Shown here: positions 1 to 64,000 of the stretch, in pieces | How positions within the stretch are numbered: position 1 is the stretch's first letter | Layout of the letters: the number at the start of each line of letters is the position of its first letter | Origin: Bacteroidota bacterium | GTDB lineage: Bacteria > Bacteroidota > Bacteroidia > Bacteroidales > NBLH01 | Length of the DNA: 64,000 nucleotides | Reading direction: 5' to 3' | Assembly (NCBI GenBank): GCA_039714415.1 | Contig: JBDLJL010000001.1 | Span: forward strand, 23,172 to 87,171 | Notes under the pieces: model-generated | Database searches by the model: none | Told to the model about the DNA's origin: nothing | What the model saw: the letters and a program-made list of their open reading frames with translations, nothing else | Translations under genes and position numbers: made by a program

Positions 1-660
1 TATTTTAATACGTCGGCCATTTAATTCGATATATTTATCTGATTTAAACTCAGATAGAAGACGGATGACAGATTCGGTTGCAGTACCTACCAAATTGGCC
101 AACTCCTCCCTTGTAAGACTAACTTGCAAATATTTTTCATCGTCAAGTAAAAATGTATCTTTTAAAAGGATTAACACCTCTGCTAGTCTTTCTCTAACTG
201 TTTTTTGAGCAATGTCAATGATAAATTTATTCGCTTCACCCAATTCCTTTAATGAAAGTTTCATTATTTGCATGGAAAAGTCACTGTTTTCTTTAATCAA
301 ATTAAAAAATAAGTTGGCAGGAATAAAACATAGAACAGCATCTTCAATTACTTTTGCTGTTGTGCAAGCAAGTTCCTGGCTAAGAATTGAACGATAACCG
401 ATTATATCTCCCTTTTGGGCAAACCTGATAATTTGCTCTCTTCCATCTATTCCCGTTTTAAAGAGTTTTATAACACCCTGGCTTATACAGTATACACCAC
501 TTATCCGGTTTCTTTCCTGATAGATAATGTTCCCTCTTTTATAAAAGTTACACCCTTTCTCGAAGGTAAGAATGTTTAATTCATCCTTTGTAAGATTGCT
601 AAAAAGTGGATTAATATTAAAGCAATCGCCACAAGCTGGAATATTTTCTAGATTTCTCAT
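1..660 (-). CDS. Crp/Fnr-family transcriptional regulator (C-terminus runs off the left edge of the window)
   Basis: This ORF is absent from the track because it has no stop codon in the window. My reverse-strand translation from the ATG at 660-658 reads MRNLENIPACGDCFNINPLFSNLTKDELN...GDIIGYRSIL...TVRERLAEVLILL...LTREELANLVGTATESVIRLLSEFK. That is a cNMP-binding-type beta-roll followed by a Crp-type HTH. The frame stays open for 220 codons to position 1. Confidence 0.8.
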   Translation of the reverse strand, partial: MRNLENIPACGDCFNINPLFSNLTKDELNILTFEKGCNFYKRGNIIYQERNRISGVYCISQGVIKLFKTGIDGREQIIRFAQKGDIIGYRSILSQELACTTAKVIEDAVLCFIPANLFFNLIKENSDFSMQIMKLSLKELGEANKFIIDIAQKTVRERLAEVLILLKDTFLLDDEKYLQVSLTREELANLVGTATESVIRLLSEFKSDKYIELNGRRIKI

Positions 661-821
661 TTATAAACTTGCACTATTTTTTGTGTTATGGTTAAATCTG
701 ATCAAATATTCTATTGTAAATGCATCATTTATAAATGTTATTCTTCTATAACACTATATAAATTAGCACTTTCATAATAAAAAACCGTACTATCAATTTT
801 TTGCAATATACAATTTTAAAG

Positions 822-829
822 TATATTTG
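822..829 (+). promoter_or_regulatory. Bacteroidota sigma-A -7 box (TATATTTG) upstream of the OsmC-family gene
   Basis: Exact match to the TAnnTTTG -7 consensus. A TTTG lies at 800-803 (18-nt spacer), about 60 bp upstream of the ATG at 891. Confidence 0.5.
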
Positions 830-890
830 TAAAAATATTAAAAAATTAATTTATATAGTTATTTAGAATAGAGTATTAAAAATACAGAAT

Positions 891-1310
891 ATGAAAGATT
901 CAATTACAGCTAGTTGGAAAAAAAAAATGGCTTTTGAAGTTGAGGTTGCTGGTCATAAAATTATGATAGATGCAACCGATAACGTAGGTGGCGAAAATAG
1001 AGGCCCGCAACCTAAACCTATGATGCTAGTTGCTCTTGGTGGGTGCACGGCAATGGATGTAATCTCAATTTTAACCAAAATGCGTGTAGAATTAGATGAC
1101 TTCCAGGTAAAAGTAGAAGGTGATTTAACTGAAGAACATCCAAAACACTTCCATAAAATGAAGGTAATTTATGAATTCACAGGGAAAAATCTTCCTATGG
1201 AAAAATTAAAAAAAGCAATTAGCCTTTCCGAGGAAAGATATTGTGGTGTTAGTGAAAGCTATCGAAAGGCAATGGAGCTTAGCTCTGAAATTATCGTACA
1301 CGAATCATAG
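891..1310 (+). CDS. OsmC/Ohr-family peroxiredoxin-like protein
   Basis: 139 aa. GPQPKPMMLVALGGCTAMDVISIL and EERYCGVSESY carry the two conserved Cys contexts typical of the OsmC family. Confidence 0.85.
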   Translation: MKDSITASWKKKMAFEVEVAGHKIMIDATDNVGGENRGPQPKPMMLVALGGCTAMDVISILTKMRVELDDFQVKVEGDLTEEHPKHFHKMKVIYEFTGKNLPMEKLKKAISLSEERYCGVSESYRKAMELSSEIIVHES

Positions 1311-1340
1311 TTGGGATAAAAAACAGAAAATTAAGAAAGA

Positions 1341-1366
1341 GAAGCCCGGTTTTATGCCGGGGTTTT
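1341..1366 (+). terminator. Rho-independent terminator after the OsmC-family gene
   Basis: CCCGG (1344-1348) pairs with CCGGG (1356-1360), and a T-run follows at 1362-1366. Confidence 0.6.
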
Positions 1367-1651
1367 TCTATTTTCTGGACTGCAATATTTTTTAGTCATC
1401 ACATTTTCCGCAGAATCGAGATGTTTATATGATCTGGTTTTAAATTATAATCTGGTTTTTGTTGTGCTGATGCCGGTAGCTCAATTATAATATATAGTAG
1501 AAATACTTTTGTCAATCTGCACATTATTAGAGTACTAAAAGATTAAAAAATTGCAGTAATTGAACATGAAAATTTTTTAAACATATAATTAAAAACTTGA
1601 AAGCTTATTTTTCAATGTCAATAATGTGACAATTTGTTCTATTATTTCTTG

Positions 1652-1659
1652 TATATTTG
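1652..1659 (+). promoter_or_regulatory. -7 box TATATTTG upstream of the DUF2461 gene
   Basis: Exact TAnnTTTG match, 22 bp before the ATG at 1682. Confidence 0.45.
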
Positions 1660-1681
1660 AGTAAAATTAAAGAATAAGAAC

Positions 1682-2344
1682 ATGGAATTTGAAAGGCTTT
1701 TAAAGTTTTTAAAAAAATTAAAGGAAAATAATAACCGTGACTGGTTCAATGATCATAAAAAAGAATTTGTTGAACTGAAAGAACAATTTGAAATTCTTAT
1801 CAACCAGTTAATTCCAAAAATAAAACAACTTGACGGGTTTAATGGTTCTTTATCTGCAAAGGACTGTATTTTTAGAATATACAGAGATGTACGATTTTCA
1901 AAAAACAAACAGCCTTATAAAACCCATTTTGGGGCTTATTTAGCCGATGGCGGAAGAAAAAGCCCTTTTGCAGGTTATTATGTTCATATTGAACCCGAAG
2001 GATCATTTGCCGGTGGGGGAGTATATCATCCGGAATCTGCTGTCTTAAAGGAACTCCGTTATGAAATAATGGACAAAACAGATGAGTTTAAGGATATAAT
2101 TTCGACACCTGGTTTTAAAAAAGTTTATCCTGAAATATATGGTGAAAAACTTAAAAGTGCACCCAGAGGCTTTCCTAAGGATTTTAAAGATATTGAACTT
2201 TTAAAGCTTAAAAGTTATGCTTTGGTACATACAATTGATGATGATATGATTAAATCACCTGATTTTGTAGACTACCTACTGAATTTGTATAAAACAGCCA
2301 AACCATTTAATTCATTTTTTAACAAAGTAATATCTGAACTTTAA
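1682..2344 (+). CDS. DUF2461 (TIGR02453) family protein
   Basis: 220 aa. NNNRDWFNDHKKEF and FRIYRDVRFSKNKQPYKTHFGAY are hallmark motifs of this family as I recall them. Confidence 0.8.
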   Translation: MEFERLLKFLKKLKENNNRDWFNDHKKEFVELKEQFEILINQLIPKIKQLDGFNGSLSAKDCIFRIYRDVRFSKNKQPYKTHFGAYLADGGRKSPFAGYYVHIEPEGSFAGGGVYHPESAVLKELRYEIMDKTDEFKDIISTPGFKKVYPEIYGEKLKSAPRGFPKDFKDIELLKLKSYALVHTIDDDMIKSPDFVDYLLNLYKTAKPFNSFFNKVISEL

Positions 2345-2355
2345 ACATTTAGCAA

Positions 2356-3363
2356 ATGAATTACGAAAATTCCAGTGAAAAGGAAACAGAAAGTTTAGAA
2401 AATAACATCGATAGTTCTTTTTTAAATGATGTGTTAGAAGGCCTTTCGTCCAGTCAAAAATTTCTTTCTTCAAAATATTTTTATGATGATGCTGGAAGCA
2501 GGCTTTTTGAGAAAATAATGCAACATCAAGATTACTACCTTACTAATTGTGAACATGAAATATTTAATCAGCAAAAAAAGGCAATTAAGGAAGCGTTTTA
2601 TCAAAGCCCGGAAGGATTTAATCTGATTGATCTGGGCTCAGGTGATGGATTTAAAACAAAAATTCTACTTGAGCATTTTTATAAAAATGAAGTTCCTTTT
2701 CGATATATTCCGGTTGATATTTCTGAAAAGCCTACTATTAAGCTGGTAAATGAGCTTAAAAATCGTTTTCCAAATTTGATGGTAGAAGAACAAATTGGTG
2801 ATTATTTTCAAATATTGAGTTCTTTAAACCTGAATACCTATAAGAAAAAAATTGTACTATTCTTGGGATCCAATATTGGAAATTATGGTTATGAAGGGAG
2901 TCTTGATTTTTTAAAATCGGTAAGAAAGGTCCTAATACCTGGTGATAAATTATTTATAGGATTTGATTTGAAAAAAGACCCCAAAGTGATTCTTAAAGCG
3001 TATAATGATAAAGCAGGTTATACTGAAGAATTTAATCTTAACTTGTTGGGTAGAATAAACAGGGAGCTTCATGCTAATTTTGATATCGGATCTTTTATTC
3101 ACTACCCGGTTTACGATCCCAAAAGTGGTGCAGCAAAAAGTTATTTGGTGAGTGTAAAAAAGCAGGTAGTAAGTTTTGGAGAACGGGATTTAAGTTTTGA
3201 GTTTGATAAATGGGAACCTGTTTTCATGGAAATTTCCCAAAAATATGATTTAGAAATGATTCAGGAAATGGCCAATATGAGCGGTTTTAAAGTACAAAAA
3301 AACTTTTTTGACAATCGCCATTTCTTTGTTAATTCTTTGTGGGAAGCAGTAAACCCTCATTGA
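2356..3363 (+). CDS. egtD: L-histidine N-alpha-methyltransferase (EgtD-like, hercynine-forming)
   Basis: 335 aa. It has KYFYDDAGSRLFEKI...DYYLTNCE, the DLGSGDGFKT SAM motif, FLGSNIGNY, AYNDKAGYTEEFNLNLLGRINREL and EISQKY, colinear with EgtD family proteins. Confidence 0.8.
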   Translation: MNYENSSEKETESLENNIDSSFLNDVLEGLSSSQKFLSSKYFYDDAGSRLFEKIMQHQDYYLTNCEHEIFNQQKKAIKEAFYQSPEGFNLIDLGSGDGFKTKILLEHFYKNEVPFRYIPVDISEKPTIKLVNELKNRFPNLMVEEQIGDYFQILSSLNLNTYKKKIVLFLGSNIGNYGYEGSLDFLKSVRKVLIPGDKLFIGFDLKKDPKVILKAYNDKAGYTEEFNLNLLGRINRELHANFDIGSFIHYPVYDPKSGAAKSYLVSVKKQVVSFGERDLSFEFDKWEPVFMEISQKYDLEMIQEMANMSGFKVQKNFFDNRHFFVNSLWEAVNPH

Positions 3364-3441
3364 GGGATTTTATATAAGATTCAAATAATTGATTTTAATA
3401 TATTGGACTGATTTCTAGTTCTGTAAAATCACTTTTTTTAG

Positions 3442-6400
3442 ATGAAAAATATTACAAAAAAGGCAATCTGTGGTATTTGTCCGGCAGGTTGCTGGGTTAA
3501 GGTAACTTATGGTGACGATGGAAAAATGGTTAAAGTTGAAGAAGACGATACTTCACCATTGGGTGCAATTTGCAAATTTGGAAAACATGCACCCGAAATT
3601 GTTTATTCAGAAAATAGGCTCCGCTATCCCATGAAACGTGTTGGCCCAAAAGGGGATTATAAATTTGAAAGAATTAGCTGGGATGAAGCCTATGATATAA
3701 TTGTAAAGAAACATTTTGAAATTAAAGAAAACTATGGTGCTGAAGCAACAGCAATATACACTGGCCGTGGTAGCTTTGAATTGGCTTTATGCGATTTGTT
3801 CCAGCCAAAAGATGTGGCTATTTCATCAGCTTCAAGTGTATTATTTCCGTTTGGCTCGCCAAACACCTTAGGTGTTGGTGCTTTATGTTATGTTTCTTTT
3901 GCAATGATAGCCCCTCATGTCACCATGGGTGGGATGTATCATTATATGTTTCCTGATACCGATAATGCTGAAATGGTAATTATCTGGGGTGCTAATCCAG
4001 CAACAGATACACCACCAAATAGTTATAAAAAAGTATTGGAGGCTCACGGTCGCGGTGCTAAAATTGTAGTAATTGACCCTAGAAAAACAGCAGTGGCAAA
4101 GCTTGATGGTGTTGATTGGTTACCACTTAGGCCGGGAACTGATGGTGCCCTGGCATTAGGTTTATGCAATATTTTAATCAGGCAGGATCTTTATAACAAA
4201 AGTTTTGTTGAAGAATGGACAGTTGGCTTTGAAAATTTTTCACGATATGCACAACAATTTAGACCTGAAGTTGTAGAACAAATCACAGGAGTACCAGCTG
4301 AGAAAGTAGAAGAGCTAGCTATTGCTATTTCTGAATTAAACGGGGTTGCACCATTGATGTACACCGGGTTGGAATATACAAATAGTGGTGTTCAAAATAT
4401 CCGGGCAACATTTATTTTATGGGCACTTGCCGGACAGTTAGATGTTCCGGGCGGTTATTGTTTTGCCATGCAGGAAAACCAATTTCAGGTTAATAGGGAT
4501 GGTTTGATCCCTAATCCTGATGAGACAAAAGCACTGGGAAGGGACAGGTTTCCTGTTTACAGTCAGTATCGTGGCGAATCACATGCTATATCATTACCGG
4601 AATCTGTTTTGGAAGGGAAACCCTATAAAATAAGATCATTAATTATTCATGGTGCATCCATTATTACTGCCTGGCCTCAGCCTGAAATTTGGAAAAAGAC
4701 TTTAAACGAATTGGATTTTGTAGTAACTATTGATCGGCAGCTTACAGCAGATGCCGCATATGCAGACATTGTACTTCCGGCAACTACTATGTTTGAGATT
4801 CAATCCTATATGAAATATGGTCCTCTTTTCAGGATTCGTGAAAAAGTTATTGACCCTGTTGGTGAAGCTCGTAATGATTTCCTTATCATGGCTGAGTTAG
4901 CAAAGCGGTTGGGTTATGGACACCTGTATCCGCAAACAGAAGATGCGGTAATTGAGCAGGCTCTTAAGGGTTCTGGTTTTAGTTTTGATGATTTAAAAGA
5001 AAATAATGGAATCATTAAGCAGAAAACTGCCCCCATGGAATATAAGAAATGGGAAAAAGGAAAACTGCGAGCTGATAAACAACTCGGATTTGATACCCCA
5101 AGTGGAAAGTTTGAGATTGAATCATTAATACTTGAAGAACATGGATACGATGCGTTACCTGTTTATACAGACCCGGTAGAAGGTCCTGTATCTCAATTGA
5201 GTTTGACAAAAAAATACCCTCTTGTTTTTAATTCCGGTGCGCGGGTAAGTACTGATTTTCGTTCACAACATCACGGGATACAATCTTTATATAAACAAAG
5301 GCCGGAACCTACAGTAACCATAAATACAAAGGATGCAAAAGAAAGGGATATCACAAATGGTGAGCTTGTTTATGTTATTACCAAGCGTGGCAAAGTAAAA
5401 TTGAGAGCGTTGGTTACGGAGGATATTGTCCAGGGAGCTATTGATGCAAATATGGGAGGAGGTACACCTGTTGGACCTAAATCCTGGCAGGATTGTAATA
5501 TTAATGAGTTAACAGATTTAAATAACTTCGACCCTATTTCCGGATTCCCTGTTTATAAAGCATTATTATGCGATGTGCAAAAAGTATCTGGTTTATCTAA
5601 TAAATTATTTATTGATGCCGGCGAAATAGATGCCGATGAACTAAAAATTAATATCCAGGAACAGCCCGTTAAAAGAATATATCTTGATAATAATGCAACT
5701 ACTCCTATGAGTGACGAAGTAAAGCAAGTGATTATTAACAATATAGACAAGTTTGGTAACCCATCAAGTATTTATAAAGAAGGAAAGGAAGCTAAAAAAG
5801 AATTGGAGGCTGCTAGGCGCAAAATAGCACAATTATTAAATACTACATCCCGCAGAATTACCTTTACCAGTGGTGGATCGGAAGCAAATAATTATGCAAT
5901 TAAAGGAGTTGCATTTCAGAATTTTGGTGGGAAAAACCATATTATTACCTCAAAGATTGAACACTCTTCAGTAATAAATACATGTAAATGGCTTGAAGGA
6001 ATTGGATTTCAGGTTACTTATTTAGATGTTGATGCTGATGGTCTGGTAAGGAAAGAAACCCTTAAAAAAGCAATTACTCCCGAAACCTGTCTGGTGAGTA
6101 TTATGTTGGCCAATAATGAAACCGGAAGCATCCAGCCAATAATTGATTTGGTCGAAATTGCCCATCAGCATAATATTATTTTTCATACTGACGCTGTTCA
6201 GGCTATTGGGAAAATACCTGTTAACATACAAGAACTGGGTATTGATATATTAAGCATGTCTGGGCATAAACTTTATGCGCCAAAAGGTGTGGGTGCGTTA
6301 TTTATTAGATCTGGACTCGAGTTAGAACCATTAATTAGTGGGGGGAAACAAGAGTTCTCGCAACGTGGTGGAACTGAAAACTTATTGAATATTATGGCTT

Positions 6401-6825
6401 TAGGTAAAGCTGCAGAGATGGCCATTCGGGATAAAGACCAATTAAATGAGTTAGAAAATAATCGTGATTTTTTGGAAACCGAAATTATAAAACTAATACC
6501 AAAAATAATGGTTAACTCAGGCAAAGTAGAAAGGCTTCCCAATACTTTAAGTATTACTTTTCCTGATATCAGGGCTGAGTCATTACTGTTGGAAATGGAT
6601 AAACAGGGTGTTAGTTTTTCATCGGGTTCTGCTTGTAGGTCTGGCTCTCCAAAGCCTTCATACGTTCTTCTTTCCATGGGAAAATCCGAGGATGAGGCTC
6701 ATAGGTCAGCGCGTTTTTCATTAGGTTTTGGAAATACAAGGGAAGATTTAATTATCACGATAAATCTACTTAAAAAAACCCTTGAAAACGCAACAGAGAA
6801 TATCCGTTTTATGGCTTGCAGATAA
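3442..6825 (+). CDS. Fusion of a molybdo/tungstopterin oxidoreductase and a cysteine desulfurase (metallopterin-dependent ergothioneine synthase-like)
   Basis: 1127 aa. The N-terminus carries the CGICPAGC Fe-S motif and a bis-PGD oxidoreductase body (about aa 1-735). The C-terminal module (about aa 745-1127) is NifS/IscS-like: RIYLDNNATTP, the PLP Lys in SGHKLYAPKG (codon 6268-6270) and the catalytic Cys in SSGSACRSG (codon 6634-6636). Confidence 0.75.
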   Translation: MKNITKKAICGICPAGCWVKVTYGDDGKMVKVEEDDTSPLGAICKFGKHAPEIVYSENRLRYPMKRVGPKGDYKFERISWDEAYDIIVKKHFEIKENYGAEATAIYTGRGSFELALCDLFQPKDVAISSASSVLFPFGSPNTLGVGALCYVSFAMIAPHVTMGGMYHYMFPDTDNAEMVIIWGANPATDTPPNSYKKVLEAHGRGAKIVVIDPRKTAVAKLDGVDWLPLRPGTDGALALGLCNILIRQDLYNKSFVEEWTVGFENFSRYAQQFRPEVVEQITGVPAEKVEELAIAISELNGVAPLMYTGLEYTNSGVQNIRATFILWALAGQLDVPGGYCFAMQENQFQVNRDGLIPNPDETKALGRDRFPVYSQYRGESHAISLPESVLEGKPYKIRSLIIHGASIITAWPQPEIWKKTLNELDFVVTIDRQLTADAAYADIVLPATTMFEIQSYMKYGPLFRIREKVIDPVGEARNDFLIMAELAKRLGYGHLYPQTEDAVIEQALKGSGFSFDDLKENNGIIKQKTAPMEYKKWEKGKLRADKQLGFDTPSGKFEIESLILEEHGYDALPVYTDPVEGPVSQLSLTKKYPLVFNSGARVSTDFRSQHHGIQSLYKQRPEPTVTINTKDAKERDITNGELVYVITKRGKVKLRALVTEDIVQGAIDANMGGGTPVGPKSWQDCNINELTDLNNFDPISGFPVYKALLCDVQKVSGLSNKLFIDAGEIDADELKINIQEQPVKRIYLDNNATTPMSDEVKQVIINNIDKFGNPSSIYKEGKEAKKELEAARRKIAQLLNTTSRRITFTSGGSEANNYAIKGVAFQNFGGKNHIITSKIEHSSVINTCKWLEGIGFQVTYLDVDADGLVRKETLKKAITPETCLVSIMLANNETGSIQPIIDLVEIAHQHNIIFHTDAVQAIGKIPVNIQELGIDILSMSGHKLYAPKGVGALFIRSGLELEPLISGGKQEFSQRGGTENLLNIMALGKAAEMAIRDKDQLNELENNRDFLETEIIKLIPKIMVNSGKVERLPNTLSITFPDIRAESLLLEMDKQGVSFSSGSACRSGSPKPSYVLLSMGKSEDEAHRSARFSLGFGNTREDLIITINLLKKTLENATENIRFMACR

Positions 6826-7032
6826 ATGTGGGCATAGAATTTGAACTCAGTAATTATGAATTTTTTGAAATTAAATCGCAAGTAATCATTAATAATTGAA
6901 AACATGGTTAAATTGTCATATTGCTAAATTGTTTTCGTCAAAAATTTAACAAATTAGAAATATTTCAGAGAAGCTACTGCAGGTGTGCCTTTGTTTAGGC
7001 ATTGTAGATTTTGTAAATTCAGGCTTTGGTAT

Positions 7033-7461
7033 TTAATTATGAATATGAAGAGAGCCCATATTGGGATTATAATCAACAGCATATTGCATTAAGGATAGCC
7101 CTGCAGGGCCGTTTGTTACCATACCATCTAATACTAATGAAAATTGTGAACCGCATACAGTATCTTTTGCAGAAATCCCACTTGATTCAATAACCACTTT
7201 CCCCCATTCATGCTCTGGATCATAAGTGCATGTAGCATCATATGCAGAAAATTTTTCAAAACTGGATCTTGTCACAATAATTCCTTTATTTCCTTCGTAT
7301 GGTATATATACTGAACCACCAACTGTGTTTAATGGCAAGTAAGATGGATTTATATAAATAGTGAAATTGACATAAACTTTTGGTACAGGGTTATTATTTT
7401 CACATGTTGAAAAAAGTCCAATTAAAAACAACGATAGAAAAATTAGTATTATCTTTGACAT
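7033..7461 (-). CDS. Hypothetical lipoprotein
   Basis: 142 aa. It has a signal peptide ending in FSTC (lipobox-like). I recognised no family. Confidence 0.5.
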   Translation of the reverse strand: MSKIILIFLSLFLIGLFSTCENNNPVPKVYVNFTIYINPSYLPLNTVGGSVYIPYEGNKGIIVTRSSFEKFSAYDATCTYDPEHEWGKVVIESSGISAKDTVCGSQFSLVLDGMVTNGPAGLSLMQYAVDYNPNMGSLHIHN

Positions 7462-7480
7462 AGGTATTACAATTGTATTT

Positions 7481-7948
7481 ATGAGCGCAAATTTAGTATT
7501 TTTAAATATATTTATTCTTATTTGTTGTAATATTAGTTCTACTGGTTTTGCACAGAAGGAAAAACCCCTGTCTGAGAGTAACGATCCGATTAGAGAAAGT
7601 ATTGCCCGAAAAGAACATAAACTTGATGGGATGAACCTAACAGAAAAAGAATTTAACTATTTACAAAGGATTAATGAAAAATATAGGCTTACCGGTAAGG
7701 AACAAAAATTGAGAAGAAGTTACAGGGACACACTTAATATAAAAGGAAGATTTGGATTGGCTCGTTCATATAGGAAGGAGTATGTTATGACAAAAAAAGT
7801 TGAAAAGTTTCGCAAGAAAAAGTTTGAGAGTATTCAAAATAAAGAAACCATAATAAGGATGCATGAAAAAGAAAAAAGGGCTAAAAAAAGGTATCGAAGA
7901 GAAAAAAGGAAGGCTCGTAAAAGGAAATTCTTAAATTTATTTAAATGA
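7481..7948 (+). CDS. Hypothetical secreted, highly basic K/R/E-rich protein
   Basis: 155 aa with an N-terminal signal-like segment and a KKRYRREKRKARKRK tail. I recognised no homolog. Confidence 0.4.
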   Translation: MSANLVFLNIFILICCNISSTGFAQKEKPLSESNDPIRESIARKEHKLDGMNLTEKEFNYLQRINEKYRLTGKEQKLRRSYRDTLNIKGRFGLARSYRKEYVMTKKVEKFRKKKFESIQNKETIIRMHEKEKRAKKRYRREKRKARKRKFLNLFK

Positions 7949-8009
7949 TTGGTTGACTTTTATTAAAGAATAGTTAACTTTGTAAAGTACTTTATCAAAA
8001 TACCGGCAT

Positions 8010-8423
8010 ATGGATCTGGATACTATTATTTATATTATAGCAACAATTGTAATTTTCATTGTTAGTTTATTAGGGCAAAAGAAAAAGAAAAAAGATATAC
8101 CTGTTCAATCAGAGACTGATGATGTTATATATTCTCTTAATGATTTTGAAAAAATTCTTCAAAGGAAAGAAGAATTTAGCCAAACGCATGAAATTGAAAC
8201 TGAAAATAAACCAATTGAAGAATCTGCTGTAGCTAATGAAATTAAAGAAAATAATTATGTTGAGGTAGTAGAACAAAGTAGTAAAGAAAAGAGAGCGGAA
8301 AAAAGAAAGGCAAAGGCTGAGAAGGAAAAAATTAGGGAGAAAGATGAAAAAGAAGATGGATTTGATCTGAATTCTGCTATTATATACTCTTCAATTCTAG
8401 AGAGGAAAAAATTTCGGCATTAA
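8010..8423 (+). CDS. Hypothetical single-pass membrane protein with a charged K/E-rich tail
   Basis: 137 aa. It has an N-terminal TM helix (IIYIIATIVIFIVSLLG) followed by a low-complexity charged region. Confidence 0.4.
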   Translation: MDLDTIIYIIATIVIFIVSLLGQKKKKKDIPVQSETDDVIYSLNDFEKILQRKEEFSQTHEIETENKPIEESAVANEIKENNYVEVVEQSSKEKRAEKRKAKAEKEKIREKDEKEDGFDLNSAIIYSSILERKKFRH

Positions 8424-8575
8424 CAATTTTATGAAATTTCGGTAAATTTAATCTTCTTGAAAATAAAATCAAACAGAATTCCGAGGTCAGAATTTATTTA
8501 TGGGCCAAATTTGCTAATAAAATTTGTATCAAAAAGGCTATTAATCAGTAGTTTGAAAAATTCAAAATAATTATG

Positions 8576-8583
8576 TATCTTTG
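8576..8583 (+). promoter_or_regulatory. -7 box TATCTTTG (greA promoter)
   Basis: Exact TAnnTTTG match. A TTTG lies at 8552-8555 with a 20-nt spacer. Confidence 0.55.
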
Positions 8584-8647
8584 CACCCTAAAGAGTCCTA
8601 TCAACGGGATTCTTTTTTATTTTATATAACTAATTGAATATCAGGGC

Positions 8648-9121
8648 ATGACAAAAGTTTCGTACTTGACAGAAGAAGGATTTAAAAAACTAAATGATGA
8701 GGTTGATCACCTGGTAAGGGTTGAACGACCTAAAATCTCAAATCAAATTGCAGAAGCAAGAGATAAAGGAGATTTATCTGAAAATGCTGAATATGATGCA
8801 GCTAAAGAGGCACAGGGTTTACTTGAAATGAAAATTGCTAAATTGCAGGAAACATTAAGAAACTCAAGAATCATAGATGAGTCTCAGCTGGATGCTTCAA
8901 CTGTTCAAATATTAACAAAAGTAAAATTGAGAAATATTAAAACGAAGGCGGTAATGGAGTATACTTTGGTTGCTGAAAGTGAAGCCGACCTAAAAGCAGG
9001 AAAAATTTCCATTGAAACGCCTATTGCTAAGGGTTTGTTAGGGAAAAAACCGGGCGATAAAGCAAAAATAAAGGTTCCAAACGGAATATTGGAACTCGAA
9101 ATTTTAAATATTTCATTATGA
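8648..9121 (+). CDS. greA: Transcription elongation factor GreA
   Basis: 157 aa. It has the typical GreA coiled-coil N-terminus (ARDKGDLSENAEYDAAKEAQ) and a C-terminal FKBP-like domain. Confidence 0.95.
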   Translation: MTKVSYLTEEGFKKLNDEVDHLVRVERPKISNQIAEARDKGDLSENAEYDAAKEAQGLLEMKIAKLQETLRNSRIIDESQLDASTVQILTKVKLRNIKTKAVMEYTLVAESEADLKAGKISIETPIAKGLLGKKPGDKAKIKVPNGILELEILNISL

Positions 9122-9149
9122 AAAAAAGCTGCGAATGCAGCTTTTTTTA
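9121..9149. terminator. Bidirectional terminator between convergent greA and the phosphodiesterase gene
   Basis: AAAGCTGC (9125-9132), loop GAAT, GCAGCTTT (9137-9144). The hairpin is flanked by an A-run and a T-run. Confidence 0.8.
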
Positions 9150-9161
9150 TTGAAACCAATA

Positions 9162-10370
9162 CTATTTTTTCAATAATACTTCCTTAATTCTTCTAAAATT
9201 ACCATCAATCTTATTTGTTTTAAGACCTAAAATGTGTGTAATTAAAGGATAAATATCAATATTTAGAAGTTCAGGTGCAGTATAAGCATCTTTAAATGCC
9301 GGGCCTACTGCGTAAAATATCGCATGCATATCTTTGTTATCATTATCATAGCCATGTGCACCTTTGTAATTAATCTTATCATGTTTGTTTAAAACAATGC
9401 TCCAGCTACTGTCAGCAACAATGCTAATATCCCCAATTCTATTACTTTTACCATAATGTAGGCGTTTTGGAATATCCTCTCTTTCCCAAAATTGAATGTG
9501 CTTAATTTTCTTTAAGGCATTTATAACAGAATCTTTATACTCTTTATTGTAAGAAAGGTTGTAATTTGGATTCGCACCTAATATTCTGGTTAACCATTTT
9601 TCTTTTAAATTGTCCTTCAAGACAACTACTTTTTCTTTTGATACAGCACCCATTCCATGATCTGAAGTGATAATTAAATTAATTTGATCCGTATACTCCA
9701 ATTTGCTTAAACCCTGTGTTAAATAACCCAAAATACTATCTAAATACTGGATTTTAGATTTCATCTCTTCACTATCAGGACCATATTTATGCCCATGGCT
9801 ATCTGGTTCATGAAAATACAGTAAAATAAGATGAGGGCGTTCTTTCTCAGGTAATTTTAGCCATTTTATAACTGTATCAACTCTTTGCTCAAAAGGGAAA
9901 TTGTGTTCGTATTCTTTCCAATAGCTTGCCTGTTGATTTTGTATTTTGGCTTCACTGCCTACCCAAAAAAAGGAAGCTGATTTAACTCCCTGTGTTTCGG
10001 CTAGATTCCAAATAGGAGTACCTTTATAATAATACCCGTCTTGAACTTTTGTTCGGTCTGCAATTTTGTACACTACTTTTTTTTCAGGTACAAAAAAGGT
10101 GTTATGTACAATACCATGATTGTCAGGGTATAACCCTGTTGCAATAGTATAATGATTCGGAAAAGTTTTGGTAGGGAATGAGGGCTTCAGTGATTTAGCT
10201 TTTACACCCTTAGCTTCTATGGAATCAAAAGTTGGGGTAAAAGTATTATTACAATAATCCCAGCGAAAACCATCAAAAGAAACTAATATTACGTAAGGAT
10301 TTTTCTGCGATGTAATGTTCTGAGTCAACAACAGGGAAAAAAGTATAAGTATAGAATTGATTTTATTCAT
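9162..10370 (-). CDS. Ectonucleotide pyrophosphatase/phosphodiesterase (alkaline-phosphatase superfamily), secreted
   Basis: 402 aa with a signal peptide. VSFDGFRWDY, PTKTFPNHYTIATGLYPDNHGIV, FHEPDSHGHKYGP and TSDHGM are the metal-ligand motifs of the type I phosphodiesterase family. Confidence 0.85.
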   Translation of the reverse strand: MNKINSILILFSLLLTQNITSQKNPYVILVSFDGFRWDYCNNTFTPTFDSIEAKGVKAKSLKPSFPTKTFPNHYTIATGLYPDNHGIVHNTFFVPEKKVVYKIADRTKVQDGYYYKGTPIWNLAETQGVKSASFFWVGSEAKIQNQQASYWKEYEHNFPFEQRVDTVIKWLKLPEKERPHLILLYFHEPDSHGHKYGPDSEEMKSKIQYLDSILGYLTQGLSKLEYTDQINLIITSDHGMGAVSKEKVVVLKDNLKEKWLTRILGANPNYNLSYNKEYKDSVINALKKIKHIQFWEREDIPKRLHYGKSNRIGDISIVADSSWSIVLNKHDKINYKGAHGYDNDNKDMHAIFYAVGPAFKDAYTAPELLNIDIYPLITHILGLKTNKIDGNFRRIKEVLLKK

Positions 10371-10402
10371 TTTAGCTTAGAGTAATAATTTACTAATAAA
10401 TT

Positions 10403-10432
10403 AAAAAAGGGCTATTCAAAAAAGAATAGCCC
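10403..10432 (-). terminator. Rho-independent terminator of the gld operon
   Basis: GGGCTATTC (10409-10417) pairs with GAATAGCCC (10424-10432). On the minus strand the hairpin is followed by TTTTTT. Confidence 0.8.
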
Positions 10433-10457
10433 TTCCAAAGAATATATTTTTGGGGAA

Positions 10458-11342
10458 TTAATATTCCCAAAGGTCTTGCTCAAAATTAAAAATACTTTCT
10501 TTAATGCGATCTGCTTCAAGTAGGGACTCTAAACCGATTGTGTAAGCTTGAATTGTTCTATTATTATAGGCATTTGATTCCTGAACAATGTAGCTTGAGA
10601 AATAACGTTTGAAGAATACATCATCAAATGATTTTCTTTCTGCATCATTATTGGGGTTAAAAACCTCATGACTAGCTAATATTTTTCTTGCCTCAGGGAA
10701 ATATACCCAAAACAGTTTTTTCTTTTTGATATTTTCATATCCTTCTTCATCATCTTCTTCATCATCCAAACTCTCTCTGGTAAATTCACGAACCGGGCAA
10801 AGGCCAATAACTCGCACGTCTAATACTGAACGTTGTTTATCAAAAAACCACATTTCTTTTACCAGGAATCTTTTTACTTCAGAAGTACTGTAGGTTCCCT
10901 CAATAGTAGTTTCTATCATGGGTCCATCCGGATCTTCAACATCCTCTACCATTACTACTTCATCCTGGGCGCCAAATTTGTCTTCAATTTCCTTCACGGT
11001 CATTACTGTAGCAAATTCATCGCCCTCTGATTCATCATATGCAGTTAAACCTTGGTTTTGCACACCCCACATCAATAAAGAAATAAGGCTCATTCGGTCA
11101 CCGATTGGAACCTCAGGATAATATAAAGGATGGTTCATTTTTTCCTTTAACTGAATTTCCCGCCATATAATTTTTGACCACATCACATCAGCTTCACGCA
11201 GATATTGATATGGAACCGGTTTTCTGTTCCTTGTCTTTTCTTTTATAAAAACACCGTTAAGAACATCTTGTGCATTTAAACCATCTGGACTAAATACTAT
11301 TACAAATAGCAGAATGATTGAAAATAATCCTTTTGTCTTCAT
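10458..11342 (-). CDS. gldN: Gliding motility / T9SS protein GldN (PorN)
   Basis: It is the last gene of the gldKLMN order. I prefer the ATG at 11342 (MKTKGLFSIILLFVIVF signal peptide) over the longer track ORF starting at 11420. Confidence 0.85.
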   Translation of the reverse strand: MKTKGLFSIILLFVIVFSPDGLNAQDVLNGVFIKEKTRNRKPVPYQYLREADVMWSKIIWREIQLKEKMNHPLYYPEVPIGDRMSLISLLMWGVQNQGLTAYDESEGDEFATVMTVKEIEDKFGAQDEVVMVEDVEDPDGPMIETTIEGTYSTSEVKRFLVKEMWFFDKQRSVLDVRVIGLCPVREFTRESLDDEEDDEEGYENIKKKKLFWVYFPEARKILASHEVFNPNNDAERKSFDDVFFKRYFSSYIVQESNAYNNRTIQAYTIGLESLLEADRIKESIFNFEQDLWEY

Positions 11343-11431
11343 CAGTTTATTTATTAAGTTACTACCTTTTCTCCTTTTATAGGATTCTTTTGGAAAGCAG
11401 TATAGGCTACTGCTTTCCATTTGCTACACTG

Positions 11432-12976
11432 TTATTTCAATTTAAATGATATTGCACCCAAATTCCTGGTTGTTCCATCAGGACCTTTAGCTCTAATATC
11501 TGAGATTAACACCTTTCTTTTACTTGGTATTTTTTTAATCAGTTGCCTTTGTTGTGCCGTAAAACGTGCTCCATTAGAACGGGCTTCCTCTTCATACCCT
11601 TTTATGGTAGCAGAAATAGTAAAACTTGTAACATTATATCTTAATGCAAAATCAAAGTTTTCCAAATCAGCTTTTACACCTGACTGGGCTGTTAGCCAGT
11701 TTTTAGAAACTGTACCTCTTTTTTTGCCACCCACTTTTGCAATTGGATCCGGTACTCTTTTTACACGAAATTCCTTGGAACCCATGTTCTTTCCATCTGC
11801 TGTTGCACTTACACGTACTTTACCGACCTTCTTTACTTTAACAACATAACTGTTCCCTTTTCTACGGATACTTCCGCTTGATATCCTGGCTTGAAGTTTA
11901 CTAGGATCAATACCTGGAACAGATACATCTACCGGGTTATCTACACCTATATAAAATACATTCATTTTCGTGGGTGATACAACTAATTGAGCTACGCCAA
12001 CAGTATATTCACTTTTAAAATGATACTGCTTTATTTCTTTTGTTTCAGGATTAACCAACTCAATTACACCGCCCCAGGATTTAACACCGGCAGAACCTGT
12101 ATTACCTGTAAACATACCTTTACCCTCTTTTACGGGTAAAGTAGAACCTCCGTTTAGTTTAATCACTGGTTTAACTGTTGAGTCAGAAGCAGCAATAAAT
12201 ACTTCTGCAGTATAAGGCTGTCCTTTTAACACATAATTTGTTGGCGAGTTAACAATGGCCTCAACTTTATTAAATTTATAATCACTAGCACTAATTTTTC
12301 CAAATAAGTAGCCTAAAATATCAGCTTCAGCATTTCGCACATCAGCTTGCATTTTTGTCATTAGCGTAATAACACCTGCTAAGGGCAAATGATCGAAGTT
12401 TGCCGTTTGCCAGGGCACCATATTATTTTCAAGGCCAAGAATATCATCAGTATTTAAATTATTTTTAATACTTGATATTACAGGCATGTACAATGTTGAA
12501 TCTTTTCCGACAATGGTAATAAGAGATTCCTTATATGCCTCAATTCTTTCTTTTAAATGGGTGGCACGATTTTTACCATCCACTTTTTCCTTGATCATCC
12601 TTTGACCCGGGATATTTACATTATCTTTTGATTGAATACTATCAGCACGTCCTTCAGGGCCATCAGCTGTAGTAACAATTAATTGTTTTAAAGTATCAAT
12701 ATAGTCAAATAGTTCTTTTGAGCTAATTTTTACGCCATCTGCTTTATCTTTCCATGGTTTAACCGCTGCTTCATTGTCTTCCATAGACTTATTAAACTCA
12801 TTATAAACAGCATTGTTCTTCTTTTCTGAGTTTGCAGTCGTGGTCCTTAAACTGTTGTCAATTAACAAAAAGGCATTAAGAACTTCAGCAGAAACATTCA
12901 ACGCAAGCAAAGCAGTCAGCACCAGGTACATCATACCTATCATTTTTTGCCGTGGGCTTTCTTTTCCGTGTCCCAT
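11432..12976 (-). CDS. gldM: Gliding motility / T9SS protein GldM (PorM)
   Basis: 514 aa. The N-terminus MGHGKESPRQKMIGMMYLVLTALLALNVS matches the conserved GldM start (PRQKMI..MYLV...L.A.NVS). Confidence 0.9.
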   Translation of the reverse strand: MGHGKESPRQKMIGMMYLVLTALLALNVSAEVLNAFLLIDNSLRTTTANSEKKNNAVYNEFNKSMEDNEAAVKPWKDKADGVKISSKELFDYIDTLKQLIVTTADGPEGRADSIQSKDNVNIPGQRMIKEKVDGKNRATHLKERIEAYKESLITIVGKDSTLYMPVISSIKNNLNTDDILGLENNMVPWQTANFDHLPLAGVITLMTKMQADVRNAEADILGYLFGKISASDYKFNKVEAIVNSPTNYVLKGQPYTAEVFIAASDSTVKPVIKLNGGSTLPVKEGKGMFTGNTGSAGVKSWGGVIELVNPETKEIKQYHFKSEYTVGVAQLVVSPTKMNVFYIGVDNPVDVSVPGIDPSKLQARISSGSIRRKGNSYVVKVKKVGKVRVSATADGKNMGSKEFRVKRVPDPIAKVGGKKRGTVSKNWLTAQSGVKADLENFDFALRYNVTSFTISATIKGYEEEARSNGARFTAQQRQLIKKIPSKRKVLISDIRAKGPDGTTRNLGAISFKLK

Positions 12977-13018
12977 AATTCTTCAGATTTAAATTAAAAT
13001 AAAAAATTCAGATAATAA

Positions 13019-13930
13019 TTAGTCATTAAGGTTAACATTCATTGCAGAAAGCATGTTTCCGTAAATGTTATTTAATGATTCTAAGCGGTTACCCAGTTTT
13101 TTAATTTCGGTATGATATTTTCTTGATTCAGTAACGGAACCATTAAGGTCTTCCATCATTTTATCAAGGTCAGCCTCATTTAACTGAAGTTCAAAAATAG
13201 CGTTTAAAGCAGTTAGGTTTTTATTCAACACATCAACCTGACCACTGTATTTGTCATTTCCTTCTTTAAGTGCAGAGAAATCAATATCCATAGCATCTGT
13301 TAAGCGCTCATAAGCTGATATAAAGTTTCCACCTTTTTCTGTAACCTGTTGTGCAGATTTAGCATAAGAATCAGATAAATTCTCAAGAGAGTAACTTAAC
13401 GATTCTGCTGATTGTTTGTATGACTCAGAAGATCCTCTGTATGCTTCAGAAAGTTCATTAACAGAACCGGAAGCACTCTTCATGTTATTGGTAAATTCAT
13501 TAGTTGCCATAGCTGCATCTGAAATATTAGCCATATCATTAACCCTTTCGTTAAGATTGGTAATACCGTCACCTAACTTACTAAATAGGTCAGCCCCACC
13601 AGCTTTTTCAAGCATGTCATCAAATTTAGCCAAAGCTTCACCTGAAGATTTTGGACCAGAACTTGCAATTTCTATTTCGTCATCATCGTCAAGCCCTGCT
13701 AATTGAGGATAAACAAGTGTCCAGTCAATTTCTTCATGTAAAGGTTCAAAAGCAGAAAAGAAGAAAATTATTGCTTCCGTACCAAGTCCAGCCATAAGCA
13801 TTTGGTCGGCAAAAGGCCAGTGTAATATTTTAAATAATGCACCAATAATTACAACTGAAGCTCCCCAGCCATATAATTTTGCCATGAAATTTTTCCATGC
13901 ATGCGATTGAGTTAATTGAGCAAGTCCCAT
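13019..13930 (-). CDS. gldL: Gliding motility / T9SS protein GldL (PorL)
   Basis: 303 aa. It has two N-terminal TM helices with the conserved GASVVIIGALFKILHWP and GLGTEAIIFFFSAFEP segments, then a coiled-coil tail. Confidence 0.9.
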   Translation of the reverse strand: MGLAQLTQSHAWKNFMAKLYGWGASVVIIGALFKILHWPFADQMLMAGLGTEAIIFFFSAFEPLHEEIDWTLVYPQLAGLDDDDEIEIASSGPKSSGEALAKFDDMLEKAGGADLFSKLGDGITNLNERVNDMANISDAAMATNEFTNNMKSASGSVNELSEAYRGSSESYKQSAESLSYSLENLSDSYAKSAQQVTEKGGNFISAYERLTDAMDIDFSALKEGNDKYSGQVDVLNKNLTALNAIFELQLNEADLDKMMEDLNGSVTESRKYHTEIKKLGNRLESLNNIYGNMLSAMNVNLND

Positions 13931-14027
13931 ATCATCTAATAGTTTAAATTAATAAATTAAATTGAATTGAATTGATTTTTGAAGCTAAATATATATATAA
14001 AGATTGAATATTAAAAATATACAGAGA

Positions 14028-15431
14028 TTAATTAAACTTACTGAAGTCCCAGTCAGCACCATCACGTCCCATGAATGACCTTACACATCGGAAACCAACA
14101 TAAGATTTTGCTGTGTCCTGATATTCATAAGTTCGCGTAGCTACCTGCATATAATAACCAATATCTTTCCATGAGCCACCACGGATTACTTTCCTTTTAA
14201 GAACAGGTGGGTCGTCAGCAAGTGCATTATATACATAATCGGGATTCAGGTCATGTGTAAAGCTGTATGCTGATTCATCAAATGCATTTGATGTCCATTC
14301 AGCAACATTACCGGCCATATCATATAATCCCCATTCATTTGGTGAGAATAAAGCAACTTCAATAGTCTCGTTTGAACCATCACTACCATAGTCGCCCCTT
14401 AGAGGTTTAAAGTTTGCAATAAAACAACCAGTATTATTTCTCGAGTATGGACCACCCCATGGATACATTGAAAGCATAAGACCACCACGAGCAGCATACT
14501 CCCACTCAGCTTCGGTAGGTAATCTATAATCCTGGAACGGAACACTTCTTTTTTGAGCCATATAGTTTCTCATTAACTGAGTACGCCATATACAAAATGC
14601 ATTTGCTTGTTTCCAGGTTACCCCAACAACAGGATAGTTGTCAAAGGCAGGGTGCCAGAAATAACTTTTGGCATAGGGTTCGTTATAAGAATAAGTGTAA
14701 TCAGCCATCCAAACTAATGTATCAGGATAAACATCAATTTTAGCTGACATAACAAAAGAGGAGCGGTCTTTAATTGCTTCTTTTTCACCTTTACTGTTAA
14801 TAATTTCACCGTTATATTCACCACCGGTATAGTCATCATTAAAGTTATAACGGTTTGTTTTTTTCGCAGCCTGTTTTAGGTCTACCCAATAATATTCATA
14901 AATTAATTTTCGGGAATCTACTTCTTTTCTTCTGTAAAAGCGTTCGTGTTGCGCAAGGAATATATCTTTAATTGCATCTATATACTCTTCATCTTCGCTA
15001 TTCCACTGAATTTCTGTTTCCCAATTCAAATAACAGGTTTCAGGATCATCGTGGTCATAGCCATCATATGCAATCTCCTCGTTCATTTCAGCTTTATAAC
15101 CTTCGATATCATTTCTTACCAACATCCTTCTGGTTAATGAATCACGTACCCAAAAAACAAATTGTCTGTATTCGTTATTTGTAATTTCGGTAATATCCAT
15201 CCAGAAAGGGTCAATAGATACCGTTTTTGATTGTGCCGTAAGTGCAAACGGAACATCCTGATCATTAGGACCCATAATGAATGAACCCATTGGAATAAAT
15301 GCCATACCATATGGATCTGGTTCATAAAAATCTTTCCTGTCTGGAACTCCAACTAACTCACCTTGCGGCCCTTTGTTTTTGCAGCTTGCGAACATTAATA
15401 CTACCAAGCTAAAAAGAATCAATTTTTTCAT
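14028..15431 (-). CDS. gldK: Gliding motility / T9SS lipoprotein GldK (PorK), FGE-sulfatase-fold
   Basis: I prefer the ATG at 15431 (MKKLILFSLVVLMFASC lipobox) over the TTG at 15458. Motifs: RLPTEAEWEYAARGG and RGGSW...RCVR. Confidence 0.9.
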   Translation of the reverse strand: MKKLILFSLVVLMFASCKNKGPQGELVGVPDRKDFYEPDPYGMAFIPMGSFIMGPNDQDVPFALTAQSKTVSIDPFWMDITEITNNEYRQFVFWVRDSLTRRMLVRNDIEGYKAEMNEEIAYDGYDHDDPETCYLNWETEIQWNSEDEEYIDAIKDIFLAQHERFYRRKEVDSRKLIYEYYWVDLKQAAKKTNRYNFNDDYTGGEYNGEIINSKGEKEAIKDRSSFVMSAKIDVYPDTLVWMADYTYSYNEPYAKSYFWHPAFDNYPVVGVTWKQANAFCIWRTQLMRNYMAQKRSVPFQDYRLPTEAEWEYAARGGLMLSMYPWGGPYSRNNTGCFIANFKPLRGDYGSDGSNETIEVALFSPNEWGLYDMAGNVAEWTSNAFDESAYSFTHDLNPDYVYNALADDPPVLKRKVIRGGSWKDIGYYMQVATRTYEYQDTAKSYVGFRCVRSFMGRDGADWDFSKFN

Positions 15432-15468
15432 ATCATCAAACCTTAATTTTATTGCCAATGCTGTTTAT

Positions 15469-16401
15469 TTACAAAAATCTAACACTTCTATATTTTTGAG
15501 GTGCTTTATCAAAACCAATGTTGAAACAATAACCTAGCATAATTTCATGACTTCCATCATTGGTATTTATTAATTTTGAGAAATTTAAACCGTAAGCATA
15601 ACCGATTTTTATTCCGTTGAACAATTCAATGCCTGCCATTACATCTATTGCATCAGTTGTTCTATAAGAAACGCCGCCCCAGAATTTTTTATTGTATACG
15701 GCCATCATATTAATTGTTATTTGTGCTGAAGCAGCATCTGATTTTATTAATAAATTGGGTTTCAAATCAAGATTACTACCTGAAAGCTGTATATTGTAAC
15801 CTGCCATTAAATAATAATGTCTTTTTAAATGGGATTGTTCCGTATTTGTGAATTTAAATTTGGGTTGTGTAAGATGAGTTGCAGATAAACCTACAAATAA
15901 ATCACCTGCTGTATATGCCATTCCAAATGCCAGGTCTAAAACCATACTATTGTCTTTTTCTGCAGGAATTGCCGGGTCAGTATCAGCAGAAGTTTCTGGT
16001 GTAACCCAGGTTCCATCATATGCAATGTTATAGATTCCACCTTCAACACCCAGGCGAAGTGTTCCTGCACCCAAATTACGGGAATATGCATATTGAAGGC
16101 TTCCCCTGAAATTGTTTTCAAAACCCAAACGGTCGTCCATAAGTGAAATGCCAACACCACTGTTTATACCCAAAAGGTTAAGCGGGGCATTTGCATTAAA
16201 AGCAGTTGTTTTAGGAGCCCCTTCAAATCCCAGCCATTGTTGGCGATTTATAATACCTACACAGATATCACCTTCGCTACCGGCAAATGCCGGATTTAAT
16301 TTTACTTTATCAAAAAAGACATGGCTTAATATTGGATCTTGCTGGGCACTTATATTTGTTAGGCTATACAATAGCGCAAATAATAGTATAAGCGGCCTCA
16401 T
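15469..16401 (-). CDS. PorP/SprF-family T9SS outer-membrane beta-barrel protein
   Basis: It lies immediately upstream of gldK. The PorP/SprF signature is present (QQDPILSHVFFDKVKLNPAFAG ... final RFL). I prefer the ATG at 16401 (MRPLILLFALL signal). Confidence 0.85.
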   Translation of the reverse strand: MRPLILLFALLYSLTNISAQQDPILSHVFFDKVKLNPAFAGSEGDICVGIINRQQWLGFEGAPKTTAFNANAPLNLLGINSGVGISLMDDRLGFENNFRGSLQYAYSRNLGAGTLRLGVEGGIYNIAYDGTWVTPETSADTDPAIPAEKDNSMVLDLAFGMAYTAGDLFVGLSATHLTQPKFKFTNTEQSHLKRHYYLMAGYNIQLSGSNLDLKPNLLIKSDAASAQITINMMAVYNKKFWGGVSYRTTDAIDVMAGIELFNGIKIGYAYGLNFSKLINTNDGSHEIMLGYCFNIGFDKAPQKYRSVRFL

Positions 16402-16625
16402 AAAAATTCCATATATATTAGTTAATCTTAGCAAAGTAAATAAATTTTTTTAATGAAAACAAACATCTATGTTTTAGAAAAAACTTTTCTAAATTGTATC
16501 AATATATGTGCCATATTTTTTTTGAATAGGAAGATACAGATTTTAATCTTGTAGTTTTATCTTTTTATACGTAAATTTTATAAAAATGTTTCTTAAATTG
16601 TACTGTTTTTTTTAATTTAATGATA

Positions 16626-17786
16626 TTACCTCATTTTTTGCACATTCCTAATCCATCTTTCAGGCAATTCCTGAGTACATGCTAATTTATAATCTTCATA
16701 AGAGCAGGCAATAACTTTACCAGTTGATTGTTTCTTTGGATTGGGAATTTCCATCCACCATCTGTCATTATTAATGTTACGGTAAAAAACAATATTCTGC
16801 TCTTTGTTATCAAAATTTACAATGAATTTAGTATAGTTTTTTAAATTCCTGTCAGGATAATCTTTTTGTCTTTGTGTTACTCCTTCAATAAAATACCAAA
16901 TAATTTGTGCACAAAGGTTTACGGTTTGGTTGTTTACATCAAACCTCGGATTAACATTATAAATACCAAAAGATGATAACCGGTCGCTTAAACCGGCATA
17001 ACGTGAAAGTTGACATAATTCTTCACCATAAAAACCATTTGCCGAAGGATTGTAAAATGCTGGAGCTTCAGCTTGTTTAACTGCACTTATATCGATACTC
17101 AATATATCTGCATCTCGTAAAACCGGTTCTGATTCTTTAATATTTGCCCTAACTTTTCCTAAGCGGTATGAGTCAAAATTTAGCTTATTTATCAAATCAG
17201 TTTCTTCTTTGTTTGTATAATATGCCTGGTAACCAAGGTTTGTATAATTAAATATATTTTCACTATTTAATGCCATTATTTGGCCAATAAAACTTGAGGA
17301 ATCAAAATGATCAGTTAGGTAACCTATATCAAATTTAGGGTCAATTGAAACAAGGTTGACTTCTTTATTTAATTGATGATATGCCAAAAAATTTCCATAA
17401 GTTAAATCCTGGCTTCCACCAATGATTAGTGGAATTATTGATACAGAGATTAATTCAGCTACGATATCGCCAACGGCCACATAAGTATCTTTTAGTGTTT
17501 TACCAGGTTTTAAATTACCCAGGTCAATTATACTGGCAGATTCAGGCAGATTCAGATGATATAATTTTTCTCTGATAATATCTGGTGCCAGGGCAGTACC
17601 TTTATTTTTGGTGTTTCTTTCTTCAGGAACACCAAAAATTGCAATTTTATATTTATTTATATTTTTAAGGTGATTATTTTCCAGATTTTTATCAATATGG
17701 TACAAGGCGTACTTATTGCTTTTAACCTCCTGACTGATATCAAGTTTTTCAATTTCAATATGGTCAAAATAGGCAGAAATATCCAT
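16626..17786 (-). CDS. Arginase/ureohydrolase-family protein (formimidoylglutamase-like)
   Basis: 386 aa. IGGSQDLTYGNF, the SIDPKFD and LSIDISAV metal-site-like motifs, and a long C-terminal extension common in Bacteroidota members. Confidence 0.7.
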   Translation of the reverse strand: MDISAYFDHIEIEKLDISQEVKSNKYALYHIDKNLENNHLKNINKYKIAIFGVPEERNTKNKGTALAPDIIREKLYHLNLPESASIIDLGNLKPGKTLKDTYVAVGDIVAELISVSIIPLIIGGSQDLTYGNFLAYHQLNKEVNLVSIDPKFDIGYLTDHFDSSSFIGQIMALNSENIFNYTNLGYQAYYTNKEETDLINKLNFDSYRLGKVRANIKESEPVLRDADILSIDISAVKQAEAPAFYNPSANGFYGEELCQLSRYAGLSDRLSSFGIYNVNPRFDVNNQTVNLCAQIIWYFIEGVTQRQKDYPDRNLKNYTKFIVNFDNKEQNIVFYRNINNDRWWMEIPNPKKQSTGKVIACSYEDYKLACTQELPERWIRNVQKMR

Positions 17787-17877
17787 GTGCTGTTATCTAT
17801 TTAATGCATTAAAGTATATAACAAATATACAGTGTGCTTTAGATTATAACAAATGAAATATAAATTGTTTTATACCA

Positions 17878-17998
17878 GGCAACTTTTAAAAATCCGTTTC
17901 TCTGCGTTACGCCTAAATTTTAAAACACTCATTTACAGAAGTAAAATCGAGCTTTAAAATTTAGGCAAGCCTTAATAATCGAATTTTTAGAAGTCACC
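17878..17998. repeat. 121-bp palindromic MITE-like intergenic repeat (reference copy)
   Basis: GGCAACTTTTAAAAATCCG...CGAATTTTTAGAAGTCACC with imperfect terminal inverted repeats and a central hairpin CATTTAC-AGAA-GTAAAAT. The reverse-complement copy at 50078-50198 is identical at 112/121 positions by manual alignment. Confidence 0.85.
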
Positions 17999-18021
17999 AC
18001 TATTATCAAATCCCGGGATAA

Positions 18022-20541
18022 TTATTTTTTCGTTTTTTTCTTTTTAGTGGTTTTTGTTTCAGCTGCAATAATTTCATTACATTTTTCCAAGGTTAATTTT
18101 TCCGGGTCAATATTTTTACCCAATCGATAATATTTTGTTTTATGTTTTATACAAGGTTTACCCCACCTGTCTTTAATAACTAAAATGTCTTTGTCTTCAG
18201 CAAATTCTTTAATTAGTTTTTTCTTATCCGCTTCTCTTTTGTCATTAATTAGTTCTATTGATCTTTCAAGGGTTATACTTAAGGGATCGTCTGTCTTTTT
18301 TAACGATACAAATTTTGAATCATGCCTTATGTATGGCCCAAACCTTCCAACACCAATTACCACTACTTTATTTTCAAACTCCCCCACCGTTCTAGGTAGT
18401 CTGAATAACTCAAGTGCCTGTTCAAGGTCAATGGCATTAACATCCATCCCTGCTAATAAACTGGCATATTTTGGTTTTTCATCATCATCGGAGGTACCAA
18501 TCTGCACCATTGGACCATATCGACCAACCCTAACGAATACGGGCTTACCAGATTCAGGATCATTACCCAGGTTGCGGCCATCTTTATTTGATTTTAAAAG
18601 ATGCAATGCATCTTTCAGGTTAATTGTTTCAATTAACTGATCTCTGTTCAAACTTGCAAAAACAGGTTTATCACCTTCCTGAGCATCTCCAAGTTGCACA
18701 ATAGCTCCGTAGCGGCCCATCCTGGTTAAAACTACTTTACCGGAATCAGGATCTTTTCCAAGAATTTTTTCACCACTTCCCCTTTCTGATTTCTCAATTG
18801 TTTGTTCAACCCTTTCATGAAACGGATGATAAAACTGATCAATCATTTTTGGCCATTCAAGTTTTCCAAATGATATTTCGTCAAATTTTTTCTCAACATC
18901 TGCAGTGAAGTTGTAGTCCATGATGTCCTCAAAATTTTTGAGCAAAAAGTCATTTACGATCATTCCAATATCTGTGGGGAATAGCTTGGCTTTTTCTTTT
19001 CCAAACAGCTCTGTTTTTTCTGTTTTTTCTACTTTATTTTTTGCGAGTGTATACTGGATATATTTTCTTTCTTTACCATCCCTGTTTTCTTTATGTACAT
19101 AGCCTCTTTTCTGTATGGTTGAAATAGTTGGGGCATAAGTTGAAGGACGGCCAATACCTAATTCCTCAAGTTTTTTAACCAGGCTTGCTTCCGTGTATCT
19201 TGGTAAACTTTTTGAAAACTTTTCGATAGCATCAATTTGTCGAACATTTAGTGTTGAATCAACAGATAATTCAGGTAAGCTACCTTTAGGAATACCGCTT
19301 CCATTTTCGTCATCAGTTGATTCGAGATAAACTTTTAAAAAGCCATCAAACTTTATTCGTTCACCTGAGGCAATGAATCTTTCAGTACAGGCAGAACATT
19401 TAATGATGATATTTGTTTTTTCAATTTGCGCTTCACTCATTTGCGAAGCAATTGTTCTTTTCCAGATTAATTCATATAAACGCTTTTCCTGATAGGAACC
19501 ATCTATATCTGTTTTTTCCATATAAGAAGGCCTAATCGCCTCATGCGCTTCCTGGGCACCTTTTATTTTCGATTTGTAAGCCCTTTGTTTATGGTATTTA
19601 TCTCCAAACTCTTTTATAATTTGTTTCTTAATTGATTGAAGGGCAGCGTTTGATAAGTTTACAGAATCTGTACGCATATAGGTAATATTTCCTGATTCAT
19701 ATAACCTTTGCGCAATTGACATTGTTTGGGATACAGAAAAACCCAGCTTTCTGCTTGCTTCCTGTTGTAATGTTGATGTTGTAAATGGTGCAGCTGGTGA
19801 ACGCTTTGAAGGTTTCCGTTCAATATCGGCTATTTTGTATTCTGATGATTTACAATTATTTAGAAATTCCTGAACTGCTTTTTCTGATTTAATCCTTTTT
19901 TCTAAATCGGCACTTAATTCTACTGCTTTTTTTCCATCACCAGGTATATCAAAAAGTGCAGTTATTTTAAATGCTGATTCCGGTTTAAAGGCCAATATTT
20001 CACGTTCTCGCTCAACAATCAGGCGCACTGCCACTGATTGAACTCTGCCCGCTGATAATGAAGGCTTTACTTTTCTCCAAAGCACAGGTGATAGTTCAAA
20101 ACCTACCAGGCGATCTAATACACGTCTAGCTTGTTGGGCTGCAACCAGGTCATAATCAATCTTTCTGGGATTTTTTATTGCTTTTAATATAGCATCTTTG
20201 GTTATTTCATGAAATACAATTCGTCTTGTATTTGAATCTTTCAAGCCTAAAGTATCAAACAGGTGCCATGCAATAGCTTCCCCTTCACGGTCTTCATCCG
20301 ATGCCAACCATACTGTTGTTGATTGTTTTGCCAGTTTTTTTAACTCAGTTACAATCTTCTTTTTTTCAGGATTAATAATATAAACCGGTTTAAATTGGTT
20401 TGCTATATCAATTCCAAAATCCTTCTTCGCCAAATCCCTAATGTGGCCATTGCTTGATTTAACCTGAAAATCTTTACCCAGAAATTTTTCTATGGTTTTG
20501 GCTTTTGCCGGGGACTCTACAATCACTAAGTTTGGTTCCAT
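18022..20541 (-). CDS. topA: DNA topoisomerase I
   Basis: 839 aa with a TOPRIM N-terminus (LVIVESPAKAKTIEKFLG), the active-site region ITYMRTDS, and repeated C-terminal GRFGPY/GRYGP domains. Confidence 0.95.
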   Translation of the reverse strand: MEPNLVIVESPAKAKTIEKFLGKDFQVKSSNGHIRDLAKKDFGIDIANQFKPVYIINPEKKKIVTELKKLAKQSTTVWLASDEDREGEAIAWHLFDTLGLKDSNTRRIVFHEITKDAILKAIKNPRKIDYDLVAAQQARRVLDRLVGFELSPVLWRKVKPSLSAGRVQSVAVRLIVEREREILAFKPESAFKITALFDIPGDGKKAVELSADLEKRIKSEKAVQEFLNNCKSSEYKIADIERKPSKRSPAAPFTTSTLQQEASRKLGFSVSQTMSIAQRLYESGNITYMRTDSVNLSNAALQSIKKQIIKEFGDKYHKQRAYKSKIKGAQEAHEAIRPSYMEKTDIDGSYQEKRLYELIWKRTIASQMSEAQIEKTNIIIKCSACTERFIASGERIKFDGFLKVYLESTDDENGSGIPKGSLPELSVDSTLNVRQIDAIEKFSKSLPRYTEASLVKKLEELGIGRPSTYAPTISTIQKRGYVHKENRDGKERKYIQYTLAKNKVEKTEKTELFGKEKAKLFPTDIGMIVNDFLLKNFEDIMDYNFTADVEKKFDEISFGKLEWPKMIDQFYHPFHERVEQTIEKSERGSGEKILGKDPDSGKVVLTRMGRYGAIVQLGDAQEGDKPVFASLNRDQLIETINLKDALHLLKSNKDGRNLGNDPESGKPVFVRVGRYGPMVQIGTSDDDEKPKYASLLAGMDVNAIDLEQALELFRLPRTVGEFENKVVVIGVGRFGPYIRHDSKFVSLKKTDDPLSITLERSIELINDKREADKKKLIKEFAEDKDILVIKDRWGKPCIKHKTKYYRLGKNIDPEKLTLEKCNEIIAAETKTTKKKKTKK

Positions 20542-20777
20542 TCTTATATATGTTTAAAACAAATTACCGTATGCAAATTGTTTATTATAATGTTGAAATA
20601 TTCTAATCAGAAAATTTGCACAAAATAAAGCATTTAGAATACTAAGTTCAAAACTTTTTTAGAATATTTTGAATTAAGCAGTTTTCATAAACATGGTTAA
20701 TTGTCTAAAAATAAGGCTTGTATATAGCAAATAGACAAGCATATTTTATAATACTATTTTCATGTAAATTTTATTTT

Positions 20778-20785
20778 TATCTTTG
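20778..20785 (+). promoter_or_regulatory. -7 box TATCTTTG upstream of the PBP1A gene
   Basis: Exact TAnnTTTG match, 45 bp before the ORF start. Confidence 0.5.
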
Positions 20786-20829
20786 CAATAAAAGTTTACA
20801 CTTCGACAAGCTAAGTATAAAACATTACT

Positions 20830-23223
20830 ATGGTAGAAATGACTCCTGAATATAAAAAAAAGGCTGTTAAAGTATGGTGGATCGTGGTATTTATCCCAAT
20901 ATTTTTAACGGTTGTCTTGTTTACAATAATCTCAAGTAGTAGTGAGAAAAATCCTGAGCACTGGAGATATATGCCAACATTTGAAGAGTTGGAAAACCCG
21001 GAAAGTAATTTGGCTGCCGAAATCATATCGGCCGACCAGAAACTTTTGGGCAAGTATTATCGTCAAAACAGAACCGTTGTAAAGTTTGAAAACCTGCCCC
21101 CGGTTTTAGTGAATGCTCTGGTTGCAACGGAAGATGTTCGTTATTATGATCATTCGGGTATTGATGCAAGAGGATTGTTTCGTGTTTTAATCAGAACTGT
21201 TTTATTAGGACAGGGGACAGGTGGTGGGAGTACCATTACACAGCAATTGGCTAAAAACTTGTTCCCCCGCGACACCAAGAATCGTTCTAAATTAGGAAGA
21301 CTGGCTGTTACAATTTTTGCCAAGTTAAAAGAATGGGTAATCGCCGTAAAGTTGGAACGGAATTATACCAAAGAGGAAATAATGGCCATGTATTTAAATA
21401 CCGTTGAGTTTGGTAGCCAGGCTTTTGGTATTAAATCAGCTGCACGTACATTTTTTGATAAATCACCGGATTCATTAAAACTTGAAGAAGCTGCAGTACT
21501 GGTTGGTGTCTTACAGGCACCATCAAGATTTAATCCGGTAAGAAACACTGAACGATCAAAAACTAGGCGTAATACGGTTTTGGGTCAAATGAAAAAATAT
21601 GGTTTTATAACACAGGAGGTTTTTGACTCAACAAAGGCATTACCTTTAATAACTAGATATAATGTACAATCACATTCACGTGGGCTGGGTACTTATTTTA
21701 GGGAATATTTACGGAAAATAATGACCGCCCGGAAACCGGAACGTAAAAATTATGCTAGTTACCAAGCTCAAAAATTTAAAGAGGATTCGTTAAATTGGGG
21801 TAGTAATCCATTATATGGGTGGTGTAATAGAAATAAAAAACCGAATGGTGAAAACTATAATTTATATAGCGATGGTTTAAAAATATATACTACCATTAAT
21901 TCCAGGATGCAACATTATGCAGAGCAGGCTGTAAAGGAACATATGGGAGGGTATTTGCAACCTTTATTTTTTAAAACCCAAAAAGGGCGCCAAAGAGCAC
22001 CATTTCACTGGAAGCTTAAGCAAAAACAGATTGATAGGATATTGTATCTGGCTATGAGAAGGAGTGAACGTTACAGGGTTCTTCGCAATGTGGATAAGAT
22101 GGATTCTGCTGCAATCATAAAAAATTTTAATACACCAACCCGGATGCATGTTTTTTCATGGAAAGGTGATATTGATACGGTTATGACACCTATCGACTCC
22201 ATACGGTATTATAAATATTTTTTGCATGCCGGTTTAATGTCTATGGAACCACAAACTGGTTATGTTCGTGCATATGTTGGGGATATTAATTATCGCCATT
22301 TTAAGTTTGATAATGTTATGATTGCTAAAAGGCAGGTTGGTTCTACTTTTAAACCTATTATTTATACCATTGCCATGATGCCCGGTGGTTTTTCACCTTG
22401 CCATAAAATACCAAATATCCCGGTAACCTTTAAAATGCCTGAAGGACAAAGTGATTATACCCCAAGGTTTTCTCCATCAAGTGTAGATGGGGAAATGATA
22501 ACACTTAAAACAGGTTTGGCTAAATCCCTTAACCAGGTTTCTGCATGGATAATGAAACAATACAATCCAGCTACTTTTGTTCAATTGGCAAGGAAAATGG
22601 GAATTGTTAGTAAAATACCTGAGGTCCCTTCCATTTGCGTGGGTGCATCTGAAATCAGGTTAGCTGAAATGGTTGCCGCTTACGACACATATATAAATAA
22701 GGGGGTGTTTGTTGAGCCAATATTTGTTACCCGTATAGAAGATAAAAACGGTAATATTATCTCTACTTTTAAACCTAAGAAAAGAGAAGTTATTAGTGAA
22801 GGGACAGCATATCGTATGCTTAATTTAATGCAAGGTGTTACCGGTCCCGGGGGGACAAGCTATCGATTGCGTTTTACCTATAATCTTAACAATGAAATTG
22901 CCGGGAAAACAGGAACTACTAATGATAATTCTGATGGATGGTTTATAGGGTTGGTACCCAATTTGGTTACCGGTGTTTGGGTTGGGGGCGAAGAAAGAAG
23001 CATTCGTTTTGCAAGCGGAGCCTATGGACAAGGTTCAAGTATGGCACTTCCCATTTGGGCACATTATATGCGCGAAGTTTATATTGATGAAGATCTGGGA
23101 ATTAGTAAAGCAAGATTTGAAGTTCCTGATAATATGGAGGGTATTGAAATAGATTGTTCAAAATATAAAGAACATGAATCAGAGTTTGAAGAGATAGGTA
23201 ACCCTGAAAATGATATTTTTTAG
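20830..23223 (+). CDS. mrcA: Penicillin-binding protein 1A (bifunctional glycosyltransferase/transpeptidase)
   Basis: 797 aa. GT51 motifs are EDVRYYDHSGID, GGSTITQQLAKN and RKLKE-like. Transpeptidase motifs are STFKP, SLN and KTGTT. Confidence 0.9.
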   Translation: MVEMTPEYKKKAVKVWWIVVFIPIFLTVVLFTIISSSSEKNPEHWRYMPTFEELENPESNLAAEIISADQKLLGKYYRQNRTVVKFENLPPVLVNALVATEDVRYYDHSGIDARGLFRVLIRTVLLGQGTGGGSTITQQLAKNLFPRDTKNRSKLGRLAVTIFAKLKEWVIAVKLERNYTKEEIMAMYLNTVEFGSQAFGIKSAARTFFDKSPDSLKLEEAAVLVGVLQAPSRFNPVRNTERSKTRRNTVLGQMKKYGFITQEVFDSTKALPLITRYNVQSHSRGLGTYFREYLRKIMTARKPERKNYASYQAQKFKEDSLNWGSNPLYGWCNRNKKPNGENYNLYSDGLKIYTTINSRMQHYAEQAVKEHMGGYLQPLFFKTQKGRQRAPFHWKLKQKQIDRILYLAMRRSERYRVLRNVDKMDSAAIIKNFNTPTRMHVFSWKGDIDTVMTPIDSIRYYKYFLHAGLMSMEPQTGYVRAYVGDINYRHFKFDNVMIAKRQVGSTFKPIIYTIAMMPGGFSPCHKIPNIPVTFKMPEGQSDYTPRFSPSSVDGEMITLKTGLAKSLNQVSAWIMKQYNPATFVQLARKMGIVSKIPEVPSICVGASEIRLAEMVAAYDTYINKGVFVEPIFVTRIEDKNGNIISTFKPKKREVISEGTAYRMLNLMQGVTGPGGTSYRLRFTYNLNNEIAGKTGTTNDNSDGWFIGLVPNLVTGVWVGGEERSIRFASGAYGQGSSMALPIWAHYMREVYIDEDLGISKARFEVPDNMEGIEIDCSKYKEHESEFEEIGNPENDIF

Positions 23224-23308
23224 TTTTATTGCCAAAAGGCTGTGTTTTATTTTTTAAAAACAGAGTTTAAAAAGTACTAACTTTAAGACATTAACAAACA
23301 AATTTTCT

Positions 23309-24223
23309 ATGAACAAAATTGTTGAAAATGCCAGGGAAGCAATAGCCGATAAAAAGTAATTGTACAATCATGTTAGGTGGTTTTGGGCTGTGCGGAATAC
23401 CGGAAAACTGTATTAATGCTATGACAAAAACCGATATCAACGGTTTAATTTGCATATCAAATAATGCAGGTGTGGATGATTTTGGTCTTGGATTATTATT
23501 AAAAAAATATCAGATAAAAAAAATGATTTCATCATATGTAGGTGAAAATAAAGAGTTTGAACGGCAACTTTTGAGCGGGGAACTCCAGGTTGATTTAATT
23601 CCTCAAGGAACATTGGCAGAAAGAATAAGGGCTGGTGGAGCAGGTATTCCGGCAGAATATGGCACAGAGGTAGCTGATGGAAAAGAAGTAAGAGATTTTA
23701 ATGGGAAAATGGCTTACTGGGAATTGGACCTTTTCCGCAAAAGGAAGAAGTCTCGGCGGATTTGATAAATGCCGGTAAACAAACAGTAACAACTGTTCCG
23801 GGTGCTTCCTTTTTTGATTCGGCGACCAGTTTTGCTATGATTCGTGGCGGACATGTTGATTTAACTGTGTTGGGTGCTTTTGAAGTTAGTGAAAAGGGTG
23901 ATATTGCCAGTTGGAAAATTCCAAAAAAAATGGTTAAGGGCATGGGAGGGGCTATGGATTTGGTTGCTTCTGCAAAAAATATTATAGTTGCTATGCAACA
24001 CACTAATAGGAGCGGTGAATCAAAACTTATTAAGGAATGTACATTACCCTTAACAGGTGTTTCTTGTGTTAAAAAAATTGTTACAGATATGGCTGTAATT
24101 GATTTAACAGATGATGGGTTTAAATTAATTGAAAGAGCGCCGGGTGTTAGTGTTGAAGATATTGTAAATGCTACTGAAGGCAAATTAATTGTTGAGGGTG
24201 AAATACCCGAAATGAGTATTTAG
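23309..24223 (+). pseudogene. Decayed scoA-scoB (3-oxoacid CoA-transferase subunits A/B) remnant
   Basis: ATG at 23309 gives [16 protein letters not shown] then a stop at 23357-23359, and the reading frame shifts in the A-run 23351-23355. ScoA homology resumes in [11 protein letters not shown]...[13 protein letters not shown]...GKEVRDFNG. It then jumps directly into ScoB sequence [11 protein letters not shown]...[11 protein letters not shown]...[11 protein letters not shown] in another frame (open from 23702). Confidence 0.75.
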
Positions 24224-25101
24224 TTACTTTTTTCTATTACTCGTATATTTTTCTTTTTAAGATTTGGGTTCTTCGGTAATTCTGGCTTTGTTATTATAGG
24301 AAATTTCTTAAGTGATATTTTTCTAATTTTCATATGCTTATTCTTAGTCCCTGTATCATGATCTGCAATTTTACATGCAATTTTAGTTGGTATTTTTGCA
24401 GGATTTGTTTTTGCGGTTAATTTATATGTATGCCATTTCCCATCTTTAACTAAAGTTGTATCTTTAAAAGCCTTGTTTGATCCATCTTTGTAAAAAATAT
24501 AGCTTAGCATAGTGGGATTAATCGATTTGTCATCCTTAAAAATCATAATTTCGGCTGATAATTCAAACCTGGATTGTCCAAAAATTGCTTTTTCAAACTT
24601 TATGGTATTTAATTTCCCATCGTTCGGTAAAGACCAGTCTTTTTTCTTATTCCAGATTTCACGTTTTCCTAAACTCTTTTTATTTTGTTTGTTTGCTAAA
24701 TTTATTGAATCTAATACAATCATTGGTAAATTAAATATACTTTTTCTTCTATTAAAAACTTCATTTTTGCTTTTAATATTCTCAATTACCTGGTCATATA
24801 TTAGTGAAAAATCTTCCATATCCCTTGCATAATGAATCAAGCTTATATCAAACTTATTTCTTGACATATTATGCTTAACCAAAACATAGTTGTAGTATGA
24901 GTCTGTTGAATCTTTTAGCTTCCTGTCATAAAGGCTTTTTTCTGTTAAAACTGCATCAGCAAGATGTAATTCTGTTAAAATATTAATAAAATTTTCCCTG
25001 GGGATAATATCTGTCTCATTATTTGAATTGCAGGACACCAATACAAAAAATGCAATTACTAAACCTGTACTGAGTATATATCTAGAATAATTCAAAATCA
25101 T
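24220..25101 (-). CDS. Hypothetical lipoprotein (N-terminal DUF4296-like region)
   Basis: 293 aa with a lipobox (LVSCNSN). [16 protein letters not shown] resembles DUF4296 as I recall it. Confidence 0.5.
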
Positions 25102-25177
25102 TGATCATTTAATTAAAAAAAAAGCGACTTTACAAAAAGTAAAGCCGCTAAATTAATCATGATAAATTAAATATTGC

Positions 25178-26491
25178 TTATTTTGATGAAAAAAGTGTCG
25201 GTTTAAATGAGAACATCAACCAAAGCCATTGAGGTGTTTCGCTTGCACCTGGCTGGACTCCTTTGAAAATCTCCATCGTTTCACTTGGAAATGAAATATG
25301 ATATCCTGCCTTAATACTAATACCTTTTGCCATTTTGTATGTATAAATCATATCAATTTCCGACCCAAGGTTTTTATCATAAAATTCACCTGGATTAGCG
25401 GGGTCAGCAACATCTTGGGCAGTTTTGAATATATGATAAAACGCGGTTAAATTGTTCTTTTTATTGAACGTTATACCTGCTTTAATAAAAGGGTTCATTA
25501 CTCCACCATATTTTGTACTTCCGGCAGTAACTATATGATTTAAATTACCTTGGTACTTAAACCTGGCTCCATACAATATATCAAAAGCTTGAAATTTTTC
25601 TGTTCTGCTTGTATTTGGATCTTGCCCTGACAGATAATCAATACCTGCTCCTAAATATATTTTGCTGATCTGGTAACCTGCTTCTGCATTAAAAAAGTAA
25701 GCACTAACATCAACACCATCAATGGTTTTACCCAATTGATAATAAAATTCACCTTTAGCAAATAATTTTTTATTATTAAATTTTACAAATGGACCTACTG
25801 TATTTTTAAATTGAACAATAGTTGGTGAACCTGAAGGTTGGTAACCCGATGCAATATTAACCAAAGAAATGTAAAAATCTTTACTGATTTTTTTCTTAAG
25901 GTACAAATAGTTCAACGATTTCATTTTAGCAGGATTAAACTCACCGGAAAATAAGTTTAAAGCATTATTGTTGTATGAGAGAACTAAGTTTAGAGTAAAA
26001 CCATTTTTCTTATAATTAAAAGCAGCAGCATCATATGATAGGCCATTATTGTTCCAATTTCTTGCACCTACCAATCTTTGGTCATCTAATACCAACATCT
26101 GGCGGCCAATTTTTAATTGTAAATTCTCATTGAATTTTAATGCAGCCCAAGCTTCATTTAGTTCAATACTTGCTGAATCACCAAAAACACCAGTTTTGGA
26201 TACTACATTTTCATCTCCCCAAATTCTTGCATCCTGGAAACTAATTTTCATATCTAACAAGTTGCTTTTGTAGGCTATGCCCAAACGGGTTCTTTGCTCA
26301 ATTGCATAGCTGGCATAATTAGATTCTGTTGGCAACTTTTTGTAACCATTTAAAACATTCCCCCTGGTTCTTAGTTCTGCATCAACAGTGAATTCTGGTT
26401 TCTTTTCTTCTTTCTCCTTTTCTTGTGCAACCATATTTTGCACTATAAATATTAGCATAAGAAAGAACCCTATAAATTTAAAATTTTTCAT
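25178..26491 (-). CDS. Outer-membrane beta-barrel porin (alginate-export-like family)
   Basis: 437 aa with a signal peptide, alternating amphipathic beta-strand pattern, an aromatic-rich C-terminal strand (WLWLMFSFKPTLF), and a DARIWGDE motif resembling the alginate export domain. Confidence 0.6.
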   Translation of the reverse strand: MKNFKFIGFFLMLIFIVQNMVAQEKEKEEKKPEFTVDAELRTRGNVLNGYKKLPTESNYASYAIEQRTRLGIAYKSNLLDMKISFQDARIWGDENVVSKTGVFGDSASIELNEAWAALKFNENLQLKIGRQMLVLDDQRLVGARNWNNNGLSYDAAAFNYKKNGFTLNLVLSYNNNALNLFSGEFNPAKMKSLNYLYLKKKISKDFYISLVNIASGYQPSGSPTIVQFKNTVGPFVKFNNKKLFAKGEFYYQLGKTIDGVDVSAYFFNAEAGYQISKIYLGAGIDYLSGQDPNTSRTEKFQAFDILYGARFKYQGNLNHIVTAGSTKYGGVMNPFIKAGITFNKKNNLTAFYHIFKTAQDVADPANPGEFYDKNLGSEIDMIYTYKMAKGISIKAGYHISFPSETMEIFKGVQPGASETPQWLWLMFSFKPTLFSSK

Positions 26492-26655
26492 AATTGTGAA
26501 GTATTAATAATGTATCTTTTTAAATATATATTTATGTAAATATACGGCAAATGTAAATTTCATTGCCAAGCAAAAGCATGATATTTATCATGTAACAATA
26601 TGTTGTAGATTATACCCATGTGAATACTGATAAAAACATGATAATGTATCAGGTT

Positions 26656-26691
26656 TTTATTTCACATCAGTAATTACTGATGTGAAATAAA
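26656..26691. promoter_or_regulatory. 36-nt perfect palindrome (possible operator or hairpin)
   Basis: TTTATTTCACATCAGTAATTACTGATGTGAAATAAA is self-complementary over all 36 nt. It lies between the DUF302 gene end and the porin gene start. Confidence 0.4.
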
Positions 26692-26730
26692 AAATTTAAT
26701 TCTTCAAACTCTAATCCTGAGATTTCTATT

Positions 26731-27204
26731 TTAAAATAATACTTCTAAAATTTCTTCGTTTTCACTGGATGCATCAGCCATAACCTCATTGATAAGATCA
26801 CTCATGGTTTTTGCCATCAAAGCTGAATTCATTCTTGAAACATATGTTTTACCATCATTTTTTTCATAAATTGCTACGCGGCAAGGCATCATTGAAGACA
26901 CAATTCTTTCATCATCTGCTTCTAAAATTCTATTTGCATGGTCAGGATGACAAAGTTCGAAAACCTTTACAGATTTAACAGAATGACCAAATTTATCCAT
27001 TGTCTTTTGTAAATCATGAACCGCAGGTATTTTCCAACCATGATCTTTTACAGATTTTTCAAATTTTGTAACTGTTTCTTCAAAATCATATTTTGACGCA
27101 TCTTCCATAATCATTAAACCGGGTGCCATTTGGAATATAACAAACAGAGTAATAACCGTTCCTAAAACTAAGCCAATAAGGCCTCCTAAAATTGAATTTT
27201 TCAT
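26731..27204 (-). CDS. DUF302 domain protein with N-terminal membrane anchor
   Basis: 157 aa. The N-terminal TM is GGLIGLVLGTVITLFVIF. The DUF302-like core is FELCHPDHANRIL...MPCRVAIYEK. Confidence 0.7.
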   Translation of the reverse strand: MKNSILGGLIGLVLGTVITLFVIFQMAPGLMIMEDASKYDFEETVTKFEKSVKDHGWKIPAVHDLQKTMDKFGHSVKSVKVFELCHPDHANRILEADDERIVSSMMPCRVAIYEKNDGKTYVSRMNSALMAKTMSDLINEVMADASSENEEILEVLF

Positions 27205-27442
27205 AGTAATAATTTTTATTGATTTTAATTGCTAATAACAAATATTGTCAGCGACAAAGATAATATTAATTATTATTTTTCTACTTTTATAAAAAAATAA
27301 TTAAATATAAACAGATGAAAAATAATCATTAACACCTGTCTGCCACAGGCAGGCACATGAGAATTATTATTTTTCATCATGCGGTTCTTCCGCTAAGGCG
27401 GAACAAGCTATCCGGCAATTGAAAATAGTAAAATATAAACGG

Positions 27443-27850
27443 ATGAAAAAAGTTGTTGATTTATTAAACCAATTAAAGAAAAAGTGTTTAGAGCTTGACT
27501 TAATTTGTATGAAAGAACATAATATTTCTGATTCTGAATATAATTTTTTTTTGATTGTATCAGATTGTAAGAGACTTAATAGTAAATCAATTGCCGAAAA
27601 AATGGGTTTGTCTCTTTCCAGGACAAGCAGAATAATTGATAAATTAGTAAATAATGGACTAATAGAAAGAGACCACAATATAAAAGATCGACGTATAATC
27701 AATATCAGGTTAAGTAAAAAAGGGATTGATTTGAAAACAAAAATTGATAATTTCAGAATTGAATGTGAAACAAGGATAACTGAAAATATTCCTGCTTCAA
27801 AGCTAAATATTATAAAAGAAAGTTTTGAAGATATTATTAATGTTTTATAA
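27443..27850 (+). CDS. MarR-family transcriptional regulator
   Basis: Winged-helix core SIAEKMGLSLSRTSRIIDKLVNNGLIERDHNIKDRRIINIRLSKKG. I prefer the ATG at 27443 over the TTG at 27419 used by the track. Confidence 0.8.
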   Translation: MKKVVDLLNQLKKKCLELDLICMKEHNISDSEYNFFLIVSDCKRLNSKSIAEKMGLSLSRTSRIIDKLVNNGLIERDHNIKDRRIINIRLSKKGIDLKTKIDNFRIECETRITENIPASKLNIIKESFEDIINVL

Positions 27851-27876
27851 TTCCCTATTATATTAAGTTTTAAAAT

Positions 27877-28392
27877 ATGCAAAAAATTTTCCTATCATTA
27901 GGAAGTAATCTTGAAAATAAGCTTTTAAACATAAAAAACGCATTAAAGCAAATTAATGAAAATGTTGGAAAAACAATAAAGGTTTCTTCATGTTACGAAA
28001 CGGAGCCTTGGGGCTTTAACGCTAATGATTGGTTTCTAAATATCGCTATTGAGCTTGAAACAGATTTTAACCCTAATGAATTATTGCAGAATTGCATGTG
28101 GATAGAAAATAATCTGGGACGCAAAAGAAATAAAACTGAAGTTGGTTATAGTTCAAGAACTATTGATATTGATATCCTTTTTTTTGGCAACGAGATTATA
28201 AACTTACCTAATTTAACTATTCCTCATGAACATGTACATAATAGGAAATTTGTATTGAAACCATTATGTGATATTGCACCGGAGTTTATTCATCCTACTT
28301 TAAAAGAATCGATTCAATCTCTTTTGCAAAAATGTACTGATAAAATGGAACTAAAAAGGCTTGATTATCAAATAGAAATTAATAATTTATAA
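27877..28392 (+). CDS. folK: 2-amino-4-hydroxy-6-hydroxymethyldihydropteridine diphosphokinase
   Basis: 171 aa with LSLGSNL, YETEPWG, RTIDIDILFF and PHEHVHNRKFVLKPL, the HPPK motifs. Confidence 0.9.
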   Translation: MQKIFLSLGSNLENKLLNIKNALKQINENVGKTIKVSSCYETEPWGFNANDWFLNIAIELETDFNPNELLQNCMWIENNLGRKRNKTEVGYSSRTIDIDILFFGNEIINLPNLTIPHEHVHNRKFVLKPLCDIAPEFIHPTLKESIQSLLQKCTDKMELKRLDYQIEINNL

Positions 28393-28408
28393 TCTCCTAA
28401 AAAAAATT

Positions 28409-28444
28409 GGGCAAGCCTTAATAATTGAATTTTTAGATACCACC
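28409..28444. repeat. Half-copy of the MITE-like repeat
   Basis: GGGCAAGCCTTAATAATTGAATTTTTAGATACCACC matches the right arm of the 17878-17998 element (TTAGGCAAGCCTTAATAATCGAATTTTTAGAAGTCACC). Confidence 0.7.
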
Positions 28445-28503
28445 AAAAAAGTTAATAAATTATAATTGTTTTAAATAAGAGACAGAAATTATAATAAAAG
28501 TAT

Positions 28504-28511
28504 TAATTTTG
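28504..28511 (+). promoter_or_regulatory. -7 box TAATTTTG upstream of ahcY
   Basis: Exact TAnnTTTG match, 37 bp before the ATG at 28548. Confidence 0.5.
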
Positions 28512-28547
28512 CAATCTCAAATTTGAAAATCATTTAAAATCAATAAA

Positions 28548-29966
28548 ATGGCAGAAACAATGGTTGAAACTCTTCCTTATAAAATAGCTGATATAAATTT
28601 GGCTGATTGGGGAAGAAAAGAAATTGAATTAGCGGAGTATGAAATGCCTGGATTAATGGCATTGAGAAAAAAATATGGCAGTGAAAAGCCTTTAAAAGGT
28701 GCGCAAGTTACCGGGTCATTGCATATGACAATTCAAACAGCAGTGTTAATAGAAACATTAACTGAATTGGGTGCCGATGTTCGTTGGGCAAGCTGTAATA
28801 TTTTTTCTACCCAGGATCATGCAGCTGCAGCTATTGCGAAAGCCGGTGTACCTGTTTATGCCTGGAAAGGTGAAACCCTTGAAGAGTACTGGTGGTGTAC
28901 TGAGCAAGCATTAACCTGGCCTGATGGTAGTGGTCCTGACTTGATAGTTGATGATGGTGGTGATGCTTCTATGATGGTATTAGTTGGTCATGATGCTGAA
29001 AAAGATGCCACGATACTAGATGAAGATGTAAAACAGGAAGATGAAATTGAATTATTCAAACGTTTGAAGATAACACTTGCTCAAAATCCTGATAAATGGA
29101 CAAAAGCAGTAGAAAAATTAAGAGGCGTTTCTGAAGAGACTACAACAGGTGTTCACAGATTGTATCAATTAATGGAAAAAGGGAAATTATTATTCCCGGC
29201 TATTAATGTGAATGATTCAGTTACAAAATCTAAATTTGATAATTTATATGGCTGTCGCGAATCCTTGGCTGATGGAATTAAGCGTGCTACCGATATTATG
29301 CTTGCCGGGAAAGTAGTTGTGGTTTGTGGATATGGTGATGTTGGTAAAGGTTGTGCCGTTTCTATGAAAGGATATGGTTCAAGGGTAATTACCACAGAAA
29401 TTGATCCAATTTGTGCTTTACAGGCATCAATGGAGGGCTACGAAGTAAAAACTGTTGAAGATTCTTTAGATGAGGGTAATATTTATGTAACCACAACGGG
29501 GAACAAAGATGTAATTACCATTGAACACATGGCCAAAATGAAGGATAAGTCAATTGTTTGTAACATTGGTCATTTCGATAATGAAATCCAGGTTGAACAA
29601 TTGGAAAATTATCCCGGAATTAAAAAAATTAATATTAAACCACAGGTTGATCAGTATGTTTTTCCTGACGGTCATTCAATTATTCTGCTTTCAGAAGGCC
29701 GTTTAGTAAACTTGGGTAATGCTACCGGACATCCATCATTTGTGATGAGTAATTCATTTACAAACCAAACTTTAGCACAGCTTGAGCTGTGGAAAAATGA
29801 TTATAAAATAGATGTTTATCGTTTACCAAAACATTTAGATGAGGAAGTTGCAAGATTACATCTTGAGCATGTTGGTGCAAAATTAACTGAACTTTCTGAT
29901 GATCAGGCAGAATATCTTGGGATACCTAAAACGGGTCCTTATAAAGCAGATCATTACAGATATTAA
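28548..29966 (+). CDS. ahcY: Adenosylhomocysteinase
   Basis: 472 aa. Highly conserved SAHH sequence throughout ([38 protein letters not shown] site, HFDNEI, C-terminal YRY). Confidence 0.97.
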
Positions 29967-30045
29967 AAGTAGAATTTAGAAATCTGAATTTAGAAGTTTA
30001 AAGACGGAAGACAGAAGTTCGGAAGTCAGAATATAAAGTTAAATT

Positions 30046-30073
30046 AAGGCTGTCGGTTTGGCGGCCTTTTTTA
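30046..30073 (+). terminator. Probable terminator after ahcY
   Basis: AAGGCTGTC (30046-30054) pairs with GGCGGCCTT (30060-30068), including 2 G-U pairs. The TTTTTT run spans 30067-30072. Confidence 0.55.
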
Positions 30074-30148
30074 TTTTTATCTGCAATAAGCACTAAAAAA
30101 ATAAGGTATTACTACGAATTTTGTGGGTAACGAATTAAAAAATATATT

Positions 30149-30244
30149 GGTTATTTGTTTATACGTTTATTTGTTTATGTCCCCATATGATTATACAGCT
30201 TAATATTGCAGGTTATAAACAGATAAACAAATCAACAAATAACC
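30149..30244. repeat. 96-bp element bounded by 30-nt imperfect inverted repeats
   Basis: Left arm GGTTATTTGTTTATACGTTTATTTGTTTAT (30149-30178). The right arm's reverse complement is GGTTATTTGTTGATTTGTTTATCTGTTTAT (30215-30244). 26/30 positions match by manual alignment. Confidence 0.6.
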
Positions 30245-30292
30245 ATGGTAAATTTATCGTAGAAGTTATATTATTCATAAACACCCACTAAA

Positions 30293-32185
30293 ATGGTAAT
30301 AGAACCAAAAATAAACAGTATTGATATGGAGAAGCTAAATGAATTATATAATGAAAGGGCATTAAAATTTGCATATGATCTAAAAGAACTTAAACGTAAA
30401 AACAGAATGGTTTCTGCTATTAGGTTGATTTTATTTTTGAGTGCCATTGCTATTTCTATATTTATCAGTGATTATGGGATTTATTCTATAATGGCTACTT
30501 TTTTTATTGCTTTAATACCATTTCTTATCCTGGTGAAAATAAATGTAAGGTATGAAAAGGAAATAAATCATCTAAAAGCATTATACGAAATCAACAAAAA
30601 TGAAATTGAGGGTTTAAAAGGAAATATCTCAGTATTCAGAAATGGGAAAGAATATATTAATTACGATCATACTTTTAGTTATGACCTTGATATATTTGGC
30701 GAAGGCTCAATTTATCAGTCAATAAACAGGAGTTGTACAAAGGGTGGGGCAGATGTATTGGCAGAATCATTTAAAAACCCTTTACAGGATAAAAGCAAAA
30801 TTTTTTTAAAGCAACAGGCAATAAAAGAACTATCAGAGCAATTAAATTGGCGACAGGATTTTCAGGCAACGGGAAATACCGTTCTTGAAAGTGACGAAGA
30901 ACAAGGCAGCTCCTCATCATGGTTTTCAAAAAATAATTTGGTCTTTAAAAACGATAGTTCTTTTCATGAAGAAATTGTGAATTGGGTAAAAACACCTTTT
31001 AATTTTATTACTATCAAGCTTCTTTCTTATTTGTTGATATTGTTACCAGCTGTTACACTAATTCTTTTTGCTTTTACGGTTTTGGGTAAATTCCCGTTTA
31101 TGGGCTTTATCATTTGGGGTTTGGCAATGTTATCTTATGTGGGTTATTACATTAAAAAAGTAAGTTTTATCCATAACCGGATTGGTAAAAAAGTAAATAT
31201 TCTTGATAAATATGGAAAGTTATTAAAACTTATAGAACATGAGTCATATAAATCTGAATATTTATTAAACTTAGTGAAAAACACTGTGGTTGAAGGACAC
31301 AGTGCATCTACGGAACTAAATCGTTTAAGAAAATTGGTAAAAGCATTGGATAACAGGGCAAATATTCTTTTTGCTTTTTTTGCAAATGCATTTGTTTTAT
31401 GGGATTTACAAGTAGTTTACCGAATTGAAAAATGGCGGGAAAAGAACCAAAACAACATGGTTAAATGGTTTGATACTATTTATAAATTTGATGCCGTTTC
31501 CAGTATGGCAACATTTACCTATAATCACCCCAATTACATTATTCCAGAAGTAAAAGATGGTGAATTTTTACTTGAAATAGAAAAAGGTGGGCATCCGCTG
31601 CTTGAAGATAAAGTGAGAATAGACAACAATTTTATAATGAATGGGCATGGTCAGATTAGTATTATTACCGGTGCAAACATGGCTGGGAAAAGTACTTTTT
31701 TGAGAACAATAGGGGTAAATTTGGTATTAGCAATGACCGGGAATGTAGTTTGTGCTCAAAAATTTTCTTTTGTTCCAATTCCAATTCATACAAGTGTTCG
31801 TACAAATGACTCCTTACAAAAAAGTGAATCGTATTTTTTTGCTGAATTAAAAAGGTTGAAATCAATTATAGACCGACTTGAAAAAGGTGAAAAACTATTT
31901 GTAATTATTGATGAAATGTTAAGAGGAACCAATTCCAAAGATAAACATCTGGGTTCAGAAGCATTAACAAAACAAATGATAAAGCTGGAAGCATCTGGTT
32001 TAATTGCTACCCATGATATTGCTCTGGGTGAACTGATTCAAAAATACCCTCAAAATATTAAAAATCAGCGATTTGAAGTTGAGATCGAAGGTGGTAATTT
32101 GGTTTTTGATTATTTGTTAAAATCAGGTATTAGCCAGAACTTAAATGCTGTGTTCTTAATGAAGAAAATGGGAATTATTATTTGA
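30293..32185 (+). CDS. MutS-related ATPase (MutS domain V) with membrane-spanning N-terminal half
   Basis: 630 aa. The C-terminal half has ITGANMAGKSTFLRTIG (Walker A), FAELKRL and the LFVIDEMLRGTN (Walker B) MutS-family ATPase motifs. TM helices are present in the N-terminal half. The start may be the Met at MEKLNELYN. Confidence 0.8.
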   Translation: MVIEPKINSIDMEKLNELYNERALKFAYDLKELKRKNRMVSAIRLILFLSAIAISIFISDYGIYSIMATFFIALIPFLILVKINVRYEKEINHLKALYEINKNEIEGLKGNISVFRNGKEYINYDHTFSYDLDIFGEGSIYQSINRSCTKGGADVLAESFKNPLQDKSKIFLKQQAIKELSEQLNWRQDFQATGNTVLESDEEQGSSSSWFSKNNLVFKNDSSFHEEIVNWVKTPFNFITIKLLSYLLILLPAVTLILFAFTVLGKFPFMGFIIWGLAMLSYVGYYIKKVSFIHNRIGKKVNILDKYGKLLKLIEHESYKSEYLLNLVKNTVVEGHSASTELNRLRKLVKALDNRANILFAFFANAFVLWDLQVVYRIEKWREKNQNNMVKWFDTIYKFDAVSSMATFTYNHPNYIIPEVKDGEFLLEIEKGGHPLLEDKVRIDNNFIMNGHGQISIITGANMAGKSTFLRTIGVNLVLAMTGNVVCAQKFSFVPIPIHTSVRTNDSLQKSESYFFAELKRLKSIIDRLEKGEKLFVIIDEMLRGTNSKDKHLGSEALTKQMIKLEASGLIATHDIALGELIQKYPQNIKNQRFEVEIEGGNLVFDYLLKSGISQNLNAVFLMKKMGIII

Positions 32186-32196
32186 GTATCATAGTT

Positions 32197-32235
32197 CAAG
32201 AATAAAGGTTCAAGTTGTTTGAACCTTTATTCTTG
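32197..32235. terminator. 17-bp perfect hairpin between convergent genes
   Basis: CAAGAATAAAGGTTCAA (32197-32213), loop GTTGT, TTGAACCTTTATTCTTG (32219-32235). It has no strong T-run. Confidence 0.55.
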
Positions 32236-32240
32236 AGACT

Positions 32241-32747
32241 CTATTTCACCTTACCTGATTTGTAATAGGCTTTTTTATAATATGTTTGGTCTAAATCATT
32301 AACCACAACCCCTTTTGATGCGGCATGAATAAATTTATTATCAGCAATATAAATCCCAACATGTGAAATTTTCCTGCCTGAGGTTTTAAAGAATATCAAA
32401 TCGCCTGTATCCAGTTTTCGTTTACTGATTTTCCGAACATCTTTTATCATATCTCTTGAAGTACGGTGTAATTTTTTATCATAGACCTCACGATAAACTG
32501 AACTGACAAATCCTGAGCAATCGGTACCGGACTTTGTTGTTCCACCATATCTGTACCTGACACCTTTCCATTCGGCCATTACTTTAATTAACTTTTTATC
32601 TTCTTTACCTGTTAAGTTAACCCCTAATTTTTTTGAATAGGCTGCATAAAAATTCTTGTTACTGGCTTTTTTCGATGTTCCACAGGAAGCTAATGAAACG
32701 GAAAAAAGAAGTACTGATAAGTATAAAATAGATTTTCTTGTTTTCAT
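32241..32747 (-). CDS. NlpC/P60 (C40) peptidoglycan endopeptidase lipoprotein
   Basis: 168 aa with a lipobox (LASCGTS). The catalytic Cys context is GTDCSGFVSSVY and the His context is HVGIYI. Confidence 0.85.
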   Translation of the reverse strand: MKTRKSILYLSVLLFSVSLASCGTSKKASNKNFYAAYSKKLGVNLTGKEDKKLIKVMAEWKGVRYRYGGTTKSGTDCSGFVSSVYREVYDKKLHRTSRDMIKDVRKISKRKLDTGDLIFFKTSGRKISHVGIYIADNKFIHAASKGVVVNDLDQTYYKKAYYKSGKVK

Positions 32748-32845
32748 AACTTGACAATTTGTAAATTATGAAGGCAAAAATATAAAGAACACTTTACACT
32801 TGCAAGTATTTTTATCTTTTTTAATATACCCGTGTTATGATTATG

Positions 32846-33838
32846 CTATTTCTTTCTGGATATTTCGGCTTCAATTAATTCCGTCAATAAATCGCTGAAA
32901 TTTACACCTTGTTTTTTTATTTGTTTAGGAACAAGGCTGACAGGGGTCATCCCCGGAATTGTGTTTAGTTCCAGAAAATAAAGTTTTCCACTATTTATAA
33001 TATAGTCAATTCGAACTATTCCTCTACAGTTAAGGTGATCATATATCTCAGAAGATAGGTTCTGGCAATTAGCAGTTAATTTATCATTAATAGGGGCAGG
33101 GGTAATTTCCTGGGTTTCTTTGTCATCGTATTTTGCATTATAATCAAAAAACTCGTTTGTTGTTTTTATTTCTGTCAAGGGGAATAGGTATTCTCTGTTA
33201 TTTACTTTTACCAGGCCTGAAGTAATCTCTCTTCCTTCAATGAATTGCTCAACTATTACCTGGTCAGATTCTTCAAAAGCTTTATTAATGGCTGGAATTA
33301 GCTCTGATTCTATTTTAACTTTTGAGATTCCAAAACTGGAACCTCCCTCATTAGGCTTTACAAAACAAGGCAGGCCTGTTTTTTTCATAATAGCCTTGGT
33401 ATCAATAACATCTTGCTTCTTTACCAGTAAGGATTCCGGAATAGAAATACCCATTTGTTTCAAATAAGTATTACAAAAAAACTTATTAAATGTAAGTGAG
33501 GAACAGAGCACATCACAAGAAACGTATGGTAAGCCTATCATTTCAAAATAGGATTGCAATTTCCCATCTTCACCTGGCGTACCATGTATAGAAATATAAG
33601 CACAATCAAACTTTACTTTCTGTCCGTTGTCGTTAAAACTAAAATCATCTTTATTGATTGGAATACCACAGTACAAGTCACTGGTCAGTTCCCAGTCTTT
33701 TCCCTTCACCAGTACAGTATATACATTGTATTTTTCTTTATCGATATTTTTGGCAATAGTTTCTGCACTTTGTAATGAGATATAGTATTCAGAGGAATTT
33801 CCTCCCGCAATAACTGCAATATTTTTCTTCATTGTCAT
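32846..33838 (-). CDS. ddl: D-alanine--D-alanine ligase
   Basis: 330 aa with an ATP-grasp fold: HGTPGEDGKLQ, KPNEGGSSFGISKV and the C-terminal ELNTIPGMT motif. Confidence 0.93.
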   Translation of the reverse strand: MTMKKNIAVIAGGNSSEYYISLQSAETIAKNIDKEKYNVYTVLVKGKDWELTSDLYCGIPINKDDFSFNDNGQKVKFDCAYISIHGTPGEDGKLQSYFEMIGLPYVSCDVLCSSLTFNKFFCNTYLKQMGISIPESLLVKKQDVIDTKAIMKKTGLPCFVKPNEGGSSFGISKVKIESELIPAINKAFEESDQVIVEQFIEGREITSGLVKVNNREYLFPLTEIKTTNEFFDYNAKYDDKETQEITPAPINDKLTANCQNLSSEIYDHLNCRGIVRIDYIINSGKLYFLELNTIPGMTPVSLVPKQIKKQGVNFSDLLTELIEAEISRKK

Positions 33839-33874
33839 CTAATATTTTCGATAAATGGGATTTTAAATGAGTTT

Positions 33875-34894
33875 CTACTGGTTTCTGTTTTGAATGTAGG
33901 AACGCCATTTTTCTATTGCAGTTTTCATATCTTCCGGTAATTCCGAGTCAAAAAACATATTTTCACCGGTTTTTGGGTGAATAAACCCAAGTGATTTTGC
34001 ATGCAAAGCCTGTCGGGGAAGAATATTAAAACAATTCTGCACAAACTGTTTGTATTTTGTAAAAGTTGTACCCTTTAAAATCTTATCACCACCATATTCT
34101 TCATCATTAAAAAGTGGGTGACCAACATATTTCATATGCGCACGAATTTGATGGGTACGACCTGTTTCCAGTTTGCACTCAATCTGGGTAACATAACCAT
34201 AGCGCTCAATAACTTTATAATGTGTAACAGCATGCTTACCGTAATCCCCATCAGGGAATACACTCATTACTTTTCGGTTTTTTAGGTTACGGCCAATATG
34301 CCCGGTAATGGTTCCTTCATCTTCTTCAAAATTGCCCCAAACTAAAGCAATATACTTGCGGTTAGTAGTACGATCAAAAAATTGTTTGGATAAATGCATT
34401 TTTGCGTCTTCGGTTTTTGCAATTAGCAAAATTCCCGAAGTGTTCTTATCAATGCGATGTATAAGTCCGGGGCGCTCATTATCATTTTTAAAAAGTTCAT
34501 TATCTTTTAAATGATATGCAAGGGCGTTAAGCAATGTTCCCGAGTAATGCCCGTAACTTGGGTGCACCACCATGCCGGGCTGTTTATTTACAAGCAATAA
34601 TTCGTCATCTTCATAAACAATATTTACGGGAATATCTTCCGGTATAATTTCAATTTCACGTGGTGGGTATTCAAATACGATACTGACAACATCACCGGGC
34701 TTTACCTTATAATTAGATTTTACGGCTTTATTGTTTACAAGAATATTGCCAGTACTGGCTGATTCCTGAATGCGATTCCGTGAAATATTCTCAATTTTAT
34801 TAAATAAGAATTTATCTATCCGCAAAGGCGACTGGCCATTGTCTACCGTATATTTGAAATGTTCAAAGAGTTGATTTCCTTCAGTTTCCTGCAT
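33875..34894 (-). CDS. rluD: 23S rRNA pseudouridine synthase, RluA/RluD family
   Basis: 339 aa with an S4 domain (RIDKFL...SRNRIQ) and the catalytic HRIDKNTSGILLIAK motif. Confidence 0.9.
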   Translation of the reverse strand: MQETEGNQLFEHFKYTVDNGQSPLRIDKFLFNKIENISRNRIQESASTGNILVNNKAVKSNYKVKPGDVVSIVFEYPPREIEIIPEDIPVNIVYEDDELLLVNKQPGMVVHPSYGHYSGTLLNALAYHLKDNELFKNDNERPGLIHRIDKNTSGILLIAKTEDAKMHLSKQFFDRTTNRKYIALVWGNFEEDEGTITGHIGRNLKNRKVMSVFPDGDYGKHAVTHYKVIERYGYVTQIECKLETGRTHQIRAHMKYVGHPLFNDEEYGGDKILKGTTFTKYKQFVQNCFNILPRQALHAKSLGFIHPKTGENMFFDSELPEDMKTAIEKWRSYIQNRNQ

Positions 34895-34935
34895 ATTATT
34901 TCTAAATTACCTTTAGCATTATTAGCCAACGCTTA

Positions 34936-36828
34936 TTAATTGATTTTTACGATTTTTTTAGTTTCTGTAAAAGATTTATTTTTATCAGTAAATCTCAAAA
35001 AATAAATTCCTTCTTTAAAACCTGAAAAATCAATGAGTTTTTCTTTATCAAAATCTGAATGATATATGATTTGACCTCTTAAATTGATAATACTCAGACT
35101 TATAGGGTCATTTATTATATTGTTTCTCAATCGGATATGTAAAGTATTTGTAACAGGATTAGGGTATAGATCAATTTGTGGTTTTTTGTTTATTTCTTCA
35201 GTGATTTTCGGTGATGAAGTAATTAGATTTTCACCAAAAACCGGACGGATCATTAATGAGCCGTCATATTTTGAATTTTCCCAGTTACCTGTAATATTAT
35301 AGAATATTTTGTTATTGACCCTGGTGTTTACATCAAAACCAATATTTAGCAGATCTTCAGTAGTTTGTACCCAGCCTACGTAGAAATTACCGTTTATTAC
35401 TAAAATAGTATCAATATTGAAAGTATGAAATTTGTTCAGTTCATTTTCATATTCAGGTAATACACCTTCTTTTTCATAAATTATTTGCCCTGGTAACCCT
35501 GTACCGTCATCTTCCCATACAGTTAAATAAAAGTATTTTTGGCTGGCATCGTTGAATGTCCGGTTAAAATACATTTGTACAGCTTTTAAAGTATCTGATT
35601 TCCTGGAATTAAACTGGTAGGCCAGTCTTGCAAACCGGGTTCCTTCACCTTTAAGGCCATAACCGACTTCAGCACTTCCATCATCATAAGCATAAAAGTT
35701 GTAAAATTTTTGAATATATTGTAACTCATTGTTTTCGATAGGATCAAAATCATCTGTAGTAATCAGGCTTTTTACTAAAAAACTTGCCGTATCAGTTGAG
35801 TTCGTTACGAAAGAATAACTGTAAGGTGCAGAATAATTTATTGGTATGTCAGGGGGAGTATCATAAGAGCCGCCATGAAGTGTATCATTTATTCTGTTTG
35901 ATGTATTATCAATAAAAACAAAGTCAAGTTGCTCGATTAAGTGGTCGATATTATCATTATTCTTATAAGTAACTTCAATATTTGGTTTTAATTCGCTCGC
36001 TGGACTTATTAAAAAATGTTTCCATGGCATAGCTTGATAATCATTAAGGAATGAATGCATTGGATTAACAAAAGCTATATCATGGTGTACAGTATCTGAA
36101 GCACTTCGGTTTTTGTCTAACTTTACATAGTCAATATGCCAATGATCAACATTACCGACTTCGCTTGGTACACTGTTTGAGGAAAGGCTTGCCCTGTTCT
36201 TAAACCTAAACCGGAATCCTTTTTTCAGATATTTGCTTTCATTAATATGTAAAATTACTTGTTCAAAGTTTTGGTTTGTTCCTCCAGGTATTTCCCAGAT
36301 AGTGTTCCAAATCCCGGCTTCCGGTTCATAAAATTCCAATATTAAAGAATCCTTTTCTTCCGGGGCATCACCAAGTCCTTGGGGTTGATAATAAAAACTT
36401 ATATAGATAGTTTGATCTCCGGGATAATCTAGATTTATAGGCTGTGAACTCAAATAATCAGCAATAAAAGATAGATCATATCCTGAACTGGGATAAAATT
36501 TGCCTTTGGCATCTATTGCATCAAAAGTTGCTACGCCAATTGATGGCGGGTTATCTTGATATGAGCTATTTATAAAAACTGAACTATCTGCCCATAAATT
36601 TTGATTAGGGTATAGATAACTGTTGGAAAAATCATCAAAAAATGGTAGCTCAAGCGTGTCAGTTGCTTTGAGACCTTTAAAAGCTTCTTTCGTTTTTAAA
36701 TACTCCTTTAGTTTCGGATTCTCGTTTAAAGGTATAAGAATTTCTTGTGCAAGAAGCAGATTGCTTGATTGATAGCCAAACACAAAAATGTATATTATTA
36801 AGAAAATTCGATGTTTAATATTCTGCAT
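34936..36828 (-). CDS. Secreted protein with T9SS C-terminal sorting domain
   Basis: 630 aa with a signal peptide. The C-terminal LYPNPVTNTLHIRL...GIYFLRFTD...KIVKIN matches the type-A T9SS CTD pattern. The body is unassigned. Confidence 0.7.
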   Translation of the reverse strand: MQNIKHRIFLIIYIFVFGYQSSNLLLAQEILIPLNENPKLKEYLKTKEAFKGLKATDTLELPFFDDFSNSYLYPNQNLWADSSVFINSSYQDNPPSIGVATFDAIDAKGKFYPSSGYDLSFIADYLSSQPINLDYPGDQTIYISFYYQPQGLGDAPEEKDSLILEFYEPEAGIWNTIWEIPGGTNQNFEQVILHINESKYLKKGFRFRFKNRASLSSNSVPSEVGNVDHWHIDYVKLDKNRSASDTVHHDIAFVNPMHSFLNDYQAMPWKHFLISPASELKPNIEVTYKNNDNIDHLIEQLDFVFIDNTSNRINDTLHGGSYDTPPDIPINYSAPYSYSFVTNSTDTASFLVKSLITTDDFDPIENNELQYIQKFYNFYAYDDGSAEVGYGLKGEGTRFARLAYQFNSRKSDTLKAVQMYFNRTFNDASQKYFYLTVWEDDGTGLPGQIIYEKEGVLPEYENELNKFHTFNIDTILVINGNFYVGWVQTTEDLLNIGFDVNTRVNNKIFYNITGNWENSKYDGSLMIRPVFGENLITSSPKITEEINKKPQIDLYPNPVTNTLHIRLRNNIINDPISLSIINLRGQIIYHSDFDKEKLIDFSGFKEGIYFLRFTDKNKSFTETKKIVKIN

Positions 36829-36870
36829 TAGTAAATAATAAATTTGTTTGTAGCTTCACTTCTTTATGTA

Positions 36871-37749
36871 TTAATATTCGGAATCTCTTCCGGCATCTAC
36901 TTTATTCATGTCTAAAGTTAACCATATATCAATTGGTGAACCAATAGTTATTTGTGTATTTTTTTCCGGGCTTTGTTTCCAAATTATAGCATTTGTGCTA
37001 TCCTGACTGCTTTCAACGGTCTGGTCATAAATTAAAATCCCTATATTGAGGGAGTGATCAGCAGTGTTTTGAGTTGCAACATCAAAGGTTAGACCTTTTA
37101 AATCAGGTACTATTGTTATTTTGTTGGATTTTCCAAGTCCCAAAACTAAATCAATTATTGAGTTTTTTTCAATAAATGTCCCAGGGGTTATTGGTTTGCC
37201 TCTAAACATTTGTTCTAAAACATTATTGGTTGCGATGTCCGGAATATATTTTAATTTTCCAATTTTTAATCCATAAGTCTCAATATCTGCTTTTGCTTGA
37301 ATTAACGAAACACCAGTAAAATCAGGCATAGGGATTCTTTGTGGGTTAAAGGTTTTAACGGTTAACAAAATCGTTCTTCCTTCTTTAACCTTAAAATTTG
37401 CAGGTGGTGTTTGAGCTATAACAGTTCCTTTTTTACCAGGGGCATTAAATACTGAGTCTATTATTTTAAATTTCAGGTTTTTCTTATCTGCTTCTTTTGC
37501 TACTTGTTTAATATCCAAACCTGTAAAATCAGGAACTGACAGACCTTCACCGTGATGAGTGATTAGGTTTAATGAGAAAAATGTTCCAAATAATAGAACA
37601 ATGACCATTAAAATAGCAAAGCCAAAGTGTTTTAAGAAAAGTTTAGAATAAATAAAACTTCCAAGGTTTTTTAAAAATGGCTTAGAGTAAATAAAATTTC
37701 CTAGTTTTTTTATGAAAACCAGAAGTTTTTTGTTTGTTTGAGTATCCAT
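36871..37749 (-). CDS. PASTA-domain membrane-anchored protein
   Basis: 292 aa with one TM helix, then three repeats of the PDFTG/PDLKG...G pattern typical of PASTA domains. Confidence 0.75.
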   Translation of the reverse strand: MDTQTNKKLLVFIKKLGNFIYSKPFLKNLGSFIYSKLFLKHFGFAILMVIVLLFGTFFSLNLITHHGEGLSVPDFTGLDIKQVAKEADKKNLKFKIIDSVFNAPGKKGTVIAQTPPANFKVKEGRTILLTVKTFNPQRIPMPDFTGVSLIQAKADIETYGLKIGKLKYIPDIATNNVLEQMFRGKPITPGTFIEKNSIIDLVLGLGKSNKITIVPDLKGLTFDVATQNTADHSLNIGILIYDQTVESSQDSTNAIIWKQSPEKNTQITIGSPIDIWLTLDMNKVDAGRDSEY

Positions 37750-37802
37750 TATTTAATTAATATTTAATTTTTATAAAACGGAGAAACAAAGATAAAATTA
37801 TC

Positions 37803-38966
37803 TTATAAATAAACCCTTTTTACTCTTCGTGCAACACTGGTCAATATTTCATAAGGGATTGTACCAATTTGTTTAGCCAGTTTTGAAATTGGGTTATGTT
37901 CACCGAAAATAATTGCTTCATCACCTTCATTGGCCTTAATGCCTGCCAAATCAACCATGCAAATATCCATACAGATATTACCTATAATTGGTGCCAGTTT
38001 CCCGTTTATTAAAACCTCTCCAACACCATTACTAAACTTACGGTTAAAGCCATCAGCATAACCTATTGGTAATATCGCAATCCTGGTATCTTGCAATGTT
38101 TTCCCTTTTCTGCTGTAGCCAACTGTTTCGTTTGATTTAACTGTTTTTATTTGTGAGATATTTGTTTTTAATGTACTAATATGCTGTAGTTTATTTTGAT
38201 GTGTTGGGCTAATACCATACAGTCCTATTCCAAGCCGTACCATATCGAAATGTGCATTTTGAAACCGCTCAATTCCTGAAGAATTTACAATATGCCGCAT
38301 AAAATTATAAGGCAAAGCATTCTGAATTTGTTGGGTAATATTTTCAAAATTGCTGATTTGTTGATTGGTGAAGTTATCATGAATTTGTTCATCGCTGCCA
38401 GCAAGATGAGAGAATACAGATTTTACTTTTACTCTTTTTAACTTGGGTAACATTTTTATTAATTTATCAATGTCTTCTTTCACAAAACCAAGCCGCTTCA
38501 TTCCTGTATCTAATTTTAGATGAATAGAATGTTTGTTAACGTTTTGATGTTCAAGGAATTGACAAAAGTCCTGCAATGAGCTAAAACTATATATCTCAGG
38601 CTCAATCTTATAATTAATTAAGTCATGAAAACTTTCAAAACTCGGGTTCATAACCATAATAGGGAGATTAATTCCGGCTTTTCGTAATTCAACTCCTTCA
38701 TCGGTTACTGCTACACCTAAATAATCAACATCCATTTGTTGCAGCCATTTGGCAATTTCATAATTACCACTTCCATAAGAAAAGGCTTTAACCATTACCA
38801 TTATTTTGGTTTCAGGTTTTAAAAACGACCTAAAATGATTTAGATTATGGGTAAGAGCTTTCGTGCTAACCTTAAGGGTCGTACGGTTCGTTTTTTCTGG
38901 TGAAGCATTATTGCTTTTATCCTGATTTGATGTGTTTTTCAATTTCAATAAAGATTTGGGTTGCAA
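37803..38966 (-). CDS. alr: Alanine racemase
   Basis: The PLP-Lys motif is MVMVKAFSYGSG, and the C-terminal region ICMDICMVD is also present. The track ORF begins at a TTG (38966) and no ATG lies upstream of the conserved core, so the exact start is uncertain. Confidence 0.88.
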   Translation of the reverse strand: MQPKSLLKLKNTSNQDKSNNASPEKTNRTTLKVSTKALTHNLNHFRSFLKPETKIMVMVKAFSYGSGNYEIAKWLQQMDVDYLGVAVTDEGVELRKAGINLPIMVMNPSFESFHDLINYKIEPEIYSFSSLQDFCQFLEHQNVNKHSIHLKLDTGMKRLGFVKEDIDKLIKMLPKLKRVKVKSVFSHLAGSDEQIHDNFTNQQISNFENITQQIQNALPYNFMRHIVNSSGIERFQNAHFDMVRLGIGLYGISPTHQNKLQHISTLKTNISQIKTVKSNETVGYSRKGKTLQDTRIAILPIGYADGFNRKFSNGVGEVLINGKLAPIIGNICMDICMVDLAGIKANEGDEAIIFGEHNPISKLAKQIGTIPYEILTSVARRVKRVYL

Positions 38967-39025
38967 TATAATGCAGCAAAATTACTTAATTATTTGTTAA
39001 TGTTAAGCATGTCAATATTTTTTTC

Positions 39026-39033
39026 TATTTTTG
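39026..39033 (+). promoter_or_regulatory. -7 box TATTTTTG upstream of hppA
   Basis: Exact TAnnTTTG match, 33 bp before the ATG at 39066. This supports that start over 38961. Confidence 0.5.
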
Positions 39034-39065
39034 CGCAGTTTTTAAACCTAAATCGATATTATATT

Positions 39066-41471
39066 ATGAAATTTAAATTTTTTATTAGTAGCTTACTTTT
39101 ATTGTTGGTATTTCCAATGCAAATGTTTGCTAGTGAAGCAGACTTGGTTATTCCTGCAGGAGTCAAGGCTGAAACAATTCTGTATTGGGGATTCCTAATA
39201 ACTTTCTTCGGATTTTTATTTGGTTTGTACCAGTTTATGAAAGTGAAAAAAATCAGGGCTCATAAATCTATGTTAGATGTTGCCCATGTAATTTATGAAA
39301 CAGGGAAAACCTACCTTATCCAACAAGGAAAATTTTTAGCAATCCTTTTTATATTTATTGGAACGGCTGTTGCTTTTTATTTTGGATATTTGTCTGAAGC
39401 TCATTTTGGCGTAGGCGGTGTACTTATGATTCTTGGTTGGACAATATTAGGAATACTTGGATCATATGGTGTTGCATGGTTTGGAATTAGAATGAATACG
39501 CTTGCAAATTCACGAATGGCCTTTGCATCGCTGGAAAGAAAACCAATTAAACTTCTTAATATTCCTTTAAATGCGGGAATGAGTATTGGTGTTGTATTAA
39601 TTTCGCTTGAATTAATGATGATGCTTATTATATTATTATTTGTACCCGGTGAATATGCTGGTGCAAGTTTTATTGGCTTTGCTATTGGTGAATCATTAGG
39701 TGCATCTGCATTAAGAATTGCCGGTGGTATTTTTACCAAAATTGCTGATATTGGTTCCGATTTAATGAAAGTTATCTTTAAAATTGGTGAAGACGATCCA
39801 CGAAACCCGGGAACAATTGCTGATTGTGTTGGTGATAATGCAGGTGATTCTGTTGGCCCTACTGCTGATGGTTTTGAAACCTATGGTGTAACAGGTGTTG
39901 CTCTAATTGCTTTTATCTTACTTGCTGTTACTGAGGTTGAGTTTCAGGTACAATTGCTTTCATGGATATTTGTAATGAGAATCCTTATGATCATTACCTC
40001 AATTGTATCTTTTTGGATTAATGGTGCTATTACTAAGGCTAGATATCAAAATGCTGATGATCTTGATTTTGAAAAGCCATTAACATCCCTGGTATGGATT
40101 ACTTCAATTTTATCAATAGCAGTAACTTTTGTTGTTAGTTATGTTTTAATAAAAGATCTACCCAATGATTTATGGGTAAGTCTTTCAGTAATTATTAGTG
40201 CTGGAACACTTGGTGCTGCACTTATCCCTGAGTTTACAAAAATATTTACAAGTCCCAAATCAACACATGTTAATGAAGTGGTTGAAGCATCTAAACAAGG
40301 TGGAGCATCTTTAAATATTCTTTCAGGTTTGGTTGCCGGTAACTTTAGCGCATTCTGGAAGGGAATGGTATTCTTCTTTCTTATGTTTGTTGCCTATTAC
40401 GCAAGCACTTATGGACTTGAAGGTTTTATGATTTATCCTTCAATTTTTGCTTTTGGCTTAGTTGCCTTTGGTATGTTGGGTATGGGACCGGTAACAATTG
40501 CTGTTGACAGTTATGGTCCGGTAACGGATAATGCTCAATCTATTTATGAACTATCTTTGGTTGAAGAAACTGAAGGTATAGATGCTGAAATAGAAAAAGA
40601 TTTTGGCTTTAAACCCGATTTTGAAAAATCTAAATATTATCTTGAAGCAAATGATGGTGCCGGAAATACTTTTAAAGCTACAGCTAAGCCGGTATTAATT
40701 GGTACAGCAGTAGTTGGAGCTACTACCATGATTTTTTCTCTTATTCTTGTTATAAAGCATTCACTTGGTGTTGAACCTGCGGAAATATTAAACTTGTTAA
40801 ATCCTTATACAATTATGGGATTTCTATTGGGTGGGGCAGTTATCTACTGGTTTACCGGTGCATCAATACAAGCAGTTACAACTGGTGCAGCTAGGGCTGT
40901 TGAGTATATCAAACTCAATATTAACCTTGATCCTGATGCTCCTAAAAAGGCAGATGTTGAAAAATCAAGAGCGGTAGTTAAAATATGTACCGTTTATGCG
41001 CAGAAAGGAATGTGGAATATTTTTATTGCCATATTTAGTTTTGCCCTTGCATTTGCATTTTTATCTGCTCCGGGGGAATCAAATGCTCCTGTTGCAATGT
41101 TTGTTAGTTATCTGATTTCTATTGCATTCTTTGGTTTATTCCAGGCTATATTTATGGCAAATGCCGGTGGGTCATGGGATAACGCCAAAAAAGTTGTTGA
41201 GGTAGATATGCAGGAAAAAGGAACTGCTTTACATGATGCTGCTGTAGTTGGTGATACAGTTGGTGATCCATATAAAGATACTTCGTCTGTAGCCTTAAAC
41301 CCGGTAATTAAGTTTACTACTTTATTTGGCTTACTAGCTATGGAAATTGCAATCGCACCACAATTTAGTGGAGTTGCTACGGTTTTAGGATTTGTATTTT
41401 TGGCTACTGCTTTGTATTTCGTTTACCGGTCGTTCTTTAAGATGAGGATTATTCAAGGTAAAGCAGAATAA
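39066..41471 (+). CDS. hppA: Membrane-bound ion-translocating pyrophosphatase (canonical catalytic motifs)
   Basis: About 801 aa from MKFKFFISS. Motifs: GGIFTKIADIGSDLMK, EDDPRNPGTIADCVGDNAGDSVGPTADGFETY, DSYGPVTDNAQS, GGSWDNAKK and VGDTVGDPYKDTSSVALNPVIKF. The GNTFKATAKP motif has Lys at the position associated with K+-independence. Confidence 0.9.
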   Translation: MKFKFFISSLLLLLVFPMQMFASEADLVIPAGVKAETILYWGFLITFFGFLFGLYQFMKVKKIRAHKSMLDVAHVIYETGKTYLIQQGKFLAILFIFIGTAVAFYFGYLSEAHFGVGGVLMILGWTILGILGSYGVAWFGIRMNTLANSRMAFASLERKPIKLLNIPLNAGMSIGVVLISLELMMMLIILLFVPGEYAGASFIGFAIGESLGASALRIAGGIFTKIADIGSDLMKVIFKIGEDDPRNPGTIADCVGDNAGDSVGPTADGFETYGVTGVALIAFILLAVTEVEFQVQLLSWIFVMRILMIITSIVSFWINGAITKARYQNADDLDFEKPLTSLVWITSILSIAVTFVVSYVLIKDLPNDLWVSLSVIISAGTLGAALIPEFTKIFTSPKSTHVNEVVEASKQGGASLNILSGLVAGNFSAFWKGMVFFFLMFVAYYASTYGLEGFMIYPSIFAFGLVAFGMLGMGPVTIAVDSYGPVTDNAQSIYELSLVEETEGIDAEIEKDFGFKPDFEKSKYYLEANDGAGNTFKATAKPVLIGTAVVGATTMIFSLILVIKHSLGVEPAEILNLLNPYTIMGFLLGGAVIYWFTGASIQAVTTGAARAVEYIKLNINLDPDAPKKADVEKSRAVVKICTVYAQKGMWNIFIAIFSFALAFAFLSAPGESNAPVAMFVSYLISIAFFGLFQAIFMANAGGSWDNAKKVVEVDMQEKGTALHDAAVVGDTVGDPYKDTSSVALNPVIKFTTLFGLLAMEIAIAPQFSGVATVLGFVFLATALYFVYRSFFKMRIIQGKAE

Positions 41472-41499
41472 GTTTTTTATAAGGAAAATATTGTAATCT

Positions 41500-41534
41500 A
41501 TACCCCCTTACTAATGGTTCGGGGGTATTTTTTG
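41500..41534 (+). terminator. Rho-independent terminator after hppA
   Basis: ATACCCCC (41500-41507) pairs with GGGGGTAT (41521-41528), followed by TTTTTT. Confidence 0.8.
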
Positions 41535-41599
41535 TAGAACAGCTTTTTAAGCTGTTTTTATTTTTCCAGCTCGATAGCCATGGTATATTTTAAAAGTAC

Positions 41600-44500
41600 T
41601 TACACCCTCAGAACCTTCTTACTCCACCCTTTGGTTACTATTCTATTCTCCATGTATTCCATTCCTTTTCGAATAAGGTCAAGTTGCAATAGAAAATACA
41701 TGAAGGCTGACATAAGCCAGATAATTAATAAATTAAACCAAAATGTATCTATTTCCAAATTTCCAAATTTCTTTACAGGAGCGTAAAAATGTGCTCTTCC
41801 AAGTTTTGATTCTGTGTATTGGTATATTGGATCTTTTAGTTGAATGATTTTACCATTACGCACAGTAATTTTTTTATGTGAATAATTATTTTGAACATAA
41901 TTTGCAATACTTTGGTTCTGATTATCTTCTCTTAATTTATTAAATGCTTTTTCACTACCTAATGCTTCAACTAAATTTTCATATATAATCTTTTTTTCCT
42001 CATTATCCCTTTTCAGATTACTGATCAATTTGTTTTTTAAATTCCCTAATTCTTTATTAAATGAATTTCTATAATCTTCAGAGCCATAATTTTTTGCTAG
42101 GGTATTTGCAAGCTTTAAAAAGGCGGTATCACTATAAGTACTACTGAGTTTTTTGAGTTCATTTTCCAATAGCCGAATTTGTTTGGCTTTCTCAATGGGA
42201 TTATTTTTCACTACTGATAGGTTAGAGTAAGTACTTTGTAGTTTTTGGATATATAGTAAAATCATATAATTTGTATGGCTTATTTTACGATCTACCTCAA
42301 AAAAGTTTTTTTGAAATGGATTATTCTTAAACTGCTCAACAACCAGCCCTTCATAAGCCCAACGCGACGTCATCAAATCGCCATAAACAGGGGTGTATTT
42401 AGCTGATTTAATATCTTTATGCATTTTATTAAAATCGACTACAGCACCGCTTAAAAGCAACTGTGGCACCAATATAAAAGGGATGGCTATATATGCTGAA
42501 ACTACTGAACTAAAAGCCGATGAAATATTTAAACCAATCAAATTTGCACAAACTGCGGTACTAAAAAACATCAGCCAATAGGCAAAATACAGTCCATTTA
42601 TTTCCAAAAAGCTATTGCCTACAATTACAAATAATAAGGCTTGAACTGCTGAAATGATTATTAATAAAATTATTTTTGAATTAATATAGCTGGATCTGCT
42701 TAGGTTCAGAAAAGATTCTCTTTTAATTATTTTTTTGTCCCGTAATATTTCTTCAGCACTAATTACTAATCCAAGAAATAAAGCAACAATTACACTCATA
42801 AATATGTAAGCAGGCAAATTTTCATTATATGCAAAAACATATTGATCCGTATATTTTTCAAAATCAGCATAATGTTTGGTAAATACACCAAGTATAAAGG
42901 CTAGAACAGGTGCTTCCAGTAAAACGAGAAGAACATACTGTCGGTTACTTAATTTTGATATAAGGTTACGGGTGAAAAAAATTTTGAACTGGTTAAATCG
43001 TGTAGGGGCATTAAAATTATTATCTGGGAGTTGTTTTTTTTCAACAGGGATAATTTTTTTCTCAGTTTTTATTTCTGCTTTGAACAAACCTTCCCATTCT
43101 TCGGCTTGTCTTTTTCTTTTGCGGCTTAATTGTCCAAACTCATTAACTAACCTGGATTCAACAATACGTAGTATTTGTTCCGAGTTAATATTTCCACAGG
43201 TAATGCATTCATTATCGTCTGGGTTAATATAATTACCTTGTTTTCGAAAATATGAAATTGCATCTAAGGGGTTTCCAGAAAAAATAAGTTTGCCACCCTG
43301 ATCAATAACAATTATCTTATCAAACAGCTTGTATATATCTGACGAAGGTTGGTGAATGGTTAATATGACTAATTTTTCTTTAAAAGTTTGTCTTTTTAGC
43401 AGGTTTATTATTTTTTCAGAGTCCATTGATGAAAGTCCCGAAGTTGGTTCATCAGCAAACAAGAGAGCTGGTTCTCGCATCAACTCCAATGCAATATTTA
43501 GCCTTTTTCGCTGCCCACCACTTAAAATCTTATTTAGGGGGTCACCAACTTTTAAATCTTCGGCTTCTTTTAAATCGAAATCAACAATTGTATTATCAAC
43601 AATTTTGTTAATATTTTCTTCACTGCAAGTGCTAAAGCATAGTTTAGCATTGTAATAAAGGTTCTGATATACAGTTAATTCTTCAAATAGAAGGTCTTCT
43701 TGCGGAACATAGCCAATAATACCATTCAGGGTTTGTTTATCATCATGTATATCATAACCATTTATTAAAATATCACCCGTTTTTTGGTTAAGGTTACCGT
43801 TTAAAACATTTAACAATGTTGATTTACCCGATCCGCTACCGCCAATAATACCAACCAGTTGTCCTGATTCGGCTTCGAAACTAATATTTTCAATTCCTTT
43901 GGTGCTGTTATTAAATGAAAAGGAAACATTATGGGCTGTTAGTTCAATTCCGTAAATATCCTTTTTATGTATAAATGCACTTACCATATTGCTATAATAA
44001 ATCCGGTCAATACGCCGGCCCCTGATAACTGCACCAACTGCCCAGATATAGGTTCGTTCCGGTTTTATATTTCTACCATTTAAAAACAAGTTATGTTTAC
44101 CAAAATATTTTAGTAAATAGGTATCAGAGTTTTTTAACTGTAAAACGAAAATTTTACCAGCCATTTTTTCATTATAAAGATGCCTGGCCTGAGGATGTAT
44201 AAAGCGTTGATTTCCGCTTATTACAAGAATTTTATCAGTTAGCGCAATAGATTCATTCTCGCTAATAACGAGGTTCTTACTTTGTTCAAAATCATCCTTG
44301 TCAATATTAAAGGTATCGGCAATATCCCTTACCAGTTCTAGCTCCTCATTACTGTCGTAATCACTATCAGCTATAAACTCAAGTAACTGTACGGTAAGCC
44401 AAAATTTCTGTTTTTGTTCAAATTCTTTATTTATTTCAGTACATATTTCTTCTATTCTTTCATGATAAATAGAAATATCAGGTTTTGTTTTTTGGGGCAA

Positions 44501-44686
44501 ATTTAAATGGTATTTTTGCACTTGATCATTAAAATACTGCGTACATTTTTCTGATTGCGATTTGCCGTAATTTCTATAAAAATATTCTTCAACCACCTTC
44601 ATTGCAATTTCATAATTTTTGAAATGTTTTACATCGGCAATAATGGCAAATAGTTTTATAAGTGCATGAAGTAAAGATTCATTCAT
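41600..44686 (-). CDS. ABC transporter, fused ATPase + ABC-2-type permease, with an N-terminal extension of about 270 aa
   Basis: 1028 aa. Walker A is GIIGGSGSGKSTLLN, the signature is LSGGQRKRLNIALEL, and Walker B is LLFADEPTSGLS. A multi-TM ABC-2-like domain and a C-terminal coiled-coil plus final TM follow. Confidence 0.85.
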   Translation of the reverse strand: MNESLLHALIKLFAIIADVKHFKNYEIAMKVVEEYFYRNYGKSQSEKCTQYFNDQVQKYHLNLPQKTKPDISIYHERIEEICTEINKEFEQKQKFWLTVQLLEFIADSDYDSNEELELVRDIADTFNIDKDDFEQSKNLVISENESIALTDKILVISGNQRFIHPQARHLYNEKMAGKIFVLQLKNSDTYLLKYFGKHNLFLNGRNIKPERTYIWAVGAVIRGRRIDRIYYSNMVSAFIHKKDIYGIELTAHNVSFSFNNSTKGIENISFEAESGQLVGIIGGSGSGKSTLLNVLNGNLNQKTGDILINGYDIHDDKQTLNGIIGYVPQEDLLFEELTVYQNLYYNAKLCFSTCSEENINKIVDNTIVDFDLKEAEDLKVGDPLNKILSGGQRKRLNIALELMREPALLFADEPTSGLSSMDSEKIINLLKRQTFKEKLVILTIHQPSSDIYKLFDKIIVIDQGGKLIFSGNPLDAISYFRKQGNYINPDDNECITCGNINSEQILRIVESRLVNEFGQLSRKRKRQAEEWEGLFKAEIKTEKKIIPVEKKQLPDNNFNAPTRFNQFKIFFTRNLISKLSNRQYVLLVLLEAPVLAFILGVFTKHYADFEKYTDQYVFAYNENLPAYIFMSVIVALFLGLVISAEEILRDKKIIKRESFLNLSRSSYINSKIILLIIISAVQALLFVIVGNSFLEINGLYFAYWLMFFSTAVCANLIGLNISSAFSSVVSAYIAIPFILVPQLLLSGAVVDFNKMHKDIKSAKYTPVYGDLMTSRWAYEGLVVEQFKNNPFQKNFFEVDRKISHTNYMILLYIQKLQSTYSNLSVVKNNPIEKAKQIRLLENELKKLSSTYSDTAFLKLANTLAKNYGSEDYRNSFNKELGNLKNKLISNLKRDNEEKKIIYENLVEALGSEKAFNKLREDNQNQSIANYVQNNYSHKKITVRNGKIIQLKDPIYQYTESKLGRAHFYAPVKKFGNLEIDTFWFNLLIIWLMSAFMYFLLQLDLIRKGMEYMENRIVTKGWSKKVLRV

Positions 44687-44794
44687 TCTTTTGCAGTATT
44701 ATTCTGTTGTTATTAAAAGGTTAAGCACCGGAGACAATTCTTGGTAAAAGTAAAACTTATTATTTTTGTTTTTGTAATAAAAGAACTTAAAAAT

Positions 44795-44834
44795 AAATAA
44801 ACCTCCAAGAGTTCATTAACCTGGAGGTTTATTT
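44795..44834 (-). terminator. 13-bp perfect hairpin terminator downstream of the repeat-protein gene
   Basis: AAATAAACCTCCA (44795-44807) pairs with TGGAGGTTTATTT (44822-44834). On the minus strand a T-rich run follows. Confidence 0.7.
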
Positions 44835-44855
44835 ATTTTGTGTTTATAGTTTGGA

Positions 44856-45110
44856 TTACGGTAAGCCTGGAAAAGAATCAACAAATTCAACCTTAATATC
44901 ACCAAAAGAGTCCACAATTTCCACTTTAAAATCGCCGAAAGAATCCACAATTTCCCATTGTCCGCATTCGTTAGCAAAATTACTTACTTTTTCTATTTTT
45001 AAATCAGGGAAGGAGTCTACCACCTCGACTTTGATATCTGCAAAGGATTCCACAATTTCCACTTTCCCATATAATTTAATTCCATTAAATGTACAATCAC
45101 TTCCAACCAT
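44856..45110 (-). CDS. Small acidic protein made of six tandem repeats of about 10 aa, (I/F)KVE(I/V)VDSF(P/G)D
   Basis: MVGSDCTFNGIKLYGKVEIVESFADIKVEVVDSFPDLKIEKVSNFANECGQWEIVDSFGDFKVEIVDSFGDIKVEFVDSFPGLP. It has the same orientation as the pyrophosphatase-like gene and starts 22 bp after that gene's stop. The track's longer start (45152) would overlap that gene. Confidence 0.55.
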   Translation of the reverse strand: MVGSDCTFNGIKLYGKVEIVESFADIKVEVVDSFPDLKIEKVSNFANECGQWEIVDSFGDFKVEIVDSFGDIKVEFVDSFPGLP

Positions 45111-45132
45111 AATTATTTGTGTTAATTTAGGT

Positions 45133-47310
45133 TTATATAATGCCCGATGCAATAATTAATGCTACAATAGCACTTAATTTTATTAAAATATTAAGTGCCG
45201 GGGCCGAGGCATTACCTAATGGTTTCCCAACATTATCACCCACTTTTGCGGCTTGATAAACTTCTGAATTTATACCATAAGTTTCACCATTCCAATTCAC
45301 ACCTTTAGCAATTTCATTTTTTGCACTATTCCAAACTGTAGCCGAATTTGCCTGTGTAATGGCAAGAACAAAACCTACAGGAATCAATCCGGCAAGTATT
45401 CCGGCAAGAAGCTCAGCACCACCAAAATATCCCGTAAGGGTGGGTATAGCAATAGCAATTACAACAGGAATAATTAATTCCCTTATTGAATTGTAAGTAG
45501 AAATCATAACCAGGTCATCATATTCTGATTTACCCTCAGCATCTTCTATAATAGCTTGTTCTTCTTCATTTGGCACTTCCGGGTCACCATAATATTTTCT
45601 AAAAATATCCAGGGCTGCTTTTAATTGGGGTATATCATTAAATTGACGGTTTACTTCTATTACTATTTTATTAGCCACCTCACCGACAGAATTAATTATA
45701 ACTGAGGAGAATAAGAATGGGATCATGCCACCAATCAAAATCGCTCCGATAATTAACGGATCAGATATCTCTAACAAAGGAATATTTGTTTTTTGAAGAT
45801 ATGCACTAAACAAGGCAAAGGCAGTTAATGCGGCGGCTGAAATAGTAAAACCTTTAACAATAAACCCTTTTCTGTTTCCAATTTCACTTAATTCTTTGGT
45901 TGTTTGAACTGTTTCAATACTTAAACCGGACATTTTTGCCAAATGATCAGCGTTCTTTGCGATAGGATTATAAGAATTGATGGCAAGGATAATACCAGTA
46001 TTTGCCAACATACCAACAGCAGCTATTGCAACGCCATAAAAATCTACAAAATAATATGAACTTCCTATTGCAGCGGCAATAATTAAAACAGGTGCAAAAG
46101 CTGATAAAAATCCAGATGATAAACCAGACAAAACATTTGACGAAGGACCTTTAAATGTTTTTTCTATTACTGAACCCACAGGCTTTCCATGTATCGTAAA
46201 AAAATCAGTAAATAAACTAACTAAAATACCTGAAGCTATTCCAATAAATGATGCCCAAAAAACACCTAGTGATTGATATTTTGTGATAATTAAGTTATCA
46301 CCAACTGTTTTGCTCATTTCCCATTCAGACGGTAACATGAATTTTATAACAAAAAATGTGGCTATAGTCAAAATGGTTGCTGAAATGAAATTGGAAAAGC
46401 GATAACTAGTCCAGAAATTTTCAGATTCTACTGTCCTTACCAAAAAGTTTCCTGTTATTGATGTAAGAACACCAACTGAGACAATTGTCAATGGAAGCAA
46501 TATTGGGCCATAAGAAAAATAGTTTTGAATGGCATCAGAATTTACAAAAGGGATACCCAGTAACATAGTAGCAATTATTGCAGCAACGGTTGATTCAATT
46601 AAATCAGTACTTACACCGCTAACATTGTTTATATTTATTCCTGCATTATTTGCTATTTCAGATGGGTTAACCGCTGAATTTTCAGGAATTGCTTCTTCGG
46701 TTTTAAGAACAAGCTCTTTCCCTTCTTCGGCTGCCTGCGCATAAACCCCACCAACAACCCTGTCAAAAAGAGCAACAGTTGAAGCCCCAAGGGCATAACC
46801 TGTTAAACCATCTAAAGCGGTAATTAAACCCCATTCAATGCCAAATAGCTGATAATAAATGAACAAAGAAGTTAAGCCGATAACTGAAAGAGCTATATAT
46901 CCAACACCAATTGCAGACCCACCTGAGAAGGCGACCTTAAATGCCTTATTTAATGATTCTTCGGCGGCATTGGTCGTCCTACCATGTGTATTAGATGAAG
47001 CACGAATACTTAAATAAGCAGCAAGCGAAGAAAAAGCTGCACCTACAATAAACGAAGCGGTAAGAAAACCATTAGAATTTTCAACAGAACGGCTTTGAAG
47101 AAATAACAAGACAGCTATTAAGGTAACAAATGCCGCCATTACTTTGTACTCTGTTTTTAAAAAAGTATATGATGCACTATGGATATACGAAGAAATATCT
47201 TTTATTTTTTGGTTTCCTTCTGCTTGTAGGTATACCTGGCGCGATTTCCAAAATACATAAGCCAAACCCAAAACACCTATACCAATTAAATAATAAATTA
47301 CGTTTTCCAT
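45133..47310 (-). CDS. Divergent membrane pyrophosphatase homolog lacking most canonical catalytic Asp motifs
   Basis: 725 aa, colinear multi-TM M-PPase fold. The motif positions read GGVYAQAAEEGKELVLK, ENSAVNPSEIANNAGININNVSGVSTDLIES, NSYNPIAKNADH, SATVWNSAKN and VGDNVGKPLGNASAPALNILIKL. Confidence 0.8.
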   Translation of the reverse strand: MENVIYYLIGIGVLGLAYVFWKSRQVYLQAEGNQKIKDISSYIHSASYTFLKTEYKVMAAFVTLIAVLLFLQSRSVENSNGFLTASFIVGAAFSSLAAYLSIRASSNTHGRTTNAAEESLNKAFKVAFSGGSAIGVGYIALSVIGLTSLFIYYQLFGIEWGLITALDGLTGYALGASTVALFDRVVGGVYAQAAEEGKELVLKTEEAIPENSAVNPSEIANNAGININNVSGVSTDLIESTVAAIIATMLLGIPFVNSDAIQNYFSYGPILLPLTIVSVGVLTSITGNFLVRTVESENFWTSYRFSNFISATILTIATFFVIKFMLPSEWEMSKTVGDNLIITKYQSLGVFWASFIGIASGILVSLFTDFFTIHGKPVGSVIEKTFKGPSSNVLSGLSSGFLSAFAPVLIIAAAIGSSYYFVDFYGVAIAAVGMLANTGIILAINSYNPIAKNADHLAKMSGLSIETVQTTKELSEIGNRKGFIVKGFTISAAALTAFALFSAYLQKTNIPLLEISDPLIIGAILIGGMIPFLFSSVIINSVGEVANKIVIEVNRQFNDIPQLKAALDIFRKYYGDPEVPNEEEQAIIEDAEGKSEYDDLVMISTYNSIRELIIPVVIAIAIPTLTGYFGGAELLAGILAGLIPVGFVLAITQANSATVWNSAKNEIAKGVNWNGETYGINSEVYQAAKVGDNVGKPLGNASAPALNILIKLSAIVALIIASGII

Positions 47311-47667
47311 ATCAAGTAGTTAAGTGAATTTCTATTTATAATCCAGTAAGGCATAAAAGTAAACATGTTATTACATAAAAGCAATTATAGTTTAATTTAT
47401 TTATAATTATCACTACTTAGAGTATTGTCTTAATTAATGTGTGTATATCACACAATCAGAGGCAGGTATTGTAATTGATAATTATGGAAAATTGTTGATA
47501 AGTTATTTGTAAGTTAGTAAATTGGGAAATTAATTGGTAGAAACAATTTTCAATTTGTTTTTATAACCTTCACCTGAATGTATGGTTACATGAGAACCGC
47601 CCAGATTATTTTCACTATTTAATAAATGGGAAACTCTGAAAACCCAATGGGAACAAATCTTATAAAC

Positions 47668-47702
47668 AAAACAAGCCTGTCAATATTTGACAGGCTTGTT
47701 TT
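47668..47702 (-). terminator. Rho-independent terminator downstream of the 211-aa hypothetical gene
   Basis: AACAAGCCTGTCAA (47670-47683), loop TAT, TTGACAGGCTTGTT (47687-47700): a 14-bp perfect stem with flanking A/T runs. Confidence 0.75.
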
Positions 47703-47729
47703 GAAATTGAGATAACGTCTTAATAATAA

Positions 47730-48365
47730 TTATTTATCACAGTTTTCGTATGCTTCTGAAATTGCTGTAAGTATCTCTATTCTCTTATCTGTAGGAGTCA
47801 TCATACCAATTTTATATTCTTTGCTTTTTGCAGCAATCTCTTTTGATAATTCGGCACAATCAGCAGTTAATTTAGCAAGCTTTTTATTTGTTACGCTCAT
47901 ATCATCAACAGGTTTCAAGAATTTTTTTTCTGCAAAGTACACATAGTAAGATGTACCTGTAGGATATTTGTATCCGGTTTCAGATGATCCACCACTAATA
48001 GTTGATTTCTGATAAGTTGACTTTAACAACAAAATTTTAGCCTTGGGGTTGTTCAAAATCGTAGCAAAAGTTTCAACCATTACTCCCTTAATCCTCACAA
48101 AATGCTCATCATTTACAAAAAACTCTTTAACTTCTTTTGTTACAAATTTGGAAGGTTTTTTTACACCTTCAATATATACACGAACTTTGTTACTTGAGGT
48201 TAAGTCATAATTAATGGTTCCTGTTACTTCTTCGCCATTTAATAAAATAACTTTCCCAGGCCCTTTGTGGACAATGCCTAACTCTGATGTTTCATTACCA
48301 CTTTGTGATTTAAGGTTTATTGCTAAAAATAATAATGGAACAATCGCTAATGTAATTTTTTTCAT
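47730..48365 (-). CDS. Hypothetical secreted protein
   Basis: 211 aa with a signal peptide (MKKITLAIVPLLFLAINLKSQ). I recognised no family. Confidence 0.5.
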   Translation of the reverse strand: MKKITLAIVPLLFLAINLKSQSGNETSELGIVHKGPGKVILLNGEEVTGTINYDLTSSNKVRVYIEGVKKPSKFVTKEVKEFFVNDEHFVRIKGVMVETFATILNNPKAKILLLKSTYQKSTISGGSSETGYKYPTGTSYYVYFAEKKFLKPVDDMSVTNKKLAKLTADCAELSKEIAAKSKEYKIGMMTPTDKRIEILTAISEAYENCDK

Positions 48366-48619
48366 TTAATAGAATTTAGATGTATAACAAATTTTTACAA
48401 AGGTTGATAAAAAAAGACTTTTACGCTAATTAAGTGCTAAATATTCATGGCAATCTCATATAAAATAATGCACAATATTTTGCACATATTATATTTATAG
48501 AAATTTCAATGATGTATTTTTTTGACGAGCATTGAAAAAAATTCATTCTACGAATATGATAGTTGAGTAAATACAGCGAACCGAGATTTTATACTAATTA
48601 AGTGTTTGTCCATAAAGTC

Positions 48620-48866
48620 CGCTATCTTCGTTATGCTTGTCCTTAAAATGGTCATTTACGGTAGTAAATTCACATTTTTCAGACTGCACAAGCCTTGATA
48701 GCAAACTTTCTGAACGAAACACTGACATTATAGACAGATTCTAATTGTCCCTTAGAAAACGCCAATTTACACGTTGAACTTGTGTTGAAAACAGCCATTT
48801 ACAATAGTAAATTCCTTGATTTTCATAACTTCGTTAGCCTTGACTTTGACGATTTCTAAAAGACAA
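48620..48866. repeat. Two tandem degenerate copies of the MITE-like repeat family
   Basis: The hairpin cores TCATTTACGGTAGTAAATTC (48651-48670) and CCATTTACAATAGTAAATTCC (48794-48814), plus flanks such as CTTCGTTA.GC, AAGCCTTGATAG and CGATTTCTAAAAGACAAC, align with the 17878-17998 element. Confidence 0.55.
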
Positions 48867-49056
48867 CTGAAAAAAATATTTTCACTATATAATTTAGGAT
48901 CATGTCGTTTTCTTAAGACTGTTTTACAGGTTTTAACGATCAATGCGAATACAATATAAAATAATTCCGAAATCCAACATTATACTATCGTACATATAAG
49001 GAAAAATTTATACTTTTAGCACATATAAGTCAGTATCAATGTATCTGTAAAATTTA

Positions 49057-50025
49057 ATGAAATGTCCTTATTGTTTTAAAGTAAGCAGGTTTAGCGTACA
49101 GAGGAAAAAAGGATCACGTAAAGTGTATTATTGTGCCTATTGTAAGTCTGAGCTACCAAGAGCGTTTATAGAATCTCCTGAAACCCAATATACAAAAATT
49201 GGAATGATTGGTTATACCGGACATGGTAAAACCGCCTATAAAACCTCATTGTTATACCAATTAAAAGCCCTGAATGATTTTTGGAATGATTTCTACTTTG
49301 AAACCTTTGATGACACATCACATGATTCAATGTATACTAGAGTTTCACTACTTGAACAGGGAAGGTTACCGAAAAGTACAAGGGCTGTTTTCCCCCGCCC
49401 CACTTTTTTTCGTTTAAACAATTTTTCTTATCTCCGCACGCGGTTTGTGAGTATGTTTGATACAGGAGGGAAATTATTTAGCAGGCTTGATCTAATGACC
49501 CGCAAAGGAAGATACCTTGCTAATTGCAATACAATTTTCTTTTTTATCAGTTTAACAGAAGAGGATATGAAGGATAATTGGAATCTGAAAATTATGAAAC
49601 TTTTAGATAGATATTCCCAGGTAATTTATAGTCGCTATGGTATTAAAACGTCAAAAAAACAAAATATTTTATTTGTACTTACTAAGTCAGATGAGTTAGT
49701 TAAACTTAATAACGAACAAAAATTATCAGAAAATATTGTTAACTATTTCGAAAGTGGAACAATTGAAAAATATAGGAATTTAGATGAAAATTGGTTTAAT
49801 TTCATAAAGTTGAATTCTGAAAGTATTGAAAGCTGGTTACGGGCAAACAACTGCAATAGTTTTATAAACTCCGCTAAAAACCATTTTAAAGATGTAGGTT
49901 TTGTTATGACTTCTGCACTTGGTAGTGCTCCAATTGACGATGTTTCAGCCAATAAATTGTCAACAAAAGACCCAAAAGGTGTACTCGACCCACTTATTTG
50001 GGCTTTACATATATCGCAAGAATAA
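49057..50025 (+). CDS. Zinc-ribbon-fused P-loop GTPase, paralog A
   Basis: 322 aa. The N-terminal CxxC...CxxC uses C3, C6, C26 and C29. G1 is GYTGHGKT (49210-49233), G3 is DTGG (49459-49470), G4 is TKSD (49681-49692), and TSALG is G5-like. Confidence 0.7.
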   Translation: MKCPYCFKVSRFSVQRKKGSRKVYYCAYCKSELPRAFIESPETQYTKIGMIGYTGHGKTAYKTSLLYQLKALNDFWNDFYFETFDDTSHDSMYTRVSLLEQGRLPKSTRAVFPRPTFFRLNNFSYLRTRFVSMFDTGGKLFSRLDLMTRKGRYLANCNTIFFFISLTEEDMKDNWNLKIMKLLDRYSQVIYSRYGIKTSKKQNILFVLTKSDELVKLNNEQKLSENIVNYFESGTIEKYRNLDENWFNFIKLNSESIESWLRANNCNSFINSAKNHFKDVGFVMTSALGSAPIDDVSANKLSTKDPKGVLDPLIWALHISQE

Positions 50026-50077
50026 AGATAAACTTTAAAGTATATAAAAAAGAAAACATTATTAACCAATAACTTAA

Positions 50078-50198
50078 GGTGGCTTCTAAAAATTCGGTTA
50101 TCAAGGCTTGCCAAAATTTTCAAGCTCGATTTTACATCTGTAAATGAGTGTTTTAAAATTTGGGCGTAACGCAGAGAAACGGATTTTTAGAGGTTGCC
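50078..50198. repeat. 121-bp MITE-like repeat (inverted orientation) between the GTPase paralogs
   Basis: GGTGGCTTCTAAAAATTCGG...CGGATTTTTAGAGGTTGCC. It is identical at 112/121 positions to the reverse complement of 17878-17998 by manual alignment. Confidence 0.85.
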
Positions 50199-50223
50199 TT
50201 AACCTAACATTAGCCCCGAATAG

Positions 50224-51216
50224 ATGAAATGTCCGTATTGTTTTAAAGAACTAAAGATTAAAGTACAAGAAAAAGGATCCCGGCACCTGTATTATTGCAG
50301 TCGTTGTGAGTCTGAAATTCATAGAGCCTATATCGATTACCCTAACACTCCTTTTACAAGAATTGGAATGGTTGGTTATACAGGTCATGGTAAAACAGTA
50401 TACATCACTTCCTTGTTTTATCAACTTCAGGCGCTGGATAACTTTTGGGATGGCTATTATTTTGAAACTTTAGATGATTTTACGCATGATATAATGTTTG
50501 AAAAGGTGTTGGAACTGAAAAAAGGAAGATTGTTTTCCGGTACTCCCATAAATTTTCCTGAACCTGCTTTTATTCGTTTTAATAATATGCCTAATTTCAA
50601 TACCCAAATTGTAAGCATGTACGATATTGGTGGTGGTGTGTTTGATAATCTCGATTTGATGACACAAAAGGGGAAATATCTGGCTCATTCCGACACTATT
50701 TTTTTTATAATGAGTTTGATTGAAGAAGATATTGTAGATGACTGGAACCTAAAGACAATGGGTTTGCTCGACAGGTATATACATGTAGTTTATAGTCGGT
50801 TTGGGGCAAATTTATCAAAAAAACAGAATATTGTTTTTGTTTTTACAAAATCGGATGAATTGGTTAAAGCTGAAGGTGAAAGAAAATTAAATCTTGAAAT
50901 AGTTGATTATTTTAAAAATGGAACTCTTGAGCAATTCCAGTATCTCGATAGTTATTCTTTAGACCAGATCAGGCATAATTCTGCTAATATCGAAAGATGG
51001 CTTCGTGAAAACAATTGCAATGGTTTTATCAACCTGGCAAAAAATCATTTTCGTACGGTTAATTTTGTGCTTACATCTGCATTAGGTGATGCCCCGGTAG
51101 AAAATAAATTAGTTAAAGGGCTCTCGCCACTTGATCCTAAATGTGTTCTCGATCCTTTTTTATGGGCTTTGCATGCCCCAAATATTAAACCTCCCCGACG
51201 ATGGTGGTTTTTTTAA
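50224..51216 (+). CDS. Zinc-ribbon-fused P-loop GTPase, paralog B
   Basis: 330 aa. It has the same architecture as paralog A: C3, C6, C25 and C28; GYTGHGKT (50374-50397); YDIGG; FTKSDE; TSALG. It is colinear with paralog A, with roughly half of residues identical by eye. Confidence 0.7.
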   Translation: MKCPYCFKELKIKVQEKGSRHLYYCSRCESEIHRAYIDYPNTPFTRIGMVGYTGHGKTVYITSLFYQLQALDNFWDGYYFETLDDFTHDIMFEKVLELKKGRLFSGTPINFPEPAFIRFNNMPNFNTQIVSMYDIGGGVFDNLDLMTQKGKYLAHSDTIFFIMSLIEEDIVDDWNLKTMGLLDRYIHVVYSRFGANLSKKQNIVFVFTKSDELVKAEGERKLNLEIVDYFKNGTLEQFQYLDSYSLDQIRHNSANIERWLRENNCNGFINLAKNHFRTVNFVLTSALGDAPVENKLVKGLSPLDPKCVLDPFLWALHAPNIKPPRRWWFF

Positions 51217-51226
51217 ACTTGTTATT

Positions 51227-52069
51227 ATGCACCCAATAGATAAAAAAAACAAAAATTTTGCTATAATAATTTTGACAATTGCAGTTTTCGTTGCAGTTTT
51301 CTGCATTTTTAGGAATAAGTATTATTTAATTGCATTAGCTGCATTTGGAATATTAGCACTTGCCAATACATTGAATGTTAAACACCGACTGGTTTTAATG
51401 GGTATTTTTGTAGCCATTGGCTTTCCGGTTATTCTTGTTTTAGATTATTATTTATCACAAGATGTGTCATTTACCACTAAGGGAGCATATGAGCACTTTT
51501 GGATGAGTTTTATTTTTGCTGCAATTATTCTTATTACACCTTTCTTTTTTGCTTATGCTTATTTTATCCAAATAATTATAACGGCTACTAGTCAAAAAAT
51601 ACATTATGCAATTATCGAAAAATACCCCTATTTAATTTGTACTGAACACTATACAAGAACAAGGGATTATACAATAATGGGATATAGAAGTGTTCGTTGC
51701 AGAAAGGGTAAAAAATGTCTCAGGCGTAATAAAATTGGTATGGCAGTACGTTTGGTCGGTTTAATAGGCTTAATTGAAAACGACAAACTTTTTGAAAATG
51801 ACTATTATGTTACCTTATGGGATCATAGGTCAGGTAAAATAAGATATGGTGATTATGATGTTATTGAAATTCATAATAATGAGGAAATCAAAGATTACAA
51901 TTTTGTTATCTCTAAAATAATTACCTTTTTTTATAATGAAATTGATAGGTACAAACTAATTAATGAAGTAAGTATCAGGGTTGTTGGTGATGTACCAATA
52001 TCTGAAAATACGAAAAGATTACTTGAGCAACATTTTTTAAAGGTAGAATATTTAACTGAAGAATTATAA
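51227..52069 (+). CDS. 4-TM membrane protein with cytoplasmic Cys/His-containing C-terminal domain
   Basis: 280 aa from the ATG at 51227, 10 bp after the paralog B stop. It has four hydrophobic helices in aa 11-120, then a soluble domain of about 160 aa with C138-x2-H141...C158-x5-C164. I recognised no family. Confidence 0.6.
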   Translation: MHPIDKKNKNFAIIILTIAVFVAVFCIFRNKYYLIALAAFGILALANTLNVKHRLVLMGIFVAIGFPVILVLDYYLSQDVSFTTKGAYEHFWMSFIFAAIILITPFFFAYAYFIQIIITATSQKIHYAIIEKYPYLICTEHYTRTRDYTIMGYRSVRCRKGKKCLRRNKIGMAVRLVGLIGLIENDKLFENDYYVTLWDHRSGKIRYGDYDVIEIHNNEEIKDYNFVISKIITFFYNEIDRYKLINEVSIRVVGDVPISENTKRLLEQHFLKVEYLTEEL

Positions 52070-52081
52070 AATCAATCTGTA

Positions 52082-53641
52082 ATGGGAAGCTATAAAATTC
52101 ATCAACTTGTTTATACAAAACTCAACCCGGAAGATAGCCCTTTTGACAAAAAAGACTTCCATACTGCATTTTACCCGCTTAAATTTCTAACGGCTACAGA
52201 TGTTTTAGTGTTGGAAAATCATATTTATATCCCAGGTAATGATGATTTTTTATCAAAGCAAGTTGTTTATTTTAATAAAATAAAAGAAGAAACTTACCTT
52301 TTTGTTTTTAACATCAATATTTTAGCGAATGAAGTTGATATGCTTGGTAGGGGTGGTGTTTTTCTTTGTCATGTATTTATGTTCCCCCAGGATTTGTGGC
52401 AACAATTACCTTCCCCTAATCAATTGATGGAATTAGTAAAAAAATATAAATACAATTCTCGCAGTAAATTACTTAACAGCAGTTATATAGATAAACAAAG
52501 TGGTAATATGTTACCCATACAGCTTGATTCTGAAATTGTAGAAAAGGCTGAGAAGAAACTACCAAAAATAGAAGGTAGCTTTGAAGGGCAAATGTTATTA
52601 CACCTTACCGATAGCTTTAATCAGGAAAATGCTGAGCAAAAGTTTATTGTACATGCTAAGGAAACCGAGGCCAGGGAGCTATTCAACAAACTTATTTGTT
52701 ATTTACCAAATGAGCAAAAAGTAAAAGTTGGCTGGGATACAATGTATGATGGTGGTCGAATGATGGACTATAATAAAACATTTGTTGCCTATAAGAACAA
52801 TGCTCCAAGGGGAGGGAGTGCATCAACACTAGTTAAACTATCAAAAAAGTTAATCGAGTTGGCCCAGGATTTTAAGGTTAATAAAGAACAAAGTCCATTT
52901 ACCAAATGGGCTACAGGATGCTCAGGTTCAATTGAAACTCATTTTTATATTGAGGAAGCACATAATCTTTCTAAATCCATGCTTGCAAAAACAACATATA
53001 ACTTAACTGATAATTGGAATATTGAATGTTTCGCAAAAGTAAACATAGATCTAGTTGAAAAATTATTCACAAAAAAATGTAAAGAAGAATTTAAAAGGAA
53101 GTTGTTTAAAGAATTAAATAAAATTATGTCAATAAAAGACAAGTTATTATTTATTCATGATAAATTGGAATTTTCAACAGTTGCTGATTATTTATTAATC
53201 ATCATTGATAATAGTAAAATAGCGGCAAAATTTCTGGACGCAGGTATTTCAAAAGAAATTATAAACAACAGCCCTACATTGATATTAATTGAACAATTAT
53301 GTAATACGGATAAGTTTGATCTTGAGGCTTTTAATCAGTTAACAGATAATCAAAAACTACAATTAAACAAATATGTGCTAAAAACCTCATTTCAAAAGAA
53401 AGATTGGTATCTTGAACTTATAAAAAGTGATGAAGCACTTTTAAATTACTATATCAGGAAATACCCAAAGCCGAAAAGGATAATTAGGCGCTTTCGAAAG
53501 GTGTTAAAAATGAATGAAACAGAAATTTATCAAATGGGTTTTAGTTTATTAATTATCCGGAGGATATTTTATTTTAAGATGGCACATTTTTTCAATAAAA
53601 TTTCCAGCATATTTCGCAGGCGAAAAAAAACGATTGCCTAA
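52082..53641 (+). CDS. Large cytoplasmic protein with a GTPase-associated-protein (GAP1)-like N-terminus and a helical C-terminal half
   Basis: 519 aa, starting 12 bp after the previous stop. The N-terminal YKIHQLVYTKL...FHTAFYP...GRGGVFLCHVFMF resembles the hQLhYT...GR.G.f.aH pattern I recall for GAP1 N-terminal domains. The assignment is from memory only. Confidence 0.5.
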   Translation: MGSYKIHQLVYTKLNPEDSPFDKKDFHTAFYPLKFLTATDVLVLENHIYIPGNDDFLSKQVVYFNKIKEETYLFVFNINILANEVDMLGRGGVFLCHVFMFPQDLWQQLPSPNQLMELVKKYKYNSRSKLLNSSYIDKQSGNMLPIQLDSEIVEKAEKKLPKIEGSFEGQMLLHLTDSFNQENAEQKFIVHAKETEARELFNKLICYLPNEQKVKVGWDTMYDGGRMMDYNKTFVAYKNNAPRGGSASTLVKLSKKLIELAQDFKVNKEQSPFTKWATGCSGSIETHFYIEEAHNLSKSMLAKTTYNLTDNWNIECFAKVNIDLVEKLFTKKCKEEFKRKLFKELNKIMSIKDKLLFIHDKLEFSTVADYLLIIIDNSKIAAKFLDAGISKEIINNSPTLILIEQLCNTDKFDLEAFNQLTDNQKLQLNKYVLKTSFQKKDWYLELIKSDEALLNYYIRKYPKPKRIIRRFRKVLKMNETEIYQMGFSLLIIRRIFYFKMAHFFNKISSIFRRRKKTIA

Positions 53642-53687
53642 AAAAACTGAAAAAATAAAATGACAGCGGGCTTCTATTCAGGACTAT

Positions 53688-55355
53688 TTAAAATTCCATT
53701 ACTACCTGTTGCGTATTTCCTTTCTTATCTATAGCTACGGTTAAGTAGATTTTATTCTCCCTGTATGATACTGAGCACTGTTTCGGCACTATTGCTTTGT
53801 TACGCATTAAGGTTTTGTCATAAACATTTCCTTCCCTGTCCACAGCCATAAGCCGTACAATGCTCTTTTTTGGATAAAATGTGAATGCTTTTTTAGGCCA
53901 GCTTAAAATTGTTTCATTTTTTATATGGTCGTTAAACAGAAAGTAATCGTATCTGTCGGTTTTAAAATAGATATAACCAATGTAAATCATCTCACTATCT
54001 TCTTCACCCTGCCTTATAGGGATTAACCTTGTCCATTCTACATTTCTATTCTTATCCAGACTTACCAGTGCAATACTTCCATGTGTAGACTTGGTATGTT
54101 CAGTGGTTGTGGTGATGGTAGTAGTGGTTTCAACTTTGAAACCATTATCAGAGGTTGTACTTTTCGTTTTTCTTGTTTTCGTTCTTTCAAAATCATATTT
54201 AAACGGACTTTCGTATATAAAAAGCAACTTCCCTCCATCACTTCTGTCGGTATACCTTTGTAAATCTATATTCCTTATTGCTTCACTTCCATTATTATAT
54301 CTATAAGGTTTGTATCCCAGTTTTACAAAATCGTCCACAAAGTATATATGTGTACTATCAATCAGGGTACCGCTTTTCTTATCAAATTTATGGGAAGAAA
54401 GACCATGTATGTAATTAAGCTTACTCAGGTTGCTATAGGCAGATAGGAACTCCAATGTTTGTTCTTCTTCAAAAATGAATGGGATACTATATCTTTTTGC
54501 ACTTAATTTGAGTGAATCGCCCAATAGCTTACTATTTATTATCTTTGTCTCTCCTCCCATAACAAACTGAGTTTGTTTACCATTATTGTCTATCTTATTA
54601 ATACGGAAATCATATGTAGGGAAATCCAATAGCTTTGCATCTGGGCGCAATATTTCTCTCTGGAATGCGATATATATATTTCCACTGTTATTCTCCTTTA
54701 AGGAGGTAATGTTTACTTTTTTGGTATTTTCCCCAAGGAAGTACTGGTTCGAGAAAAGCTCATTCATGTTTCCGTCCATCACCTTCAGAACATATTCGTT
54801 TCTGGTACGCAGCATAGCAGCAATTAAAAGTTTCTTTCCGGTCCAACGGAACTTTATATTGGCACTGGTCATTGTCTCAGAAATCATCTTCAGGTCTATA
54901 CGGTCCTGGATTAATACAGGATCAGAGAGAGTAGCTGTAGTTTTATCAAGGTATTGATAATATAGGTTCTCGCCATAGTCTATGACTGTTCCTGTTGGTG
55001 TTTCAAGCAGTGTTTCAAACAATACAGTGTATAGTACAATATATTTAGTAGTAGATTCCAAAGTATAAAGGTAGCGGTCACAACTTTTTCTAACTGAAAC
55101 CGATTGGGCCAAAGGGTAGGTTTCAGTCACTTCTCCTTCAGCATTATAATGCGATATTTCCATATACATGGAATGCGAACAAACAAGATGACTTCTTTTT
55201 CGTTTAGTTGTTACTTTGTAATAATCACGAGTATTTTTTTTAGCAGGCTTATTTTCCGTAGTTACAGATTGTTTTATCTGTTTAAACTGGGCGTTTACCT
55301 GTAGGCTGAAAATAGAGTTTAGGATAATCAGTAGGAGTGGTAATAAGGTTTTCAT
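53688..55355 (-). CDS. Hypothetical secreted protein
   Basis: 555 aa with a signal peptide (MKTLLPLLLIILNSIFSLQVNAQ) and an internal Thr-rich tract (TTTTITTTTEHTKST). I recognised no family. Confidence 0.5.
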   Translation of the reverse strand: MKTLLPLLLIILNSIFSLQVNAQFKQIKQSVTTENKPAKKNTRDYYKVTTKRKRSHLVCSHSMYMEISHYNAEGEVTETYPLAQSVSVRKSCDRYLYTLESTTKYIVLYTVLFETLLETPTGTVIDYGENLYYQYLDKTTATLSDPVLIQDRIDLKMISETMTSANIKFRWTGKKLLIAAMLRTRNEYVLKVMDGNMNELFSNQYFLGENTKKVNITSLKENNSGNIYIAFQREILRPDAKLLDFPTYDFRINKIDNNGKQTQFVMGGETKIINSKLLGDSLKLSAKRYSIPFIFEEEQTLEFLSAYSNLSKLNYIHGLSSHKFDKKSGTLIDSTHIYFVDDFVKLGYKPYRYNNGSEAIRNIDLQRYTDRSDGGKLLFIYESPFKYDFERTKTRKTKSTTSDNGFKVETTTTITTTTEHTKSTHGSIALVSLDKNRNVEWTRLIPIRQGEEDSEMIYIGYIYFKTDRYDYFLFNDHIKNETILSWPKKAFTFYPKKSIVRLMAVDREGNVYDKTLMRNKAIVPKQCSVSYRENKIYLTVAIDKKGNTQQVVMEF

Positions 55356-55508
55356 ATAATAGGTTAAGTTTATTTTATTTTTCTAAAAGTCAATCTTTAC
55401 TCATAGCCTACCCCATTTTTTTTCGGGGAGCGCCTAAAAATAATAAAAAAGTAAATTTTATATGCTTAAAATATAAAAGAATCCAATTTACATTCAAAAA
55501 TTGTTGTT

Positions 55509-55585
55509 GGGTCAAATCCGTTGATGAACCGCCGGGTTAACCCGGCGGTTGTGAAATTAGTTGCTCTAATCAACTGAATTAACCC
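55509..55585. repeat. 77-bp palindromic element with a GC-rich core, flanked by 14-bp direct repeats
   Basis: The termini GGGTCAAATCCGTTGAT (55509-55525) and ATCAACTGAATTAACCC (55569-55585) are inverted, matching at 14/17. The core is a perfect 24-nt palindrome, AACCGCCGGGTTAACCCGGCGGTT (55527-55550). CAAAAATTGTTGTT occurs at 55495-55508 and 55592-55605. Confidence 0.6.
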
Positions 55586-55872
55586 AGTATCCAAAAATTG
55601 TTGTTTTATTACTAATTGTCTATCATTTTTAGTCGTTCATATCTTATTTTGAGGATATTTATATAAGCTTCACTTCCTTTCTACGCTCCTTTACAAATTC
55701 TGCCAAACGCTTCATTATATGTATTTAGATATAATTTCCATTAATAAAGTGAATTTATATGCTTAAAAATATAAAATGGCGAACTTGGCCTAATATGAAT
55801 TCAAGTCACAAGCAATTCAAATATTAAAAGCATCTTTTTTATTTTATTATTGACATAGAAGTCCTAAATGAT

Positions 55873-55880
55873 TATTTTTG
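55873..55880 (+). promoter_or_regulatory. -7 box TATTTTTG upstream of the dipeptidase gene
   Basis: Exact TAnnTTTG match, 25 bp before the ATG at 55905. Confidence 0.5.
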
Positions 55881-55904
55881 TAAAAAACCTTAAAATATAT
55901 TTAA

Positions 55905-57263
55905 ATGAGCGAAGTAAAAAATTATATAGAGGCGAATAAAGAAAGATTCTTAGAGGAACTTTTTGGCTTGATAAGAATTCCTTCAATCAGTTCTTTAGAA
56001 GAAAATAAACCGGATATGTATAAAGCTGCTGAGTACTGGAAAGAAGCCATGCTTAAAGCTGGTGTTGATAGGGCAGAGGTTATGGAAACTAAAGGGAATC
56101 CGGTAACTTATGGTGAAAAAATAATTGACCCTTCTTTACCAACTGTTTTGGTTTATGGCCATATGGATGTTATGCCGGTTGACCCGATTGACCTATGGAA
56201 TAGTGACCCTTTTGAGCCTGTGATTAAAGATGGTAAAATATACGCAAGAGGGGCAGATGATGATAAAGGACAAGCTTTTATGCATGCAAAAGCTTTTGAG
56301 ACAATGGTCCAGACGGGTAATTTGAGTTGCAATATTAAATTCATGATTGAAGGTGAGGAAGAAGTTGGTTCACCTAGTCTTGGTGATTTCTGTAAAGAGC
56401 ATAAGGAAATGTTAAAAGCCGATGTTATCCTTGTCTCAGATACAGGGATGATTGCCCGTGATATTCCTTCAATTACTACAGGTTTAAGGGGGTTAAGTTT
56501 TCTTGAGATTGAACTGACCGGACCAAATAAAGATTTACATTCTGGTATTTTTGGTGGGGCAGTCGCTAATCCTGCTAATGTTTTAACAAAAATAATTGCT
56601 TCTTTAACAGATGATGAAGGTAAAATTACCATCCCTGGTTTTTATGATGATGTAATTGTTGTAAGTGATGAAGAACGCAAGGAAATGGCCAAAGCACCCT
56701 TCGATCTTGAGAAATATAAGAAAAACCTTGACATTGATTTAGTTGATGGGGAAAATGGATATAGCACGAATGAACGTACCGGAATCAGACCATCTTTAGA
56801 TGTTAATGGTATGTGGAGCGGATATACAGGTGAGGGTGCTAAAACTGTTTTACCCTCAAAAGCCTATGCAAAAGTTTCTATGAGGCTGGTTCCTAATCAG
56901 GATAACAAAAAAATTAGTGAATTATTCAAAAAACATATTGAAACAATTGCACCGCCGACAGTTAAAGTAAAAGTAACGGCTTTGCATGGCGGACAAGGTT
57001 ATGTTTCACCAATTGATATGCCGGCTTATAAAGCTGCAGAATTAGCTTATACTGAAGTATATGGTAAAAAACCGGTTCCTACAAGAAGTGGTGGCAGTAT
57101 ACCAATTATTTCAACTTTTGAAGAAATTTTGGGTATAAAATCAATATTAATGGGCTTTGGTTTGGAAGAGGATGCTATTCATTCACCAAATGAAAATTAT
57201 CCGCTTGAAAATTTCTATAAAGGGATTGAAACTATTGTTGCATTTTACAAACATTATAGGTAA
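55905..57263 (+). CDS. M20-family dipeptidase (ArgE/DapE/ACY1/CPG2/YscS family)
   Basis: 452 aa with metal-site motifs GHMDVMP, RGADDDKGQ, EGEEEVGS and HSPNE. Confidence 0.88.
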   Translation: MSEVKNYIEANKERFLEELFGLIRIPSISSLEENKPDMYKAAEYWKEAMLKAGVDRAEVMETKGNPVTYGEKIIDPSLPTVLVYGHMDVMPVDPIDLWNSDPFEPVIKDGKIYARGADDDKGQAFMHAKAFETMVQTGNLSCNIKFMIEGEEEVGSPSLGDFCKEHKEMLKADVILVSDTGMIARDIPSITTGLRGLSFLEIELTGPNKDLHSGIFGGAVANPANVLTKIIASLTDDEGKITIPGFYDDVIVVSDEERKEMAKAPFDLEKYKKNLDIDLVDGENGYSTNERTGIRPSLDVNGMWSGYTGEGAKTVLPSKAYAKVSMRLVPNQDNKKISELFKKHIETIAPPTVKVKVTALHGGQGYVSPIDMPAYKAAELAYTEVYGKKPVPTRSGGSIPIISTFEEILGIKSILMGFGLEEDAIHSPNENYPLENFYKGIETIVAFYKHYR

Positions 57264-57365
57264 CCACCTCTTAAATTTAGAAGCACCTATAATAAAACGA
57301 CCTAATATATATGAAAAACAGGGACTTTTACGTTATAATAGTAAAAGGCCTTGTTTAATTTTAAT

Positions 57366-58055
57366 ATGAAACATATTAGTTACCATATTGTTCTAATAAT
57401 TACATTCCTGTTTTCTCTAGCACTTTCAGGACAGGTGAAACCGGACTATAAAAAAATTGGTAGTCAAATTGAAGATGAAACCTCCGTTCACTTCTATCCA
57501 AAGCTATTTGGAAGGTATTTAGCTGCTGACAGGGAACTATCTGTTGAGGAATTTAGGTATTTATATTATGGTTATACTTTTCAGGTTGTATATAATCCGT
57601 ATGTTGATTCAGAGTATAGGAAAAACCTTGCAGTATTTTATAGCAAAAAAGAAATTACTAAAAGTGATAGGGACCAAATGATTAAATATGCCAATTTAAT
57701 TTTGAAATCATCCCCATTTGATTTGCGCTCTCTTCAGATTCTTGATTATGCTTATTATCATAATGGTGATCATGAAAAAAGTTATGATGCGGAATTTAAA
57801 AGAAAAATGATCATCAAAGCGATTAGGTCAACAGGTGATGGAATAATAAGGAATTCAGGAATACATGTAATTGATGATTTGCATAAGTTTGATATTCTGA
57901 ATGAAATGGGCTTGCGGTATAATGGACAGCAGCAAATTGCAAATAATTCCTGTGAGTATCTTGGTGTTTTTGAAAATGATAGAAACCTTAGGGGTATATA
58001 TTTTAATGTTGGTCGTTTATATGAGGTAAGTTCAAATAAACTCAAGGGTGATTAA
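57366..58055 (+). CDS. Hypothetical secreted protein (possibly DUF4919-like)
   Basis: I prefer the ATG at 57366 (MKHISYHIVLIITFLFSLALSGQ signal) over the TTG at 57351. The family assignment is from memory of the FRYLYYGYTFQ-type motif. Confidence 0.5.
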   Translation: MKHISYHIVLIITFLFSLALSGQVKPDYKKIGSQIEDETSVHFYPKLFGRYLAADRELSVEEFRYLYYGYTFQVVYNPYVDSEYRKNLAVFYSKKEITKSDRDQMIKYANLILKSSPFDLRSLQILDYAYYHNGDHEKSYDAEFKRKMIIKAIRSTGDGIIRNSGIHVIDDLHKFDILNEMGLRYNGQQQIANNSCEYLGVFENDRNLRGIYFNVGRLYEVSSNKLKGD

Positions 58056-58245
58056 GGTAGCCTCTAAAAACCCAAACCTCTTCGTTACTCAAATTTTTCA
58101 AGACACTTACTTCGACATGTGACACAGTGAGTTTATCGAACTGCTCAGCACATTGCATTTACAAAAGTAAAATCGAGCCATGAAAAATTTGAACCCTTCC
58201 GCAGTAGCGGAACAGGCTTTGATATTTGAATTTTTAGAGAACACC
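58056..58245. repeat. 190-bp expanded variant of the MITE-like repeat, filling the intergenic gap exactly
   Basis: Termini GGTAGCCTCTAAAAACCC...TTGAATTTTTAGAGAACACC, core GCATTTACAAAAGTAAAATCGAGCC, and an extra module CTTCCGCAGTAGCGGAACAGGC. It abuts the stop codons of both convergent genes (58055 and 58246). Confidence 0.75.
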
Positions 58246-58665
58246 TTAACTTATCAGATCAATTTCTTTTTGCTTAATATTTTGAATATCAATAATTAGG
58301 CAGGCAATAATATGGTCTGTTTCTCTTATCTTTTTTGTAAGCTGTTCCATATTTTTATCTGAAAAACCACCTTCAATTTTTAGCAGGTAATCAATATTAT
58401 TAAGTTGTTTAATTAGAATTCCTGAATTGCTATTATTTTCAATCAGGCTGTAGGTAATACCGGATTTTGTATCATACTCATATACGGAATAATTTGTATC
58501 TTTTTCCGAATCTTTACTTCTTAAGATCAGGTCTTTGGTCTGTTTAAAATCTGTATTTAGCCTGGTGTTTAGCAACCAGCTTAATTTATGGGTACTAAAG
58601 CTTGTTGCAATACCAATTAGTTTAAATTCATTTTCAACTGATAATTTAATGACTTTTTTTTTCAA
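58246..58665 (-). CDS. Small conserved Bacteroidota protein (IPExxxVDY-family-like)
   Basis: 139 aa. The position next to rnc-fabF-acpP and the ...IKQLNNIDYLLKIEG motif resemble the IPExxxVDY family as I recall it. Confidence 0.5.
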   Translation of the reverse strand: MKKKVIKLSVENEFKLIGIATSFSTHKLSWLLNTRLNTDFKQTKDLILRSKDSEKDTNYSVYEYDTKSGITYSLIENNSNSGILIKQLNNIDYLLKIEGGFSDKNMEQLTKKIRETDHIIACLIIDIQNIKQKEIDLIS

Positions 58666-58804
58666 AATTATTTTAATTTTAATTCTGACGCAAAAAATAA
58701 GTTTTAAAAAGAAATTGCAAGATAATAATTTTAGATTAACGTTAAGGAGGTGTTAATAAAAATCTATTAATTTCATTACATCCCCTTTGTTTCAGTCTTT
58801 TTCA

Positions 58805-59524
58805 TTAAAATGAATGGAGTAAGTAGCTAATTGCTTCCTTAGCGGCGTTTTGTTCGGCTTCTTTTTTTGAATGACCTTTGCCAATTCCTATTGTTTTAGA
58901 ATCGAAAACAACTTCTGAGCTAAAACATTTTTCTTCATCAGCATCAGTTTTTGAAACAAATGAAACCGGTTTTTTTATTTTTTGCGCCCATTCAATTAGC
59001 TGGCTTTTATAATTGAGGTTTAAATCTTCAAGGTCTTCAAAATCAATGTACTTTTCAAGAATTTTAGCCTTAACAAATTTATAAGTTTTGTGGTAGCCTT
59101 TGTCTAGGTAAATTGCACCAATCAGTGCTTCAAAAGCATCTTCATGAATTTTTGTAATAGCACTTTTAGAAGTTCCTTTTTGAACAATAAATTCATTCAA
59201 CCTTATAAAACGGGCTAGTTCTTTCAGTTTTTCTCCATTGACAATTTTTGAGCGCATCTCAGTCAGGAAACCTTCTTTGTAATTAGGGTACTTATGATAA
59301 AGAAAGTCACTAATTATGGCATCTAAAATAGAGTCACCAAGGAATTCAAGCCTTTCGTTATTTATACGTTCACCATTTATCTTAAATGAGGCAGATCGGT
59401 GGGTAAAAGCAGTTTTATAAAAGCTGAGGTTTCTGGGATAAAAACCAAGCACCTCCCGAAGTGAGATCAGGAGATCTTTATCTTTTCTAAATAATATTTT
59501 GAATGCCAGGAATTTCCGAAGCAC
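58805..59524 (-). CDS. rnc: Ribonuclease III
   Basis: 239 aa (GTG start in the track). It has the RNase III signature NERLEFLGDSILD and a C-terminal dsRBD (GHSKKEAEQNAAKEA). Confidence 0.93.
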   Translation of the reverse strand: MLRKFLAFKILFRKDKDLLISLREVLGFYPRNLSFYKTAFTHRSASFKINGERINNERLEFLGDSILDAIISDFLYHKYPNYKEGFLTEMRSKIVNGEKLKELARFIRLNEFIVQKGTSKSAITKIHEDAFEALIGAIYLDKGYHKTYKFVKAKILEKYIDFEDLEDLNLNYKSQLIEWAQKIKKPVSFVSKTDADEEKCFSSEVVFDSKTIGIGKGHSKKEAEQNAAKEAISYLLHSF

Positions 59525-59534
59525 AAATCTTGTA

Positions 59535-60782
59535 TTATAGTTTTTTAAATATTACGGATGCATTATGACCACCAAACCCAAATGTATTACTGAGGGCAGC
59601 CCTAATTTCCCGTTTTTTAGCTTTATGGAATGTAAAGTCCAGTTTTGAATCAACTCGATCGTCAAGATTAAACTGATTTATTGTGGGTGGCACTATTCCA
59701 TATTTAATTGCAAAGATTGATGCAATAGCTTCAACAGCACCAGCCGCTCCAAGCAAATGTCCTGTCATTGACTTAGTTGAACTTATACTTAATTTATAGG
59801 CATGTTCACCAAATACATCTTTAATAGCAATGGGTTCGGCTATATCGCCCAAGGGTGTTGATGTTCCATGAACATTTATATAATCAATATCCTCCGGTTT
59901 CATTTCTGCATCTTCCAGTGCATTGTTCATAACCAATATAGCACCTTTACCTTCAGGATGTGGTGCTGTAAGATGATGAGCATCAGCAGATAATCCGGCA
60001 CCAGCTAATTCAGCATAAATTGTAGCACCACGTTTTATGGCGTGTTCATATTCTTCAAGAATAATAGATCCTCCACCATCAGCCATTACAAAACCATCGC
60101 GGTCTACATCAAATGGACGCGATGCCGTTTTCGGATCATCATTCCTTACAGAAATTGCCCGCATTGCATTAAACCCTGCAACACCTGCTTCATTAACAGA
60201 TGCTTCAGAACCTCCGGTTACCATCACATTTGCTTTTCCCAGCCTAATATAAGTATAGGCATCAATTATCGCATTTGTTGCAGAAGCACATGCTGAAACA
60301 GTGGTAAAGTTTGGCCCTCTTAAACCATATTTCATGGAAATATGTCCGGCAGCAATATCAGAGATCATTTTTGGGATAAAGAATGGATTGAATTTTGGAA
60401 TTTCATCATTTTTCACATAGTTCTTTACTTCCTGAGTCAATGTATCAATTCCTCCAATCCCTGACCCCCAGATAACCCCTGCTTTGTCAAGATTTATACT
60501 ATTCAAGTCTAATTTTGAATCTTCAATTGCTTCTTTTGCAGCAATCATAGCAAACTGGGCATATAAATCCAGTTTTCTTGCTTCTTTGCGATCCAAATAA
60601 TCAGTTGGGTTATAATCTTTTACTTCGCAGGCAAATTTTGTTTTGAAATTTGAGGCATCAAAACGGGTTATAGGACCCGCTCCACTTACTCCATTTTTCA
60701 AACTATCCCAAAATTTTTCAGCAGTATTTCCAAGTGGTGTAATTGCACCAATCCCTGTAACGACAACTCGTTTTAATTCCAT
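59535..60782 (-). CDS. fabF: Beta-ketoacyl-ACP synthase II
   Basis: 415 aa with the active-site Cys (VSACASA), HGTSTP and GHLLGAAG motifs. Confidence 0.95.
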   Translation of the reverse strand: MELKRVVVTGIGAITPLGNTAEKFWDSLKNGVSGAGPITRFDASNFKTKFACEVKDYNPTDYLDRKEARKLDLYAQFAMIAAKEAIEDSKLDLNSINLDKAGVIWGSGIGGIDTLTQEVKNYVKNDEIPKFNPFFIPKMISDIAAGHISMKYGLRGPNFTTVSACASATNAIIDAYTYIRLGKANVMVTGGSEASVNEAGVAGFNAMRAISVRNDDPKTASRPFDVDRDGFVMADGGGSIILEEYEHAIKRGATIYAELAGAGLSADAHHLTAPHPEGKGAILVMNNALEDAEMKPEDIDYINVHGTSTPLGDIAEPIAIKDVFGEHAYKLSISSTKSMTGHLLGAAGAVEAIASIFAIKYGIVPPTINQFNLDDRVDSKLDFTFHKAKKREIRAALSNTFGFGGHNASVIFKKL

Positions 60783-60868
60783 AAAACAAAATTTTTGGCC
60801 TTGTTGAAAATTTGTAAAAAATAAGGAGCATACATTAAATGCAGCTCCACTTTGTAATAAGTAAATAC

Positions 60869-61105
60869 TTATTTTACGTTTCCGTCAATATACTTTATTG
60901 CGTCACCAACAGTTCCAATAGTTTCTGCCTGGTCGTCAGGGATAGCAATATTGAATTCTTTTTCAAATTCCATGATCAATTCTACAGTGTCAAGAGAATC
61001 GGCACCTAGATCATTTGTGAAGCTTGCTGATTCAGTTACTTCATTTTCATCAACTCCTAGCTTATCTACTATAATAGCTTTCACTCTTGATGCAATGTCT
61101 GACAT
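60869..61105 (-). CDS. acpP: Acyl carrier protein
   Basis: 78 aa with the [16 protein letters not shown] phosphopantetheine attachment motif. Confidence 0.95.
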
Positions 61106-61502
61106 AATTCTTAAAATTTAGTTAATAAAATAATTAATTCCGTTATGAATCTGCAAAGAAAAATAAATTAGCTGAAAAAAAAAATTAAATAAGCTTAAAT
61201 ATTGAATTTTCTATTGTTTGATTTAGTATTTTTAGCTCATAAGAGAATACTATTTATGAATCTATAAAAATTTTTGAAAATATAAAAGCTTGTTATAATT
61301 TCGGCATGGATAAAAAAGTTTTTATCCTGAACATTCATAGAGGGATTTAATTTAGAAAAAGTAATCCCTTTACAGTAGGACAGGGTTAAATTTCAGACAT
61401 TTAATATAGATAGATGAACCAGTTGAGTGATTTAATACCACTTACCTAAACAAGATTGAAAATTAAATGAATAGAATATTAATTCTTTAAATCATTTTTC
61501 TT

Positions 61503-62075
61503 ATGAATAAGATAGCCATTTTTGCATCGGGTAGTGGAACAAATGCGGAAAATATTATCAAATATTTTAAAAACAACAAAAGAATTGAGGTAGTGCTTGT
61601 TTTAAGCAATAATAAAAATGCATTTGTGCTTGAACGTGCTACTAATTTAAAGATTGAAACAAAAGTTTTTAACAGGTCAACCTTTAATGATTCTGATGAA
61701 GTTATACAGCTATTAAAAGAAAAAAACATTGATTTTATTGTTCTTGCCGGTTTTTTGTGGCTGATTCCAAAAAATTTAATTTTTACTTTTAAAAATAAAA
61801 TCATTAATATTCATCCGGCTTTGTTGCCCAAATATGGCGGGAAAGGTATGTATGGTATGCATGTTCATAATGCAGTAATTAATAATGGGGAAAAAGAAAG
61901 TGGTATTAGTATCCATAATGTAAATGAAAAATATGATGATGGGGCTATAATCTTTCAGGCAAAATGTAATATAGAAATGAACGACTCACCTGAATCATTG
62001 GCACAGAAGATACACAAATTAGAATACGAGCATTTTCCAAAAGTGATTGAAAAGTGGATTTTAGCATCGAAATAG
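61503..62075 (+). CDS. purN: Phosphoribosylglycinamide formyltransferase
   Basis: 190 aa with IAIFASGSGTNAENI, NIHPALLPKYGGKGMYG and SGISIH motifs. Confidence 0.92.
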   Translation: MNKIAIFASGSGTNAENIIKYFKNNKRIEVVLVLSNNKNAFVLERATNLKIETKVFNRSTFNDSDEVIQLLKEKNIDFIVLAGFLWLIPKNLIFTFKNKIINIHPALLPKYGGKGMYGMHVHNAVINNGEKESGISIHNVNEKYDDGAIIFQAKCNIEMNDSPESLAQKIHKLEYEHFPKVIEKWILASK

Positions 62076-62222
62076 AGTCCGTATATAATGTCAATCTTTT
62101 TTTATTACCACTGATTTATTATAAACTTGCAGGTACTGGTTAACGGTTAATTACCTACAAAACAATTATCAGTATTTGTTCCGCCTTAGCGGAGAATCTC
62201 AGAGATCTTAGCAGTTTGGGAT

Positions 62223-62303
62223 AACTTAGTAAGTCTAACAGACTTGCGAAGTTTTGTTATACAAATAAATTAAACTTACTAAGTCTAAAAGACTTTGCAA
62301 GTT
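62223..62303. repeat. Two copies of a 31-nt hairpin-forming repeat, 50 bp apart
   Basis: AACTTAGTAAGTCTAACAGACTTGCGAAGTT (62223-62253) and AACTTACTAAGTCTAAAAGACTTTGCAAGTT (62273-62303). Each has AAGTCT/AGACTT and AACTT/AAGTT inverted arms. Confidence 0.7.
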
Positions 62304-62386
62304 ACAAGATTAGAACTTTGTGTGTACTCAAAAAAAACTCTGACGGGTTATATTTGTAAAATATGAAAGGCTATGGTTTAAAATAA

Positions 62387-62407
62387 GGTGGATTTTTAGA
62401 GGTTACC
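62387..62407. repeat. Collapsed (termini-only) remnant of the MITE-like repeat
   Basis: GGTGGATTTTTAGAGGTTACC joins the left terminus GGTG directly to the right-terminal GGATTTTTAGAGGTTGCC seen at 50181-50198. Confidence 0.55.
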
Positions 62408-62438
62408 ATAAGTAAAACGCTGACATTATAGACAGATT

Positions 62439-64000
62439 TTAATTACTATAATTTTCATCAAAAAACGTTAAATACTTTTCTGTGCTTTGATCTTTTATGT
62501 ATTTTTTATAATTGTTATTTGATATAATGAAATGTTTAAACGGGACTGAGCTATATTCGCCTAGTACTTTTTTATTAATCAATTGCTGATAATACAACTT
62601 TGCATCATTTGAATTCTCAAATTGTTGTATTACAATCATAGTTCTTTCCATATCTAATTCTATCTGAAAAGCTTTAAGGTCGAGCTGGTTATAGTTGTCA
62701 ACATTAAATGACAAATAGCTGAATTTTAATTTATTAAAGTCAACTTTATTATTTGGTGCCACAATTACATAATAATGTAGTGAGTCTGGTTCAAAGGTAT
62801 AAAGCTTCTCATTATATTTACCGGAATCAATCAATAGGAGAATTTTTTTTGCATTAGCCGAAATTTCTGCATTAGGATGTTCTAAAACCAAAAGTTCCAG
62901 TTCTTCTTTTAGTTTTGATTTGTTACCCAATTCACCATATGAAAGTGCCTTAATAAATTGGAAGTTTGCACTTAATTTGTCGTCAGAATAATCTTTTATG
63001 GCTCTATTGCATAAATTAATTGCCTGATCATATTTTTTATTATTGAAATATGAATAGGTCTTCGAATATAATTCTTCAACTTCTTCACCTTTTCTTTTTT
63101 GATCAGATAGATAATTTGGGTCTGAAAGAATTTTTGCATTAAGGCTTTCAGGGTATTCAGTAATGATAAGGTTTTTGTATTTATTTGCCCTGCTATAATC
63201 TGCATTTCGTGTGCTTGTATTAAATAGTAACTGTAGTGCATCTAAACGTTTTTCAGTTTGTGGATACCTTTGTAATAATAACTCTAAAATATCAATAGCA
63301 TTTTTCTTTTCATCTAATTCATCAGCATAAATAACACCAGCTTGCAATAACGCAGTTTGTATTTTTTTGTTTGATTCAGCTATTTTTTCATCTGTTAACG
63401 GCAGATCATTTATATAAAACTCCCTTGTTTTATTACTGAGTTTTGTAGTTTGGTTATCATCCTGATCATTATTTTCTTCATTATTTTGCTCATCCGATTC
63501 TACATCAATTTCTGCCAACATTTTTTTGTTATTTAACCTCCATAAATCTTCCAGTTTTCTGTCACCCCATCTTTTCTTAAATTCAGTTTGGCCATAGCTT
63601 ACCGTTTGGGGATTATAAAAGTACCATCCACCACCTTTGGGTTGGTTTTGGTTAAAATTATTACTTCGGTCGTTCATAAAAGGATCATAACTATTATTAG
63701 TTGTTTGATTTGCACTGGCAGCAGCCTGTTCGGCATCAACTATTTTCTTTATGAGCTTGTCTATTATTTTATTTCTTTCATTTTCAGGAAGTTTTGCAAC
63801 TTTTTGCAGGCTGTCTTGTGTGCTAATTATATTTAATTGCTGCATAAGCTTGGCATAACTATTCATCTTAGGGTAAAGCACCTCATAATCAGGGAAAGAC
63901 TTTTCCATTAAATTAACTGTGCTATCATAATAAGGTGAGGCTAATTGGTAATTTCCCTTTTTCCCGTAATAATCCGCTAAGACCATGAAAGTTTTTACTT
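62439..64000 (-). CDS. TPR-repeat protein (N-terminus beyond the right edge of the window)
   Basis: The track ORF is 62439-63986. The frame stays open upstream of that Met to the window edge (...VKTFMVLADYYGKKGNYQLASPYY). TPR-like A..YY repeats and an acidic/Asn-rich linker are present. Function unknown. Confidence 0.6.
   Translation of the reverse strand, partial: VKTFMVLADYYGKKGNYQLASPYYDSTVNLMEKSFPDYEVLYPKMNSYAKLMQQLNIISTQDSLQKVAKLPENERNKIIDKLIKKIVDAEQAAASANQTTNNSYDPFMNDRSNNFNQNQPKGGGWYFYNPQTVSYGQTEFKKRWGDRKLEDLWRLNNKKMLAEIDVESDEQNNEENNDQDDNQTTKLSNKTREFYINDLPLTDEKIAESNKKIQTALLQAGVIYADELDEKKNAIDILELLLQRYPQTEKRLDALQLLFNTSTRNADYSRANKYKNLIITEYPESLNAKILSDPNYLSDQKRKGEEVEELYSKTYSYFNNKKYDQAINLCNRAIKDYSDDKLSANFQFIKALSYGELGNKSKLKEELELLVLEHPNAEISANAKKILLLIDSGKYNEKLYTFEPDSLHYYVIVAPNNKVDFNKLKFSYLSFNVDNYNQLDLKAFQIELDMERTMIVIQQFENSNDAKLYYQQLINKKVLGEYSSVPFKHFIISNNNYKKYIKDQSTEKYLTFFDENYSN

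Follow-up and report, generated by a model that had tools for sequence, protein, structure and literature searches.

Gene organization of the locus

The window, a 64-kb stretch of low-GC (~33%) DNA, belongs to a Bacteroidota metagenome-assembled genome with T9SS/gliding genes. Near its start lies an egtD homolog followed by a gene for a two-module fusion protein, assigned here to the metallopterin-dependent ergothioneine synthases (MES) by comparison with the Caldithrix abyssi enzyme (CaMES). Both open reading frames, the second of 1127 codons 78 bp downstream of the first, are present as the initial annotation described them, and a coordinate check gave a gap of exactly 78 nt. The EgtD motifs quoted there were located at residues 41, 169, and 215 (nt 2476, 2860, and 2998), CGICPAGC begins at residue 10 of the fusion, and the codons named for the PLP Lys and the persulfide Cys read AAA (Lys943, within SGHKLY) and TGT (Cys1065, within SGSACRSG). 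The module borders proposed at residues ~1-735 and ~745-1127 are consistent with the Pfam domain spans. A DUF2461 gene on the plus strand, absent from that annotation, also lies at the locus, where the features are:

<1..660, minus strand: Crp/Fnr-type gene (cNMP_binding and HTH_Crp_2), cut by the window start
891..1310, plus strand: OsmC gene (Pfam)
1610..1681, plus strand: candidate promoter region of DUF2461-egtD-MES, conserved between the window and sister species L059
1682..2344, plus strand: DUF2461/TIGR02453 gene, 220 aa (Pfam DUF2461, 1.5e-74)
2356..3363, plus strand: egtD homolog, 335 aa; predicted SAM-dependent L-histidine N-alpha-trimethyltransferase, by Pfam, NCBIfam, and structure matches
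3364..3441, plus strand: egtD-MES spacer, 78 nt, without a conserved element
3442..6825, plus strand: MES fusion gene, 1127 aa in one polypeptide, by identity to CaMES, homologs, and tree
3442..5562, plus strand: MES N-terminal bis-MGD (Mo/W) module, aa 1-707, by Pfam and acetylene hydratase 2E7Z
codons 3469, 3478, 3490, and 3571, plus strand: Fe4S4 cysteines C10, C13, C17, and C44 of the N-module
3886-3888, plus strand: predicted metal-ligand Cys149 of the N-module, by alignment with CaMES and 2E7Z
5563..5676, plus strand: inter-module linker, aa 708-745, poorly conserved, starting with invariant Cys710
5677..6822, plus strand: MES C-terminal NifS/IscS-type PLP cysteine desulfurase module, aa 746-1127, by Aminotran_5 and NifS models
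6268-6270, plus strand: PLP-Lys943, by residue mapping to CaMES
6634-6636, plus strand: persulfide Cys1065, by residue mapping to CaMES
6703-6705, plus strand: Arg1088 (CaMES Cys1097 position), by residue mapping
6817-6819, plus strand: penultimate relay Cys1126, by residue mapping to CaMES

Relationship of the fusion protein to MES enzymes

Pfam assigns Molybdop_Fe4S4 (aa 6-56), Molybdopterin (aa 59-489, 7e-42), and Molydop_binding (aa 601-707, 2.5e-18) to the N-module and Aminotran_5 (aa 746-1103, 2.5e-75) to the C-module. Against CaMES, translated from C. abyssi DNA, the fusion aligns over its full length at 62.9% identity (1130 aligned residues, 1521 bits). Identity to the other three experimentally active MES enzymes is 55-56%, and CaMES itself shares 58.5-62.9% with those three, no more than it shares with the window protein. 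A tree places the fusion among the active enzymes, nested inside a clade bracketed by the four with demonstrated ergothioneine production, and the ligand Cys, whose conservation had been proposed as a check, is kept. NCBI nevertheless names the protein "IscS subfamily cysteine desulfurase" because its score on NF002806 (306.1 bits) exceeds the cutoff of 304.

Mutation of C153, K952, C1074, or C1135 abolishes CaMES activity (PMC9516567). By alignment these residues correspond to C149, K943, C1065, and C1126, all of which are kept, and the latter three are each conserved in all of the 120 full-length homologs found at 60-71% identity. The Fe-S cysteines C10, C13, C17, and C44 (CaMES C14, C17, C21, and C48), together with Cys149, are invariant in 118-120 of these sequences. 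The homolog alignment also contains long invariant stretches in the N-module, a linker consensus that is mostly "x", and Cys710 in 120/120. The sole difference among the key residues compared is Arg1088 in place of CaMES Cys1097. The MES paper (PMC9516567) called this residue "strictly conserved" and applied it as a filter for Table S1, which the window protein would not have passed. Among the 120 homologs this position is Cys in 115, Arg in four, and Ser in one, the Arg state reappearing in a small Bacteroidota/Kapaibacteria subgroup. As a C1097S substitution in CaMES causes only a 2-fold loss (PMC9516567), the residue is dispensable there.

Of 80 related loci, 58 place an EgtD gene on the same strand beside MES; among the remaining 22, contig ends truncate 14. 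In P0002, the nearest relative, egtD likewise precedes MES. Judged on sequence, the fusion is thus an MES ortholog in domain architecture, essential residues, and gene linkage, which bears out the MES-type architecture originally claimed for it.

The EgtD homolog

The EgtD assignment likewise holds. The protein, named L-histidine N(alpha)-methyltransferase by NCBI (MEN8118716.1), matches Pfam Methyltransf_33 at 1.7e-93, and its top solved-structure matches by phmmer are EgtD 7SCF/4PIM (~5e-40, 140 bits). Its top NCBIfam model is TIGR03438 (egtD), on which it scores 276.4 bits, slightly under the cutoff of 290.9; of eight further MES-linked EgtDs, seven reach 299-356, whereas the EgtD beside P0002 also falls below the cutoff. 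Nine of ten histidine-contact residues of Mycolicibacterium smegmatis EgtD are kept: Y43, F51, Y60, G171, N176, Y216, T223, E292, and S294 correspond to Y39, F47, Y56, G161, N166, Y206, T213, E282, and S284. Eight of these nine are invariant in 55 MES-linked EgtDs. The tenth, M252, is Ser262 in the window protein; the position is not conserved, and four other MES-linked EgtDs also carry Ser. An M252V/E282A double mutant of EgtD reportedly shifts toward tryptophan.

Gene neighborhood and candidate promoter

The DUF2461 gene stops 11 nt upstream of egtD and is probably co-transcribed with egtD-MES. It is lineage-specific and lies outside the conserved part of the MES system: among the 80 loci, DUF2461, OsmC, and Crp/Fnr genes accompany egtD-MES only in L059, and DUF2461 was not found beside MES in the inspected neighborhoods of P0002, P0004, and P0006. 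The "redox-stress neighborhood" suggested by the initial annotation from the Crp/Fnr and OsmC genes is weak because these genes recur in one sister species only. A terminator-like hairpin follows the OsmC gene on its 3' side and FNR/CRP-like boxes occur at background frequency, leaving the functional link unsupported.

Between osmC and DUF2461, positions 1610..1681 form the only stretch well conserved between the window and L059. It contains the palindrome TGTCA-N6-TGACA at 1616-1631, a TTTG element, and, at 1652-1659, a -7 box of the Bacteroidota type, TATATTTG. Its reading as the promoter region of DUF2461-egtD-MES is suggestive only, because such motifs turn up often in DNA as AT-rich as this and the conservation was seen in two sequences. 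The 78-nt egtD-MES spacer lacks a TAnnTTTG box, has as its sole hairpin a weak 5-bp one overlapping the egtD stop, and does not align with L059, in which the two genes almost abut.

Proposed pathway and alternative readings

The locus very likely encodes an MES-type route to ergothioneine that needs two enzymes and no O2. First, EgtD (2356-3363) would transfer methyl groups from three SAM to the alpha-amino nitrogen of L-histidine, producing trimethylhistidine (TMH, hercynine); the fusion (3442-6825) would then place sulfur on C2 of the TMH imidazole ring. The reaction and the sulfur relay are taken from work on CaMES (PMC9516567), as is the Mo(VI)=S / Mo(IV) cycle that it proposes. Transferred to the window protein, the C-terminal PLP module (Lys943) would move sulfur from L-cysteine to a persulfide on Cys1065, from which it would pass within one polypeptide to penultimate Cys1126 and on to the N-terminal bis-MGD Mo/W centre, with Cys149 as predicted ligand and a neighboring Fe4S4 cluster on Cys10/13/17/44. 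Attack of TMH on the metal-sulfido species would release ergothioneine, and the reduced metal would then be re-sulfurized. We infer that the fusion protein is active, that DUF2461-egtD-MES forms a single transcript, and that the organism makes both the Mo/W cofactor and ergothioneine; within the 64-kb window, no molybdopterin-biosynthesis or Mo/W-uptake genes were found.

A different product is very unlikely. An MES-like C-S bond-forming enzyme could yield one if the methyltransferase betainylated another amino acid or the metallopterin module sulfurized another heterocycle, as the MES paper speculates for related Mo enzymes (PMC9516567), and the sub-cutoff EgtD scores in the window and beside P0002 and the unconserved M252 position (Ser262) would fit. 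However, E292, T223, and the remaining imidazole/carboxylate contacts are intact and invariant across the 55 MES-linked EgtDs, Ser recurs at the 252 position in other MES-linked EgtDs, the EasF model scores far lower (146 bits vs a cutoff of 205.55), and the fusion is 63% identical to CaMES with long invariant N-module stretches. The database name, the 2-bit excess on NF002806, and the Fdh-alpha and PhsA E-values (1e-80 to 1e-86) would suit a housekeeping IscS/NifS desulfurase that serves Fe-S assembly or cofactor maturation and is joined to an oxidoreductase resembling formate dehydrogenase or thiosulfate reductase. We consider this extremely improbable, since all equivalog models score far under their cutoffs (NifS 443/531, IscS 345/643, Fdh-alpha 290/666, PhsA 271/694), the EgtD linkage is conserved, the MES-specific C-terminal ...RF-x-x-CR tail with Cys1126 is present, and full-length identity to a characterized MES is 63%, compared with the published ~27% between CaMES and ACH or DMSOR (PMC9516567).

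The K952A variant of CaMES catalyzes ergothioneine-TMH sulfur exchange, and the metallopterin step is therefore chemically reversible (PMC9516567). An enzyme working mainly in reverse to reclaim sulfur from imported ergothioneine, or shuttling sulfur between ergothioneine and TMH with no net biosynthesis, is nonetheless scarcely to be expected here: the intact desulfurase (Lys943, Cys1065) and a co-encoded, predicted TMH-forming methyltransferase fit net synthesis only, and the 64-kb window yielded neither an ergothionase gene nor one for an ergothioneine transporter. NifS/IscS-type enzymes commonly accept selenocysteine too, and the C-module gives weak matches to selenocysteine lyases (SclA 7.5e-29, 3A9X 1.3e-56), so a lyase whose gene pair makes selenoneine under some conditions was also weighed. 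The known selenoneine route runs through SenA/B/C, unrelated to MES, and the 64-kb window contains no sen genes; only GldK matches the SenA model, at 55 bits (cutoff 420). Desulfurase matches are far stronger (2.8e-92; NifS 443 bits) and characterized homologs move sulfur from cysteine (PMC9516567), which makes selenoneine production exceedingly improbable.

Comparison with known systems

The EanB (rhodanese-type) and EgtB (non-haem-iron sulfoxide synthase) routes follow the same logic as the proposed MES pathway, in which EgtD supplies TMH and a second enzyme sulfurizes imidazole C2. Both O2-requiring EgtB and polysulfide-using EanB are unrelated to MES, and profile searches found neither in the 64-kb window, where the sole FGE-sulfatase protein is GldK (574 bits, vs 44 bits on the EgtB model). 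M. smegmatis EgtD (PDB 4PIM/4PIO) shares the Methyltransf_33 fold family and nine of ten substrate contacts with the window EgtD, but has Met252 rather than Ser262 and is partnered with EgtB/EgtC/EgtE rather than MES.

Among solved structures, tungsten-dependent acetylene hydratase (ACH, PDB 2E7Z; 8e-69) is closest to the N-module; it shares the Fe4S4 cysteine pattern, and its W-ligand Cys aligns to Cys149. The catalytic Asp13 of ACH, beside the second Fe-S cysteine, is instead Pro14 (Pro in 117/118 homologs), and an additional insertion in MES, YTGRGSFELxxCD, contains invariant Cys117. ACH lacks a fused desulfurase and hydrates acetylene, whereas MES forms a C-S bond. Class-V desulfurases (Escherichia coli IscS 1P3W, Helicobacter pylori NifS 5WT2) align with the whole C-module (E 1e-77 to 1e-92), including the PLP Lys and persulfide-loop Cys. 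Unlike these, the MES C-module is fused to a metallopterin enzyme and has an additional C-terminal relay residue, Cys1126, essential in CaMES; by analogy with CaMES, sulfur delivery would be intramolecular rather than through external carriers.

The closest system is CaMES (UniProt A0A7V4WV16; Beliaeva and Seebeck, 2022, PMC9516567), with the same two-module architecture at similar length (1136 aa vs 1127 aa), the CGICPAGC Fe4S4 motif, the metal-ligand Cys within an identical GVGALCYVSFAMIAPH motif, the PLP Lys, persulfide Cys, and C-terminal tail, and a co-encoded EgtD homolog. The window lineage differs in Arg1088, its Bacteroidota host, a phylum not in Table S1 of the MES paper, and the DUF2461 gene before egtD. 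Because the fusion so closely matches the enzyme described in 2022, this genome can be recognized as a further example of a pathway that is rare and usually mis-annotated.

Identity of the gene pair

Metallopterin-dependent ergothioneine synthase (MES) provides a third route for ergothioneine sulfur insertion, one that is independent of O2. To our knowledge, MES is the only Mo/W enzyme that forms a C–S bond, and its characterization is confined to one paper. As described there, MES joins an acetylene hydratase (ACH)-like bis-MGD module and a functional cysteine desulfurase in a single fusion protein (Beliaeva and Seebeck 2022, PMC9516567). The initial annotation proposed that an EgtD homologue and a fusion of this type are encoded side by side, and both ORFs were found exactly there, on the same strand and with a 78-nt gap between them. 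Each of the peptide motifs that it quoted was also located where it had placed them. The local gene order is as follows.

Genes at the locus
<1..660, minus strand: Crp/Fnr-type regulator, cut by the window edge
891..1310: OsmC, divergent from the Crp/Fnr-type gene
1682..2344, plus strand: DUF2461/TIGR02453 gene, ending 11 nt before egtD and absent from the initial annotation
2356..3363, plus strand: egtD, 335 aa; Pfam Methyltransf_33 (1.7e-93)
3442..6825, plus strand: MES fusion, 1127 aa; in order, Pfam Molybdop_Fe4S4 (aa 6-56), Molybdopterin (59-489), Molydop_binding (601-707) and Aminotran_5 (746-1103)

Across an alignment of 1130 residues (1521 bits), the fusion protein is 62.9% identical to the Caldithrix abyssi enzyme (CaMES). 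Its identity to the other three active enzymes (EaMES, AbMES, and hvMES), for which ergothioneine production in E. coli has been demonstrated, is 55-56%, values that are lower bounds because these sequences were machine-read, with letter errors, from the supplement PDF. For CaMES, the machine-read copy was replaced by a clean translation of C. abyssi DNA, the numbering of which agrees exactly with the paper. CaMES itself shares merely 58.5-62.9% identity with EaMES, AbMES, and hvMES. An NJ tree of 124 sequences places the window protein within the clade bracketed by the four active MES enzymes.

Searches of the Protein Data Bank returned ACH (2E7Z, 8e-69) as the best match of the N-terminal module, with thiosulfate reductase and formate dehydrogenases ranking lower, and IscS/NifS as the best match of the C-terminal module. 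All function-specific NCBIfam models scored well under their cutoffs (NifS, 443 vs 531; IscS, 345 vs 643; Fdh-alpha, 290 vs 666; PhsA, 271 vs 694). The sole NCBIfam model passed by the fusion was the broad NF002806 "IscS subfamily" (306.1 vs 304), which accounts for the name under which MEN8118717.1 was deposited, "IscS subfamily cysteine desulfurase". With 62.9% identity to CaMES, the critical residues kept, and linkage to EgtD, the MES-type reading of the fusion given by the initial annotation is supported, and the window locus is very probably a MES-type ergothioneine pair of the O2-independent pathway.

Critical residues of MES

In CaMES, Cys14, Cys17, Cys21, and Cys48 are the Fe4S4 ligands, and the variants C153S (metal ligand), K952A (PLP), C1074S (persulfide), and C1135S (penultimate residue) are inactive (PMC9516567). 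The Fe4S4 cysteines are present in the window protein as C10, C13, C17, and C44 and are invariant in 118-120 of 120 homologues. Cys149, at the Mo/W ligand position, lies within the identical motif GVGALCYVSFAMIAPH and is invariant in 120/120. The PLP lysine and persulfide cysteine assigned by the initial annotation proved to be Lys943 (codon 6268-6270, in SGHKLY; CaMES K952) and Cys1065 (6634-6636, in SGSACRSG; CaMES C1074), each likewise invariant in all 120. The penultimate Cys1126 (CaMES C1135), in the protein end ...RFMACR, shows the same invariance (120/120).

One reported MES feature is missing in the window protein. The 2022 paper describes CaMES Cys1097 as "strictly conserved" and made it a requirement for listing in Table S1; a C1097S variant loses only 2-fold in activity (PMC9516567). 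At this position the window protein has Arg1088 (AHRSARFSLG vs AHCALRFSLG). Of 120 homologues, 115 have Cys here, four have Arg (the window protein P0001, P0004 from Kapaibacterium, P0010, and P0021), and one has Ser. Arg is also found in the sister species (locus L059), and Cys in the nearest homologue (P0002, 71% identity). Because C1097S keeps about half the activity, Arg1088 is not evidence against MES membership. We regard Cys1097 as a common accessory feature, the Arg variant as confirming from nature that it is dispensable, and its loss as no ground for exclusion from the MES family.

The N-terminal module resembles ACH in fold, and an alignment check of the metal-ligand position found that Cys149 matches both CaMES Cys153 and the tungsten-ligand Cys of ACH. 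An acetylene-hydratase function was nevertheless rejected, because the catalytic Asp13 of ACH, adjacent to the second Fe–S cysteine, is replaced by Pro14 in the window protein. This position is Pro in 117/118 homologues.

Two further cysteines, Cys117 (3790-3792; CaMES Cys121) in the N-terminal module and Cys710 (5569-5571; CaMES Cys714) just after it, are invariant in 120/120 MES homologues. Cys117-Asp118 lies two residues before the position aligning with ACH Ile113, within a MES-specific insertion, YTGRGSFELxxCD, that is absent from ACH. In the main text of PMC9516567, a search for Cys121 and Cys719 gave no hits. Cys117/Asp118 and Cys710 may act as the last sulfur acceptor or as the catalytic base.

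Proposed mechanism

The following scheme draws on orthology, residues, and linkage from our analysis of the window and takes its chemistry from PMC9516567, where it is tentative. By orthology with the CaMES system, EgtD would convert histidine and three SAM to trimethylhistidine (TMH). The desulfurase module would use L-cysteine to form a persulfide on Cys1065, and Cys1126, on a flexible C-terminal tail, would ferry the sulfur intramolecularly to the Mo/W centre, which has Cys149 as its ligand. TMH would then attack the metal-sulfido ligand to yield ergothioneine, and the reduced metal would be re-sulfurised. We infer that the window MES converts TMH and cysteine-derived sulfur to ergothioneine, that the cofactor is supplied, and that the genes are co-transcribed.

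EgtD homologue

The best structural relatives of METHYLTRANSFERASE, the egtD product, are EgtD 7SCF and 4PIM (about 5e-40). The substrate contacts of M. smegmatis EgtD (4PIM/4PIO) are taken to be Y39, F47, Y56, G161, N166, Y206, T213, M252, E282, and S284, and their positions were confirmed on an alignment. Nine of these ten histidine contacts are identical in the window protein (Y43, F51, Y60, G171, N176, Y216, T223, E292, and S294), and the tenth, Met252, corresponds to Ser262. Eight of the matching contact positions are invariant across 55 full-length MES-adjoining EgtDs, in which the 252 position is Met (46), Ser (4), Ile (4), or Val (1).

EgtD is the best model for the window methyltransferase, 130 bits above EasF, and its NCBI entry (MEN8118716.1) carries the name L-histidine N(alpha)-methyltransferase. 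Its score on the NCBIfam equivalog TIGR03438 (IPR035094) is 276.4 bits, under the cutoff of 290.9. The EgtD beside P0002 scores 271.3, vs 299-356 for seven other MES-linked EgtDs; on these scores, the sub-branch formed by the window EgtD and the EgtD beside P0002 is somewhat divergent.

Genomic linkage and distribution

When one genome per GTDB species was scanned, at least 278 proved to encode a MES relative, several times the 55-80 reported in 2022 (PMC9516567). From these 278, the best 80 loci were fetched. A same-strand EgtD adjoins MES in 58 of the 80 best-scoring loci, 39 times downstream and 19 times upstream. In 14 of the other 22, the contig breaks off within about 3 kb. In eight loci with intact flanks, among the best 80 of 278, EgtD is absent beside MES.

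The initial annotation placed Crp/Fnr and OsmC genes upstream, where both are indeed present, and took them to suggest a redox-stress neighbourhood. As a functional association this is not supported: DUF2461, OsmC, and Crp occur with MES in only 1/80 related loci. Together with a downstream 142-aa ORF, they recur solely in L059 (among the best 80 of 278 loci), a Bacteroidales MAG (nucleotide identity, about 84%). None of the three nearest-relative contigs repeats the arrangement (0/3). The P0002 contig has egtD–MES without DUF2461, that of P0004 the order Pyr_redox_2 oxidoreductase, MES, egtD, and that of P0006 MES alone. DUF2461, OsmC, and Crp were accordingly rejected as conserved MES partners, and the conserved unit is therefore the egtD–MES gene pair. 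The MES of L059 was also considered as a truncated pseudogene; this was rejected, the break being a 100-N scaffold gap.

In Candidatus Kapaibacterium sp. (JBKHAK010000025.1, locus L083), a 461-aa Pyr_redox_2 + Pyr_redox_dim oxidoreductase (6599-7984) ends 17 nt before MES. This genome has Arg at the Cys1097 position and EgtD 3' of MES. The pyridine-nucleotide disulfide oxidoreductase might partner MES as an ergothioneine-disulfide or persulfide reductase.

MES-bearing MAGs (loci L002-L081) include those named Nitrospira, Hyphomicrobiales, Chromatiaceae, Cyclobacteriaceae, Roseivirgaceae, Gemmatimonadota, and "Candidatus Loosdrechtia aerotolerans". The distribution of MES was stated to be exclusive to strict anaerobes (PMC9516567), a claim that may need re-examination. 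In the window, GC content at 4001-6000, inside MES, is 0.38 vs 0.31-0.33 in the flanks, and the protein is 57-66% identical to MES from very distant phyla; together these values would fit either horizontal acquisition or a strong constraint on the amino-acid sequence.

Transcription and regulation

A terminator-like hairpin lies at 1345-1361, 3' of OsmC. When the intergenic region between osmC and DUF2461 was compared with L059, conservation was good only in the ~75 nt directly preceding the DUF2461 start, a stretch that contains a Bacteroidota-type TATATTTG box. The 78-nt egtD–MES spacer is unconserved between the two. These features fit a putative single DUF2461–egtD–MES transcript. DUF2461 shares this promoter-like region in the window and L059 and is without a link to MES in the other lineages examined.

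Regulation of the cluster by the neighbouring Crp/Fnr gene is unsupported, because intergenic FNR and CRP boxes were 2-mismatch matches only, at background rate (3.6 and 0.6 per kb window-wide), and a TGTCA-N6-TGACA palindrome at 1616-1631 has lost one arm position in L059. No riboswitches or other RNA regulators passed Rfam gathering thresholds across the whole 64-kb window. A sigma-70 promoter scan gave 40 sites vs 31.4 +/- 6.4 expected and is uninformative, sigma-70 being the wrong type for Bacteroidota.

Host and remainder of the window

The host is an uncultured Bacteroidota MAG. Other window genes include gldKLMN, PorP/SprF, PorW/SprE, topoisomerase I, cell-wall enzymes, and SAH hydrolase. 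The gld run, PorP/SprF, and PorW/SprE identify the host as a Bacteroidota of the T9SS/gliding type. The window is without an oxidase or any other gene diagnostic of lifestyle, its content, apart from two H+-PPases, being of the T9SS/gliding, cell-wall, and housekeeping kinds, and no EgtB, EanB, or molybdenum-cofactor genes lie within these 64 kb.

Other features of the window
10458-16401, minus strand, and 62439-63986, minus strand: complete gldK-gldL-gldM-gldN run, with PorP/SprF and PorW/SprE
23370-23765 and 23837-24223, plus strand: ORFs of 131 and 128 aa covering CoA_trans profile positions 19-140 and 95-216
39000-41471, plus strand (823 aa), and 45133-47310, minus strand (725 aa): paralogous membrane H+-translocating pyrophosphatases, about 3.7 kb apart
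41600-44686: large ABC-2 transporter fusion, between the two pyrophosphatases
47730-55355, both strands: six-ORF block (210-554 aa) without a Pfam or NCBIfam match at E<=1e-5

One ORF (14028..15431), the sole FGE-sulfatase protein in the window, was evaluated as EgtB by its TIGR03440 equivalog score and by DinB_2 + FGE-sulfatase architecture. It was rejected (44.5 bits vs a 360 cutoff) because it is GldK/PorK (574.5 bits vs 350), within the gldKLMN run. In domain-only screens, the FGE-sulfatase domain of GldK could be mistaken for EgtB/SenA (44 and 55 bits, far under the cutoffs). The ORF pair at 23370-24223 could represent one CoA-transferase subunit that is split or frameshifted; ATG-only ORF calling may also have produced it as an artefact.

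Significance and comparison with known systems

A broader joint reading would hold that the window represents a separate Bacteroidota/Kapaibacteria branch of MES in which the relay position Cys1097 was given up for Arg, that DUF2461 was recruited to the operon of this lineage as a new accessory factor, that the gliding T9SS host is maybe not a strict anaerobe, and that Cys117/Asp118, close to where ACH has its substrate pocket, and Cys710 are possibly last sulfur acceptors or catalytic bases next to the metal. Taken as a whole, we consider this reading improbable.

The understanding of the pathway is unchanged by this locus. Its value lies in better annotation, a broader distribution, and a small point on Cys1097: Arg1088 shows that a supposedly strictly conserved residue is naturally replaceable. 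Annotation pipelines still miss MES, as the deposited name of this gene illustrates, and the number of genomes with MES relatives makes the case for a dedicated annotation model. The mesophile-looking, low-GC orthologue might also surpass CaMES in expression for structural or biotechnological work. With the documented range of MES widened to Bacteroidota, the locus is a fresh example of the known MES-type pair, from a phylum that the 2022 survey did not list (PMC9516567).

What the first reader, a model, noticed from the sequence alone, without database searches (positions are those of the whole stretch)
45133..47310. Second membrane-pyrophosphatase paralog with catalytic Asp motifs replaced (candidate pseudo-enzyme or repurposed transporter)
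Two M-PPase homologs lie 3.7 kb apart.

**The 39066-41471 copy keeps the canonical hydrolytic-centre motifs**
- GGIFTKIADIGSDL
- EDDPRNPGTIADCVGDNAGD
- DSYGPVTDNA
- WDNAKK
- GDTVGDPYKDTS

**The 725-aa copy is colinear and clearly homologous, but reads differently at the same positions**
- GGVYAQAAEEGKEL
- ENSAVNPSEIANNAGININN
- NSYNPIAKNA
- WNSAKN
- GDNVGKPLGNAS

Most of the Asp/Lys residues known to coordinate Mg2-PPi and the nucleophilic water in M-PPases are Asn, Ser, Ile or Lys in this copy. The ORF is otherwise intact, with no frameshifts across the multi-TM scaffold, which argues for selection for a non-PPi-hydrolysing function such as a channel, sensor or alternative substrate.
Basis: partly seen in the sequence, partly recalled or inferred. 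Interest (0 to 1): 0.55.

Follow-up and report, generated by a model that had tools for sequence, protein, structure and literature searches.

The report
Catalytically dead membrane pyrophosphatase, conserved clade
This gene encodes a full-length copy of a pyrophosphate-driven ion pump that has lost the residues needed to split pyrophosphate but keeps its membrane ion-binding site and is maintained by selection in a group of uncultured Bacteroidales, so it looks like a pump turned to a new, still unknown use.

Summary
ORF 45133-47310 (-) is an intact 725-aa protein. It matches Pfam H_PPase over the whole profile (E 5.5e-158). The AlphaFold2 model (pLDDT 89.9) superposes on the T. maritima and V. 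radiata pumps (TM-score 0.87-0.88).

Ten catalytic residues are replaced, including both Asp that position the nucleophilic water (D6.43, D16.39, both now Asn). It falls below every NCBIfam equivalog cut-off.

It is not a pseudogene:
- 16 protein clusters (54-100% identity, 721-736 aa, Bacteroidales/Bacteroidota MAGs) share the same losses.
- Five Asp-to-Asn changes are fixed as Asn across the clade.
- dN/dS is 0.16-0.19 at unsaturated dS, against 0.05-0.07 for the neighbouring canonical pump.

The complete ion gate and the hydrophobic gate are kept.

The dead copy descends from a K+-dependent Na+-PPase lineage, not from the neighbouring K+-independent-type pump (23% identity). Other degenerate M-PPase lineages exist in public data, with at least two independent origins, and all keep the gate.

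No paper in the searchable library describes this. A 2024 paper calls these active-site residues "completely conserved".

Function is only inferred. The most likely reading is a pyrophosphate-independent, gated cation-binding or cation-translocating protein.

The parts
45133..47310 (-). Gene for the degenerate membrane pyrophosphatase homolog (725 aa, 16 predicted TM helices)
   Evidence: ORF; Pfam PF03030 positions 1-645 of 645, E 5.5e-158; below all NCBIfam equivalog cut-offs; AF2 pLDDT 89.9, pTM 0.91; Foldseek TM-score 0.87-0.88 to 8b21 and 5gpj
46579..46767 (-). Codons for aa 182-244: TM5, loop 5-6 and TM6. Lost here: K5.58Q, D5.77N, D6.35N, D6.39I, D6.43N. Kept here: R5.50, E5.76, D6.50, E6.53, S6.54
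   Evidence: Alignments. Loop 5-6 is the most conserved segment within the clade (0.90)
45949..45984 (-). Codons for aa 443-454 (TM11 motif AINSYNPIAKNA; D11.57N, the following Asp to Lys)
   Evidence: N445 invariant in 16 of 16 clade members
45316..45333 (-). Codons for aa 660-665 (TM15 motif WNSAKN; D15.61N, K15.64 kept)
45175..45243 (-). Codons for aa 690-712 (TM16; D16.31 kept, D16.35K, K16.38G, D16.39N; gate N16.46 and K16.50 kept)
47667..47703 (-). 17-bp hairpin followed by a U-rich run, downstream of the preceding gene (47730-48365). It implies the degenerate PPase has its own promoter in the roughly 350 bp that follow
   Evidence: Sequence; fold -25.4 kcal/mol, z -8.8, 0 of 200 shuffles as good. 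The consensus terminator scan did not flag it
44856..45110 (-). Small co-directional gene (84 aa from the ATG) of the '7(1) septoil knot' family, 22 nt downstream of the PPase stop codon
   Evidence: Conserved downstream of the degenerate PPase in W, L065, L066, L007 and L001; homologs carry PF19647; phrog_6462 E 1.4e-31
41600..44686 (-). Co-directional 1028-aa ABC-2 type ATPase-permease fusion, syntenic in close relatives
   Evidence: Pfam ABC_tran + ABC2_membrane; same arrangement in L003, L065, L067
39066..41471 (+). Canonical membrane pyrophosphatase (801 aa) with Lys at 12.46 (K+-independent type) and all catalytic residues present
   Evidence: NF001950 1318 bits against a cut-off of 826; 0 mismatches in the catalytic signature; dN/dS 0.05-0.07

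Best explanation
The ORF encodes a functional but catalytically dead descendant of a K+-dependent Na+-pumping membrane pyrophosphatase. Shown here: it keeps the whole 16-helix fold. It keeps the membrane ion gate (S5.43, R5.50, D6.50, E6.53, S6.54, K12.50, N16.46, K16.50) and the hydrophobic gate. It has lost the Asp/Lys residues that hold the Mg2+ cage and pyrophosphate, and both Asp that position the attacking water. The remodelled pocket is itself conserved, the gene is under purifying selection, and it belongs to a conserved Bacteroidales clade. Following from established M-PPase chemistry: it cannot hydrolyse Mg2-PPi and so cannot be a PPi-energised pump. Inferred: it still binds a cation (Na+ or H+) in the membrane. 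It most likely acts, probably as a homodimer like its relatives, as a PPi-independent gated cation translocator or cation sensor. In this model the conserved lid loop 5-6 and the Asn/Lys-lined former active site serve as the gating or ligand-binding site. Confidence is about 0.9 for 'selected, non-hydrolytic M-PPase homolog' and about 0.35-0.4 for the specific gated-cation mechanism. The figure given blends the two.
For: Homology and fold. Loss of 10 catalytic residues in the window protein, and of the same positions across 16 clusters and 11 loci. The active-site Asp/Asn/Lys are described as 'completely conserved', and D6.43 and D16.39 as holding the nucleophilic water, in PMC10897367. Below all 13 NCBIfam equivalog cut-offs. 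Purifying selection: dN/dS 0.16-0.19 at dS 0.38-0.48, with intact 721-736 aa ORFs down to 54% identity. The pocket is remodelled rather than decayed: of 366 positions invariant in the canonical sister group, 59 switched to a new conserved residue. These include D6.35N, D6.43N, D11.57N, D15.61N and D16.39N, each present in 88-100% of members. Loop 5-6 is the most conserved segment (0.90). All gate and hydrophobic-gate residues are retained in the clade, and also in independently degenerate lineages. Own transcription unit.
Against: No experiment or expression data exist. The gate residues form a buried charged network and could be retained only because the helix bundle needs them to fold. The hydrophobic gate is unchanged, so a constitutively open channel is unlikely and some trigger must be postulated. 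No ligand is identified. Genomic context gives no functional hint, because neighbours differ between sub-clades. Selection is about three times weaker than on the canonical pump.
Confidence: 0.5

Rival explanations
1. It is a non-catalytic regulatory partner that forms heterodimers with a catalytically active M-PPase, for example the canonical pump 3.7 kb away. This would exploit the known half-of-the-sites, subunit-coupled mechanism of these dimers.
For: M-PPases are obligate dimers with inter-subunit communication through helices 10, 13 and 15 (PMC10897367). A canonical M-PPase lies within about 3.5-5 kb in the window, L003 and L067. The interface position 15.49 stays non-polar (L649 invariant).
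Against: Identity to the neighbouring pump is only 23% overall, and 26% and 24% on interface helices 13 and 15, so it is not enriched there. The neighbour belongs to a different subclass. In the 55%-identity sub-clade no canonical pump lies within 10 kb. The second degenerate clade also has none nearby. The genes are on opposite strands.
Confidence: 0.15
2. It is a structural relic with a role unrelated to ion binding, such as a membrane scaffold or protein-interaction platform. The gate residues would be retained only because the buried salt bridge is needed for folding.
For: Selection is relaxed about threefold relative to the canonical pump. 153 of 366 formerly invariant positions are now variable. 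No partner or ligand is evident from context.
Against: Every gate position and all four hydrophobic-gate positions are kept in several independent degenerate lineages. The former active site and lid loop are more conserved than the average of the protein. A mere scaffold would not require this.
Confidence: 0.15
3. It still hydrolyses or binds a phosphoanhydride (PPi, polyphosphate or a nucleotide), or transports an anion, through a metal-poor Lys/Arg/Asn-lined pocket. That would make it an enzyme or transporter with a new substrate.
For: K15.64, K12.50, E5.76 and D16.31 are kept. New conserved Lys/Arg appear in the funnel (A198K, T480K/R, T481K, D16.35K, K16.38R in most members). The pocket is conserved.
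Against: Both Asp that activate the nucleophilic water are Asn with no acidic residue adjacent. Five Mg2+-ligand Asp are gone. No conserved new His, Cys or Ser-triad type nucleophile is apparent among the 59 switched positions.
Confidence: 0.1
4. It is a decaying pseudogene or an annotation or assembly artefact.
For: Loss of catalytic residues is what a dying gene would show first.
Against: It is an intact full-length ORF in 16 clusters from independent assemblies down to 54% identity. dN/dS is 0.16-0.19. Replacement residues are conserved. The structure model is confident.
Confidence: 0.02

Closest known systems
K+-dependent Na+-translocating membrane pyrophosphatases (e.g. Thermotoga maritima TmPPase, PDB 4AV3/5LZQ/8B21; canonical Bacteroidota relatives P0017-P0020, P0043)
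   Same: Same 16-helix fold (TM-score 0.87), with 44-48% identity to canonical Bacteroidota enzymes. Same ion gate, with Glu at 6.53, S5.43, D6.50, S6.54, N16.46 and K16.50, and the same hydrophobic gate. It nests next to these enzymes in the tree.
   Different: It lacks K5.58, D5.77, D6.35, D6.39, D6.43, D11.57, D15.61, D16.35, K16.38 and D16.39. Position 12.46 is Gly (Glu in most of the clade) and 12.49 is Val, instead of Ala and Gly. It fails the NCBIfam equivalog cut-offs. It therefore cannot be filed as a pyrophosphatase.
Vigna radiata H+-PPase (PDB 4A01/5GPJ)
   Same: Best sequence match among solved structures (E 2e-91), TM-score 0.88. R242, K261, E268, D294, K541, K694, D723 and K742 are conserved.
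   Different: The gate Glu is at 6.53, not 6.57. The catalytic residues are lost as above.
The neighbouring canonical M-PPase in the window (39066-41471; NCBIfam NF001950 type)
   Same: Same Pfam family, and syntenic with the dead copy in close relatives.
   Different: Only 23% identical. It has Lys at 12.46 (K+-independent type), is 801 aa with an N-terminal extension, and has all catalytic residues present. It is not the parent of the dead copy.
Pseudo-enzymes and pumps that became channels or regulators (e.g. CFTR and SUR among ABC transporters, channelrhodopsins among rhodopsin pumps). Analogy from general knowledge, not tested here
   Same: The scaffold of a primary transporter is retained while the energy-coupling chemistry is lost or repurposed.
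   Different: No such case has been described for the M-PPase family in the literature searched. Whether this protein conducts ions or regulates anything is unknown.

Membership tests
Membrane pyrophosphatase superfamily (Pfam PF03030, homology and fold) | Full-length match to the H_PPase profile | tested here: met
   PF03030 E 5.5e-158, profile 1-645 of 645
Membrane pyrophosphatase superfamily (Pfam PF03030, homology and fold) | 16-TM fold superposable on solved M-PPases | tested here: met
   AF2 pLDDT 89.9; TM-score 0.87-0.88 to 8b21 and 5gpj
Functional M-PPase (PPi-energised ion pump, TC 3.A.10) | Completely conserved active-site Asp/Asn/Lys forming the Mg2+ cage and PPi site (PMC10897367) | tested here: not met
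   10 of 15 scored active-site positions are replaced non-conservatively and 2 more are Asp-to-Glu. The same positions are lost in all 16 clade members
Functional M-PPase (PPi-energised ion pump, TC 3.A.10) | Asp 6.43 and Asp 16.39 positioning the nucleophilic water | tested here: not met
   Both are Asn in the window protein. They are Asn in 15 of 16 and 14 of 16 clade members
Functional M-PPase (PPi-energised ion pump, TC 3.A.10) | Ion gate E6.53/57, D6.50, S6.54, D/N16.46, K16.50 plus S5.43 | tested here: met
   All present, and invariant or nearly so in the clade
Functional M-PPase (PPi-energised ion pump, TC 3.A.10) | Score above the curated NCBIfam equivalog cut-off | tested here: not met
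   Best hits are NF001955 at 658 against 1059 bits and NF001960 at 542.9 against 546 bits. All 13 models are below cut-off
Functional M-PPase (PPi-energised ion pump, TC 3.A.10) | Mg2+-dependent PPi hydrolysis coupled to Na+/H+ transport | not testable with these tools
   Requires expression and a biochemical assay
K+-dependent Na+-PPase subclass | A12.46, G12.49 and E6.53 (Table 1 of PMC10897367) | tested here: not met
   E6.53 is present, but 12.46 is Gly (Glu in 13 of 16 members) and 12.49 is Val. The canonical sister group has A, G and E
Pseudo-enzyme (catalytically inactive homolog maintained by selection) | Clear homology to an enzyme family with loss of essential catalytic residues | tested here: met
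Pseudo-enzyme (catalytically inactive homolog maintained by selection) | Purifying selection and conservation across species | tested here: met
   dN/dS 0.16-0.19; 16 clusters and 5 GTDB species representatives
Pseudo-enzyme (catalytically inactive homolog maintained by selection) | Demonstrated lack of catalytic activity | not testable with these tools
   Inferred from residue loss only

The most novel reading that the evidence does not exclude
M-PPases have given rise, at least twice, to a previously unrecognised class of PPi-independent membrane proteins. These keep the pump's ion gate but have turned the hydrolytic centre into a conserved, uncharged Asn/Lys-lined pocket. They would be natural 'uncoupled' pumps that work as ligand-gated Na+/H+ translocators or cation sensors. 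They would allow ion translocation to be studied without hydrolysis, which bears directly on the pumping-before-hydrolysis debate.
Probability: 0.35. Interest if true: 0.8.

Novelty: new variant of a known kind. Interest (0 to 1): 0.62.

Why it matters
The M-PPase field treats the active-site Asp/Asn/Lys as completely conserved and recognises only pumping subclasses (PMC10897367). A selected, catalytically dead lineage that keeps the ion gate would be the first pseudo-enzyme branch of this family.

It offers a natural separation of the ion-binding machinery from hydrolysis. That could help test whether substrate binding or hydrolysis drives ion movement.

It also has a practical consequence. 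These genes are currently annotated as "sodium-translocating pyrophosphatase" in MAGs, so metabolic reconstructions that count them as energy-conserving PPases are probably wrong.

The same pattern appears in other lineages, which suggests a recurrent evolutionary route rather than a one-off.

Tried and rejected
- **Offset alignment:** rejected. Three independent alignments agree, and no acidic residue lies next to 6.43 or 16.39.
- **Pseudogene:** rejected by dN/dS and clade conservation.
- **Recent duplicate of the neighbouring pump:** rejected. Identity is 23% and the subclass differs.
- **Conserved operon partner:** none found. Neighbours differ between sub-clades and in the second degenerate clade.
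- **The 84-aa downstream gene as a dedicated partner:** it looked like a candidate but belongs to the widespread PF19647 septoil-knot family, so this is not supported.
- **Profile search with other degenerate representatives (A3):** recovered only one extra clade, because canonical pumps dominated the list.
- **Long-branch attraction as the sole cause of the degenerate super-clade:** made less likely, because another long-branch degenerate set never joins it (0 of 100 bootstraps). Only NJ was available, however.
- **Sigma-70 promoter scan:** at chance level, 15 found against 17.1 expected.
- **Literature searches:** seven searches found no report of inactive M-PPase homologs. One search was too loose to be informative.
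- **Six ORFs between the gene and the M20 peptidase:** PADLOC, PHROGs and Pfam scans gave nothing significant.
- **Small protein against phage genomes:** tblastn found no match.

Full report
**Observation**

The window carries an intact 725-aa ORF at 45133..47310 on the minus strand, and a second M-PPase gene at 39066..41471 on the plus strand. Both match Pfam H_PPase (PF03030) over the whole profile, with E 5.5e-158 and 2.5e-179. The plus-strand copy passes the NCBIfam equivalog NF001950 (1318 bits against a cut-off of 826). The 725-aa protein is below the cut-off of all 13 M-PPase equivalog models; the best is NF001955 at 658 against 1059 bits.

HMMER alignment to the Vigna radiata H+-PPase structure sequence (E 2e-91) places the quoted motifs in register. 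In the helix.offset numbering of PMC10897367, the replacements are K5.58Q, D5.77N, D6.35N, D6.39I, D6.43N, D11.57N, D15.61N, D16.35K, K16.38G and D16.39N. D5.61 and D5.65 are Glu. MAFFT alignments with 44 canonical relatives and with 58 genome loci give the same columns, so the losses are real and not an alignment offset.

**Fold**

An AlphaFold2 model built on 34 sequences has mean pLDDT 89.9 and pTM 0.91, with the expected long helices. Foldseek against the PDB returns only M-PPases at the top. TM-scores are 0.87 to T. maritima Na+-PPase (8b21) and 0.88 to V. radiata H+-PPase (5gpj).

**A conserved clade, not a pseudogene**

The homolog search found 16 protein clusters (P0001-P0016) at 54-100% identity and 721-736 aa. 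Below that there is a sharp drop to canonical proteins at 48% identity or less. All 16 share the same losses, and every protein from P0017 on is canonical. In GTDB species representatives the degenerate form occurs in five MAGs labelled Bacteroidales or Bacteroidetes. The other loci recovered are canonical.

Pairwise Nei-Gojobori estimates were made on DNA from nine loci. They give dN/dS 0.16-0.19 for the closest pairs, where dS is 0.38-0.48 and not saturated. For the same genome pairs, the neighbouring canonical pump gives 0.05-0.07 and the ABC transporter 0.08-0.12. The gene is therefore under clear purifying selection, about three times weaker than on the true pump.

**What is kept and what is lost**

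366 positions are at least 95% invariant in the canonical sister group. In the clade:
- 154 are retained.
- 59 have switched to a different residue that is itself conserved.
- 153 are now variable.

The switched class includes D6.35N, D6.43N, D11.57N, D15.61N and D16.39N, each Asn in 88-100% of members. The old active site has therefore been remodelled and then held, not left to drift. Loop 5-6, the lid over the active site in real pumps, is the most conserved segment within the clade (mean 0.90).

In contrast, all of the following are invariant or nearly so:
- the ion-gate residues listed in PMC10897367 (E6.53, D6.50, S6.54, N16.46, K16.50, with S5.43);
- R5.50 and K12.50;
- the four hydrophobic-gate positions.

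PMC10897367 describes the active-site Asp/Asn/Lys as "completely conserved" and assigns the nucleophilic water to D16.39 and D6.43. From that established chemistry I infer that the protein cannot hydrolyse Mg2-PPi.

**Origin**

The nearest canonical proteins have A12.46, G12.49 and E6.53, the signature of K+-dependent Na+-PPases (Table 1 of PMC10897367). They come from Bacteroidales, Chlorobi and Saprospiraceae MAGs. The neighbouring canonical gene has Lys at 12.46 (K+-independent type) and is only 23% identical to the dead copy. The two are therefore not recent paralogs. The dead copy descends from a Na+-PPase lineage.

**Beyond this clade**

A profile of the clade was searched against 1.84 billion representatives. 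The clade collapsed to one representative at 50% identity (P0002, 1333 bits), and the next hit was canonical at 727 bits. Among the best 150, however, about 24 further proteins have 5-22 of 24 scored catalytic positions changed. Several of these were confirmed as multi-member clusters from independent assemblies.

In a neighbour-joining tree, the window clade groups with nine of them and with a partly degenerate protein, P0123. With catalytic columns removed, bootstrap support is 100% for the window clade and 93% for this larger group. A third degenerate set never joins it (0 of 100). That indicates at least two independent origins, with the caveat that only NJ was available.

All of these lineages keep the gate and hydrophobic-gate residues while the active site differs from lineage to lineage. 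One of them (P0122, P0295-P0298, Bacteroidales MAGs) also shows dN/dS 0.22.

**Context**

In close relatives (L003, L065, L067) the order is degenerate PPase, then a 1028-aa ABC-2 ATPase-permease. In L003 and L067 the canonical pump follows on the other strand, as in the window. In L067 and in the 55%-identity sub-clade, an M20 peptidase is divergently transcribed directly upstream. In the window that peptidase lies 8.6 kb away (55905-57263), beyond six ORFs with no confident family match.

An 84-aa co-directional gene follows the degenerate PPase in both sub-clades, but it belongs to the widespread PF19647 septoil-knot family. The second degenerate clade sits among unrelated housekeeping genes.

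A strong hairpin (-25.4 kcal/mol, z -8.8) separates the gene from the one upstream. Context therefore suggests an independent transcription unit and no dedicated partner.

**Mechanism**

*Shown:* fold, gate retention, catalytic loss, conserved remodelled pocket, purifying selection, and clade membership.

*Inferred:* the protein no longer uses PPi but still binds Na+ or H+ at the gate. The hydrophobic gate is intact, so a permanently open pore is unlikely. The conserved lid loop and pocket suggest that some ligand or condition gates cation access. I therefore favour a PPi-independent gated cation translocator or sensor.

*Rivals:*
- A regulatory heterodimer partner. The interface helices show no co-adaptation with the neighbour, and adjacency is not universal.
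- A scaffold whose gate residues are kept only for folding.
- A new anion or phosphoanhydride ligand or substrate.
- A pseudogene, which is refuted.

**Novelty**

Seven literature searches found no description of catalytically inactive M-PPase homologs. Many papers in this field are in subscription journals that were not searchable, so this is absence of evidence within the held library.

Pseudo-enzymes are common in general, so I rate this a new variant of a known kind. It should interest M-PPase specialists, and it matters for annotation, because these proteins are currently labelled as sodium-translocating pyrophosphatases.

Noticed in passing
Public protein library; P0122, P0124, P0126, P0127, P0128, P0130, P0134, P0137, P0151 (one group) and P0233, P0251, P0219, P0240, P0264, P0199, P0202 (another): Many other M-PPase homologs have 7-22 of 24 catalytic positions changed yet keep the ion gate. 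NJ bootstrap places the first group with the window clade (93% including P0123). The second group lies elsewhere (0%), implying at least two independent losses of catalysis in the family.
   Followed up: partly
P0123 (766 aa, 9 cluster members) and P0125 (932 aa): Partly degenerate proteins with 6 changes, including D6.43A or D6.43N. They branch at the base of the degenerate super-clade and may be intermediates in the loss of catalysis.
   Followed up: no
window 44856-45110 (-): An 84-aa protein made of about seven 'VDSFxDxKV' repeats. It belongs to the PF19647 '7(1) septoil knot' family and matches phrog_6462 (E 1.4e-31). It is conserved directly downstream of the degenerate PPase in both sub-clades. 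My own Pfam scans missed it although its homologs carry the precomputed hit. The mechanical ORF list gives a TTG start at 45152 that overlaps the PPase stop codon; the ATG at 45110 fits the homologs better.
   Followed up: partly
window 47730-55355: About 8.6 kb with six ORFs (211, 322, 330, 312, 519 and 555 aa) that have no confident Pfam, PADLOC or PHROG match. The only hint is a weak DO-GTPase2 hit (E 0.0023) for 49057-50025. The block sits between the degenerate PPase and the M20 peptidase, which are adjacent in relatives, so it looks like an inserted island of unknown function.
   Followed up: partly
window 41600-44686 (-): A 1028-aa ABC_tran + ABC2_membrane fusion with an N-terminal domain of about 250 aa (weak TerB-like hit, E 0.009). 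It is syntenic and co-directional with the degenerate PPase in close relatives and lies 7 kb downstream in L001. A functional link was not tested.
   Followed up: no
window 39066-41471 (+): The canonical neighbour has Lys at 12.46 but Ala, not Thr, at 12.49. It carries Glu at 6.53 and an N-terminal extension (801 aa from the ATG; the ORF list starts it at a TTG at 38961). This is an unusual combination for the K+-independent type.
   Followed up: no
Homolog list (e.g. P0067, P0077, P0083, P0101, P0104; P0071): Some canonical Bacteroidota M-PPases of about 876-901 aa carry an extra domain (PF01880 or PF04264) fused to the pump.
   Followed up: no
window 47667-47703 (-): A 17-bp perfect hairpin with a U-rich tail (-25.4 kcal/mol, z -8.8) that the consensus terminator scan did not report.
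   Followed up: yes
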